Part shown: positions 1 through 64,000 of the stretch, piece after piece | How the letters are laid out: every line of letters begins with the position of its first letter | Numbering within the stretch: the first letter of the stretch is position 1 | From: Octopus sinensis | Lineage: Eukaryota | Direction of reading: 5' to 3' | Assembly (NCBI RefSeq): GCF_006345805.1 | Contig: NC_043021.1 | Span: 3,534,001 to 3,598,000 of the forward strand | DNA: 64,000 nucleotides | Notes under the pieces: model-generated | Databases searched by the model: none | What the model saw: only the letters and a program-made list of their open reading frames with translations | What the model was told of the DNA's origin: nothing | Program-made: the position numbers and the translations under genes

Positions 1-1121
1 GTCTGAGATTGCCCTTTTTATAATACTAAACCACCTTTATAATCCTTTGGCGTTCAGATTACCCTATCAAATGTAATGCATGTTTATTTACATTGTTTTC
101 AGTTAATCATGCATTATCTCATAGCTTCAAGGTTTTGACTCTATGATTTCTTTATTCTTAGAATGGCATTATAGGATAGATGCAAGGGGCTGTATCTGGC
201 TGGTTGACCATAAAACAGATAGACTATTTAGGCCAGATATGGCTAGTTTAACCTTTTAGCATTTAAACTGGCCATATCCGGCTAAAAGTATTCTGCCTGT
301 TTTATGTTCAAACTGGCCAGGTCTGGTCTCTCACACCAACCCTACAATATCATCTTTAAAATTAACAGCTACCTCATCGAAATCTCCTAGCTACAAGATA
401 ATGCATGATTAGTTCAAAACAATGTGGATAAAAACGGATTATTTTTGGCAGAATAATGTGAACACTAAAGGGTAAATTCTGAAGGGTTAAATAAAATCTT
501 TATTTAAATTATAATTTTTAGAACCTTTTATGTTCTAAACAACCAAGTTAATAATAACTGTTGTATTGCAAAACACTTCCACTATCATTATTTTTAAGCT
601 TTATTGAAACAGATGTGCAAAGTATGTTATTAGAAATATGATAATAAAATAATTTAATTCACATTAGTTTTGACACTCTGTATAGCTGTTAGGTAAAACC
701 TCACTAACAATAGTTTTTCCTACCCCATATTTTGTCTTCCCCTGTTTTGAAGTGCTAGCAAGGTTGTATTAAGAATGTTGCATCCCATCCACACAGTTCT
801 GGGTTCAGCCCCATTGTACGACTGAAAGAATCCCGTTATGTGTGTGTGTGTGCGTGCATGTATGTTCTTGTTTTGATTTTTACATCATAGCTGTAAATTG
901 AGTTCCAATGTTCTGCAAAGGACATGCCCTGGATAATATCACCTTGCTTGGAAACAAGTGAGGGTTGGTATTAGGAAAGGGGATCTGACCATGGAAAATC
1001 TGCCTCAGTAAACTCATCCAACCCATGCAAGCATGGGAAAGTGAATTTTAAACTGACAACAGTAATCATGTATATCAATATTTTGTCTTTTTTTTTTTGA
1101 TGAAAAAAAACCGTAGCCTCA

Positions 1122-1423
1122 GTGCCGGTGGCACGTAAAAAGTACCATCCGATCATGGCCGTTGCCAGCTTTGTCTGGTCTCCGTGCCGGTGGAACGTAA
1201 AAAGCACCATCCGATCGTGGCCATTTGCCAGCCTCGTCTGGCACATAAAAAGCACCCACTACACTCATGGAGTGGTTGACGTTAGGAAGGACATCCAGCT
1301 GTAGAAACACTGCCAGATCAGACTGGAGCCTGGTGCAGCCTTCTGGCTTCCCAGACCCCAGTTGAACCGTCCAACCCATGCTAGCATGGAAAGCGGACGT
1401 TAAATGATGATGATGATGATGAT
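1122..1423 (+). mobile_element. Family C retroposon-like repeat with (GAT)n tail and 5' tandem subrepeats
   Basis: ggcacgtaaaaagcacc subrepeats, aggaagggcatccagctgtagaaac, ccaacccatgctagcatgg, (gat)n; copies at 1850-2131, 10625-10945 (-), 26857-27056, 41785-42005 (-) and 43926-44231 (-). Confidence 0.85.
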
Positions 1424-3135
1424 TCACTTTCATATAACAGCTTAAAAATCTGCTTGAGAGAGAGAGAGACTGGAATGCTTGAACACAACACAACTGGTTT
1501 CTACTTCTTGGGGACAGAAGTGTGGTTGTGTGATGCTCATGCAATTTCAAACATAAATGTGAAATTGCTAGCTGAGAAATGAAGTCAGGTTGCACACTCT
1601 ACACATGCCTCTCTCGCCTCTTTATTTCTCATGTAACTTAATCATATCCAATGGCAGGTAAAGAGTGTGTATAATCTGGAACAAATTCAAAAACGCTTTG
1701 CTTTCAGGTTTGCTCTTTGTCTTTCTCAAATCAACTGAAAACATATCTTTATAGTAGTGTACTTCAAAAGTTGCAGAAGCTAAGGTGGTTAGGGTGTTTT
1801 AGTCCCCAGGCAAAACTATGATTAAAGGGCATTTCACTCCATGATCTTTTGTAAAAAGCACCATCCGAACGTGGCCAATGCCAGCGCCGTCTTTACTGGC
1901 TTCTGTGCCGGGGCACGTAAAAAGCATCAACCGATCGTGGCCGCTGCCAGACTCCCCTGGCATGTAAAAAGCACCCACTACACTCATGGAGTGGTTGGCA
2001 TTAGAAAGGGCATCCAGCTGTAGAAACACTGCCAGATCAGACTGGAGCCTGGTGCAGCCTCCTGGCTTCCCAGACCTCGTCCAACCCGTGCTAGCACGGA
2101 AGACAAATGTTAAACGATGATGATGATGATGTGTATATATCAGAGACTGCATTATATAACACATCCCTCAAGGAAGATTTGGTTGTTTTTCTTGAACCCC
2201 TTGGTGGCTGGGAATAGTTAGCCTCAGCTCCTGTCAAACCATCCAACCCATGCCAGCATGGAAGGTGGATGTTAAGTGATGATGATGAAGGTAACTGTGT
2301 GATAAGAGGTGGACAATTGAAGGCATGTGTTTGTGGTTAGAGGTAAACTTCAAAACACTGAGGAAGAGAATTATGATAAATGAGGATATTGCAAATGTTT
2401 TAGATATCCAGCTGATATTAAGGTCGATGTTTTTTTGTTTTTTTTTTCTTCATATTTTGACTTTTTTTGCATGACTTGTTGACAGAAATGTTTCACAGTT
2501 GGATACCTTTCAGAATTAGGATAAATAAAAAGGAATAAAACTATACAAAAAACAGTTTGAGGATGAGATAGTATCATTCTCAAGCTGCTATTTATTAATG
2601 AAAAGACAAACTTAGTCAATTGTCATGTGATTGTATGTGTTCGTTTGTTATACAATATAGTTCATATCAACATTTCTTCATTTTAATTAGTTGCTAATTA
2701 CAACTGTATAGAAATTGCTGTTGAATAAAAGCATGTGTGCTTTTTAAATTAGTATTTAAGGTAATGTTATGTGCTCCATGGATTTTATTTTAAGCTTTTT
2801 CTGATACATGAGTTTGTTATTATTAAGGCGGCCACCTGGCAGAATCATTAGCACGTTGGGTAAAATGCTTGGCGGCATTTCATCCGTCTTTACATTCTGA
2901 GTTCAAATTCCGCTGAGGTCGACTTTGCCTTTCATCCTTTTGGGGGTCGATGAAATAAGTACCAGTGTAACTCTGGGGTTGATGTAATTGACAAGGCCCC
3001 TCCCTATAGCAGAAAAGATTATTATTATTAAGGTGGCAAACTGGCAGAACTGTTAGTACTACACAGAGCAAAATGTTTAGCCGCGTTTCATCCATCTCTT
3101 AAGCGTAATACTTAATCATTTACATTTAATGTGAA

Positions 3136-3467
3136 GGAGCATGGCTCTGTGGTTAGAGCGTCGGGCTTACGATCGTGAGGTTGTGAGCTCGAATCCCGGA
3201 CCGGGCTGGGTGTTGTGTTCTAGAGCAAGGCACTTTATTTCATGTTGCTCCAGTTCACTCAGCTGTAGAAATGAGTTGCGACGTCACTGGTGCCAAGCTG
3301 TATCGACCTTTGTCTTTCCCTTGGATAACACTGGTGGCGTGGAGAGGGGAGACCGGTATGCATGGGTGACTGCTGGTCTTCCATAAACAACCTCGCCCGG
3401 ACTTGTGTCTAGGAGGGGAACTTTCTAGGTGCAATCCCATGGTCTGTGTCATGACCGAAGGGGGTCT
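3136..3467 (+). mobile_element. tRNA-derived SINE family D
   Basis: Near-identical to 44643-44978. Confidence 0.88.
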
Positions 3468-6166
3468 CCGAACATTGTTTTAAGTTAATCAAGCATTATC
3501 TTGTAGCTTCAAGACTTTGATGGTGTGATTATTTTTTAGAACGACATTGTAGGGTAGGTGTGAGAAATCAATTTTCTGGCAGGTTTGAACATAAAACAAG
3601 AATATTTGGGCTGGATATGGTTAGTTCAAATACTAAAGGGTTGATAGAACATTGGGCCAATGTGTAATTGGCAGTGATATCAGGAATGGCTGTCTGAATA
3701 AAGCCAAAAGATAAGTGTTGTTTACCTGTGAGGGAGTAGATCAGTCTCGACATCACCTTGGGAGATGCAGAAGGTCTGGCATGAGAGCAGTGGTGGATCT
3801 GGTTGGTTCTATGCATGATCTTGTCTCTGGGATCACTAACTTGGAATGGCACCAGCCAAATCAAGCAAGAGCATGAAGCCAGCCAGCCAGCCAAGAGAGC
3901 AGATCAGTGCTTACTTATTAGTGAAGCAGACTGAGGCAAGCAGAAGCAATATCTTGCTTCTCAAGAGCACTATTAATGACTGCAAGTAAGATTCTGAAAT
4001 TGTGCATAACTTGTGCAGTCACCAGTCTTTATTTATTTATTACTATTTTGTATATATATATATATATATATATATGTATTTTACCACTTACTGTTCAGTG
4101 CATTGAAATAGGAGTGTAGCCAGGTAAGTTGAGGAAGGCAATTACGTGTCTTGCTTAACGAGTGCATACTACTGGTTAGGAAATGTTGTTATAGTCCGGG
4201 AAATATAATTTTAGCATTTTTCAAATTGTGAATGAAAAATCCTAAAGAATTCATCATCATCATCATCGTTTAACGTCCGTTCTCCATGCTAGCATGGGTT
4301 GGATGGTTCGACCGGGGATCTGGGAAGCCAGAAGGCTGCCCCAGGCTCCAGTCTTATCTGGCAATGTTTCTACAGCTGGATGCCCTTCCTAACGCCAAAA
4401 CATATTTCAGTTTCCATCTACCAAATCCACTCACGAGGCTTTGGTCGGCCCGAGGCTATAGAATACACTTGCCCAAGGTGCCACGCAGTGGGACTGAACC
4501 CGGAACCATGTGTTGATAAACTACTTGCCACACAGCCACTCCTGCGCGTATGAAAAATAGCAATGGTGATTATTGCAATCTGATTCTTCTGTTTTACTTC
4601 TTTCTTTAACAAATTAGTATCAACTTTATTGCTTTAATCTGTATTTCCATACTGGAATATGTTGGATGGCTCTCTAGGATAGCATCAAGGATCATTCTTG
4701 TGGAATCTTATCTTATCTTGGTCTTCTAATGTTGATTATTATTTAACATGACCTGGGATACAGCTGGGGGAATTAAGATATCGGCATACACTCTGTCATC
4801 TTGCACTTTTTAAGACCAATTGAATCAAAGAAAAAAAATCCTTACTTGCAAAACCTGTAAGGATTAGTTGAAGGAAGGGTATCTGGCTATAAAATAGTCT
4901 CAAATAAGATTGCATGGAAAACGCATGAACTTCAATTTTTGTTATATCTGTGTGTGTGTTTTTTCATTTTCTTTTTATTTAAAATTTTTTAATTTTTTAA
5001 TTTTTCCCCTGGTAATAGAGAAGTTTGTATCTGAAACAATGCTATTATTGTTCCTCGAAATATCATACCTTAACTCCTTGACCCACTCCTGTTTTCCTTA
5101 ACCTTACTCTGAACTGAAATTCACCCATGTCCAAGTCTCCATTCAGGTTCACCATTCATTCCATTCTCATCTCTGTCTGTCACTCTCCATTCACATTCTT
5201 GCGAACCCAAACACTCACCTAGCTGTCCTTGATTCTCTGTGTCTGTACCCTGAGGGTATGCCCTGACACTTCCTTTTTTCCTACCCCTCTCTCTAATACT
5301 TTAACCTCTCAACATTTGATACAAAACCACCTCCTTTAATTCTGCACCCCTACCTAATCTGTCAAGGGATTTTGTCTTGTAAGTTATTTGGTGACCCTCA
5401 CTTGTGCAGGTACCACAAGGGAAAAGTATCCAATACACCCTGTTAAGTGGTTGGCATTAGGAAGGCACTCAGCCATAGAAACCCTTCCAAAGTATGATTT
5501 GGAGCTCAGTGGAGCTCTCCAGATACTTGGCTCCTGTTAAACTGTCCAATCTATGCCAGCACGGAATGTGGATGTTGAATGATAACTTTTGTAAGTCAAT
5601 GTAATCTCATTTTGCAGACAGGTTAATTGAGTGAGACAACTGGAATTTTGCTTTTTTTGTCTGAGTTAGTGTGGTGAAGAGCTTGAATTTTTCATTTCTG
5701 TATTAATGGTCCAACATCTCAACCCAATTTGCGTTTAGTAAAATTAATTGGAAATGGTAGATTTCATAGTTAACAATTTAATTACTGTTCTGTTGAATGC
5801 ATAATGATTATAACATCTGACATCAAAGTGGATTTATTGAAGTATTCAGCTATCTTGTGTGTTTGAGGTCAGTTTGCTGGCATTGTATGTTTACTTAAGC
5901 TATCTTTGCGATAGTTTTAGCTACTATCTTAGGTTAGCTTTTAAATGCAGTGACACCTCTGTAGTCATGCTAACGATATAAAGTAGTGTGCATGAAACTA
6001 CAACATTGTATGCTCTGTTAGAAGGTGAGGAATAACAGAACACAAAGTGTCAGAAGAAATGGCACTAAGCATTTTGTCCCAAGTACTAAAATAGCTATGA
6101 AGGGAGCTTCAATGTGGTCACTTGACTTACTAGAATTAAGAGTTAATTCTGTAGCAAATCATACCG

Positions 6167-6394
6167 TAACCCTTTAGTGTTCAGATTATTCGGTTAAATG
6201 TAATACTTTTTCACTCAAATTGTTTTGAATTAATCATGCATTATCTTATAGCTTTGAGGTTTCAATGATGTGAATGTTTATTTTTAGAATGGCATTGTAG
6301 GTTAGGTGTGAGAGGCTGGATATCGCCAGTTTGAATATAAAACATGTATAATATACTGGGCCGGATGTGGCCGGTTTAAACACTAAAGGGTTAA
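6167..6394. mobile_element. ~228-bp TTAA-flanked piggyBac-type MITE
   Basis: (T)TAA-CCCTTTAG...CTAAAGGG-TTAA; other full copies at 248-475, 26241-26468, 30163-30391 and 32453-32680, plus several partial copies. Confidence 0.8.
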
Positions 6395-6432
6395 TGCTTG
6401 AAAATGGAAAAGGGCATATATATATATATATT

Positions 6433-6658
6433 TCTTTACTACCCACAAGGGGCTAAACGTAGAGGGGACAAACAAAGACAGACAAAGGGACTAAGTCGAT
6501 TATATCGCCTCCAGTACGCAACTGGTACTTCATTTATCGACCCCGAAAGGATGAAAGGCAAAGTCAACCTCTGCGTAATTTGAACTCAGAATGTAACGAC
6601 AGACGAAATACTGCTAAGCGTTTCGCCCGGCGCGCTAACGTTTCTGCCACCTCGCCGC
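6433..6658 (-). mobile_element. SINE-like family B
   Basis: Reverse complement of the 14626 element; further copies at 35767-35928 (+), 46925-47157 (-), 54427-54648 (+) and 63135-63345 (-). Confidence 0.88.
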
Positions 6659-8230
6659 CATGGCATATAAATATTTCTTTGAAAACATCGATGCATCCCA
6701 TAGAAAATGCTGTACTCCAGTTTGGTCTTCCAGTATTTTCACCCATCACCGTGCAATCATTAGGATCCATTGCAACTCCTTCTGTAAGTAATATCAACAA
6801 CTTTAGTCAGTGTTGTTATTTTAAAGTACCGATAAACATCTGCTCACTCTGTATTGGATTTCTTAGGCATTCCTTTCCTTCCTGCAGGATTGCATGACAG
6901 TATGTGAATATGTGAATAGCCAGTGTTGTTTGCATTGTGTGTTTGTTTCATGGAGTTTCACAGAGTCCTGTGATAAAGTTTATTGATCACTGGGAAATAA
7001 ATTTATCATGAAGGTGTCAGTAATCTTGAAATACATCTAATTAACAATTTATTTTAGGATCTTTTTGTTGCAGTCTTCATTCTGAAATCTCTTAATACAT
7101 CCTGTTTGAGTTTGAGAAATTCTCAAATTCTGATAAGTTTCCTGATAAGGAGTTGATTTTCTTAGTGCGAACTGTTTTGTTGATTAATTTATTTATTACA
7201 GGTTTTATTTATTTTTTACTTAATCTCTAATGGTTTTTAACATAGGCACGAGACGTCGAATTTTGGGGGAAGGATACGGCCCATTAAGATTGGCCTCCGG
7301 TTTCTGGCTGATGCATATTCTATCTCCAGCCTTGGTGGGATCTGAAATCAAAATGTAAAGGACATAGCTAAATGCCATAAGCCATTTTACTGCTCTCAAT
7401 TCTTCACTCGAATCATTAATAGCTTGGTCTACAACTTTAACTCTTTTACTGCAGAAAGCAGTTTTATGTACCAAAATCTTTTGTTGAGGAATGTCATGGT
7501 TTAAACTATTTTCTGTTGAGACGTGTTTAGTTTATTGAGGCAGTGTGACTACCAGAAAATACTGGTTCTATTTATTGGTAGATATTTAACACCATTACTG
7601 GAATAACCATGAAATTTAATTTCACAGTTAAAGTATTAAAGACTAATGAAGTGTAAGTTCCTTGTATTTGATACACAGTTGCGGTTTTATCAATGTAGAG
7701 AATTTCACAAAATAGTTTGAAATATTAAGTTTATATCTAGTTGATCTGTATTTATGTTTTCAATCAAAATGGTTCAACAAGTCTGTGTATACATTTATTA
7801 TGAAGTTATTTATATGTCTGATATATTCTGAGTACATCTACTTTGTTCAGGGTGTCGATTTCACTTTGGTAAAATGGTTAACTGTAGAAATTATATCCAG
7901 ATGTAAAACCTTTCTTCAACAATATGGAGATAAAATTTTTAGGAAAGCCATCTTGTGTGTGCTTGATAAAATACTATATGCTAGGAGTGTCAAATGTACG
8001 TCTCTCAGCAATGTTTGGTCTAGCCCCACCCCCACCCCCTGGTGGGAAGAAAAAAAATTATTAAAAAATTTAAAAACCTTGTGTAATGTGCATGTTACCA
8101 GGGTGCATTTAGGATTGTAGTCTGACAAGAGCTGTCTAATCCCAGTTCTGATGAAGTCAATTCAGTGTATCTCAAGGAATCTTTTAGTTCAATCAATGAA
8201 CAAGAAGCTTATGAATCCATATATAAATAT

Positions 8231-8607
8231 ACTAGCAGTATCGCCCGGCGTTGCTCGGGTTTGTAAGGGAAATAACTATAAAGCATTTTTAGAGAGTTAT
8301 AGCCAAAAAATAGCAAAAAAATGGGGAAAAAATGATGGTAAATTTTTTTTGAGAGTTAAAAAGGTCGAGTTGCGTCCCCTAGACCACCTGTGGTCTGTGT
8401 TTCTGATTGCCGACCCCATGTCGAATTTATCGATCTTTTTCAGAACTGGGGGAACTTTTCAAAATTTTCGCTGCATTAGTTTTGAATTATGACATTGGGG
8501 CTATGTGTGTGTCGAGTTTCATCAGAATCGGTTGAAAGCCGTGGTCAGGGTGAGGGTACAACCTAACAGACACACACAGACAAACTGCCGTTTATATAGA
8601 GAGAGAT
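8231..8607 (+). mobile_element. Non-autonomous Helitron/Helentron-like (HINE/Lep1-type) element
   Basis: 5' actagcagtatcgcccggcgttgctcggg; 3' (ac/agac)n tract then tttatatagagagagat; assignment from recalled family pattern. Confidence 0.55.
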
Positions 8608-9739
8608 GATGTGACCTATTTCTCCTTTACTGTATCTATACAACAGTAAATTGTCTCATGCATATATTCAAGATCTTTGACCAAACACGTCACACTGCCA
8701 GTAATATAATTGAGACCACTAACTCAGCTGTTCTCATAATTCAGAATGCCAGCAATGGGAGCTGTGAGCCATTGATTCTTTGGCTGATAGGTCAATAACC
8801 TGTTACATTTGTTGTAGGAGGCAGCTCTCTGGAATTAGTAAATTATAGATGCATATTCTCGTGTATGATATAATAATCCACATATCTTAACCATTGTATG
8901 GTATTACAACAATCTTTCTTACGCAAATGTTTACTTAAACATGATGCTCTCTCTCTCTCTTTCCATTAATATAGGAACATTTACTATATCTATGTAGTAT
9001 TTATTTAATAAGAATATTTTGAAACAAGAGTCTTTATCTCATTAAGAAATGTTCTATCAGTAGCCACAGATTTTGGAATTCCTTCCTGTTTAGTATTATA
9101 TATTGACGTCATTTTACTGGGCGTGGCATATGCATTTACCCATTACTTAAACCTTATAAGTCATGTATTCTAGTTGAGAAAAGGTTAAGGGTGGCTGGCT
9201 ATTTTGAATCAGAATATACGCATAAAATATTGTCTATAGATGTAACAATCAGCCCATAAACTTTCATATCTTCTACTATAGCTTCAGGCCAACCAGAGCC
9301 TTGTGAGTGGATTTGGTAGATGGAAACTGAAAGAAGCCTGTTGTATGTGTGTAATATGCATTTGTGTGTGTGTTTATGCCCCCATAATTTAGTGGCTTGG
9401 TAAAAGACTGATAGAATAAGTACTAGGCTTACAAAGAATAAGTCCTGGGGGTTGATTACTTCAGCTAAAGCCCTTTAAGGCAGTGCTCCAGCATGGCCAC
9501 AGTCAAATGACTGAAACAAGTAAAAGAACAAAACCCAAAACATTTTATGATAAAATGAATATTTGGTAAATATGTTGAATTGGTAGAAATTTAGGGTGAA
9601 CTTTGGTATGCTATACATCTAGAATGAGGTTTACTGTAATTGTTTTTGCTTTTAATGCTGCTTTCATGAAAATTAAAAGAAAGAATTTAATGAGTACATA
9701 ACTGCCAGTGATGATTTACAGCAAAGGACCATGGGCTCT

Positions 9740-10110
9740 CAACACTACCAATCATGAATGCCCAACAGAAAATGGAACAAATCCTGCTTGACATTACATT
9801 GCAGGACAAGAAAACCAATGCCTGAATTTGACAGCACGTGAGTCAAGGATGACATAAGAACCGTCAAGGAGAACAAATATTGATGGGCTGGTTACATCAT
9901 GCAACTGAAGGACAACAGATGGACAATCAAGGTGATGGAATAAACACCAAGACAATGGACAAAATCAAGAGGCTGACCGAAGACAAGATGACGAGATGAT
10001 CTTACTCACTACTTAGGGCCTACATGGTCATGACTGGTCAGGGAGACACAGCTGTGGAAGGAGTCCAAGAAGGGGTTCTCCTTCAGGAATGATGAAGCCC
10101 TGCTTGAAGT
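9740..10110 (+). mobile_element. Decayed RTE-type LINE 3' end
   Basis: Broken frame LDITLQDKKTN...WAGYIMQLKDNRWTIKVME...SRG*PKTR*RDDL. Confidence 0.7.
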
Positions 10111-10624
10111 TAAGGGTTGACGCTTTACATCTCTTTCTGAGCAGTCCATAAGTACCAGTAATTGTATCAGCTCAATTGTTGACCTTGCATCTCACTCTCT
10201 GGAATTAGTCGAGTGCCTAAATCAAAAATATGTTAATTTGATTATGAAAAGCCAATTTTCTATCACTTTGGATAACATTCTATTTAAAGAAAATATAAAT
10301 TGTTTTTGTACACCAATTATTATTTTTTTAATTTGGTCTTATGCTCATTATTTTTGGAAATTTTTTTTTCTTTTTGTGATTGTATTATAGTTGATATCTA
10401 GATACACAGACAAGTGGTTAGGAAACTTTTCAGCTACCTTTTACCAAAGGAACAGATCTTGCACTTTAAGCATATTAAATAATCACTGCAAATAGCTTGA
10501 CTTTCAATATGGTGTTTCAGAGAGTCAGTGGTGTGTGTACATTAGTTAATTCATTTTCTTGGAGTATAAACTGTAAGCAATCTACTTGCTCATACCTGTA
10601 TATTTGTTGTCATTCTAAACTTCA

Positions 10625-10945
10625 TTCATCATCATCATCGTTTAACGTCCGTTCTCCATGCTAGCATGGGTTGGACGGTTCGACCGGGGATCTGGGAAGC
10701 CAGAAGGCTGCACCAGGCTCCAGTCTTATCTGGCAATGTTTCTACAGCTGGATGCCCTTCCTAACACCAACCACTCCGTGAGTGTAGTGGGTGCTTTTTA
10801 CGTGCCACCTGCACTGGTGCCAGGCGAGGCTGGCAACGGCCACGGTCGGATTGGTGCATTTTACGTGCCACCGTCACGGAAGCCAGTCGGGGCGGCACTG
10901 GCATTGGCCACGATTCGGATGGTGCTTTTTACGTGCCACTGGCAC
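10625..10945 (-). mobile_element. Family C repeat
   Basis: Reverse complement of the 1122 element. Confidence 0.85.
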
Positions 10946-12042
10946 TAGTATATTTCACTTATATATAGTTGATGCTCTTGAGAAAGGAATGAGGTTCCAT
11001 AACCATACGTGTTTATGAAGGTAATCAATATTTTGTTCTAGAGAATAAAGCTTACCAAAAATAGGTCACCGACTGAGAAGTTCGGTTCAGCTAATTCTTA
11101 ACCTTTTAGCTGCTGATCTAGATATTTGTTCAAAAAACTCTACAATGGGTTCTTGGGCAAAATTCCCTCTCCTCATACATGCTCAAAAATTTTTTCCCCC
11201 AAAATGTTTGTACCTGTAGATCTTTGTTTTGTGACTTGGTAACACAAATGAATGGCTAGGGCTGGTGCTGTTATTGTGACATTTGTGCATCATCATCATC
11301 TAAACCATTAGTGACTGCAATGCTATGCAAACTCTTATCAATTGGTGCAGAACCATTTTCGCTTTCCAAATCGCTCTCTTACTAACGGTTCGCTCCTTAT
11401 TGAAGTCTAATATTCGATCTATTGCCTGATCAGCTGATAGTTTTCTCCAGACTTTTTTTTTTTTTTTTTTTTTTTGTGATTTAAATCTGCAAAACATGGG
11501 AAAAATTTCACCCAAATCCACAAGCTTACTTCCCCTTATAAGAGCCATAGGTCATATGAATCAAGGTCTTTGATTGGTCAGAAGGTTGCTAGGTGATTTG
11601 TTTATAAACAAGGACAGTTAACAGTTGTTAGATCTGCTGCTCATATCGTGAGCACTTCAAAACATTGTGGCTGATAATTCAGCCACTTATGTTCAGAGAA
11701 TTAAAGAGCAGACATCTTAAATGGAGCAAGAGTTTTCAAAATAGAGATTCCACATTGGATTTTTTTCAGAATTGTGTAAGATTTTAGTTACAATTTTCAT
11801 AAACATCGTATTTATTGATGGGATGATTTAATTTTAATATTTGCTTGAATTCTTTAGAATATCGTAGAGTCGTCCTACATACATATAAATATATATATGT
11901 GTATATATATATATATATATATAAGTAGATGAGTGTATTTTTACCTTGTTAACAATTAACACGGAAAAAATAAATAAATAGTTACCAGGTCAGCAAAAAT
12001 CTCACAAGTAAAAATGTCTTATTGACGAGTTTCGTTTTTTTC

Positions 12043-12128
12043 ACTTTCCTGAGGAGAAGATTGCATTGTTTATACCATTTATTCTTTTGAATAGTATCAG
12101 TGGAATTTTCGAAACATGTGTCGAAAGT
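12043..12128 (+). ncRNA. Type I hammerhead ribozyme with extended stem II
   Basis: P1 ACTTTC/GAAAGT; core CTGAGGA; P2 GAAGATT/AATTTTC extended by CATTG/CAGTG, ATAC/GTAT and TATTC-TTTT-GAATA; GAAA; short P3 CATGTG; GUC triplet, predicted cut after 12122. Confidence 0.85.
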
Positions 12129-12171
12129 AAAAATATTTGATTACACTTGCGTTAACTCCATTTTTTTTATT

Positions 12172-12222
<51 letters not shown>

Positions 12223-14385
12223 CACACACCTACATACCTACCATTATAAAAAAGAAAATTAAAATGCAAATTGGGTTATTCAAACATAAAATGACTTGTT
12301 TAATGCATTTTTCACCATTTTTAATGTAAGAAAGTAAAAAGAAAATTGTAATAAACACAAAGGAAGCCAACTATGTATTTCATTCTCAGCTGTGGTACAT
12401 TTTCAAAAACCTTCTTGGAAACAGCTGATTTGCAGCAGGTTGATTCCATATGCTTGTGAGCTTTATAGGCATTGTTCAGTTACAACTTCTGTCTTTTTTG
12501 GTGGGTGGTGTTGCAGTTTAGCCTTTTCACTTAGAATTTGCTGAATAATTAGCCCCAGATCGATGAGAATATTGGCATGAGAGATTCTGTTAGTTTTACT
12601 CTTCTAAGAATCTGTAAAGTTATTGTGCACATATCTCTCTACTTGAAACATATTAGTGCTTGTTCATAAATATTGTAATTATTTATTGGATGATTTAATT
12701 TGAATATTGATTTGGAGAAGGGTCCAAAATTAGTTACACAGACAGTTTCCAGGTTTTGAACATCTGAGCTAGGAACATCCATGGTTATAAACTGATTCCG
12801 GTAATGCCAGTTATTGAACTGGTGGACTACTTTGAAATTCCTGGAAAAAATTGCTTGTTTTTGGGAGTTTGTTTGCTCAAGGAAGGACAGTGTGTCACTG
12901 CTCTGTTTTAAATTGGACCACATAAGGTGTTGTTTGGTTAAAAGGTTTTTCTTGTGCTTATTCTCTTAACATGCCTCCAAAATGTGAATTTGGTTGAATT
13001 TAAGTGGAAATAATAAAGCAATTAAGAGAGAGGTGAGGCGCCAACAAACATTGGTGAAATGTAAGGCTGTAAGCTGTCAGTGACCAGAACAGTTTAAAAT
13101 GACAAAGTGTGTATGATAGTGCACGTAAAAGGTTTTAATCTCAGTAAAAGCTACAATCGTTACTAATGCAGTGGTTCAATTACTGAAACAGAAAGGCTTG
13201 GTAATTTGATTAGAGCATCAGAATCGGTGTATAAGTCTTGAATTAGTGCAACAAAAGGCTTGGTGTCTTTGCAGTGATTTAAAAGCTGCATGTGTAGCAA
13301 GTAAAGATAATTGCAGGGAAGCACTGCTTTGTTAATTTTTAAAGAGAGAGATAAAATTTGCACCATTCATAGTGCAAGGTAAAGCATGTTGAAAGATAAT
13401 TATTCAGGGTGTAGATTATTTGCGAGTGCAAATACATAATGTAGGTGAGACAGTTTGTTTTGGAGTAAAAATGCATAAAAAGAAAAAGAGATAACGGTAC
13501 TCCAGACCCTAATGTCTTTGACAATATTGTCTATTATTGATTAATGATGGTGCACCAGGGGATTAGAAGCGCAAGCCTTTTGCCTAAGTGTTGCATTCTA
13601 AATCTAAAGGCATTTTGCCGAACCATTAAACTGTATATTCTTTTTTTTGGAACACAAAAGCTTGAGTTACAAATGGTCTCTTCAAAGATTCATTCCTGAA
13701 CCTTTTTTTTCTTCTTGTTACTATATATTATTGCTCACTCAAAATTCCCTTCCAGATTCTTGTCGTGCTTGACAACTCACAGCCCTCACTCCAATTTTAT
13801 GCTCCAACATCACCCAGCTACTTAAGCAAAGTATTGAGCTTTCAGTTCACATCTGCTGTGGGTGTAATGGTCTGAAGTTGATCATATGCATTATGAATGG
13901 AATTTGGTATATGAAAACCTTGGGAACCCTTTCTGTATGAATTAGTTATAAATATAACAGAAGCACTTAGTGGTGTTTGAGCCACTGATCTCATTGGAAG
14001 CTTGTAAACAACTGTTGGTCATAAAATGCATTATAAAAACAAAGTAGATGCTTCTAATAATGTATCTGTTCTTTCTTAATACACTCTGGCAGATTCAACA
14101 ATATCTCATCTCTGTTGTTTGTTATTAGAGAACCTCTCTCTTTTGACAGTATGTAATTCATCAGTATAAGGGAACTTTGATACCCCACAGTGTTTCAACC
14201 TCATTGTGTGTCTCCTCAGTCAAAACTACACCACCAGACCGATAAATATGACAAGTGCATGAGCACTTGTTTATTTGGAATCAGCAAACAAAATCATTTG
14301 TTCATGTGTGCTGGTGCCTGCCAAGCAGGTAATAATTCATGGGGTGCATGCAGAACAGCAAGAATCCAAGTGTGTTACGGACACA

Positions 14386-14597
14386 TATGAGGGAGTGCTG
14401 AAAAGCTCCTGGTCTCGTGAAAGTTCTAGTTGGAGGCCCAGCTTTCCAAGTTCTTTTAAAGGGCTTAGAAAAACTGAAGGACCACTGCAATAAGCGTGTG
14501 AATCTGAGAGGGGAATATGTTGAATAAAATCATAATTAACCAATCCTCCTGTATTTTCTTTTACCCAAACCCAGGAACTTTTCAGCACCCACTTATA
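14386..14597 (+). mobile_element. Mariner internal-deletion derivative
   Basis: TIRs tatgagggagtgctgaaaagctcctgg / ccaggaacttttcagcacccacttata; retains the transposase C-terminus GLEKLKDHCNKRVNLRGEYVE*. Confidence 0.8.
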
Positions 14598-14625
14598 TTG
14601 TCTAAAAGGAAACGGTATTCTCTAA

Positions 14626-14857
14626 GGCGGCGAGCTGGCAGAAACATTAGCACGCCGGGCGAAATGCTTTTGCGGTATCTCGTCCGCCGCTACGTTCTGA
14701 GTTCAAATTCCGCCGAGGTCGACTTTGCCTTTCATCCTTTCGGGGTCGATAAATTAAGTACCAGTTACGCACTGGGGTCGATGTAATCGACTTAATACCT
14801 ATGTCTGTCCTTGTTTGTCCCCTCTGTGTTTAGCCCCTTGTGGGTAATAAAGAAGTA
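14626..14857 (+). mobile_element. SINE-like family B with a 12-bp TSD GGTATTCTCTAA
   Basis: ggcggcgagctggcagaa...gagttcaaattccgccgaggtcgac...gccccttgtggg; TSD at 14614-14625 and 14858-14869. Confidence 0.9.
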
Positions 14858-15764
14858 GGTATTCTCTAATGGCATGAAACAACAGCAATCAGAGATTCAC
14901 ATTTGTATCTGGTAAAACATTAAAAAAGAATGAAGAGACATTATTGTTTGGAATCTCTCTGTTGTATGTCCACCTCTTGAATTATTAGATGCTTTTTACA
15001 CATTTCCAATAAGTTGTGGGCATAGGTATATAATTTTGGGGAATCTGACCCTAGTTTATTTAACTCTCATAACTACAGAATTTATGAAATGTTGCAAGTG
15101 AAGTCTTCTGCCATGACTTTGCTGACATAATAAACCATACATGAATCATTTTTACCCAATAAATTCTTTTTACTGTTTAAAGTACTTGTATTCTGTTGGT
15201 GTGGGCGAGCGCATTTATTTCTGTTGAAGCTTCTTCATGTGAATGGCTGCAAAATTGACTATTATTAAATATTTGACATATTGATCACTTATTTATGTAC
15301 GTTTGTGTCAATAGGATTTCTATGAGGTTGTTTCAGAAGTAATTTTTATCTCTGAGTGTATGAATGGCATGACCTACTCTTCTCATTGACAGGTGTTGTT
15401 ATTTCCCATGGACATATGGTGGTGGATTTAATTTTTTTTTTTTTTTTTTTTTTCATTTTAATGCAAAAAAAAAAAATACTGTCTATCAAAGGAAAAGACA
15501 AAAACAACTGATAGAAAGTAAGAAAGATTAGAATCAAGTTTTTCTTTAAACAGACATTGATTGCAATTGAGAATACCTGCAAGTGTTTAGTCTATTGTTC
15601 CTTGTTAGTGCATACCAGTGTTGTTCTTAACTGATTACATACCATATCCATTGAAACCCACTTGAAATGTCACTTCTACCTTGGCCTTGGCCCCATATCA
15701 ATCCATCGTCTTGAATTCCCTTCTTGCCTGTGGTTTCCTTCAGACATGAAGCTGAGTAATAACA

Positions 15765-16148
15765 CACATAGACCTTGACATATGGGAGGGTCTACTGAAG
15801 TGATGGGTACAGCACATAGACCTTGACATATGGGAGGGTCTACTGAAGTGATGGGTACAGTACATAGACCTTGACATATGGGAGGGTCTACTGAAGTGAT
15901 GGGTACAGCACATAGACCTTGACATATGGGAGGGTCTACTGAAGTGATGGGTACAGCACATAGACCTTGACATATGGGAGGGTCTACTGAAGTGATGGGT
16001 ACAGCACATAGACCTTGACATATTGGAGGGTCTACTGAAGTGATGGGTACAGTACATAGACCTTGACATATGGGAGGGTCTACTGAAGTGATGGGTACAG
16101 CACATAGACCTTGACATATGGGAGGGTCTACTGAAGTGATGGGTACAG
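15765..16148. repeat. 48-bp minisatellite, 8 copies
   Basis: Unit cacatagaccttgacatatgggagggtctactgaagtgatgggtacag; 384 bp = 8 x 48. Confidence 0.97.
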
Positions 16149-16854
16149 CCCCTCCTAATTAAACCTTAAAAAGAAATGTATTAGTCAAGCTAAATTGGCA
16201 GTAAGTTGTTTGTAGTAGCAGTAGAGCAAAGGAGATAGGGGTTGATCTGAGACTGATCTGTGCCTCACAAAATACAAGGTAGATTTGAGACAGGTGTAAC
16301 ATTGACTAATAAACTTTTTCAGGTAGATAACTGCTTGAAGCACATATTGCTGATTGAAAGGAAACTGTAGTGGGGAAGAATCTGAGGGGAATGTAAGTTT
16401 GATGCATAATATAGATAACAGGTGGAGGAGGGGTGAGTTTTATTGATAAATATGGAATACAGTCAACAAGTTTAGTGGTGGTAGATAAAATTTTAACAGC
16501 ATTAGAAGACATCACATTTCATTACACTGAATCAAAATTTGGTACCATTCTGTGTGTGTGTGTGTGTGTATGTTTAGTGGGGGTTGAAGTTTTGACACTA
16601 CTTGACAAATTCTCCTATTAATTACTTATAGGAACACTATATTTTGTAATGCAATCATAATATACGACAGAATATAGTAAATGCTTTATAAGTCAATACT
16701 GTGTCCTACTGTGTTAGCAGTGCTATTAAATCACCTGTTTAAAATTACCTCTGGGAATTTTTCTATAGAGATTATAACCATGCACTGATTTATTACAATG
16801 TTTTGTATTTGAATATGTCTAATGTAGTTGATTGTAGATGGGAAAATAGGTAAT

Positions 16855-16902
16855 GGGCATATATGCCATATTTCAAGAGTTCTTACTCTTTCATCAGCAC
16901 CC
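16855..16902 (-). ncRNA. Compact type I hammerhead ribozyme, P1 weakened by G-U pairs
   Basis: Minus strand reads GGGTG CTGATGA AAGAGT-AAGA-ACTCTT GAAA TATG-G-CATA TA TGCCC. Confidence 0.75.
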
Positions 16903-17378
16903 GTCCAACCCATTGACCATTCATGAATTCAATGCTTAAACAGCCACTAAATATAGCAGTGTCACATTATTAGCTATACCAATTTTACATATTAATCATA
17001 TTCCTGGTCAACTGCTATATACATGTTGATTACACCATATTGTAGAGAGACCATATTTGGTTAAAACTCTTGGAGCCTGCATATACTACACTCATTACCT
17101 ATTTTCTCCATCTTCAATCACATTGGTGCTTACATTAGATGTGCTGGCTTTAGTTTCTATAACAAAATCTGTAGAGAGAACCTTAGTATGTGATGTTCTC
17201 TTCCCTATGCTCTATGCAAAAATGTCTTTAGATTTATTTACTAAAAGATTAAATTAAGCCCTTTTAGTTATAAACTGGGGCTAAGTATGCTTGAATTCTA
17301 CTTTGGAGCTCAATTTCCTGTCAATCATAACTAAATAAATAATCTTGCTGACATTCCTTTGGCTGAAGTTTATATATA

Positions 17379-17541
17379 GGCGCAGGAGTGGCTGTGTGGT
17401 AAGTAGCTTGCTAACCAGCCACATGGTTCCGGGTTCAGTCACACTGCGTGGCATCTTGGGCAAGTGTCTTCTGCTATAGCCTTGGGCCGACCAATGCCTT
17501 GTGAGTGAATTTGGTAGACGGAAACTGAAAGAAGCCTGTTG

Positions 17542-17586
<45 letters not shown>

Positions 17587-17782
17587 CTGTCCCCCTAGCA
17601 TTGCTTGACAACCGATGCTGGTGTGTTTATGTCGCTGTCACTTAGCGGTTCGGCAAAAGAGACCGATAGAATAAGTACTGGGCTTACAAAGAATAAGTCC
17701 TGGGGGTCGATTTGCTCGACTAAAGGCGGTGCTCCAGCATGGCCGCAGTCAAATGACTGAAACAAGTAAAAGAGTAAAGAGA

Positions 17783-17783
<1 letters not shown>
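17379..17783 (+). mobile_element. tRNA-derived SINE family A (CORE-like), full length with internal (TA)n(TG)n
   Basis: tRNA-like head ggcgcaggagtggctgtgtggtaagtagc, ttgggcaagtgtcttct core, tail ccagcatggccgcagtcaaatgactgaaacaagtaaaagag. Confidence 0.88.
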
Positions 17784-17841
<58 letters not shown>

Positions 17842-19509
17842 ATTGTAATTGTTTCTTTTTTTGTCATTCAAATTCCTTGCTGAAAGGTCTTCAGCTTCTC
17901 ACAAATACACAAATAAAACTTTAGTTTCAAGTGTTTTATTATTTGTCTATCTTTAAATCTGTTTTGGCAATTAGAAGTAAAAGATAAGCACAGTATCTGG
18001 AGTTTGTGGGGGCGATGACACATATCCTCTGTTAAAATTATTGATGGATTTTGTTTTATTGTGATAGTAAAATCATTTGTTCCTGTTTTCTATAAACTGA
18101 CAAAATATATGGGGTGGTTGACCCTGGCTTTTGTAGAATTCAAGTTGGCTAGAAATCTTACAGGTTAGAATAAAAGTCTATTGCTATTAAACTCCACTAA
18201 TGAGAACTAGATTCTATTTCATATTAACTTGATCCCAATAGAACCTGACGGTATTGTATCTTCAGTGAGATAAACTGAGGTAAGGTTATGATCATATCAT
18301 TTAATGCCTGTGTTCCATTTTGGCATCGTTTAACAGGATCCGATGGGCCCAAGGACTGCACTCTAGTGGTCTTTTGGCTTGGCTTCTACAGCCTGATGTC
18401 CTCCTTGATACCAACTATTTTACAGTTTGTACTGGGTGTTTTTCTTTTTTCTTTAGTGTCATCAGCACTAGTGAGGTTGCCGTGAGTGCCCAGTTGAGAG
18501 GGGGGATTTTATACTAGGAGAATAAGGGACTTCCAACATTAATGAGGTCACTATGCACCTTGCAAGCTATCCAATACAATAAAAATGTCTGAGAGAGGCC
18601 ACATGACTTTTAGAGAAGAGTGGCTTTCGCTCGGCAGATATATAGTCTTAACATTTGCAGAGAATCATCATCATCATCATCATCATTTAACATCCGCTTT
18701 CCATGCTAGCATGGGTTGGACGGTTCAACTGGGGTCTGGGAAGCCAGAAGGCTGCACCAGACCCAGTCTGATCTGGCCTGGTGCAATCTTATATTTTATT
18801 GAATTGACACTGTGTTACTTTATAAACTTCCCAAATGAACAAAGCACAAAAATCAATTCATCTGATTAGAGGATCAAGAACAAGGAGATCAAACCTTAAC
18901 TCCATATTCGACAGTTGTATACTCAGAAATATACGCAGGTCAAACAATCGGTGAGTTTTGATTTCAGTGTTCTTGAAACATCTAATCAAATTAGTTTATT
19001 TAGCTTTCATCCATTTGGGTTAGGCTAGGGTTTTATAACGAGAAATATCAGTAACATTGTGTTCAGCCAATAAACCATACTCTTTACTTACAACGAAATG
19101 AATGAAAAATTAACCTTGTATCCAGGCAAAAGAAATTATTCTTTATTTTTTGTGTAGGCTTGGCTGTGTTTTCTTTACCAATCAAAAGCTCTTCATTCTG
19201 TATTCCATTACTTGTACATTGTTGCATATGACTAAGAGACATTGTTCTCAAATGGCCCAGTTCTCCTCATTGTAAATATGTACTGTGGGCAGTGATAACA
19301 ATGGGAGCTATCTATAATTGCACTAATGAGTTCAAATTCTGCTGTGAATGTCACTTTATGCTGGAGAGCTTCCCTTATAGCAATTTGTTCTAGATACATC
19401 ACATGAACGGGCTGCTTCTTATAACCTGATAATTACGGGACTTGTTACTTGCTGGTTGCCTTTGTGAGGCTTGATCACTCTTGATTGGTCTTTGTGATAT
19501 AGTTTTATA

Positions 19510-19889
19510 GGAGGCGCAATGGCCCAGTGGTTAGGGCAGCGGACTCGCGGTCGTAGGATCGCGGTTTCGATTCCCAGACCGGGCGTTGTGAGTGTTTATT
19601 GAGCGAAAACACCTAAAGCTCCACGAGGCTCCGGCAGGGATGGTGGTGATCCCTGCTGTACTCTTTCACCACAACTTTCTCTCACTCTTACTTCCTGTTT
19701 CTGTTGTACCTGTATTTCAAAGGGCCGGCCTTGTCACTCTCTGTGTCACGCTGAATATCCCCGAGAACTACGTTAAGGGTACACGTGTCTGTGGAGTGCT
19801 CAGCCACTTACACCTTAATTTCACGAGCAGGCTGTTCCGTTGATCGGATCAACCGGAACCCTCGTCGTCGTAACCGACGGAGTGCTTCC
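19510..19889 (+). mobile_element. tRNA-derived SINE family F with an 11-bp TSD ATAGTTTTATA
   Basis: tggcccagtgg / gtttcgattcc boxes; TSD at 19499-19509 and 19890-19900; related 3' region at 56169-56485. Confidence 0.88.
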
Positions 19890-22800
19890 ATAGTTTTATA
19901 AATCTGAATATTCCATGTTCAAGTAAAGATTTTAAAAAAGAAATGTTTTTTTTTCTTTTCAACTGTTTCCTCTGGGGTTTAAAAAAAAAAAAAAAAATTT
20001 GTTGTCAGTCTGATTGCTCACACCTTAGCAGCCCCACAAGAGATGAAAGTGTACATGCATGTGGAGATGAACTCTACTGAAGGTATCGGATGATTAGGTA
20101 GAGGCAGTGGTGCAACAGGATGTGGGATAAAGTCTGTTACAGTTTCCATTTGTCCAGTTTCACAAGGTTTGGCTGACCTGAAACAATGACTATAAAATAC
20201 TCGCAATACTTATCCGAGTTGCCATTCTATAGGATCAAACTCGGAACTACATACAATACTGTGTAGTAAGCTTCTTAGCTTAACAACCATGCCTACTACA
20301 CCCGTTTGATCATTATTTCAATGTCCACTTTTCCACTTTGCATGGGTTGGGTGGAAATTTTTGAGGCAGATCTTTTTTTTACAGCTGGATGCCCTTCCTG
20401 TTGCTAACCATGAACTGTTTGCAATTGAGATAATATTTTCCCATTGCTAGACATGTTTTCATGGCAGATTTGGGAAACAAAGGACACAGCTTTCATGAAA
20501 GTGACACTCATTTATCACACACACACTCACACAATGTTTTGGTTAACCCAGGGCTATAGTAGAAGACACTTAACCAAGGTGCCACACAATGGGACTGACA
20601 CCCCACAACCCCCCACTACGTAGTTTGGAAGCAAACTTGTTACCACTCAGCCACTACTTGAAATCGCTTTTGTGTAAACTCTGTTTAGTCTATAATTGTT
20701 TTAAAATTTGATTTTCGTTGTCCAGTTATTGGTCTTCTGTTATGTGTTAAGGTTGGCAGTTAGCAAGTTTTGGTGTTGCAAGGCTTGCTTAGATAGTTTG
20801 CTGTCCAGTTGTGGTGGTAGTGGTGGATGACAAAATGTTTTAAAGACATCTAGTTGACACTATGGAGATTGTTATATATGGTGTGCAACTATCTGATTAG
20901 TAAGGTGTCTGCTACCTAATTGTTTAAGTCGCCTGGTACATTTTCGTCTTTAGTTCAGACGTCTCATTGACCAGTCTGTAGACGCTGCCCTTGAAGTAGG
21001 TATAAGAGCTCTGTTTATATCTTACACAGTTCTGGCAGTCAGACGGGTAAGTCTGCTTTGTAAAAAAATTTACTTTTCACTAAATATATCAACCCAAACA
21101 TTTAACAAGGAAAAAAACAAGAAAAAAAAGTTCCATTCAGTGTAAATAATTTTTTTTTTGTATCTTTGCATTTTTTAAAAATCTTTTCATGTTATGTGAC
21201 GTAATTAAATTTTGATAGGAATTTGTGTCGATTAGTGAAGTTTTTACAGAATAAACCTACTTTATTTCTATCTATATTCTGAATTCTGCATGCTTGCCGA
21301 CAATTATTTCTAGACTTGCTTTTTTTTTTCCTTCCTGTTTGTTATTTTTTTTTTAATCCTTGGTCTTAGAGACATTTAATAATAATTCTATCACTTTATT
21401 ATTTGAGTAGATATCACTTTACCTACAATTACTATTTTATCTTCCCTTTCTTTGCTTGTATGAATTTTGCTGCTGTATGTATGTATATTATTCTCTCATG
21501 GGTCATGTTCTGGAGGATGTGTTTCTAAATGCTTTCTTACGTAAATGCTGCCTTCTAAAACCATGAGTGAGTAATGTTTTAGATATCTAATAGTAATATT
21601 TAACTATTAGATAATCTAGCATGCTTTGACTCACACACAAGCCACATGAATATTATATAGCAGACTCTAGATATCATCTGTCTTGTATTATTAATACCAT
21701 CACTACTGAAGAATTCTGCTTTTAGGTATTTAAAAAAAAAAAAATGTAGGATGGTGTTTGATGTATGGATTAAATCAATACACCTCAATTCCTGTTATAA
21801 GACATTTCTGTTTCAACTGCAACTGCTAAATTCAATTTAGAGAAATATGATCAGAATCGTTTACTGGGCACATTTGTCTCTCACAAAGCAGAAAAAGCAG
21901 TCAAAATTTGATGTCTTCGTTGCCGTGTATTATAGCTATTAGGTTACTCTGTGACTTGGAAATATTTATTTTTAAATTAGGATTGTGGGTAGGTCAGTGC
22001 CTACTATTTTGTAGACAGTGTTCCACTAGTCACTCTTAATTTTAGCTTCAACATTTTTTTTTTTTCAGTAAAGTATTCTAACTTTATTGACTGTCTTTTT
22101 ATCAAAATGGTGTATTTATTTATATATTTTTTTTTTTTTGCTAATCTAAGCTATTTCAAAATCTAATCAGTATGTCAGTTGATAGACTGATTCTGCTGAC
22201 AATGGTTCCTTTACCCTAAGATTAATCCTTTAAAGGTATTTTGACTGTGGTTAGAAAAGAAATACAGTATGTACGTACACACAACACACACACACACACA
22301 CACAAACACTCAGCTTCAAATAACTCTGCTTTAATTTACTGTGCATAGGAACAAAAGTAAAAATAGTTTTCAAATTTAGTTACATCCTTCCAGGCTTTTA
22401 AATGCAATTACACTATAAGATTTTTTTCTTCTCCATCTGAAGATACTCTGATTAGGTGGAGTCAACCATTTCAACTAACTCTTGTTTGTGCATGTAATAA
22501 GAAAGAAAAAAAAAATTGCTTTAAATTATATATAAAAAAAAAAATTTGCTGTACTGACTAAAAGAATGATTAACGTAAAGGATTTCTTCTCTGATTGAAT
22601 GAAAATTCTAAAACAATTTTCTTTGCTTTTGCTGCTGTCTGGTTTATTTAGATTTTATTTTCCTTCTATCATTTACACAACTATCTAAATTCTAACCATT
22701 GGATGTGTGTATCTTGTTTCTAGTTTGCTTCAAATATCTTTATCAAGATATTATTTATATATTTGTAAAACTGTTAGCTATTGTTTAAAATAAAATTTCC

Positions 22801-24329
22801 CCTGTTGTGACATAGGTTGAACAGGTCTGCAATGAGGTATATTTTTTTTTTCATGCATCTTAATCTGTAAAAGCCCAACATCCAAATTGTTAAATTGACA
22901 GATTTTGTAACATTAAATATCAGTTCAGTATATTATTGGATGCTTAACTTTAAATTATTTTTTCACATCAGAAATGTTAAGTTTTCATTTGAGCTTTTCA
23001 TTATATGTAATTGGGCTTTGTGTTTCTAGAATAATTTTTATGTAATGTTCCTCATCTTAAGCTAAGCTAAGCTAGGATATTGCTTCTTCAAAAATATTCT
23101 TCCATTTCTGCTTCTACATCTAACTTCTGCTATTCTGGAAAGACTGGATTTGATTTGATTTATCTTTGTTGTAGAAGTTAATTTACCCAATTTGAATTGT
23201 CTTAAAAAAATATTTTTTGTTTCTTTCAGCACTTTTTTTTTTTAGTATGGACAATGGGTTTTTAATACAATATTACTGTCTCTTAATATTTTCATGAGGC
23301 CCAATATTCTTAAGATCTGACTTGAATACTTTTCCAAAAGTCATTCTTTTGTTCTGCATTTGCTGGCGGTATTTTCCCAACATCAACCCCAGATATTGTT
23401 TCAGTCAGCTGGCATCAACACGTGTAGTCAGCTCTCTTGTATCTATGGGCTTGTGCTTTTGATACTCAAAAACTTACAGTAGTATCTTGTACCAAGCCAT
23501 TCTCATTAATTAACCATTCAATTAGTGGTAATAATTTCTCTTTAGTTGCTGCAGACACTCTCTGCATTCACTGTTTCATTACCACAGTTTTATACATTAA
23601 GCATTACTTCATATGGTCCACCTGTTTGAATAGAGAGCATTTTTGTTCCCAACAAAGGCAGCACCTTTCTGGCCCTACTTTTCTTGAATCTTGCAACACT
23701 GATCAGTGGCCCTTCAGCAGTAAAGCTTCTTTAACATTAGAGATCTATTAATGCTGCCAACTTCATCATTTTAGTTTAGGTTTCATTTAATAACAGTGCA
23801 CTAAATTCTTCATTGGCACCACTGTTGATCCATTCAACTTGTAGCACACTCACACACAGCTTGGTCAGCCGACAAGTTTCTCCATTGCTTGTTGTACCAT
23901 TGAAAAGACTTTATCAGACCATATATCTATGTTGAAAATGCAAGATGATTGTTTTATCTAAGTCAAATTTGCCTCAGAAATTTTCACATATGCAACCCAG
24001 CTCTCTCCTGGTAATATTATACTCTAATGCATCACCTCCTTGTCCACTGTAGTAGCTGATAGTAGTATTGCTATGCTAGCTTTCTATTAGGACAGGTGCT
24101 CTGAATACTTTGCTCTTGTAAGCAAACAGTTAGAGAATCCATTCTCAGTTGTGTACTAGACTTGTTTTTATTACATTCCCCAATACTCTTGGTTCTTGTC
24201 TTATTCACTAAACACCAAAAAGTATACACATTTAATTGCCCCCTCCATGAACCATAATAGATAATAATGCCTTTAAACACCAAAAAGAAAACCCTTATTT
24301 TCTCTATTATTTGTATTTATGTTGTGTAG

Positions 24330-24431
24330 GTTTCTCTTGATATTCAGTGTAAGGGATGGAAATATTTATGTTGCCAACGATGAGAATCTAAGAAAATATT
24401 AAGATGCATTCCAGAAAATTTGTTTCATCAG
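24330..24431 (+). CDS. Candidate eIF4G start-codon exon (ATG 24404, MHSRKFVSS, phase 1) with an upstream in-frame uORF
   Basis: gtgtag| acceptor (alternative ttcag| at 24347); donor tcag|gtaaaa; phase 1 joins exon 35118 to give ...VSS-DQW; aagATG context. Confidence 0.4.
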
Positions 24432-26240
24432 GTAAAATTTTAATTCATATATAAATAGTTTGGATATAAATAACTTGTCCACCTCTCCCATTTACAACGG
24501 AGATGGCCATCAAGATAGAAATAGAAGAAACAATCAATTTCTTGATTATTGTAACTTTAAAAAAATTTTTTTTTTTTTTACTGTAATATTTATGTTAATG
24601 TTGGTAGAATGGATTCTGACTTGGTTATATGACGTGTTAAACTTAAGAACTCTGGGACTGTTTTATTTAGCTTTGCATGAACTGCTATGGAGGTATTCAG
24701 TTGAATGTTTAGGAACAATGTATGTAATCTGTATTCTAGATATACCATTACTTTAAGCTGATCTAAGAACACATTGCATACCAAATTCATTCACAAGGCA
24801 TTGGATGGCCTTGAAGCTACAATAGACGCTTGCCTAAGATGCCACGTGCTGAGATTAAGCCTGAAGCCACATGGTGGCAGAATGAGCTTCTTAACTGTAC
24901 AGCTGTGCCTGTGTGGATTGCAGTGAGATAGTCACAAACTCCAGCAATCAGTATATTAGCAAGTGCTTTAACAGCAGGACCCAATTCAGCTGGTGTTTGG
25001 ATTGTTTTGACAGGGACTGGGTGATAACTATCGCACAGGAACTGGGCCCTGTATGAAAATGATCTAGATGATATTTTGATAAGCATCAGGTTTTGTTTTG
25101 TCAGGCAAATGAAGCAAGTTCTCCGTGTTGGAACACCACCTTGAAGGGTTTTTGTCAAACAGACCACCCTAATACTTATTTTTAAGTCAGGTGCTTGTTC
25201 CATTGGTCCCTTTTGTCAAATCAACACTGGTTGTAAATCAATGGTAATGGACACACACACACTGGGATTCTGCACAGTTTCCATCTACGAAATTCACTCA
25301 CAAGGTATTGGTCTGCCTTATGCTGTAATGGACACTTGCCTAAGATGCCATGCACCGAGATTGAAACAAAAACTAGATGGTTGCAAAGAGAGCTTCTTAA
25401 CTGCACAGCCCATGCGTGTACCTCTCTTTTGTTGGTAAATTTGGTATGCAATGTGATCTTAGATCACAGATGAAAACAAAGTAATGAGTGGAACTGGTAC
25501 ATTAGCAGTTTTGATTTGAACTATCTCATTCTATAGTATCAGTTTGATTGTTAAGTGAAAGTGTGCTGTTGAATGAAGGTCAGCCAGTAATATTGGAAGC
25601 ATAAATGAAGTTGGGGGGGAGGTTGTCAATTAGAAATAACCAGAGGTGTTGCATCAGGGTGGAGCTAGTTCATTAAAGAAAAGTCTGCAAACATATTAAT
25701 GTGTAATAATGTATTTAATAAGATATTAATGACAAGCTTTTCTTGGAATAGAGGAATTTTATTAGCTGTGTATGTGTATGTATGTATATAGAGAGAAAGG
25801 AGGTGAGAGCTATTTTTTTTTGCCTCTAAATCTTTGATAAATTGGCATATCTGATGTCTCTGACGTAACTTGATCTTTTATAGATGTAGCTTATAAGTTG
25901 TAAAGAAAATAGATTCCAAGCAATATTTTTTTTTGTTTTTACAATAGAATATATATATTTTTTTTCTTATTTAATTTTGCCTCTGGTATACTTTTACATT
26001 TTATATCACAGCAATAGAATGCAACACCAGCCACATACTTTATAAACATTTTCATTGCCTCGACATTAATTAAAGTTTAATCTTTACATGAATCACTAAA
26101 ATCCTTAGAGTTGCCTCTTGATTTCACTTTTTATAGAGTTTATTTAATATGAGAAACTAACTTCTGGATGGGATTGTAAGTTTATCGCATCTAACTTTCC
26201 CAGCTTAGTCTTCGTAGTTGTCTAATTTTGGTTAGATGAA

Positions 26241-26468
26241 TTAACCCTTTAGTGTTCAGATTACTCTGTTAAATGTAATACTTTTCCACTCAAATTGTTT
26301 TGAATTAATCATGCATTATCTTATAGCTTTGCGGTTTCAATGATGTGATTGTTTATATTTAGAATGACATTGTCGGGTAGGTGTGAGAGGCTAGATATTG
26401 CCAGTTTGAATATAAAACATGTAGAATATCTGGGCCAGATATGGCCGGTTTAAACACTAAAGGGTTAA
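26241..26468. mobile_element. piggyBac-type MITE copy
   Basis: ttaaccctttagtg...cactaaagggttaa. Confidence 0.82.
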
Positions 26469-28906
26469 GGCAATGTAGAATTATCTCAGTCATATCCAGC
26501 CTGAATATTCTACCTGTTTTATGCTCAAACTGGCCAGATCTGGCCTTTCACACCGAACCTAGACACTGTCATTTCTAAAAATTATCAAAGTATCAAAATC
26601 GTGAAGCTATGGAATAATGTATGATTAATTCAAAACAATATGAATAAATGAGCATTACAATTGAGTGTAATTTGAATGCCAGAGTTAAATGTCTTGTCTT
26701 GAAGTATAAATAATAGCAGATTTGAACTCTCAGTGCAAATTGCCACTGAAAATATTTAGATTGACTGGTTGGTTTCTTGCAAGTTCCATCTGATAAGCTC
26801 TTTATTTGTTTTTTTATTATTTCACAACTCTCCAATCAGTTATAGTAATTATGCAGGTGGCACGTAAAAAGCACCCACTACACTCACAGACGGAGTGGTT
26901 GGCGTTAGGAAGGGCATCCAGCTGTAGAAACACTGCCAGATCAGACTGGAGCCTGGTGCAGCCTCCTGGCTTCCCAGATCCCCGGTCGAACCGTCCAACC
27001 CATGCTAGCATGGAGAACGGACGTTAAACGATGATGATGATGATGATGATGATGCTCTAGAATTAATTGACTAGAATTAAGCTGCTTAGAAGTTGGGTGG
27101 GAGATTGTTTTCTTCAATTTCAAACTTGTGAGTTTTGTGACAGATTTACTCAGTATCTCCATATTTTGACATAAAAGAAGCAAAATATTTATGGATGTTG
27201 CATAAATGAATATACCAAGCATTGGTAATTCAACAGGACCAAAGCTGAGTAAATTTTTGGCAAAAATTTTTCCAATGCCACAAGCAGGAAATCCTCTTCA
27301 CGAATTATTGTCGTTTGTAGCACAAAAGTTTTGATTGATTGTTGAATTAACTCCCACTACACTTTCCAGGAAAGAATCACTCTGCTTGTTTCTGCCACTC
27401 CGAGGAAAGTATTATTGATCTCAGAACAGTATTGGAAGTGATTACTGCTTTAAACGCCTCTCTTTACAAGACACATAGGTTGCAGGTTTCCATGTTATTG
27501 GGTCGGTCACTTAAGAGGAAGGCAAGGTTGGATTAAGTGAAATCAGAAGCAGTAGCAGTATTTGCTGTTTGTTTACATTGTTGAAATGTCTTCACTCAAA
27601 CTTCCACCAAACAGCATATTCTCAATGATTCTGTCTCAGCATTGAAGCTGTTAAGCATGAACCATTGTTGTCAGCTGTAAAGGGTGTGGTGGAGAAATCT
27701 GTAACATTTCTGGAGGTAAAGCCAATGCTTTTAGTCTCCCTCTACTCTTCTTAGGTTTCCTTCACAATGAATGGTAGCAGAAAAAAAAAAAAAAGGGAAA
27801 AAATAATAAAAGAAATTGATAATTGGATAAAATCTGTCAGTGGTGTTAGTTTTCCTTTTGGCAATTGAGAACAGAGTGCCAGAGCTAAATACATTTAAAT
27901 TTACTCCTTGGTTCTGACCTCAAATCTTGCATCACATGCTTCACGGTTCAAGAAAATAAAAAAAATTAAAAAAAGGATAATATATTGAGTTAATTCAAAT
28001 AACTGTTTTCTCTTCTGTATCATTTCTATTTTTTAATGGTATTTGCTGCCTTGATATGCTGTCTGTAAAAGTTGGTGCATTCTCAATGCAATGTTTCCAG
28101 ACTTATTTCTCTGGGACATATTTCATCATCCTTTCTTAGACACCTTGTCATATGTAATAATTGATAATGTACTAACTTAATCAACATGGAGAAGGCAGAT
28201 ACAATGCTCTTCATTAAGACATGAAGGGTTTTTTTTTTTTTTTAAACCTTCCTATTATCTCAGTATTGATTATTTGAAAATTTTATTTTAAAATACTTTG
28301 GACTAAGTGCCTGCAAAAGTTTGAACTGTATATTAAATAATCATTAATCCTCTTCTTAACCATATCTGAATGGATTTAATTTAGAAAAAAAAAAGCTTGT
28401 TTTCTTGGTCAAGTTTCTGTTTGTATATACAAAGATAGGGTATGGGTAAAGACCCCCTTCAGTCATGAATGACCATGGGATTGCACCTAAAAACTTCCCC
28501 TCTGAGGCACAGGTCTTTGGCAAGGTTGTTTATGGAAGTCTAGCGATTGCCCATGCATACCAGTCTCCAAGGGAAAGGCAAAAGGCCAATCCAACTTGGC
28601 ACCAGTTGCAACTCATTTCTTCAGTTGAGTAAACTGGAGCAATGTGAAAGAAAGTGTCTTACTCAAGAACATAATACACAACCCAATCTGGGAATCAAAC
28701 TCTCTACCTCGTGATTGCGAGCCCAACGCTCTAACCACTGGGCCATGTGCCTTCATATATATATATATATCATCATCATTTAGCATCCGTTTTCCATGCT
28801 AGCATGGGTTGGACGGTTTAACTGGGGTCTGTGAAGCTGGAAGGCTTCATCAGGCCCAGTCAGATTTGGCAGTGTTTCTATGGCTGGATGCCCTTCCTAA
28901 CGCCAA

Positions 28907-28959
<53 letters not shown>

Positions 28960-29627
28960 TATATATATACATATATACATACTAAGATATTCGTGTACAA
29001 ACTATCATAAGCTAGGTTGTAGCAGTTATTTGTTGTTTTGTTTGCCGAATGCAAGCAAGAGAAAGTGCTCACCACAGGCTACATACATGCTTTACAATCT
29101 GGTCATAATAAAGAAGCAGTCAGGCACAATGCAACCACATGCTGCCGAAAGATGGGTAATTGAGAAAATAGCAGCCCTAACTGCAGCACAAGTTATTTCA
29201 GGTTGTATAATATTTGGATAACACATAGAACAAGTACACTCAGGATAACATTCTGAGTAGTATATTTGAGATGATACAGAAAGGAGTTAATGAAAGGCTG
29301 TCATGTGAAAATGAAAATACATAGTGGCTTCATATCAGAGAACTTTCAAGAGCCAACTGTTGAAATAAGATAGTTCCTCTTCTTTGTTTGACTATTTTGT
29401 TGTTTTTTTTTTGCATACATCCTCGTACTTTGTCAGTATGTGTGTATTCTTTAGGTATAGTTTTTTCTTGGAAGTTGGTTTGACCATAGACTTTGTAGTA
29501 ATAGGAACAAACGAAGAATTTGATTCTGCTCTCTAGTTTCTATTTATTTATTTATTTATTTTCTAACCCTTTCGCATTTAAACTGGCCTTATCCGGCCCA
29601 AATATTCTTACTTGTTTTCTGTTCATA

Positions 29628-29994
29628 GGCGCAGGAGCGGCTGTGTGGTGAGTAGCTTGCTTACCAACCACACGGTTCCGGGTTCAGTGCCACGCAGGTG
29701 TCTTCTACTATAGCCTCGGGCCGACCAAAGCCTTGTGAGTGGATTTGGTAGACGGAAACTGAAAGAAGCTCGTCGTATATATATGTGTGTGTGTGTGTTT
29801 GTGCCCCCCCCCTAGCATTGCTTGACAACTGATGCTGGTGTGTTTATGTCCCCCGTTAGTTAGCGGTTCGGCAAAAGAGACCGATAGAATAAGTACTGGG
29901 CTTACAAAGAATAAGTCTTGGAGTCAAGTTGCTCGATTAAAGGTGGTGCTCCAGCATGGCCGCAGTCAAATGACTGAAACAAGTAAAAGAGTAA
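29628..29994 (+). mobile_element. SINE family A nested in a piggyBac-type MITE
   Basis: MITE halves at ~29564-29627 and ~29995-30140. Confidence 0.85.
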
Positions 29995-30162
29995 ACCAGC
30001 CAGATCTGGCCTCTCCCATCTACCCTACAATATCATTCTAAAAACAAACCTATTGAAATCCTGAAGCTATGAGATAATGCAGGATTAATTCAAAACAATG
30101 TGAATAAATAAGCATTACATTTGCTGGAGTAATTTGGGTACTGGGGGTGGATGGATGGAGGG

Positions 30163-30391
30163 TTAACCCTTTAGTGTTTAAACTGGCCAAATCCGGCCCA
30201 ATATATTCTACATGTTTTATATTCAAACTGGTGATATCTGGTCTCTCACTCCTAACCTACAATGCCATTCTGAAAATAAGTAATCACATCATTGAAACCT
30301 CAAAGCAATAAGATAATGCATGATTAATTCAAAACAATTTGAGTGAAAAAGTATTACATTTAACAGAGTATTCTGAACACTAAAGGGTTAA
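30163..30391. mobile_element. piggyBac-type MITE copy, opposite orientation
   Basis: ttaaccctttagtg...cactaaagggttaa. Confidence 0.82.
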
Positions 30392-32452
30392 GGTACTTTT
30401 TACTCTCAGTTACTGATAATTTCCGTGACTAATTTGTGTATTTTATTCATAATCATTGTAAATGAAACATTCAGCAAAGCATTCGTTCCTACATAATGTA
30501 AATACATATAACTCCTCATAACTTTTTGGAATTTTCAGAAAATATATATTTGTATTTTATTCATTGGAACTGACACAACTTCGAAAAAAGTTTTTAAAAT
30601 TTTTTAATTTTTCAAAATTTTAAAATCAGTTTAATATATGGACGGTCTGAATTTTCAGCTTAAATCCCAGCAATAGACCACTAAATCTGTTTATGGGGAG
30701 AAAGATATTGACAAACATTTATACAGCAGACTGACAAACGATTGAGTAGGGTATGAGGTGGTCATGTGATGTGCTAAAAATAGCTAAATAGCCTTTATAT
30801 CAACCACCAAAAAATTCTTTTTGCTTTTCGTTTTTGCATAATCATAGGAATTCCTATGTATAGAATACAAATTCATGAAAATTTTTTGAAAATTGGAAAA
30901 AAAAAAAAAAGTTTTTGAGGGGTTATATGGTGTGCTTAAAGCAAAATTTCACCAGTATAATCTTTATCAACAAAGCTATGTAAAAGTACTTTGAACTCAA
31001 TTGCTTTGTCTGTATGACAGCCATATTATAACCAGTTTGGATGCTAAGCTTTAATTAACTTGGATTTAACGGAAGTTCAAAATGTTTTTTTTTTTTTATT
31101 CATGTTCAACTTAACGATTTGTAAATATGCAATAGAAGACTTTCTATCTGAGCTCGGTTAAATTAGGACTGAAAAAGAACTATCTAATTGTCAGTGTGTA
31201 CTCTTTATAATTTTTCTCACTCTTTTTTTTTCTTTCATGTGCATTGTCATTGGCTTACATATCTCCATACATTTCTCTTCTTACATACCAATATTTCACA
31301 TTTTACATTTCCTGAGCAGCAATGAAATATGGTGTTAATGTTCTTCAGCTAGATCATAACAGCTGCCTGACAATTTGTAAACCACTTGTTGGCAAACTTC
31401 CACTCCACTGCTTTGTTAGAGAATTGCTGCTAAACAGCTTAACTGTGCTCCAAATAATAATAATAATAATAATAATAATAATTTTTGTCAGCTTCTCCTA
31501 AGTCAAGGCTGCTTAGATGTTTGTGACTACTCTGCTCCGTGGCTCTACAAATTCTTTTGAGGATAGAATGCTGCATATCTCTTGTCTATAGTTTTAGGCA
31601 AACTTACTTGGCAGTTATTTTTACCTGTGCTTACTAGTGATGTTATTCAGTAATTTGTTGTTTTATCTTTTGCCGTTCCTTTTGTTAGTAATATCGTGTT
31701 ATTCATTGAAAGGTTTCATTAATTAGTTTATTAGAAATCGATGTTTTGATAGACTTTTTTTAAAAAAAAATCTTTTATCTTTTACTTGTTTCAATCATTT
31801 GACTGCAGTCATGCTGGGGCATTCCCTTGAAGGGTTTTAGTCGAACAAATCTACCACAGGACTTGTGTTTTCAGGCTTAGTACTTATTCTGTCTCTTTTG
31901 CTGAACCACTAAGCTATGGGGATATAAACACACCAATACCAACACCATGTCAAATGATGGTGGGGGACAATACCCGCACACACACACACACACATGTATG
32001 ACAAAGCTCATTTCAGTTTCTATCTACCAAATGCACCCTCAAGGCTTTGGTTGACCTGAGGCTTATAGTAGAAGTCACTTGCCCAAGGTGCCATCTAGTG
32101 GGACTGAACCTGGAACCATGTGGTAGGGAAGTAAGCTTCTTACCACACAGATATGCTGTGTGATAAGAAGACTGTATAATTTATTTCAAAATCGAGTTTT
32201 ACTCTTGACGAATTTAAATAAAATTATTTTAATATTCTTCAACATTATTTTTCTTCCTTTATTAAAGTCATTGTATAATTGTTTCCAATTTAACCAAATC
32301 TAGAAATTTGGGGGTGGGGATTAGTCAACTAAATCAATTCCAGTGCCTCACTGGTACTTTGTTTATTGACTGTAGAAGGATCAGAGTCAACCATGAACTC
32401 AGACCATAGGCATTTTGCTTGGTCCTCTAATGCTTCTGACAATTTTTCTTCC

Positions 32453-32680
32453 TTAACCCTTTAGTGTTTAAACCGGCCATATCCGGCCAAAATATTCCAC
32501 CTATTTTATGTTCAAACTAGTCAGATATGGTCATTCATATCTACCTTATTGTGTCATTTTCAAAATAAACAATCACATCATTGAAATCTCAAAGCCATGA
32601 AATGATGCAAGATTAATTTTACATGGTGTGAATACATAAGCTTTACATTTGACAGAATAATCTGAATGCTAAAGGGTTAA
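32453..32680. mobile_element. piggyBac-type MITE copy
   Basis: ttaaccctttagtg...gctaaagggttaa. Confidence 0.8.
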
Positions 32681-35117
32681 ACTTATTTTTATAAATAATC
32701 TTTTCTAATTTTGACACAAGGCCAGCAATTTTAAGGGATAAGGAAGTCAATTACACTTCATCTGATATTTTATCAACCCCAAAAGAATGAGAAGCAAAGT
32801 TGACTGTGGCAGCGTTTGAACCCAGAACATAACGAGCCGGAAGAAATGCTGCGAAGCGTTTCATCTGGTGTAGTAATGGTTTTGCTAGCTTACTGTCTAA
32901 ACTTATTAAATATTGGTTTTAAATTTTGACACAAGGCCAGCAATTCTGTGGTAGAGTATTAGTCGATTACATTAACCTCAGTGTGCAACTGCTACTTATT
33001 TTATTGACCCCGAAGGGATGAAGGGCAAAGTCAACCTCAACAGAATTTGAACTCAGAACCTGAAGACAAACCGTTGCTAAGTATTTTGTCCTGTATGCTA
33101 ATGGTTCTGCCAGTTCACCTTAAATAATAAAGTTTCAAATTTTGGCACAAGGCTAGCAAGTTCAGTGGAGGGGGGTAAGTTGATCACATTGACCTCAGTG
33201 CATAACAGGTACTTGTCTTATTGACCTTGAAAGGATGAAAGGCAAAGTCGACCATGGTGGAATTTGATCTCAGATTGTAAAGACAGACAAAATGCTGCTA
33301 AGCATTTTGCCCAGTGTGCTATCAATTCTGCCTGCTCATAATAACAAGACATTGTTATTGACCATTCTTATCAACCGTAAATCTTTTAAGACTAACACTA
33401 AGGTTTTGAAATTTTCTTATCTTTATTTATCAAAAAGGTGACCGACACTACATTTTAAGCTGATTGCTTCTAATTACTTTTTTCTTCAACTTCTCAGCAA
33501 CCGCAAAACTTAATTGCTGTGACATTTCATACATGGAGGTGCTAGTTATAGAGTAGGACCTTTTCTTTTATTCATGTAATAATTATGTTTGTCTATATAA
33601 TAACTGTCTATTACATTGAACCACCTGGTTTATAGTTATTTTACCTGTATAATTGACTTTCATTTTGCTATTTTGTGAACAGCTGTACATTTTAAAATTG
33701 GTTTTCAATGCAAAAATATTCTAAGGATTTGTTCATATAACTTAATTTTCAAATCTAATCAAGCTAAGCTTATCTACAACACAAATAAGAATCAAAACCA
33801 GTTATTAAGAATAAGAACAAGCAGCATATTTCCCCCTGGAATCAAGAATAGTTCATTGAGTCTTGTTTTGTTGTTTTGAACATGTACTAGATAGAAATAG
33901 GTGTTGTGAAGACAGACAAGCACTAATAAAATAGGTTAATCTAAACTGGCTTTTAGATTAACCCAATTTATAGGTGCTGTTAGAATGGCATACATTTTAG
34001 CTGTTTCTAGTTTGTTTTTTTTTCTATGATTGGCCTACATATTTTCCTTTTGTTCCAGTTTTGAATATTAGTTTTATAAAAAGGCTTTGTTCATAAATTA
34101 CATTCGTCAGTCATGCTTGAAAATTAAAAGTGGTGATGTTAGACTCTTTTTTTTCTCCTTTTTTTTCTGTTTTGACACATGTTAATCTGCTGTCGATGCT
34201 TTTCGTTCACTTATTTCCATTTTATAAGGCTCAGAGATTTAAAATCAGCTGCAATTTTTTCTTCCTCAGACATGAGTTGTGCATGTTATTTATACACTCT
34301 GAATTGTATTAGAAGCATTGATATTTAGGAAGTATTTGTTCTTAAGAATCTGTATTTAGCAAGTTAGTTTGCTCTACAAATGATAAATGCACTGTGTAAT
34401 GTCCCCAGCAAAGACAGTCAACATCCAAAACGCAATCTACCTAGCTGTTATCAGTGACACTTTCATTTGCTTTTTGGGCCTGAAATCCCTCTCATTTGAG
34501 AAAATGGTTTCTCTTAAATGTTGAATCCTTTAGCATTTAAACCAGCCATTTCCAGCAAAAAATATTTTACGTGTTTTATGCTCTAACTGGCCTGATCCAG
34601 CCTCTTACACCTACTCTGCAGTGTCATTCTAAAGATAAGCAATCATTTGGTTGAAAGCTCACGGCTGTGAGATAATGCATGATTAATTCAAAACAATGTG
34701 AATAAATAAGCATTTCATTTGACTGAGTAACCTGAATGTGGAAGGGTTTAAATCATGAAAATTAAGATATTCTTTGGCATATCTCTTTGGGGTTTTTTTT
34801 TTTGTTTCTTTTGTGGCAGTGGAAGTAAAGAAAACTAAGAAAAAAAAATTTGTTCTCAATCTATTTACCATAATATACATAATTAAGCTACTTCTATTCT
34901 TTTACCTCTATAATGGCTAATTTATTTTATATATTGCATTGAATTTTTTAAAATTGTATGCGGAATTTTTTCTACCTTGAAACTGAATTGTATCAGAAAA
35001 CCAGTTATTTTAACATCTTATCTTAAACTTTTAGGACCACCATTATATATCTGTACCTAATGTTTAATACACTTTCTTTTATTGAGATACTAAAATGGAG
35101 TTTTGTATATTCAACAG

Positions 35118-35251
35118 ATCAATGGAACGACACAAACCCTACAGACTTAAAGCAATATGACAGAGATACGCTCTTGGGTTTGCAGAATGCTTCTGCCTCC
35201 TTGAGCAGGCCTGAAAATCTTCCAGATCTACCTGATGTTATTTTGTCTGCA
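35118..35251 (+). CDS. EIF4G: eIF4G exon with the eIF4E-binding motif ([23 protein letters not shown]...[12 protein letters not shown])
   Basis: caacag|atcaatgg to tctgca|gtaagt; phase 1 to 0; canonical and non-canonical 4E-binding segments. Confidence 0.93.
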
Positions 35252-37462
35252 GTAAGTAATTACTCTTTTCTTTCGAACGTTGCTTTTATCCCAATGTTGC
35301 TGGTATGATAACCGTGAGTTGCTTAAGTTTGGAGCCGACAACTTCATTTTAATTTCTAATTGCATCCTTTTCCACTCATGGGTTGCTGAAGGTAAGGAGA
35401 AACCACCTGTGTGTAACCTTGCTTCATACACATCGTGATAACACAGAAATGAATGTAAAAGGGTGAGGGGAAATGTTTGAAATAAAGGTAATAGTGGCTG
35501 TGAATATTAGAGACTTCAGTGATTTAGAGGAGTTGAAAGCGATGGGAAAGCAACGTGCTTAAGGCTATAAAGAGCACTTGTTTTCATCCAGATCTTTCTC
35601 CATGTGCATCAACAATTCTTAGATATTTGTTGAAAATGTTTGTTTTATTTTCAAATCTCCTTCATTTTTGCTGTTTGTATTCAGTCTCTTTACCAACAAC
35701 TATTTGCAGCCCCCCCCTCTCTCTTTCTCTCTCCCCACCCCACCCCATCACTTTATTGTTCCAACTCTCTACTCACTCAGCCGAGGTCGACTTTGCCTTT
35801 CATCCTTTCGGGGTCGATTAAATAAGTACCAGTTACGCACTGGGGTCGATATAATCGACTTAATCCGTTTGTCTGTCCTTGTTTGTCCTCTCTGTGTTTA
35901 GCCCCTTGTGGGTAGTAAAGAAATAGGTACTATCATCGGCCTCGACAACAACTTTACTTGCCTCAACAAATCTTCGCAAGCGCAGTTTATTGCCCAATGA
36001 TTAAAGAGTACTCTTAAATGGGCTGATTATGCTGCACTGGCATAGGCCACAGTTAAGGTCTCACTTGGCTTGCCCGGTTTCCTCAAGCGTAGCATATCTC
36101 CAAAAGGCATTGGTTGGGCCAGGGCTGCTGCACAGTGAGACTGAAACCAAAACATGTGGTTGCAAAGCCAGCTCCTTAGTCACACAGCTGTGCTGTTTTT
36201 TGTTTTTTCTATTTAATGATAGTTAATGATATACTCATGTTTAGAATATTGGGTGATGTTTCAAGTAATGTTGCCATGATATCTATTTCTTTATTACCCA
36301 CAAGGGGCTAAACACAGAGGGGACAAACAAGGACAGACATAGGTATTAAGTCGATTACATCGACCCCAGTGCGTAACTGCTACTTAATTTATCGATCCCG
36401 AAAGGATGAAAGGCAAAGTCGATCTCGGCGGAATTCGAACTCACAACGTAACGCAGACGAAATACCGCTAAGCATTTCGCCCGGTGTGCTAACGTTTCTG
36501 CCAGCTCACCATGATACCATTGTAACCAAGAATCTTACAGGACAAACTGAAATACAGTAATGCATTCAGTGAAGTTTACTGTTTCAGCTACCTTCATTGC
36601 TTGAGTTATGATTTTTGTTTCTTGTTATGGTTTCTATGGCTGGATGCCCTTCCTAAAACCAACCACTCCAAGAGTACAGTGGGTGCTTTTCGTGTGCCAG
36701 ACACGTAACTCTGGCATCGGCCATGACTATGATCTCACTTGGTTCAACAGGTCTTCTGAAAGCACAGTATATTGCCATAGGTCTTGGTTATTTGTCATTG
36801 TCTCCATGAGGCCCAATATTCGTAGGGTTCTATTTACATGCCACTAGCGCAGGTGCCAGTTAGGCGACACTGGTATCAGCCACAAAGGCGGCGAGCTGGC
36901 AGAAACGTTAGCAAGCTGGGCAAAATACTTAGCGCTATTTCGTCTGCCGCTACGTTCTGAGTTCAAATTCCGCCGAGGTCGACTTTGGCTTTCATCCTTT
37001 CGGGGTCGATTAAATAAGTACCAGTTACGCACTGGGGTCGGTGTAATCGACTTAATCCGTCTGTCTGTCCTTGTTTGTCCTCTCTGTGTTTAGCCCCTTG
37101 TGGGTAGTAAAGAAATAGGTATCAGCCACAACTGGAACCTGGTGCAGCTTACCCGTTTTCAGTTAAACTGGCCAACCCATGCCAACATGAAAAACAGCCG
37201 TTAAATGATGATTTAATGAAGTTTGGATTTACTTTAAAAAAAATGTTGTTTTATTATTCCCCCCACCACTTTTTTTCATGGACTTCTTTTTCTTTTATAG
37301 CCTTTAACTACTGTTGCTCCTGGAGTAGGAATACAAAGCAGTGGTATGACGATTGGTTTGGGAGGAGACAAAGGCATAAATACAGACTGGAGGAATGGCA
37401 ATGACCCGTTTATTCCATTCTATGTCAAGTCTGCACGATCGGTATGTAATGGTTGACTTTCT

Positions 37463-37504
<42 letters not shown>

Positions 37505-40500
37505 TCTTTTACTTGTTTCAGTCATTTGACTGCGGCCATGCTGGAGCACCGCCTTTTAATCGAGCAACTCGACCCCAGGACTTATTCTTTTGTAAGCCCA
37601 GTACTTATTCTATCGGTCTCTTTTGCCGAACCGCCAAGTAACGGGGACATAAACACACCAGCATCAGTTATCAAGCAATGCTAGGGGGACAAACACACAA
37701 ACACACACACGCATATATATATACATATATACGACGGGCTTCTTTCAGTTTCCGTCTACCAAATCCACTCATAAGGCTTTGGTCTGCCCGAGGCTATAGT
37801 AGAAGACACTTGCCCAAGGTGCCACGCAGTGGGACTGACCCCGGGACCATGTGGTTGGTAAACAAGTTACTTACCACACAGCCACTCCTGCATGCATAAT
37901 ATTAAAAATGTTGCAATCAGTTTTGGGAAATTTCAAATATATAATTTAATCGTGATATCTTATAATCTAATCATAGGTCTTTTTGGTGGGTCGGGGGCAT
38001 GGAATCGTATTAATTCAATATCGGCAAGGCAATGGTGTTCAGCAATATTAACAGATATTGCTCTGGTTTAAAATTTGTAAACAAGAATTATTAGAATATA
38101 GAATATTAGGGAAAAAAATTTATTACTCAAATTACCATAAGACTACCTGTAAAAAATTCTATACAAGTGAGTCTGCTGAAGATTTGACAGTGTTAGAATG
38201 TCCTGTGAAATGCAAGCTTTCAGAATGCTTAGGCATAAACTAGTCTTCGGCTGCAAGTACTCTGCAAACAATGTTGATAGCTGCAGTAGTAATATCTAAG
38301 GAATAATGGAACACTACCCTAGTGATTTCGTAATTGAACATAAAAGTATAATCCTTATGTTGATTATTGAAAATGCCGGAAATCTGGTTCAGCTTGTTGA
38401 TCATGCTACTGTTGTTAGCTTGTTTGCAAAGGCTTTATCCAAAGGCCTGGTGTATCTTGTTGCTGGCCCTACTGTTGCATGGGTTTTCTCAGCACTACAA
38501 GCCAATAAAAATCCTTATTAAATTTTACCATGACAAGTATCTACAACAATGAACTGTCTGTCTTCATGCTACAAAACCTGGAAAAGAGGAGCAACTGATG
38601 TCAAATATTTCGGCCTTCCTCTTTCTAACTCAGTGTTTCTCAACTGGATTCAATATGGCCCTTGAGGGTCAATACAAGATTTTGTTAAAACATATCTCCA
38701 ATAAATTAGTTGTACTTCTACAATACACAAAACATTTTAATAAATTATTTTTATATAATTTCTAATAATATTTAATTATAAAAATATGATTTTTTTTTTT
38801 AAAGTATCAAATGATTATGAGTGTCCACAAGTAAGATAGGAATCAAAAGGGGTCCATAGGCAAAAAACTGGTTGAGAAACTCTGGTCTCACCACTAGTTG
38901 CATCCAGTAATCACATAGTGCAACTAAATAGTTGGTGTGAGTTTTCTTTAGTGAGATGAGCATATGAATGAGTTTTAGTCTGTAGCTAACTACTTTTTAG
39001 CTGTATACTCCTTACTTTATTGTTTGTATTTACTCTTTTTTTTTTTTCTTACAAATTTCAGTCTGTCGGTGGTGTTACAAAAAGAGGTAGTCAACAAGGG
39101 AAGAAAGAAGTGAAAAACATTATCATTCAAATTCCAAAAGAAGTGAAGCTAAAGACCTGTGAGAATGCCTGGTTGCCGTCAGCAAAGAAACCGCAAAATA
39201 CAGTCGACGATAGTGGTGGTGTTGATGCTATTGTGAAGAGAGTGCGAAGTATACTTAATAAACTCACTCCTCAGAACTTTGAAACATTAGTAGATCAGAT
39301 GGAATTAATTCTTATTGATACTGAAGACAAACTTGGTGCTGTAACAGACCTTGTCTTTGAAAAGGTATGGTACCGTTATTGTCTTGATGCTAATAACTTT
39401 CTGTAAATGATATTGTCTTTAGATGTTCATATATATATGTGTGCAGCTATGGGTATGTAGTTGAGTTTTCTGCAGTCCAACAGCACAGCGCTTTGGGTAA
39501 GTGCTTCTTACTGTAGCCTCAAGCTGACCATAGCCTTGTGTGTGGATATGGAAACTAAAAGAAGCTTTTCATGTGCACACGCCTGCATATACACTTCTTA
39601 CTGCACGAAGTTTTGTCAGTGAACAGGTCACAGTTTCAAAGCAGCGAAAATATTTTGACACAAATTAAATTTAAATGTCTGTTCTTAAGTGCCTTATAAG
39701 CATCTTCCATGCTGCAATTGTTTATATATATATATTTGATTTGATCTGATCTAGTTTCAGCTCATGAGCTGTGGCCATGCTGGGGCACTGCCATTTGGTG
39801 TTGCTACATAATTTTACCTCACTAATTTTTTTTAGAAATTGACGTTTGGTGCATGAGGGAGTTTGATGCCGCTGCCCTCATCTGCACTTCCTGCTGTAAA
39901 GTTGGTTCATCTGGGACACTTGGCAGCAAGAGGTCTAGTTTCGTTTTGGAGACACATCCACCCCATGTAGGTCTCTCGGGGCCTTCAGGAGGATATTGAA
40001 GAGCTGTGAGCCTTTAAAGCCCAGGCTGTTGTAGTATCTTGTCTTATATCTTGATGGCAAAGTTGGAGTCTTTGGCACTATGCAGTGGTGCCCTGTTCTA
40101 GCATTAGTGTAACTCTCAATGCCAAAGTTTGGGACAAGTTCCTCTAGGATCTTCCAGATGTATATTATGACATAGCTTTCCTGTCTACACTCTAGGGAAT
40201 AGTCTCAATCTGTTGAGTCTTTTCCAGTAGGTTAAATGCTGCATAGAGACCATATTCTTTGTGTAGCTTCGTTTCCCAGGAAAGGAATTTTAGTCCTGTT
40301 ACTGAGTGTTAAGTCTTCTATTTCGTTTGGCTTTAAGTTCTGACTTCATCTGCCACTATGGTTTACTGTGCCCTTCATCCTTCTGGGTTTGGTAAGATAA
40401 GTTGAGCACTGGGTTCAATGTAACCAGTCTAGTCTCTTTCCCCCAAATTTCAGGCCCTTGTGCTTGTTGTAGAAAGGATAATTCATAGCTTTTTGAGTTC

Positions 40501-43261
40501 ATCTGTTAGAAACAAATTGTATATATATGTGTGCATTGGAAACTCCCTCTAAAGATTCTAAACCAAACTCAGTAATTTGATTGGCTGTTGTACATTTCCA
40601 AAGTTTTGTTGTAATAATTGGTACTTCAAAAAAAAAAAAAAAAAAAAAAGAGATTAAAAGAATGTTGACATTTTGAATGATTAATGAATGGAAACTTAGC
40701 AAACGTACACATTGCATTTCTTACAGCAGGTTTCTAAGTATATCTGTTTGAAAATATGATACAAGATCATAACCCTTGAAAATATTTCTCCTTGCAGGCT
40801 GTTTTGGAGCCAAATTACAGTTCAGCTTATGCCAAATTCTGTACATTTTTAATGATGGTGAGTATTTTACTTAAGAATTAATTAACAAAACATATAAATG
40901 TATACACATCATTCTTGTTGCTTGCAATTTAGATATTGAGGCTGACTGTTACCGTTTTCCTCTTTGACTTGCAGCTGAAAGTGCCTTCCAAAAATAATCC
41001 TGAAAAGAATGTCGACTTCCATAGCTTGCTATTAACAAAATGCCGGCAACAATTTGAAAAGGATAATGAAAGTGAACAGAACATTCTTGATTTGAAAGAA
41101 AAAATAGAAGCAGCAAATGTAAGTTGAAATTAACATTTTTTATTTGCAAAATAATCTTGTATTTATTGGTAACCACTTGTGAAATAATTAAGAATCAGTA
41201 GAACCACAAGAGGGTTGGATAGAAATTCTTTGCAGTATTTTTTTATTTTTATGAAGTGCATTTCAAGATCAAACTTCACTATGGTCAATTGTCTTTCATC
41301 CATTCAGGGTAATTTTTAAAAAAAGTACCAATTTAACCCTTTCGTTACTGTATTTATTTTGAGATGCTCTGTGTTTCTTTCAATTATTTTAAATATAACA
41401 AAGAATTTAGTAAAATAATTTAGTTATCATTAAGCTTGTGTTAGGAATATAAATTGCAACTAAGGTTGGTGGTATATTTTGATGCAAAATTTATGAAAGC
41501 AAGACATTTGTACTATAGAGCCAGAGCCGGTTTTGGCCAGGTTAGTAATGAAAGGGTTAAGGCAGTAGATTGACAGATGAGTTGATGGGATGTCTTGTAT
41601 CTTCCATGCTAGCTTGGACTTCTTGGTACACAAGACAAATGAGATACCCCATTGTACCTCTAGCTAGAGGCCAATTTCCACCCATTCATTAAAAAATCAG
41701 GTGTCTCCACTAACAGATAATATCAGCAACTTGAAAAACCAATGGAAGTAAAGTTTCCTTGGTTCAATTTGGAAAGCCACTTTCATCATCATCATCGTTT
41801 AACGTCCGCTTTCTTTGCTGGCATGGGTTGGACAGTTTGACTGAGGACTGGCGAGCCATATGGCTGCACCAGGCTCCAATCTAATCTGGCAAATTTCTAC
41901 AGCTGGATGCCCTTCCTAATGCCAACCACCCTGAGAGTGTAGTGGGTGCTTTTACATACCACCGGCACGAGGGCCAATCAGGTGGTACTGGCAATGGCCA
42001 CGTTCACCACTTCATCCCTGACTTCCTGGGTCTATCTCTTCCACAGGTTCCCTCAACTGCTAGGGTGTGCACTTTTTCACACAGCTATCCTCATCCATTC
42101 TTACCACATGACCACACCGGTGCAGTCGTCTCTCTTGCACACCACATCTGATGCTTCTTAGGTCCAACTTTTCTCTCAAGGCACTTACACTTTGTCGTGT
42201 ATGCACACTGACATTACACATCCAGCGGAGCACACTGGCTTCATTCCTTGCAAGATAGGATGAAACTTGTTTTCCATGTAAACTGAAGTAAAATGTGTTA
42301 CCTGGTATTTTCTTTTTTATACTTTGTTTCAGTCATTAGACTGTGGCTATGCTGGGACACTGCCTTGAAGAATTTTTAGTCAAATGTATCGAGCCAAGTA
42401 CCTCCTCCCCACTTTAATGCCTTGTGCCTATCCCATCAGTCATTTTTGCTGAACCGCTAGGTCACAGGGACATAAACCACCAACATCGATTGTCAAGCAG
42501 TGGTAGTGGTGACATAGACATGCACACATATATACGATGGGCTTCTTTCAGTTTCCATCTACCAAATCCACTCTTGATGCTTTGGGCGGCCTGAGGTGCC
42601 ACACAATGGGACTGAACCCAGAACAGCGTGGTTGGGAAGCAAACTTCTCATCACAGCCATATGAATTATTTTCAAGTAAAATTTTTAAAAAGGAAAAAAG
42701 AAATAAAAAATGTTTCTGTTAGAAATGATACAAAAATTGTGTTTGGAATAACGTTTTATGCAAAATTAACCAGGAATTTCATACAACAAATTTGGCTCCT
42801 AGCTAGGTCTTCTTTCTTAGTCAACATCAAGGACCCTAGTAATTTGTTTGTGAAATTTGTAAGTTCTGTAATGGACTGAATTTATTTTATTTTCTTATTA
42901 ACATTTTTTTTCTTTCTAAAATTGAGGGCTTTTTTTTCTTTCTTTTTTCAGGAGGAGGAAAAGAAAGTATTGTTGGAGGATCTTGATACAGTTATGTTTA
43001 TATCTAGACGTAAATCAGTTGGAAACATTAGGTAAGATTGTCATGAATTGATATCAAATGACTTATCTCTTTTATTTGTTTCAGTCATTTGACTGCGGCC
43101 ATGCTGGAGCACCGCCTTTTAATCGAGCAAATCGACCCCAGGACTTATTCTTTTGTAAGCCCAGTACTTATTCTATCGGTCTCTTTTGCCGAACCGCTAA
43201 GTAACGGGGACATAAACCCACCAGCATCGGTTGTCAAGCAATGCTAGGGGGACAAACACAG

Positions 43262-43298
<37 letters not shown>

Positions 43299-46200
43299 CA
43301 TATATACGATGGGTTTCTTTTCAGTTTCCGTCTACCAAATCCACTCACAAGGCTTTGGTCGGCCCGGGGCTATAGTAGAAGACACTTGCCCAAGGTGCCA
43401 CGCAGCGGGACTGAACCCGGAACCATGTGGTTGGTTAGCAAGCTACTTACCACACAGCCACTCCTGTGCCTTATGTGTATATAAATTTTCAATAGAGATG
43501 ATTCCTTTAGTCTTTTACTTATTTCCAGTCATTAGACTGCAGCCACACTTGGCCACCACTGCTTCGAAAGGTTTTTTTAGTCAGCTGAATTGACCACAGT
43601 ACTTATTTTAAGTCTGGTACTTACTCTATCAGCCTATTTTTTGCTGAGCTGTTACAAGGACATAAACAAACCTGCAACAGTCTTGGTGACAGTGAAAAAG
43701 TTTTGATTTTGATATCAGTCATTTCACGGTATTTACAGTCATATTTAGGTGGGAATTGTTTTGTCTTGCATTCTTTTACCTTCAATAATTTTGATGAATC
43801 AATTATTTTTAGAATGACATCATTGGATGGGTATGAGAGGCCTTATCTCGCTGGTTTGATCATAAAACAGGTTGAGTATTCAGGCCAGCTGCAGCCAATT
43901 TAAATAATGCTAAAGAGTTCAATTCACCATCATCATCATTTAGCGTCCACTTTCCATGCTAGCATGGGTTGGACGGTTTGACTGGCGTCTGGGAAGCCAG
44001 GAGGCTACACCAGGCCCAGTCTGATCTGGCAGTGTTTCTACGACTGGATGCCCTTCCTAACGCCAACCACTCCATGAGTGTAGTGGGTGCTTTTTACGTG
44101 CCACCGGCACAGGTGCCAGATGGAGCTGGCAAACGGCCACGGACGGATGGTGCTTTTTACTTGCCACCGGCACGGGGGCCAGGCGAGGTTGGCAACGGAC
44201 ACGATCGGATGGTGCTTTTTACATGCCACCGGCGAGAGAAAATATGAAGCTATTATAAAAAAGGAAAATGACTTTAATCTCTTCCATAGTTTTGTGCAGT
44301 GGGTAATATTTTCTCTTTTCAGGTTTATTGGAGAATTGTTTAAAATGAATATGGTGAAATTAGACATAATGCATGGTTGTCTGGAAAGGTTGTCATCATC
44401 TACAGACGAAGAGAAACTAGAATGTATGTGTAAATTGTTATCAACGGTTGGAAAAGTGATAGAGAGTAAAGCGAAGGTAAATATTTTGGATTTCAATTTT
44501 GTAGATTTTGTTGCATGGTCGTTTGTAGGAGAAGCTTTCAATATCCAAATTAATCATTGATTCTAGATTGAATCTGTTCTCATACCATCATGTTTTAACA
44601 AGCATTTGAAAACTTTTAATGTAATAATTTAACATAACTAGTGGAGGCGCATGGCTCAGTGGTTAGAGCGTCGAGCTTACGATTGCGAGGTTGTGAGCTC
44701 GAATCCCGGACCGGGCTGCGTGTTGTGTTCTTGAGCAAGACACTTTATTTCACGTTGCTCCAGTTCACTCAGCTGTAGAAATGAGTTGCGACGTCACTGG
44801 TGCCAAGCTGTATCGGCCCCTTTTGCCTTTCCCTTGGATAACACTGGTGGCGTGGAGAGGGGAGGCCGGTATGCATGGGTGACTACTGGTCTTCCATAAA
44901 CAACCTTGCCCGGACTTGCCCTGGGAGGGTAACTTTCTAGGTGCAATCCCATGGTCAGTGTCGTGACCGAAGGGGTCTCAGATATCAGTGGTTTTGATTT
45001 ATTTAAAATACTGACTGTTTCTTGAGTTTTTTTTAAGATCTGCATCCAGATTTTAGGTCCTAGCAAATTCAATAAATATACGTACCAATAAATGTCCTGA
45101 GAATAGATTTAAGTATTTTGTTTTATCGGGGTTCAACTTTTGATGTGATAATGAGGCTTGTGCCTGTTAAAAGTTATATAGAAAACCAGGAACAAATAGG
45201 TTAGAACTATATGAAACATGGGGTTTTCTGGTGTCTGTAAGTGAAGCATAGGCAGTGAGTATAGTTGTGCTATAGAAAAAGGTGAGTATACCAAGACAAC
45301 TGAATTGAGAAAAATGCTGATTATTCAAATGAGTGGCTGATATGTATGTATAAAGGAGACATCTACATTGATATAGAAATGTCAGCACACTTCATCCATT
45401 AACAACAGGAGGTTGCCATAGAGGTTAGTCATGGAAAATAGTGAAATGGGATAACACATAATTAAGTGTTGTGGAGTGATGCTATAATGCAAACTTGTCC
45501 TAACCACATCATCATAAAAAAGATGGTGTTAAAAAACAGTTGTAGACAGCTCAAGGCCAGTTATGGGCTGGCTCGGGCCACTGCTGTTTTACTGTGTCCA
45601 AGACTTTTCATTCTGAAACGATCTCGTTTGTTAACTATGGGCACTGTAAGGGAGAAGGTAATCAGTTGGAACACCATATCTTGCAATTCTCCGTCTTTTA
45701 CATATGTCTACAGAAGACAAAACTGACAAAATATATTGTGCCAATTCTGAGATTACACGCTGAGACTTGGTTGAGTTGTAGAATTACTTCCTCAAAATAC
45801 GATCCAGTTCTGACCATGTTTAAGATATTTTAGCAACAGAGTTTTGGGTGACTGTTGTATTTAAACCTCTCCCATACAACTTCTTTTGAACCACCAAAAA
45901 TGAGGCCTACAATGTAATATTTGCCAAAATCTCTCAATAAGCTCTCTTCTCTGAAACCTTTCTCTGTGGTACTTACTGCTACCTGTTCTAATTACTCTGA
46001 AGAAATATGAGGTATGAACATTCTAAAAGTAAAAGTATCTAATGTGATTTTCTTGCTGTAGGTAAATTTTCACTTTGTCCATATTTGATAGTAAAAATTC
46101 TGTTTCAATTCCCTTTCAGCCAATGTTGAGTTTCAGTTGTTTTCTATCTTTTACCTGTGTCTCTTGATTATGATTTTAGAATGAGGAAATGAATCGTTAC

Positions 46201-48539
46201 TTCAAAGACATAAGAGCAATTGTTGGAGCCCGGGAAACATCCTCTCGCATTCGATTTATGCTTTTGGATCTTATTGATCTACGCAAAAACAAATGGGTTC
46301 CCCGGCATGCAGAGAAAGGCCCCAAGACCTTGAAAGAACTTCACCAGGACATAGAGAACGAAGAGATTGAACACCGGTTGAAGATGGACGCTGCTGCTGC
46401 CAACCAGCATCAACTGTCATCATATTCTTCTCAACGGAATCGAGGGGGGCGTGCTGGCTCAATGGGACCTCTCACACCACCACAGGCTAACGACAGTGAT
46501 GGCTGGAATACAGTTGGAGGAGGACGAACTCTTAGGGCACCAATCGACCCTAGCAAAATGTGGTTGCCTAAGGTGAATATCTTGCATATCATTAAATTCT
46601 TCCTGCATTTGTCTTTTTAACCACCACCTCTCCTTCCAAATTAAAAGGTTTAGCCATACCGAGTGCCTCAGGCTAAATTATGAACTATTTTTAGAGCTTC
46701 TTTGATTGTTGAAAATTAATACAATTCTTGTTCTTTGCACCTTTTATAGAATTTAGTTTACACTGACCAATCATTATGCTCTACTCTTTCCTTGGTTTTA
46801 GATAAACTTGATTCTTGTGCATGACCTCTGGCCATATTGAGGGACTGCCTTGAAGGGTTCAGTTGAACAAATTGACCCAGTGCTTCTTTTTAAAATCTGA
46901 TGCTTCTGTTGACTTTTTTTTTTTATTTCTTTACTGCCCTCAAGGGGCTAAACATTGAGGGGACAAACAAGGACAGACAAAGGGATTAAGTCGATTACAT
47001 CGACTGCAGTGCGAAACTGGTACTTTATTTATTGACCTTGAAAGGATGAAAGGCAAAGTCGACCTCGGCGGAATTTGAACTCAGAACGTAGCGGCAGACG
47101 AAGTACCGCTTAGCATTTCACCCGGCATCCTAACGATTCTGCCAGCTTGCCGCCTTTCTGTTAACCTCTTTTGCCATACATTATGTTATGAAGAGGTAAA
47201 CAAGCCAACTTGAGATTGTTAAGCAGTGTTGGGGACACTGCTTAACACACATACACAATAGATTTTCACACATTTTTTTGTCTGCCAGATTCACTCGCAA
47301 GGCATTAATGAAAGACAGTTGCCCAAAGTGCCATGCATTAGGACTGAACCCAAAACCACATGGTTGCAAAGCTAGCTTCTTGACCACACAGCCATGCCTG
47401 CACCACTCTAGATTTTATAATCATATAATGTTTATTTCCCTTTTCCATTTTTATTTTATATTTACTATTTCTTTTTTGTTCTTTTTCTGTCTTCCAGAGT
47501 AAGAATGATGACAGTATACAGTTGTGTCCAAGTGTTGGTTCTAACAAATTCGGTATGTGGGGCCGTGGTAGTACGGGGGGAGGCAGCAGCCGTGGTTCAA
47601 ATAATCAACAGAACGACAGACTCACAACAACACCAACTAATAGGTGATTATTTATTAACTATTACTTTTGACCCTTTCATTGTTATATTTTTGCCTTTTG
47701 TTTCCATTAAATTTGAGATTAATGAATAATCTCTTCAAATAACTTATTTTCAGGTTCTCGGCTTTGTGCGGTGATGATGAAGATTTATTTAATATGATTG
47801 GAAGTAGTGGTCAAGAAAACAGGCCAGAAATGTTTGCTCGTGGAGGCATGGGTAATCGCCGAAGTGGATCACGTTCTGGTGTAGGACCTTCACCTGGTCA
47901 ATCTGGCCGCAATCAATTTAGTGGTTTTCGTGGAAAGACATTGCCTCGCAGATTTTCGCAAGAGGACAGAAATGTTCAGAGACGTGGCTCAAAGTAAGTA
48001 TGTGCCTGCCACCCTGCTGCTATTCTGTTGGGGCTCTTGTATTAATGAACTTGATATTAAAATGACATGCCCGTACTGCAACTGTACTTCCACCACTGCC
48101 CCCTTATGTATTGTAGTCATGTATCTCTTCTGTAGTGACATACCTGTGGCTGTCCTTGGTATAAAGCCACCTCCCCCTGTTCTATATTCTTACTCAGTTG
48201 AAGAATCAAATATATGGAGCATGTAAGCAGCATATTGGGTATATTGGGCATATATTTGTGCCCCAGCATCACTCACATTAATAATAATAATAATAATAAT
48301 GGTTTCAAATTTTGACTCCAGACCAGCACTTTTAGAGGAGGGGCTAAGTTGATTACATTGACCACGGTACTCAACCGGTACTTATTTTATTGACCCCGAA
48401 AGGATGAAAGGCAAAGTTGACCCTGGCATGCTAATAATTCTACCAGCTTGCCACCTTTAATAATAATAATAATAATAATAATAATTCTATCTGTGGGTAT
48501 AATTGATCAGTTATTAGCAGAATAGGCTATAATATACAT

Positions 48540-48572
<33 letters not shown>

Positions 48573-48598
48573 TATATGTATGTATGTATGTACATACA

Positions 48599-48654
<56 letters not shown>

Positions 48655-48680
48655 TATATGTATGTATGTATGTACATACA

Positions 48681-48740
<60 letters not shown>

Positions 48741-51700
48741 GAGACCGACAGAATAAGTGTTAGGCTTACAAAGAATAAGTCTTGGGGTTGATTTCTTAAA
48801 AAGGCTATTTCTGTTGACTGGATCAACTGGAACCCTTGCCATCATAACCAATGGAGTGCCAGTCAAAAAAAAAAAAAAAAAAGAGAGAGATTAACACCAG
48901 TGTGGTTCCATTATGAAAAAGATATCAAATGCTTAGAGGCATTTTAAGTCTGTGCTGTTCTCCATCAAAGCTTACTTCTGTTATTGATTTGTAACAAAAT
49001 AACTTTTAGTAAGATGAAGACTTGTGTGATAGTTTGAAAGTGCTTGGGAATGGTTTATCAGAGTTGGGGATGCAGTGTCCAACCTATGCTAGCATATTGC
49101 ATGGAAAAATAAATGTTTATGATGACAGCTACTTATGTATATATGTATATATATAATACAATTACAGAAAATAAAAATGAAACATTGTTATATATTTATA
49201 GTGATAATCTCACTCCTTTAAGAGGTCAGACTCGTGAGGACAGTCGGTCTCGGAAAATCCGCAGTCGAGAAAATAGCAGAAATCGCAGTATGCACACTCC
49301 AATTGGCAGTCGAGAAAGCAGTCAGAATCGGCAGTCTGTACTTCATTCGAGAGAGAACTCTCGGGATTCGAAAATGGCAAGTTGTGAAAATGGCATGTTT
49401 CAAGAGAATAAACCATTAAATTATGATACCAGCAATTCTACTTCAGACTACCCCACAAAGCATGAGAAAATAGAGTTGGCAGCAGCACAGAGTAAACCCA
49501 TTAGTGAAGCTGAGGTGAAGAAGAAGACCATGTTTATTATTGATGGTTACTTAAATAACAAAGATCTTGAGGTAAGTAGTTATACACTTTCTTTTATGTG
49601 CATGTTCTACGTAATTTAAGAAACATTGAGTGGAAATTTGCTACATGGATGCAGATGTCTTTAAAATAAAACTGGATCTCTTCCTGTCGGGTGTCCCGGA
49701 TGAACCAACTTCACGGCGGGAGGTGCAGATGAGGGCAGCTGCATCGAACTCTCTCATGCACCAAATGTCAATTGCTAAAAAGCATTCGTGAAGTAAAATC
49801 ATGTAGCAACACTGAATGGCGGTGCCCCAGCATGGCCACAGCTCGTGAGCTGAAACTAGATAAAATAAAATATAAATTTTCACCATATATATTAACTATA
49901 AAATATAGTCAAAATTGTGCAGTGAATGGCAGCAAAGAAAATAAATGTTAGATGCTGATGATGATGAATCATCAGAGCCTCAAAGAAATGTGAATGCAAT
50001 GAGACAATAATGATAATGATAATAATAATGATGATGATGAATGATTGTGTACAGTGCTCAGGTGCACCACAACTTGTCAGAAAGTGCGTATAAAGCATAT
50101 GCAGTAATGTACAAATGTCTGGAAAGCGAACAGTGTATGAGTCAGATACATGCTTACATGTGTATGAAGGGGAGAAAATCAGGTGTAGTGTTGGCGAATC
50201 TCAGAAAGCATGGAAGTGTTGAAGGATGCAGTGCTCCGACAACTAACAACTGAAGTCTGTTCCATGCTTCAGCAACTCTCAGCATGAAAAAATGTTTCTG
50301 AAAGTCATGGGAGCTGTGCTGTTTTCTGACTTTGTAAACATGTCCACGGGTGTTAGACGGGTGGAGTTTGAAGAGGTGCTCAGAGTTATTGTTTGTAAGA
50401 TGGTTGATAATTTTATGGGTGTCTGCCAAGTCAGCTGCCAGACGTCGGAGTTTCAATTGCATAATTAATTAGTTGAAAACAATGTGACTGAATAAACAAG
50501 CTTTCTGAATGTGAAAAGGTTAAGGAATTGAGTGTTGGCTCTTTTTTTTCTTTACTTGTTTTATTGACACTATTGACTTGTATTTATTTGGTTTTTTCCA
50601 TTCCAGGAAGTGGTGGTATCTCTCTCTAAATTGAAATCCTCAAGTAATCTCCAAGTGTTCATATCATCTGCTATCAGTCATGTACTTGATTTAACACAAC
50701 CGGCTCGAACACACACTGGCTCCCTAATCTATCACCTCATGGATAATAAAACAATTTCTAAATCTGATTTCTTAAATGGGTAAGTAGCTGTTCAGTTTTA
50801 TTATTTTGTATCTGTTGTATTCCGATGCTAAAGTATAGATAAGGTACATTCCACCAACTGTCCTAACAGACTAAGCATAACCTCATCACCACCTGTCCCC
50901 CCTTCTGGTCGACAGATTAAGGGTACATAAGTTACATAATTTGCTTCAAACCTGCAATTTAAATAACAAACCTATTTTTGATCTTATTGAGGTAAGTGTT
51001 TTTGCAGATATTTATGCTGATAAAATAATTTCACTCCCTAATGATAATAAATGCACAATTCTGTCTGTCCGTCCATCTGGGATCCCTGTATCTTAGTCTA
51101 CATTTGCTCTGCATAGACATATTATACCTTTTGGGGATCATTATGATCCTGGGATTGAAAATCTGCCCTTCATTTGATCCTTGAACATCCAGCATTGGGA
51201 TCTAATTTAAAAGCATTTGCTCTATACAGAATAAAATTCCATATGTTTTGTTTATATTCTAGTAACTTCATGAGATGTAGTTATTGTGGTTCTCAGTCAC
51301 ATGAAATCGGATCAAAAATAAGATAACCACTATTATTGAATGTTTCTATAGGCATTGGTACAACTGTGTGGTTCAAGTTTGTTTCCTAGCCACATGGGCA
51401 AATGTTTTCTACTATAGCTGTGGGTGGCCAAAGCTTTGAGAGCACATTTGACAGAGAGAAACTGAAAGATGTCTGTCGTGTGTATGTGTCTCTCTCCTTG
51501 TCCCGACCTCGTGTATTAATTGTTAATGAGTGTCACTCTTCAAACAGTTGTGTTTGTTTAAAATTTTTTCTGGAAACCTGTTCAACCATGATGAAAACTA
51601 CTTTGCTTGGAAACAGGTGAGGGTCAGCAACAGAAAGGACATCGGGGCTTGGAAAATCTGCTTTAACATATTCGATGTGACCCATGCAGCTTTGGCAAAG

Positions 51701-54700
51701 TGGACATTAAAACTATGATGTTGACAATGTTGACTTTTAAAAAATCATTGGTGTTAGATAGAATAGCTTGACTGATCCCTCCTTTGTGCATACGACAATT
51801 AAGGTTTTACAGCTTTAGAAAAAGTAAGCCAAGCCTTTGGGTGCACAGGAAATAGTAAAGCTTCTAAGTATCTAGTGGAAAGAAAATTTGAAGCGTAGCA
51901 GACAGTCCTTACTATCTCAAAAATCAAGTTTTGAATGATGAATATTATCTAATATACTACTTCTAGGACTGCCATCTCTGATTTCTCTTGCCAGTATACT
52001 GAAATGGGTTTTTTTATATTTTAGTTTTGTTGTTGTTAAGCCTGCTCCTCTGTTGTTCAGTGTTTGGTTTTTTTTTATCATTTTAGCATGAACAATGTTT
52101 TGGAATATGCTGAAGATCTGGAGATTGATGTACCAAGAATATGGACATATTTTGCTCAATTAATTTCTTCCTTGCTGGGCGAGGGAAGACTACCTTGGAC
52201 AATTTTAAAAGAGATTGTCGAGCCCTTAAAAACTACAAATAAAGGAGGCGTTTTCATTGCTGAAATACTCAAAGAACTCGTCACTCGAATGGTAACAATC
52301 AACCTTATTTGTGTGTGTGTGAGTGAGTGAGAACGCACGTGTGTGGTTTGAACTCAGAATCCCTGTCACGGTTTCGTTCCATTGCCCAGCTGTTGATCAT
52401 TACAGACCCTCATGTTGTAATAAACATGTTTAATCTATTGTTTTACTGAATGACCGGTTGAAGTTTGCTGATTCTTTTACATTTCTGTTGTTTCCATTAT
52501 AAAGACGCACAACCATAAGGTTATGGGGCCCAGGCACTCGATCAGAAGTTGCTTGTTTGTTTGTACCCATGAACAAAGTACTTAGCTTGCTCTTAAGTCT
52601 AAGTCCTGTTGAACCCTTTAGAATTCAAAATGAATCCTTATTTATTTACATTGCTTTGAATTAATCGTGCATTATCCTGTAGCTATGAGATTTTGGTGGG
52701 GTGACTTACTTTTTACAATGGTATTGTAGAGTTGGTATGAAAGGCCAGATCTGACCATTAGGAATTTGTATTTTTATTTTTTTTGTATCATTAATCCCTT
52801 ATATTCAATCTGTTTTGTGTTTGAACTGACTGGATCCAGGCTCTCACACCTACCCTATAATGTTGTTCTAAAAATGAACAACCAAACCATCGAAATCTGA
52901 AAACTACAATATGATGCATGATTAATTCAAAATGTGAATAGAGAAGCATTACATTTGATAGAAAAATCAGACTGCTTAAAGGGTTAGGTTACAAGTAAAT
53001 GATAATTTGATTGTTCATGGGTACAAACGACCTAATGTTCAAGTCGTTTAAGAAAATAGATGAGGCCTGAGATAAAAATAATAATAATACATTTTAAAAA
53101 TCGACATAGTTTATTTTGATTGTGTGTGGCAAAAGTTGCTGGGCTGGATTACTGGGTACATCCAGCCTCAATGTTCTTGTTTTGTGTTCAAACCAACCAT
53201 ATCCAGCCTCTCCTTACAATATTATTCCCAAAAAATAAAGACAATCACATCTTCAAAATCTTGAAGCTACAAGATATTGCATGATAATTTTTTTTTTAAT
53301 GTGGATAAATAAGCATTACATTAGATAAATAAATCTGAATATTAAAAGGTTGATAGTAGTGGATGGTGAAGATCTCTAGGATGAAAATAGGAACCATAGG
53401 TAACATCTGTACTGTATAATTAGTGTTTCATTTGCAAGGTATATCCACTTGCATCTATAGTGTAGTCATCATCATTGTTCGACCGGGGTCGAGACAATGG
53501 AATTTACCATGCTACGCCAGACTTCACGGTCCATCATAGCATTACGGAGGTCCTGTTGCCGGATGCCTGTATCCCTGGAGATTTCATCTGGGTAGGAGAG
53601 TGTGCGCCCTCTGGTACAGCGAGTAGATGGCTTCCAGAGGAGAAGAATAGAAATTACTTCTTTTCAGCTCTACAACAATGTCCAGCAAACTGGACTTTCC
53701 TACCTTTCACAAGAAATGACACAGGTGGTAGTTTCCCATATATTTGCATTTTGGTTGGATGGCACTTCCACGAGAGATTTTGAACTCTCATAAGGAGACA
53801 AGTGTAAGTTCCATCCAACCGCCTCTCAAGCTTCTTTGATAACATCCAGGTTTCTGAGCCATATAGTAGAATTGGTTCGACTGTGGCTTTGAAGATTTCA
53901 AGTTTGAAGTCTTTATTTAGATTTGATGACCAGATCTTATGCATGTCATTACAGGCTGACCAGGCCATACCCTTTCTGGAATCATTCACAAGCTCCTGTG
54001 ATCTGTAAAAGATATGAGACTCAGCATTCTAACAACTAATAACGAGCATACATGAAAAATAATTAGAAACAAGATTTTGAGTTCAAACTTGAACGACCAG
54101 TATCAGTTACTTGCAGAATTATGTTGCCGTATATTTTCAGATTTGACTATTTGTTACATAATGATTTTGTATCCTCCTGTTTAGGGTGAACAAAAAGTAC
54201 AAGAACTCTGGAAATCATTTGATTTAAAACTTTCTGATTTCTACAAGGCTGAAGATATGTCCAAGTTTATTTCAGACCATGTAAGTAAAACCTGATTTTC
54301 CTGCAATGTTGTGTATTTATTTCTAATGTTTTCTTTTGTCTTTCTGTGTATCATCTCAGTGTTTCGACCATAAGACATAACTAATATTTGATTTGGCTGG
54401 GATGAAGTGGAAATACTTCAGATCGTTACTGGCAGAACCGTTAGCACGCCGGGCGAAATGCGTAGCCATATTTCGTCTGTTGTTACGTTCCGAGTTCAAA
54501 TTCCGTCGAAGTCGACTTTGCCTTTCATCCTCACGGGGTTGATAAATTAAGTACCAGTTACGCACTGGAGTTGATGTAATCGACTTAATCCCTTTGTCTG
54601 TCCTTGTTTGTCCCCTGTGTGTTTAGCCCCTTGTGGGCAGTAAAAAAATAAATATCTTCTCAGCTAGAAACGTCAACAACACCAACTTCAGGAAAGCAGC

Positions 54701-57700
54701 CAGCCACCTGATAAGCAACCAGTCAGGGGCTGTGCTAACCAGCTTGATTATACTCTCACCAGACAGTGGGATGCATGGTGGCTCTTAAATACAAAGACCC
54801 TCCCTGGGGAAGAATGTACCCCACCCCCAGCACAGACTAGTCATTAGTGACTTTAGATTCCAGGCCAGAAGGATGCCGAGAAGCAGATCAATCTAGAAAT
54901 GAAAGATTTGGAAGTTTAAAGACCCTTCATATGGTCAGATTTAGGGACATCCTAACTGAGAAATTTAATGAGGAGGAGGAGGAGCTACAAACTTGTGACA
55001 TAGAGGGCAACTGGGAATTCCTGTGGGACAGCTTACTGAGTGCCACAGACCAAATCTGCGGCTGGTGCAAAGTCCCTTCCAGACCTTGGGTAACCTGCCT
55101 TGAAGGGATTTTAGTCAAACAAATCAACCCCAGTACTGATATGTTGTAATTTTTGTTTTCTTTTTTTTTTTCTTTTTAGAAATTGGAATTCATGTTTGAC
55201 AAAGATAATCCTGACTGTTTGTTAAATGATTTTGAGAACAAGTTACATAATTTGCTTGAAACCTGCAATTTAAATAACAAACCTATTTTTGATCTTATTG
55301 AGGTAAGTGTTTTTGCAGATATTTTATGCTGATAAAATAATTTCACTCCCTAATGATAATAAATGCAAAATTCTGTCTGTCTGTCTGGAATCCCTTGTAT
55401 CTTAGTCTACATTTGCTCTGCATAGACATATTATACCTTTTTGGAACCAGGATGATCCTGGGATTGAAAATCTGCCCTTCATTTGATCCTTGAACATCCA
55501 GCATTGGGATCTAATTTAAAAGCATTTGGGTTGCCATTTTTAGCAGGTAAAATTTGGCAGATTCACGCCATCTTGGTTGGTATTTGTCAGATGACGTCAG
55601 AGATCAAGGGGAGATAAATGACATTCACTTCATTAATTTTATGTTGAGATAAGAACTTTGGGATAAATTGGCCAAACGGTTGGAATTCAAATTGGGACTG
55701 GAACAATAGAATGATGGCATTACAGAATTAATCCTCATCCATCCTTAACTGCTGATCAAACACCACCGGGGCATATAGTCATGCTATTTAGCACTCTTTA
55801 GTTTGGGGCTGCAGGCCCAATTATCCCTCTGCAAGAGCTAACTTAAAAGTCCCCTTGGAGTGTAGCTTTTATGGTAAGTAAAAATAAAAATAACCACAAA
55901 TATTTCTTGTAACAATACCAAACTGTGGTAACGTTGTAGTGTAGATTAATGAAAGCTAGTCCTGTTTATTTAAACTCTAGAATTTGATAGTTTATTTATT
56001 TTAGTACTTAATGTGGTCCTCAACCCGGGCCCATATGGCCCCCTGAGGGTCCATGTAAGATTTTTGAGGGTCTCTACAACAAAATAATGAATTGGAGATC
56101 CACAATAGTATTTTAAGTGCTCCTAAAAAAAACTTGCTTTAGATGTATGCATTGGTGTGTATAGTGAAGGCACGTGGCTTAGTGGTTAGGGTATTCAGCT
56201 CACAATCAAAAGGTTGCAAGTTCAATTCCCGGCAATGCATTGCGTCCTTCAGCAAGACACTTTATTTCACATTGCTCCAGTCCACTGAGCTGTCAAAAAT
56301 GAGTTGTACCTGTATTTCAAAGGGCCAGCCTTGTCACACTGTGTCATGTTGAATATCCCTGAGAGCCACGTTAAAGGTACTCATGTCTGTGGAGTGCTCA
56401 GCCACTTGCATGTTAATTTCATGAGCAAGCTGTTCCATTGATTAGATCAGCTGGAACCCTTGTCGTTGTAACCAATGGGATGCCATTGGTATGTATTGCA
56501 GATTTCTTTCTCTAACGCAGTGCTTTTCAAACTTTTTGCTGGAGCGGAACCCCAAGGAAACATTCCACTGGTTTCGAGGAACCCCATGTGCAATAATTTA
56601 ATAGTCTTATGCACACATATATCTGCACAGGAGAATTAAAAATTACTGTCGATTTTAGCAGTTCTGTAACTTCTTGCGGGAACCCCTGGACTGTACTGGC
56701 GGAACCCTGGTTGAAAACCACTGGTGTAACGTATTACATAGTTCAGCATACACAAGTTAATGTGTGACAAGCAAAATAAGAAGTTTGAAAGTTTCTATAA
56801 AACTTGTTTTTAAATAGTGAATGGTTAGGGCGGGGGGGGGGGGGTTGTCCACCAGAAGAAAATAATATTTCAAAAATGTCTGTAAATAAAAAAGGGTTGA
56901 GAACGCCTGGTTTATGCAACTGTATTTAAATTCTGTTGTTGTTTGAAGCTCTGATTAGTATTTTATTTTGTATCTAGGAACTTCAGCAACCTCTTATAGA
57001 GACGGAGGAATTCATCAGGATTCTTATGACTGAAATTTGCTCAAGTGCAATTGTCGGTAAGAAAACACTACTGTCCATTTTCTGAAATATTTGTTTAGCA
57101 TACGTATGGCTGTGAGGTTAAGAACTTTGCTCTCCAGCCATGTGGTCTTGGGCTCAGCACTTCAGGCAAGTGTCTTCTATTATAGCCCCTGGGCCAACCA
57201 AAGCCTCGTGAGTGGGTTCAATAGTTGGACGACTGAAAAAGTGTTGTGTTTGTGTCATATGCTTGCCGAGACATCATGTAATGGTTATCAATGAATGTCA
57301 TCATAACGCAGGTGAGGTTTTTCGTTTTCAGTCTTTCATGAGAAACATGTCCAGGTATAAGTAAATATTATCTTGCTTGGAAACAGGTGAGATTATCAGT
57401 TGGCATAGCGTCAAGCTGTAGAAAATCTGCCTCTCAAAAATTCCATCTCACCATACAAGAATGGAAAAGTGGGCATTAACCCTTTAGTGTTCAGATTATT
57501 CTGTCAAATGTGATGTTTGTTTATTTAAAATGGTTTGAATTAATCCTGCATTATCTTGTAGTTTAGCGATTGCAGTGATGTGATTTTTTAAAGTTTTAGA
57601 ATGACATTGTAGGGCTGGAGAAAACAACCAATACACACTGTGGTTGACATTACGAAGGGCATCCAGCTGTAGAAAGAAACCTTGACATTAGGGTCTGAGT

Positions 57701-58212
57701 CTTAACACCTTACTCTACTTGCTCCTTATTAACTAGCAAAATAATAAAAAAAATTTTTTTCATCTTTCTTCAATTTTTCAGAGAGTAAAGTTTCGAAGAG
57801 TAAAATAAAAACAAGATGTGAAGTCTTGCTGAAATATCTTGGCCAAAAGCCTAACCTGCAGTTACAGGCCCTCTATTCATTGCAAGCTCTGGACGTCAAG
57901 TTGGTGCATCCACCTAGTAAGTTTCATGTTCGACCCTCTCCTATTCAGACTACTCTTATCAAATCTAATGCCCATTTATTCACATTCTGTTGATATTTTT
58001 TGTTAATCTCTCTTTCTCTCCTTGAATATTTTTTTCCAAATACAGGTGTTTTGAGAATGATGTTTGAAACCTTGTATGACGAAGATGTAATAGCGGAGGA
58101 TGCCTACTTCCAGTGGGAGAAAAGCGAAGATTCACCTGGCAAAGGTGTTGCTTTGAAACAGGTTGCAGCGTTCCTCACCTGGTTGCATGAAGCTGAAGAG
58201 GATGATGATTGA
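35118..58212 (+). CDS. EIF4G: Eukaryotic translation initiation factor 4 gamma (eIF4G1/3-type), spliced, 18 coding exons; 5' end not securely located
   Basis: Exons: 35118-35251, 37301-37441, 39062-39364, 40798-40857, 40975-41118, 42952-43031, 44323-44476, 46180-46572, 47498-47643, 47754-47993, 49202-49571, 50607-50779, 52087-52291, 54185-54280, 55180-55302, 56978-57056, 57782-57916, 58046-58212. All introns are GT-AG and phases are consistent (3143 nt plus 1 upstream nt). Motifs: Y-X4-L-phi (YDRDTLL), [41 protein letters not shown] (MA3) and the W2 end [24 protein letters not shown]. Confidence 0.96.
36285..36508 (-). mobile_element. SINE-like family B
   Basis: Reverse complement of the 14626 element. 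Confidence 0.88.
36886..37117 (+). mobile_element. SINE-like family B with a 14-bp TSD GGTATCAGCCACAA
   Basis: TSD at 36872-36885 and 37118-37131. Confidence 0.9.
37301..37441 (+). CDS. EIF4G: eIF4G exon (PLTTVAPG...[15 protein letters not shown])
   Basis: cttttatag|cct to tcg|gtatgt; 47 codons, phase 0-0; resembles the GPDFTPSFA segment of vertebrate eIF4G. Confidence 0.85.
37497..37892 (-). mobile_element. SINE family A
   Basis: Reverse complement of the 17379 element. Confidence 0.88.
38631..38884. mobile_element. hAT-type MITE
   Basis: TIR cagtgtttctcaac / gttgagaaactctg; a related fragment lies at ~56010-56120. Confidence 0.55.
39062..39364 (+). CDS. EIF4G: eIF4G exon, start of MIF4G ([14 protein letters not shown]...DLVFEK)
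   Basis: tttcag|tct to aag|gtatgg; 101 codons. Confidence 0.95.
39738..40330 (-). mobile_element. CR1/L2-group LINE 3' end, decayed
   Basis: Broken frame resembling [27 protein letters not shown]...KTKLD..L..VPDEP; shares its 3' end with 49645-49870. Confidence 0.75.
40798..40857 (+). CDS. EIF4G: eIF4G MIF4G exon ([20 protein letters not shown])
   Basis: cttgcag|gct to atg|gtgagt; 60 nt. Confidence 0.93.
40975..41118 (+). CDS. EIF4G: eIF4G MIF4G exon (LKVP...[17 protein letters not shown]...IEAAN)
   Basis: ttgcag|ctg to aat|gtaagt; follows a 117-nt intron. Confidence 0.93.
41333..41560. mobile_element. Second piggyBac-type MITE family
   Basis: ttaaccctttcgttact...agtaatgaaagggttaa; different internal sequence. 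Confidence 0.78.
42952..43031 (+). CDS. EIF4G: eIF4G MIF4G exon ([10 protein letters not shown]...RRKSVGNIR)
   Basis: ttttcag|gag to attag|gtaaga; phase 0 to 2. Confidence 0.93.
43067..43470 (-). mobile_element. SINE family A
   Basis: Reverse complement of the 17379 element. Confidence 0.88.
43926..44231 (-). mobile_element. Family C repeat
   Basis: Reverse complement of the 1122 element. Confidence 0.85.
44323..44476 (+). CDS. EIF4G: eIF4G MIF4G exon (FIGELFK...[13 protein letters not shown])
   Basis: ttttcag|g to aag|gtaaat; phase 2 to 0. Confidence 0.95.
44643..44978 (+). mobile_element. tRNA-derived SINE family D (CORE-like)
   Basis: A-box tggctcagtgg, B-box-like gctcgaatcc, ttgagcaagacactttatttcac; a second copy at 3136-3467. 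Confidence 0.88.
46180..46572 (+). CDS. EIF4G: eIF4G exon, end of MIF4G ([22 protein letters not shown]...GPKT) and GWNTV segment
   Basis: gattttag|aat to aag|gtgaat; 131 codons. Confidence 0.95.
47498..47643 (+). CDS. EIF4G: eIF4G linker exon (WGRGSTGG...PTNR)
   Basis: cttccag|agt to aatag|gtgatt; phase 0 to 2. Confidence 0.9.
47754..47993 (+). CDS. EIF4G: eIF4G linker exon (RFSAL..., RG/RS-rich)
   Basis: ttttcag|gttctcg to tcaaa|gtaagt; phase 2-2; completes the conserved NRFSAL motif. Confidence 0.9.
49202..49571 (+). CDS. EIF4G: eIF4G exon with SRENS repeats and the start of MA3 ([17 protein letters not shown])
   Basis: tttatag|tgataat to gag|gtaagt; phase 2 to 0. Confidence 0.88.
49645..49870 (+). 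mobile_element. Short 3' fragment of the same LINE as 39738-40330
   Basis: [17 protein letters not shown]...[11 protein letters not shown], then ggcggtgccccagcatggccacagctcgtgagctgaaactaga. Confidence 0.75.
50006..50462 (-). mobile_element. CR1-type LINE 3' end with a trinucleotide tail
   Basis: [17 protein letters not shown]...[11 protein letters not shown]...[15 protein letters not shown]; (ATT/ATC)n tail. Confidence 0.85.
50607..50779 (+). CDS. EIF4G: eIF4G MA3 exon
   Basis: ttccag|gaa to aatgg|gtaagt; phase 0 to 2. Confidence 0.92.
50929..51219 (+). repeat. Intragenic duplicate of 55240-55528 (3' half of an eIF4G exon, its donor and intron)
   Basis: Near-identical sequence from aagttacataatttgc to aaaagcatttg at both places. 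Confidence 0.95.
52087..52291 (+). CDS. EIF4G: eIF4G MA3 exon ([16 protein letters not shown])
   Basis: ttttag|c to atg|gtaaca; phase 2 to 0. Confidence 0.93.
53466..54000 (-). mobile_element. 5'-truncated RTE-type LINE 3' end
   Basis: Peptide [16 protein letters not shown]...[14 protein letters not shown]...QFAGHC; (TGA)n tail. Confidence 0.88.
54185..54280 (+). CDS. EIF4G: eIF4G exon ([19 protein letters not shown]...)
   Basis: gtttag|ggt to cat|gtaagt; 32 codons. Confidence 0.92.
54680..55095 (+). mobile_element. Decayed RTE-type LINE fragment (endonuclease C-terminus and linker)
   Basis: QLDYTL...KTLPGEEC...HRLVISDF...[18 protein letters not shown], with frameshifts. Confidence 0.7.
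55180..55302 (+). CDS. EIF4G: eIF4G exon (KLEFMFD...NKPIFDLIE)
   Basis: tttttag|aaa to gag|gtaagt; 41 codons. Confidence 0.92.
56518..56723. mobile_element. hAT-type MITE
   Basis: TIR cagtgcttttcaa / ttgaaaaccactg; degenerate 8-bp TSD ctctaacg / gtgtaacg. Confidence 0.65.
56978..57056 (+). CDS. EIF4G: eIF4G exon (ELQQP...[15 protein letters not shown])
   Basis: tatctag|gaa to gtcg|gtaaga; phase 0 to 1. Confidence 0.92.
57782..57916 (+). CDS. EIF4G: eIF4G W2 exon ([12 protein letters not shown]...HPP)
   Basis: ttttcag|ag to ccta|gtaagt; phase 1-1. Confidence 0.93.
58046..58212 (+). CDS. EIF4G: eIF4G terminal coding exon, W2 domain, TGA stop
   Basis: atacag|gt; [22 protein letters not shown]...[13 protein letters not shown]. 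Confidence 0.96.
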
Positions 58213-59586
58213 AAAAAATGAAAGAAAGAAAGAAAGAAAGAAAAAAAACAAACAGAAAACAAATAAACAAAGAAAAACAGCACACACACACAAAAAGGGA
58301 AAGTCTTATGCCTTTTTCTTAAGTGAATAAGGCTGAAACTGGATCACATACCTTGATACCTCTTTGATTTCTTCAAGCAGATCAGTTCCTGTTTTGTCAC
58401 CAGTTGCTGATGATACTGTTAATACTGCTATTACTGCTATACTCTCCAGGAATAGGGTTTTTTTGGGGTTTTTTCTTCAATATTTGTGCTGTATTGCATC
58501 ACTACAAGCCTATATTACCCTTCCGTTTTAGAACAGTCACAGAATAAGGATTAAAATGAAAAAGAAAAAAAGGGAAATGTGTTTGACTCTTGTTTCACAT
58601 CAAGTGTATCTGTGCATGTGTGTGTTTGTGTGTTGTGTATATGTGTGTGTTTGTGTGTTGTTTTTAAACATGTAAGCATACACGTGAAATATCAGATTTG
58701 CTCCAATTTTAATGGAATTTTTCTTATTTACCTTTTTTTATGACAATTAAAACAGTTTTCTAAAGTTTCAAAATATAAAAATGGAAACAGAAATTTAGTA
58801 TGTCATATATTGGAGTCTTTCATTGCAGATGCATACACACACATTTTATATATGTGTATATATATATATACATACATACATACATACATACATACACACA
58901 CCCTCACACATGTGTTTGTGTGTATATATATGTATTTGTGTGTGTATGAAATAGATTTCTCTAATGATATTCTATCTGAATTTTGAAGCAAATTATCAAA
59001 GTTTGTATGCCATGGATTTACAAAATTTCTTCACCTTTTAAAAATTATTTAAACCCAAGTTAAATGTGGTCTCTAATTTTTATTCCTGAAAACAAAAGTT
59101 GATTTAACACATACACATGCACACACACACACACATATTGGAATTAATTTGTTTCTTTCTTGTATTGTAAAAGTAATTAAGTTGAAACTGAGAAAAAGTA
59201 ATGATTGTGAAGTAATGATTGTATTAATTCAGATTAAATGCAATTTGAAAAAAAAAAAAAATTTTTTTTTTTCGAGGACTGTAAATGAATAACAATTTTT
59301 AGTATTTTCTCTCAAGAATCTGAAATGTGCACCTTCCTGCATCTATTGGTGCTAAATTACATTTGCACATGCTATTTCTGATGGACACAAAACAAAAGTT
59401 TTTTTTTTAAAAAAAAAATATATATATATATATAGTCAAATTAATTAAAACTTGGCTTTTCTTCCAATATTTGGAAAGTTAAGGGACAAAAGAATATTGA
59501 AAAATAAAACAAATGCATGTTCATATTTGTGATGTGTTTTGTGTTACGGTGTGCAAACATGGCAACCACTGTATTATATATATATC

Positions 59587-59653
<67 letters not shown>

Positions 59654-61620
59654 GCATGTGTTCACGAACCCACCAATAGATATTTAATGTGATAAATTGA
59701 CTCACTGTACAGTGTTTGACATTTTTATTGTTTGTATTTTCTCAAACTATTTTCTAGTGTTGAAATCGGATACCATAGCTTCCCCCACCCCCTCTCCCCA
59801 TCCTCCAACATGTTCTCTTGCAATGTAAAAGCTACTTGGAGGTTTAAAAGTACAACACCCCTCTGGTGGACAGAGCACATTTTATATTGTAAAATTTAGA
59901 TATTAAATGTATCGCTATATTTTTAAATGGCAATTCTTAAAACATTTTTAAAAAGCACACAGTTGAATTTTAGAAGAGTGGAAGAAAAGAAAAAAACAAC
60001 AAAAACGATGTTTTTTTTTTCCCTTTTGTTTTTTGTTTAAATTAGTGGGAATTATTCAATTGTTGATAGGAAGTTTGAAAAATAGACCAATGTTTTAAAT
60101 TATTGATTGTGCCAGCAGACATCTGGTTGTTCAAACACAATTTACACTTTAAAAAAAATTCCACATTTTGGCTACTTCACAAGAGCTTTTTTTTTTTTTT
60201 CCAATAAATAACCCCGCCCCCCTGTATATCTAACTTATTTTGCTAAAGCACTTTCAATGATGAACTCTATGTATTTACACACACACACATATAACATACA
60301 TACACTTTATAAAAGAAAACTATTTCTTCCCCTTGCTGGTGACTGGTTTAATTTTGTTTTTTTTTATTTTTTATATATTTGTTTAAACCAGTTCCTAGAC
60401 TTAGTGTTTTTTCAACCCCTTCAAAAAACAAAAAAAAAAAAAACAAAAAAAAAAAAAACTGAAAAGAAAACAAAAAAAAAAGACATTGTGATTGTGGGGT
60501 GTGCTGGAACACCACTTACAAGAGATGGATTTATCTTGTCAATACGTACATACAATCATTAGAATTTACTTCGGTCAACAAACAATCAGATTACACTAAC
60601 CCCAACAAGTCTTTCTCTGGAGTGTTCCCCCTCCCTCACTCCACATGACTTAATTCTTTATTCCCCCACCCCCCTTCTTGTTAATATGGCTTTAAAACGG
60701 AATTTTTAAACCAAAAGCTATTGTGCATGAAATTCCTATTCTTGTATCCTTTAGTGTTTAAATTTTATTTTTCAGTTTTATATACACACATATATGTATG
60801 TATATATATATGAATGTATGTATGCACACGTGTTTGTGCATGTTGGTATGTATATAAAAGATTCAATTACTTTACAGTGTATATTGCTGATATACTTCTC
60901 AGTTAATGGTCACACCTCTGTTGTGTTGTCCACACATGAATACGTACACACATGCATATGCACATATCTCTGTGAGTGTGTGTGTGTGCGCATACATGCA
61001 AGCTCAGTGTACATAATCTGAAATAAAATTTGAGGCGTGGAAAGCAAGCAACAGAAAATATTATTTAGAAGAGGAGGCAATAGAATGTAGACTAGTAAAA
61101 AAAATAAAAGGAAATATTTAATTAAAAAAATTTTTTTTTTTTTAGTTTATATATATATATTTATATTTTTTTTGTAATTACACATTTCTCTTAACGCACT
61201 GAAATTGCCCTTTCAAAAAAAAATTGTCCCAGTCTTACTTACTGTACAGTGTTTGAAAATAAGTGTTTTTCTACAGCTAGTCAAATTGTTGCTTGCAAAA
61301 TATTTCTTTCCCTTTCCTTGTGTTTTGCATTCACTTTTAATTCAACTCTTAACACACTTTGCCTCCTCTAAATTTTGTATTTTTACTTTCTGTCCCTTTT
61401 GTCTTTGAATAATTTCAAGTTTCAAGCTAACATGTTGCTTTGTAACTTGGAGATGAAGAAAGAAAGAAAGAAGAGTCCAATGGTTTGAATTATAATTATT
61501 TTAGCCCTTCCTCCTCTCCCTATTTTTTTTTTTCTTCACTTATTTTAAATTTCTAAATACTTTAATATAAATAATTTTTGTATTTTTAATTGAAAAATAA
61601 AAATAAAAATGACCAAAGTT
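58213..61620 (+). other. Putative long eIF4G 3'UTR
   Basis: No recognisable SINE or MITE until ~61965; U/A-rich; AATAAA hexamers near 60203, 61022 and 61596-61607. The 3' end is an estimate. Confidence 0.5.
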
Positions 61621-62116
61621 TTGAAAAATTTCTATCAGTCCTGTTTGGTTTTCTGTAGAATATTAGTCGGAAGAGAAGGAACAGTACATCCTTATTAAAA
61701 TCATACAATCCTTAATTGTTTTTCTTCCAATGACTTTCAACACTTTGTGTGGATTACTGACTAAACGTATTTAATTACAAATCTTTTGGAGGTAGGATAC
61801 CTTGTGATATCTCTATCAACTCCTCTCGTAAATTACTTACAATTAGTATACCTGCTTTCATATAGTAGTAGTTTCTTTTCACCTGTTGTTGGCCAAGTCT
61901 ACCTAGGCAACAAATAGATATGTTTGAAACTCGTCACTGTAAAAAGCAACAAGCAAAGTTCATAACCGTTTAGTATTTAAACTGGCCATATCCTGCCCAA
62001 ACATTGACCAGATCTAAACCTCTCATACCTACCCTACAATGTCATTCTAGAAATATACAAACACCCCATTGACATCTTGAAGCTACAAGATAATACATGG
62101 TTAATTCAAAGCAATG

Positions 62117-62463
62117 CGGCATGGCTGTGTGGTAAGAAGCTTGCTTCCCACATGGTTCTGGGTTCAGTCCCACTACATGGAACCTTGGGCAAGTGTCTTC
62201 TATAGCCTAGGCCTTGTGAGTGCATTCGGTAGATGGAAACTGAAAGAAGCCCGTTGTATATATCTATCTTTTCCCCCCATCACTGCTTGACAACCAGTGT
62301 TGGTGTATTTAGGTCCCTGTAACTTAGTGGTTCAGCAAAAGAGAACTGATAGAATAAGTACTAGGCTTAAAAAGTAAGTCCGGGGGGTCAATTTGTTTGA
62401 CTAAAAATCATTAAGGCAGTGCTCCAGCATGGCTGCACTCGACTGACTGAAACACGTAAAAGA
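62117..62463 (+). mobile_element. SINE family A, diverged, nested in a MITE remnant
   Basis: Head and tail motifs as at 17379. Confidence 0.8.
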
Positions 62464-63777
62464 ATAAAATAAGCAATGCATTTCACAAAGAAACCCGAAT
62501 GCTCCTGGGTTAAGGGCTTAGAAAAGGCAGTGGTGACCCCATTCCAAAGCTCTGCCCACAGGATTTATCTGCAAATTTTCAATTAGTTGTTTTAACAATG
62601 ATATCTATGTCAAAGTATTTAGGGTCCAGTAACTAAAACTTTTTTTTTTTTTTACCCCTTTTTGGGTTTTCAATGAATGAATTGCCACAGAAACTGGATG
62701 TGTTGTTGGGTGTGAGGAGCAGCAGTAAAACTTCATTATTGCAGCATCTCGGTGACTGTTGCAAGAGAGAAACTAGGTTGTCTGACTGATTTAATCTTTT
62801 GCTGCTGTGTATAATGAATGTGACATTTTCTTTACCACAATTTATCTGAAGATTAGTCTCCTTTTACGTCTGTGTGTGTGAGTGAGTGTATACAGTACCA
62901 TGCAAAAGCCTTTGGCCGTTTTATGGTAACTTATTCGCACTGCATTTTTCACAGATGAAAACATTGGCCCCGTTGAAGTCATTTCCATACCTAATCATAT
63001 TTTGTAGTAGGGGGTTCTGCTGGAACCCCATCGGCTAGGACAGCAACAGTCCCAGTTGATCTGATCAACAAAACAGCCTGCATGCAAAATTAACACGTAA
63101 GTGGCTGAGCACTCCACAGACACACATACCTGTTTCTTTACTACCCACAAGGGGCTAAACACAGAGAGGACAAATGGATTGAGTTGATTATATCGACTCC
63201 AGTGCATAACTGGTACTTAATTAATCGACCCCGAAAGGATGAAAGGCAAAGTCAACCTCAGCAGAATTTGAACTCAGAACGTAGTGACAGACGAAATACC
63301 GCTAAGCATTTTGCCTGGCGTGCCAACGTTTCTGCCAGCTCGCTGTCATACCCTTAACATAGTTCTCAGGAAGATTCAATGTGACAAGGCTGGCCCTTAG
63401 AATTACAGGTAGAACTCATTGTTTGCCAGCTGGAGCAACATGAAACAAAGTGTCTTGATCAAGAACAGCAATGCATCGTCAAGATTCAAATTCATGACCT
63501 TATGACCATAAGCCCGATGCCCTGACCACATGCTTCTAGTCTTACCCAGTAGAAGACAACCTCTAGTATATTCCATACCCAGTACAATCATTCTGTAAAG
63601 TAGATGGTGCTAAAAAGAGCATCAAGCTGTAGAAACCATGGCAAAAATAGAATGTATAAGTGAGATATTGCCAACATGACTAGAAAGTAGTAACTTTTGA
63701 GTCACTGTGATCCAGGTCAGATTTTATTCATTCAGCCCATGGTCAGCAATGAAAAAAGGAAGAAAATTGATGATGAT

Positions 63778-64000
63778 GGTACTGTGTGTGTACAGGACCT
63801 CTGTAATGCTATGATGGACCGTGAAGTCTGGCGTAGCATGGTAAATTCCATTGTCTCGGCCACTGTCGAACAATGATGATGGTACTGTGTGTGTACAGGA
63901 CCTCTGTAATGCTATGATGGACCGTGAAGTCTGGCGTAGCATGGTAAATTCCATTGTCTCGGCCACTGTCGAACAATGATGATGGTACTGTGTGTGTACA
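63778..64000 (+). repeat. 103-bp tandem repeat derived from an RTE LINE 3' end (runs off the window end)
   Basis: Unit starts at 63778, 63881 and 63984; ~80 nt matches the reverse complement of 53466-53550. Confidence 0.92.

What the first reader, a model, noticed from the sequence alone, without database searches (positions are those of the whole stretch)
12043..12128. Intact type I hammerhead ribozyme with a long multi-segment stem II, on the eIF4G strand
Seen: ACTTTC(P1)-CTGAGGA-GAAGATT...AATTTTC(P2)-GAAA-CATGTG(P3)-TC-GAAAGT(P1'). Every catalytic core nucleotide (CUGANGA, GAAA, GUC) matches. P1 is a perfect 6 bp and extends by T5/A5 after a single C bulge. The 41 nt inside P2 fold further into CATTG/CAGTG, ATAC/GTAT and TATTC-UUUU-GAATA, so stem II is a ~55-nt interrupted hairpin instead of the usual short stem-loop. 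Known: type I hammerheads with very short stem III occur in Penelope-like elements and animal retrozymes and often cleave as dimers; intronic ribozymes are known in mammalian CPEB3 (HDV-like) and in amniote introns (hammerheads). Inference: if the eIF4G transcription unit starts upstream of 12 kb, this would cut the pre-mRNA co-transcriptionally after nt 12122, affecting long isoforms but not those from a more downstream promoter.
Basis: partly seen in the sequence, partly recalled or inferred. Interest (0 to 1): 0.88.

Follow-up and report, generated by a model that had tools for sequence, protein, structure and literature searches.

The report
Hammerhead ribozyme of a Penelope-like retrotransposon fragment
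The hammerhead ribozyme motif is real, but it is one of 100 identical copies carried by a young Penelope-like retrotransposon and sits in a small dead fragment of it, so it is an ordinary transposon part and not a dedicated switch for the eIF4G gene.

Summary
The sequence at 12043-12128 (+) matches a type I hammerhead: complete catalytic core, 6-bp helix I, 7-bp helix II with a 41-nt insert, 2-bp helix III and a GUC cleavage site ending at 12122. A descriptor scan found it once in the window and never in 19 Mb of simulated sequence.

It is not specific to this locus. The 86-nt motif has 100 perfect copies in the 2.72-Gb genome. [quoted passage not shown] It also lies about 200-280 nt upstream of the next ORF in partial tandems.

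The unit is about 3 kb, flanked by (TA)n, and carries the DKT, CxxC and CxH motifs (RWK is seen only in relatives). These fit the published "Hydra" clade of Penelope-like elements, which carry canonical hammerheads.

The window holds only a roughly 260-bp composite fragment between two (TA)n tracts: an inverted arm plus a 5'-truncated direct arm.

The long stem II is specific to this family. Its distal part shows no compensatory changes.

The eIF4G regulation idea has no support. The nearest recognisable exon lies 23 kb downstream, and helix III is too short for efficient monomer cleavage.

The parts
11879..11923 (.). Left (TA)n microsatellite flanking the insertion
   Evidence: Tandem Repeats Finder, period 2, 22.5 copies. 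Other copies of the element are also bounded by (TA)n.
11920..12012 (-). Inverted arm: reverse complement of the last ~95 nt of the element's 'long-end' module. That module is the segment that precedes the ORF in tandem copies, i.e. the 5'UTR part of the pLTR.
   Evidence: blastn of window 11920-12017 against L043 5022-4927 gives 90.8% on the minus strand. The same module appears in inverted or direct position in other loci.
12011..12180 (+). Direct arm: 5'-truncated 3' end of the element (the 'A module'), ending at TTATTCATA where (TA)n begins
   Evidence: 97.6% identical to L001 1482-1648 and 88% to L043 4707-4873. Other copies share this 3' end but start at many different 5' points.
12043..12128 (+). 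Type I hammerhead motif. Helix I 12043-12048/12123-12128; core CUGAGGA 12049-12055; helix II 12056-12062/12104-12110 with 41-nt insert 12063-12103; GAAA 12111-12114; helix III 12114-12115/12120-12121 with AUGU loop; predicted cleavage 3' of C12122.
   Evidence: There are 100 perfect copies in the genome.
12173..12222 (.). Right (TA)n microsatellite flanking the insertion
   Evidence: Tandem Repeats Finder, period 2, 25.5 copies.

Best explanation
The motif is the hammerhead ribozyme of a young, very abundant Penelope-like retrotransposon (PLE). By its protein motifs, size and (TA)n targeting, the element fits the 'Hydra' clade of PLEs with a C-terminal endonuclease.

In full copies the unit is about 3 kb: a ~200-nt 5'UTR module, a 775-aa RT-endonuclease ORF, a 340-nt 3'UTR, and a 167-nt module holding the hammerhead. 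Partial tandems create pseudo-LTRs. In these the hammerhead lies ~200-280 nt upstream of the next ORF.

The window holds a dead-on-arrival composite insertion into a (TA)n tract. It consists of a ~95-nt inverted arm joined to a 170-nt 5'-truncated direct arm that happens to include the whole hammerhead. This architecture was shown here.

The following is inferred from the literature on PLE and retrozyme hammerheads, not shown here. In transcripts that carry two copies, the self-complementary ACAUGUGU of helix III lets two motifs pair into an active dimer. That dimer cuts after GUC and helps trim multimeric element RNA. A lone copy with a 2-bp helix III cleaves poorly.

Any effect on eIF4G would be an accidental by-product, and only if a + strand transcript crosses the site.
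For: Copy number:
- 100 perfect copies of the 86-nt motif.
- 704 exact copies of a 27-mer covering four core variants.

Insertion pattern:
- Copies share a constant 3' end next to (TA)n and have variable 5' truncation.
- The inverted-plus-direct composite also occurs at other loci, L105 and L106.

Link to the element:
- Longer copies are contiguous with an ORF. An intact 775-aa ORF is P0002.
- The AlphaFold model has pLDDT 84. Its best PDB fold matches are telomerase reverse transcriptases at E 5e-9.
- The ORF itself has the DKT, GIY..YIG, CxxC and CxH motifs. RWK and the CxCX5C linker appear only in the consensus of its relatives.
- These match the Hydra-clade description: under 3 kb, (TA)n insertion, canonical hammerheads (PMC8557442 sec. 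11).

Ribozyme evidence:
- Distant relatives carry hammerheads between tandem ORFs.
- Divergent family copies keep the core and show one compensatory UA->CG pair in helix I.
- The helix III sequence is self-complementary, -6 kcal/mol as a duplex.
Against: - No Rfam hammerhead model matches.
- Pfam recognises neither the RT nor the GIY-YIG domain in the ORF.
- The CxCX5C linker cysteines typical of Hydra-clade relatives are absent in this family.
- About half of the family's copies, including all three copies with a full-length open frame (778-854 aa) that I found, carry CCGAAGA. That is U4->C in the catalytic core. The canonical hammerhead is therefore evidently not needed for proliferation.
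- Published in vitro work also found cleavage dispensable for PLE insertion (PMC11167929).
- No cleavage assay or RNA data exist here.
Confidence: 0.9

Rival explanations
1. Gene-regulatory ribozyme: an intronic or 5' hammerhead that cuts long eIF4G pre-mRNA isoforms co-transcriptionally after 12122.
For: It is on the same strand as the eIF4G exons. The core is intact and helices I and II are predicted to be stable.
Against: - It is one of 100 identical copies spread over nearly all chromosomes.
- It sits in a truncated transposon fragment.
- It lies 23 kb upstream of the first recognisable exon, and no upstream exon or CpG island was found.
- Helix III pairing probability is only 0.03 as a monomer.
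- There is no second copy in the window to form a dimer.
Confidence: 0.04
2. Non-LTR retrozyme: a short non-autonomous tandem repeat whose hammerheads excise a small circular RNA, and not part of an autonomous Penelope-like element.
For: - It has animal type I hammerhead architecture with a short palindromic helix III.
- A different hammerhead family in this genome does sit in a 431-bp tandem unit with (TA)n.
- All 20 canonical-core copies examined were 5'-truncated, so they may be mobilised in trans.
Against: - The motif is contiguous with the RT-endonuclease ORF and its 3'UTR in longer copies, with about 3-kb spacing in tandems.
- There is no short tandem array of this motif in the window or among the loci examined.
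Confidence: 0.05
3. Functionless relic: the hammerhead-like sequence is carried along by the element but no longer cleaves in vivo, even within the transposon.
For: - In the first 100 of 704 27-mer matches, 55 have U4->C.
- The three copies with a full-length open frame (778-854 aa) are U4C and also carry changes at C11.1 and C17.
- The distal stem II changes only break pairs.
- PLE hammerheads show low activity in vitro, and cleavage is dispensable for insertion in vitro.
Against: - The canonical core is retained in divergent copies (L095, L100) together with a compensatory change in helix I and GU<->GC changes in helix II.
- Distant relatives and other families in the same genome keep canonical cores.
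- The U4C lineages keep a cleavable GUA triplet and improve the helix III palindrome to ACAUAUGU.
Confidence: 0.25

Closest known systems
Hammerheads in the pseudo-LTRs of Penelope-like elements (Cervera and de la Pena 2014, PMC4209133)
   Same: - Type I motif located in the repeated UTR/pLTR next to an RT plus GIY-YIG ORF.
- G10.1-C11.1 pair and a 6-bp helix I.
- Helix III of 2 bp with a self-complementary sequence that allows dimers.
- Many identical copies in a genome under recent invasion (they report 97 of 130 identical in D. virilis; here 100 perfect copies).
   Different: - Helix II is a 55-nt interrupted hairpin, not 4-8 bp. This is probably why Rfam models miss it.
- It has a full canonical core and not the 'minimal' variant.
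- About half of the family has a U4C core.
Hydra clade of C-terminal EN+ Penelope-like elements (Craig et al. 2021, PMC8557442)
   Same: - Unit about 3 kb with a single ORF.
- DKT motif and a GIY-YIG domain without CCHH.
- CxxC and CxH around the conserved E and N.
- Insertion into (TA)n.
- Canonical hammerhead present.
- Partial tandems and inverted 5'-truncated copies.
   Different: - The CxCX5C linker cysteines seen in relatives are lost in this family.
- RWK reads RWL.
- The two alternative 3' ends lie about 150 nt apart, whereas the published tail is 30-40 bp.
- Membership rests on motifs and fold, not on a phylogeny.
Animal non-LTR retrozymes (Cervera and de la Pena 2020, PMC7229834; Li et al. 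2026 bioRxiv 10.64898/2026.07.22.740005)
   Same: The same kind of type I hammerhead acting as a dimer. These elements are proposed to be non-autonomous derivatives of PLE pLTRs.
   Different: Retrozymes are short tandem units (about 170-400 nt) without an ORF. This motif is linked to a 775-aa ORF and repeats at about 3 kb.
Conserved intronic hammerheads of amniotes (Rfam HH9/HH10) and the CPEB3 ribozyme
   Same: A self-cleaving motif on the sense strand near or within a host gene.
   Different: Those are single-copy and orthologously conserved. This one is a multi-copy transposon part, and there is no evidence that it lies inside the transcript.

Membership tests
Hammerhead ribozyme, type I | Conserved core C3 U4 G5 A6 N7 G8 A9 / G12 A13 A14 / A15.1-U16.1 / H17 | tested here: met
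   CUGAGGA, GAAA, an A-U pair and GUC with C17 at 12122. It is the only descriptor hit in the window, with none in 19 Mb of simulated sequence.
Hammerhead ribozyme, type I | Three helices around the core, with helix I open | tested here: met
   Helix I is 6 bp plus a 5-bp extension. Helix II is 7 bp plus its extension. Helix III is 2 bp. The hammerhead fold lies within 1.3 kcal/mol of the MFE.
Hammerhead ribozyme, type I | Match to a curated covariance model (Rfam RF00163 and related) | tested here: not met
   No hammerhead family matched at gathering score or at E<=10. RF00163 does find 7 other hammerheads in this genome. The 41-nt insert in helix II is the likely reason for the miss.
Hammerhead ribozyme, type I | Helices supported by compensatory changes | tested here: inconclusive
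   One UA->CG double change in helix I (2 of 7 variants) and GU<->GC changes in basal helix II. The distal stem II shows only pair-breaking changes. There are just 7 related sequences. Across families in the same genome, helices I and II differ completely while the core and helix III are the same.
Hammerhead ribozyme, type I | Mg2+-dependent site-specific self-cleavage | not testable with these tools
   This needs in vitro transcription of monomer and dimer constructs.
PLE pseudo-LTR hammerhead | Located in the repeated UTR/pLTR flanking an RT-endonuclease ORF | tested here: met
   L043 reads EN-3'UTR-HHR module-5'UTR-ORF-3'UTR-HHR module-5'UTR-(TA)n. The ORF is P0002.
PLE pseudo-LTR hammerhead | Short helix III with a palindromic sequence that permits a dimeric ribozyme | tested here: met
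   ACAUGUGU is self-complementary (8 bp with 2 G.U, -6.0 kcal/mol). Monomer helix III probability is 0.03.
Penelope-like element, Hydra clade | Reverse transcriptase closest to telomerase RT | tested here: met
   Foldseek top hits are TERT structures 3du5, 6usr and 6zdq at E about 5e-9, from a model with pLDDT 84. Pfam and PDB sequence searches see nothing.
Penelope-like element, Hydra clade | C-terminal GIY-YIG endonuclease lacking CCHH, with CxxC and CxH near the conserved E and N | tested here: inconclusive
   Motifs present: SIYQC..FYIGST..R..H, CLLC..E and N..E..CKH, all conserved in relatives. The model topology is beta-beta-alpha-alpha-beta-alpha. There is a weak 'endonuclease' PHROG hit in the closest relative. 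There is no Pfam GIY-YIG hit and no separate fold search of the domain.
Penelope-like element, Hydra clade | DKT instead of DKG; RWK motif | tested here: met
   P0002 has SDKTGN and RWL. The consensus of its relatives has ADKT and RWK.
Penelope-like element, Hydra clade | CxCX5C linker motif | tested here: not met
   Present in relatives as CNCRxxxxC, but P0002 has no cysteines at those positions.
Penelope-like element, Hydra clade | Short unit (about 3 kb or less), insertion into (TA)n, pLTR tandems and inverted 5'-truncated copies | tested here: met
Non-LTR retrozyme | Short ORF-less tandem units, each with a hammerhead | tested here: not met
   There is a single copy in the window. Direct repeats of this motif are about 1.1 kb (a duplicated composite) or 3 kb apart and are linked to the ORF.
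Host-gene intronic regulatory ribozyme | Single-copy, locus-specific element inside the transcription unit | tested here: not met
   There are 100 identical copies. Its position relative to the eIF4G transcription start is unknown.

The most novel reading that the evidence does not exclude
Within one young PLE family, canonical-core and U4->C-core hammerhead lineages have both amplified to hundreds of copies. The only copies found with a full-length open frame are U4C. All 20 canonical-core copies examined are 5'-truncated.

This leaves two possibilities. Either the hammerhead is dispensable for PLE proliferation in vivo, with canonical-core copies riding in trans. Or a C4 core with an improved helix III palindrome and a 55-nt helix II still cleaves, which would be an unrecognised active hammerhead variant.
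Probability: 0.25. Interest if true: 0.45.

Novelty: new member of a known kind. Interest (0 to 1): 0.25.

Why it matters
The main value is as a correct annotation. It stops a transposon-borne ribozyme from being read as an eIF4G regulator.

It also documents a very abundant Hydra-clade PLE family in a mollusc-like 2.7-Gb genome. Neither standard library sees it: Rfam misses the hammerhead and Pfam misses the protein.

The family offers a natural series of hammerhead variants: canonical, N7 change, U4C, C11.1U, GUA, a perfect helix III palindrome, and a long helix II. Together with copy numbers, this series could be used to ask whether PLE hammerheads matter for transposition, a question the literature leaves open.

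Tried and rejected
- Rfam at gathering score and at E<=10: no hammerhead hit. Rfam on relatives' loci found only microsatellite noise.
- Pfam on the ORFs gave only a PKD-like hit in an upstream read-through of one copy. PDB sequence and profile searches found nothing relevant.
- My strict descriptor missed the relatives' hammerheads because they have U10.1.U11.1. I found them by eye.
- The Argonauta hians relative (L108) showed no convincing hammerhead in its 3'UTR.
- Attempts to place the eIF4G 5' end failed. A motif search for an N-terminal exon and a CpG o/e scan gave nothing decisive, and the CpG peaks mostly coincide with interspersed repeats.
- A chance origin was rejected because of the copy number and the link to the ORF.
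- A DNA transposon or MITE with terminal inverted repeats was considered because of the inverted arm. It was rejected because the arm junctions vary between loci, the 5' truncation is variable, and an RT ORF is present.

Full report
**1. The observation**

- Helix I: ACTTTC/GAAAGT.
- Core: CUGAGGA.
- Helix II: GAAGAUU/AAUUUUC, closed by G10.1-C11.1, with 41 nt inside.
- GAAA.
- Helix III: 2 bp (A15.1-U16.1 and C-G) with an AUGU loop.
- GUC, with C17 at 12122.

RNAfold reproduces helix I with its C bulge and U5/A5 extension. It also reproduces the interrupted stem II. In the ensemble, helix I has pair probabilities of about 0.8, helix II 0.84-0.94 and helix III about 0.03. The fully hammerhead-constrained fold costs only 1.3 kcal/mol more than the MFE.

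A descriptor of my own found this site as the only hit on either strand of the window. It found none in 300 simulated 64-kb sequences.

Rfam does not recognise it, either at gathering score or at E<=10 on the local 600 bases. The same Hammerhead_1 model does find seven other hammerheads in this genome. These have a short helix II and the same GAAACAUGUGUC segment. The miss is therefore best explained by the 41-nt insert.

**2. It is a repeat**

- The 111 bases around the motif have at least 41 identical copies.
- The exact 86-nt motif has 100 copies, 45 forward and 55 reverse, on nearly all large contigs. The reversed-pattern control gives 0.
- A 27-mer allowing four core variants has 704 exact copies.

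Copies share a sharp 3' end (TTATTCATA followed by (TA)n) and start at many different 5' positions. This is the signature of target-primed reverse transcription.

**3. What the repeat is**

In longer copies the motif lies about 370 nt downstream of an ORF. A search with the ORF's C-terminal 135 aa gave 16,592 first-look candidates. All 150 that were scored are at least 92% identical.

One copy (L043) has an intact 775-aa ORF, P0002. Its layout is a partial tandem: EN-3'UTR-hammerhead module-5'UTR module-ORF-3'UTR-hammerhead module-5'UTR module-(TA)n. This is a pseudo-LTR arrangement with a unit of about 3.0 kb.

Pfam and PDB sequence searches see no domain. However, 87 relatives of 26-40% identity exist. 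An AlphaFold model built on their alignment has pLDDT 84. Its best fold matches are telomerase reverse transcriptases, followed by bacterial DRT, retron and group II intron RTs.

The ORF carries:
- FDISNFY, PMGSSDSAQIADL and YRDD.
- A DKT motif.
- A C-terminal SIYQC..FYIGST..R..H segment followed by CLLC..E..N..E..CKH.

The consensus of the relatives adds RWK and a CNCRxxxxC linker.

These features match point by point the 'Hydra' clade of Penelope-like elements described by Craig et al. 2021 (PMC8557442, section 11). That clade has a size of about 3 kb, insertion into (TA)n, tandem and inverted copies, and canonical hammerheads. It was reported from Cnidaria, Mollusca, Echinodermata and Arthropoda.

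There are two departures. The linker cysteines are missing in this family, and I did not build a phylogeny. The only relative with a source-given name is from the octopod Argonauta hians.

**4. The window copy**

Only one fragment of the element is in the window. It lies between two (TA)n tracts at 11879-11923 and 12173-12222.

It has two arms:
- An inverted arm at about 11920-12012. This is the reverse complement of the last ~95 nt of the 5'UTR or 'long-end' module.
- A direct arm at 12011-12180. This is the last 170 nt of the unit up to the 'short end', and it contains the complete hammerhead.

The same inverted-plus-direct composite, with different junctions, occurs at other loci (L105, L106). 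PLE literature describes exactly such inverted 5'-truncated copies. It also describes two alternative RT initiation sites that give optional 'tails' (PMC11167929). The two 3' ends seen here, short and long and about 150 nt apart, may be a larger version of that. This last point is inference.

**5. Variation of the hammerhead within the family**

I sampled 72 copies downstream of endonuclease hits. They form a graded series:
- CUGAGGA, the window type.
- CUGAAGA.
- CCGAAGA (U4->C).
- Lineages that additionally have C17->A (GUA), helix III CAUAUG (a perfect ACAUAUGU palindrome), C11.1->U, an extra A in stem II, and a helix I mismatch.

Two more divergent copies (L095, L100) have CUGAAGA and GUC. 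They also show a compensatory UA->CG change in helix I and a GU->GC change in helix II. The canonical core therefore looks ancestral.

In the first 100 of the 704 27-mer matches I counted 33 CUGAGGA, 11 CUGAAGA, 55 CCGAAGA and 1 CCGAGGA.

The three copies with a full-length open frame (778 aa in L043 and L044; 854 aa in L042 with an upstream read-through) are all of the most derived U4C type. All 20 canonical-core copies whose upstream sequence I could fetch are 5'-truncated.

Classic mutagenesis shows that U4 substitutions strongly impair cleavage; this is from my own knowledge. If so, the element evidently proliferates without a canonical core. That agrees with published doubts about the role of PLE hammerheads.

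**6. The long stem II**

It is present in every copy of the family, including the divergent ones. It is absent from hammerheads of distant Hydra-type relatives, where helix II is 13-18 nt with U10.1.U11.1. It is also absent from other hammerhead families in this genome.

Within the family, the basal 12 pairs show only pairing-compatible changes. The distal 9 pairs show only pair-breaking changes. With seven related sequences this is weak evidence.

**7. The eIF4G idea**

eIF4G exons are on the + strand:
- The eIF4E-binding motif at 35027-35308.
- The start of MIF4G at 38990-39406.
- MA3-like sequence at 52040-52330.
- The W2 end at 57994-58212.

I found no exon, CpG island or other mark of the gene's 5' end upstream of 35 kb. 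Whether the site is transcribed is therefore unknown.

A lone motif with a 2-bp helix III, no partner in the window and 99 identical siblings elsewhere is not a plausible dedicated regulator. At most it is an accidental, weak cis element.

**8. Verdict**

This is a real, canonical-core hammerhead motif, correctly read. It belongs to a truncated Penelope-like retrotransposon insertion.

It is a new member of a known kind (PLE pseudo-LTR hammerheads) with an unusually long helix II. Standard libraries cannot see it. Interest is modest and lies in the natural variant series and the abundance of the family, not in eIF4G.

Noticed in passing
window 35027-58212 (+): Exons of an eIF4G homologue on the + strand. 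They include the eIF4E-binding motif [11 protein letters not shown] (35027-35308), the start of MIF4G (38990-39406), further exons at 44.3, 46.2-46.6, 47.7-48.0 and 49.1-49.6 kb, an MA3-like exon (52040-52330) and the W2 C-terminus ending in EEDDD (57994-58212).
   Followed up: partly
window 971-1598(-), 1799-2167(-), 4274-4553(+), 10646-11018(+), 18546-18869(+), 26941-27297(-), 41885-42161(+), 43963-44560(+): A highly repeated interspersed element. Its spurious ORFs read ...[40 protein letters not shown].... It is also present near many of the fetched loci and accounts for most CpG-rich spots in the window. It is probably a SINE-like repeat.
   Followed up: no
window 15765-16149: A 48-bp minisatellite with 8 copies at 98% identity. 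On the minus strand it gives repetitive ORFs (PITSVDPPICQGLCAV...).
   Followed up: partly
G000:C16:25146363-25146839 (L026/L027); also L021, L024, L025: A second hammerhead family that Rfam does recognise: GUAC-CUGAAGA-GACCC AGAA UGGGUC-GAAACAUGUGUC-GUAC. It has the same helix III and cleavage triplet as the window motif but a short helix II. In L026 it sits in a 431-bp unit repeated twice in tandem with (TA)n, which looks like a retrozyme or a pLTR of another PLE family.
   Followed up: partly
L042 2255-4816(-) (G000:C20:16423000-16430000): The 854-aa open frame of this copy begins upstream of the element's Met. It reads through a segment matching the PKD domain of KIAA0319-like proteins (Pfam E 3.9e-5; PDB 6nz0 E 7.7e-8). 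The copy is either inserted next to, or has captured, a host exon-like fragment. A long perfect palindrome lies just upstream.
   Followed up: no
L043 (G000:C1:79875000-79884000) and the family genome-wide: About half of the family's hammerheads have U4->C (CCGAAGA). This includes all copies found with a full-length open frame. These lineages also changed helix III to a perfect palindrome (ACAUAUGU) and the cleavage triplet to GUA.
   Followed up: partly
window 53654-54028(-), 50154-50468(-), 39935-40204(-): ORF fragments that look like C-terminal parts of LINE-type reverse transcriptases, for example ...[21 protein letters not shown].... They lie on the minus strand between eIF4G exons.
   Followed up: no
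L108 5330-5470 (Argonauta hians, BAAFZT010000013.1): Downstream of the related ORF, beyond a (TA)n tract, is a hammerhead-like stretch: CUGACGA ... GAAA-CAAUUG-UU, with a palindromic helix III and a long helix II. Only 2 bp of helix I are visible. It may be a degenerate or unusual hammerhead of another element.
   Followed up: no
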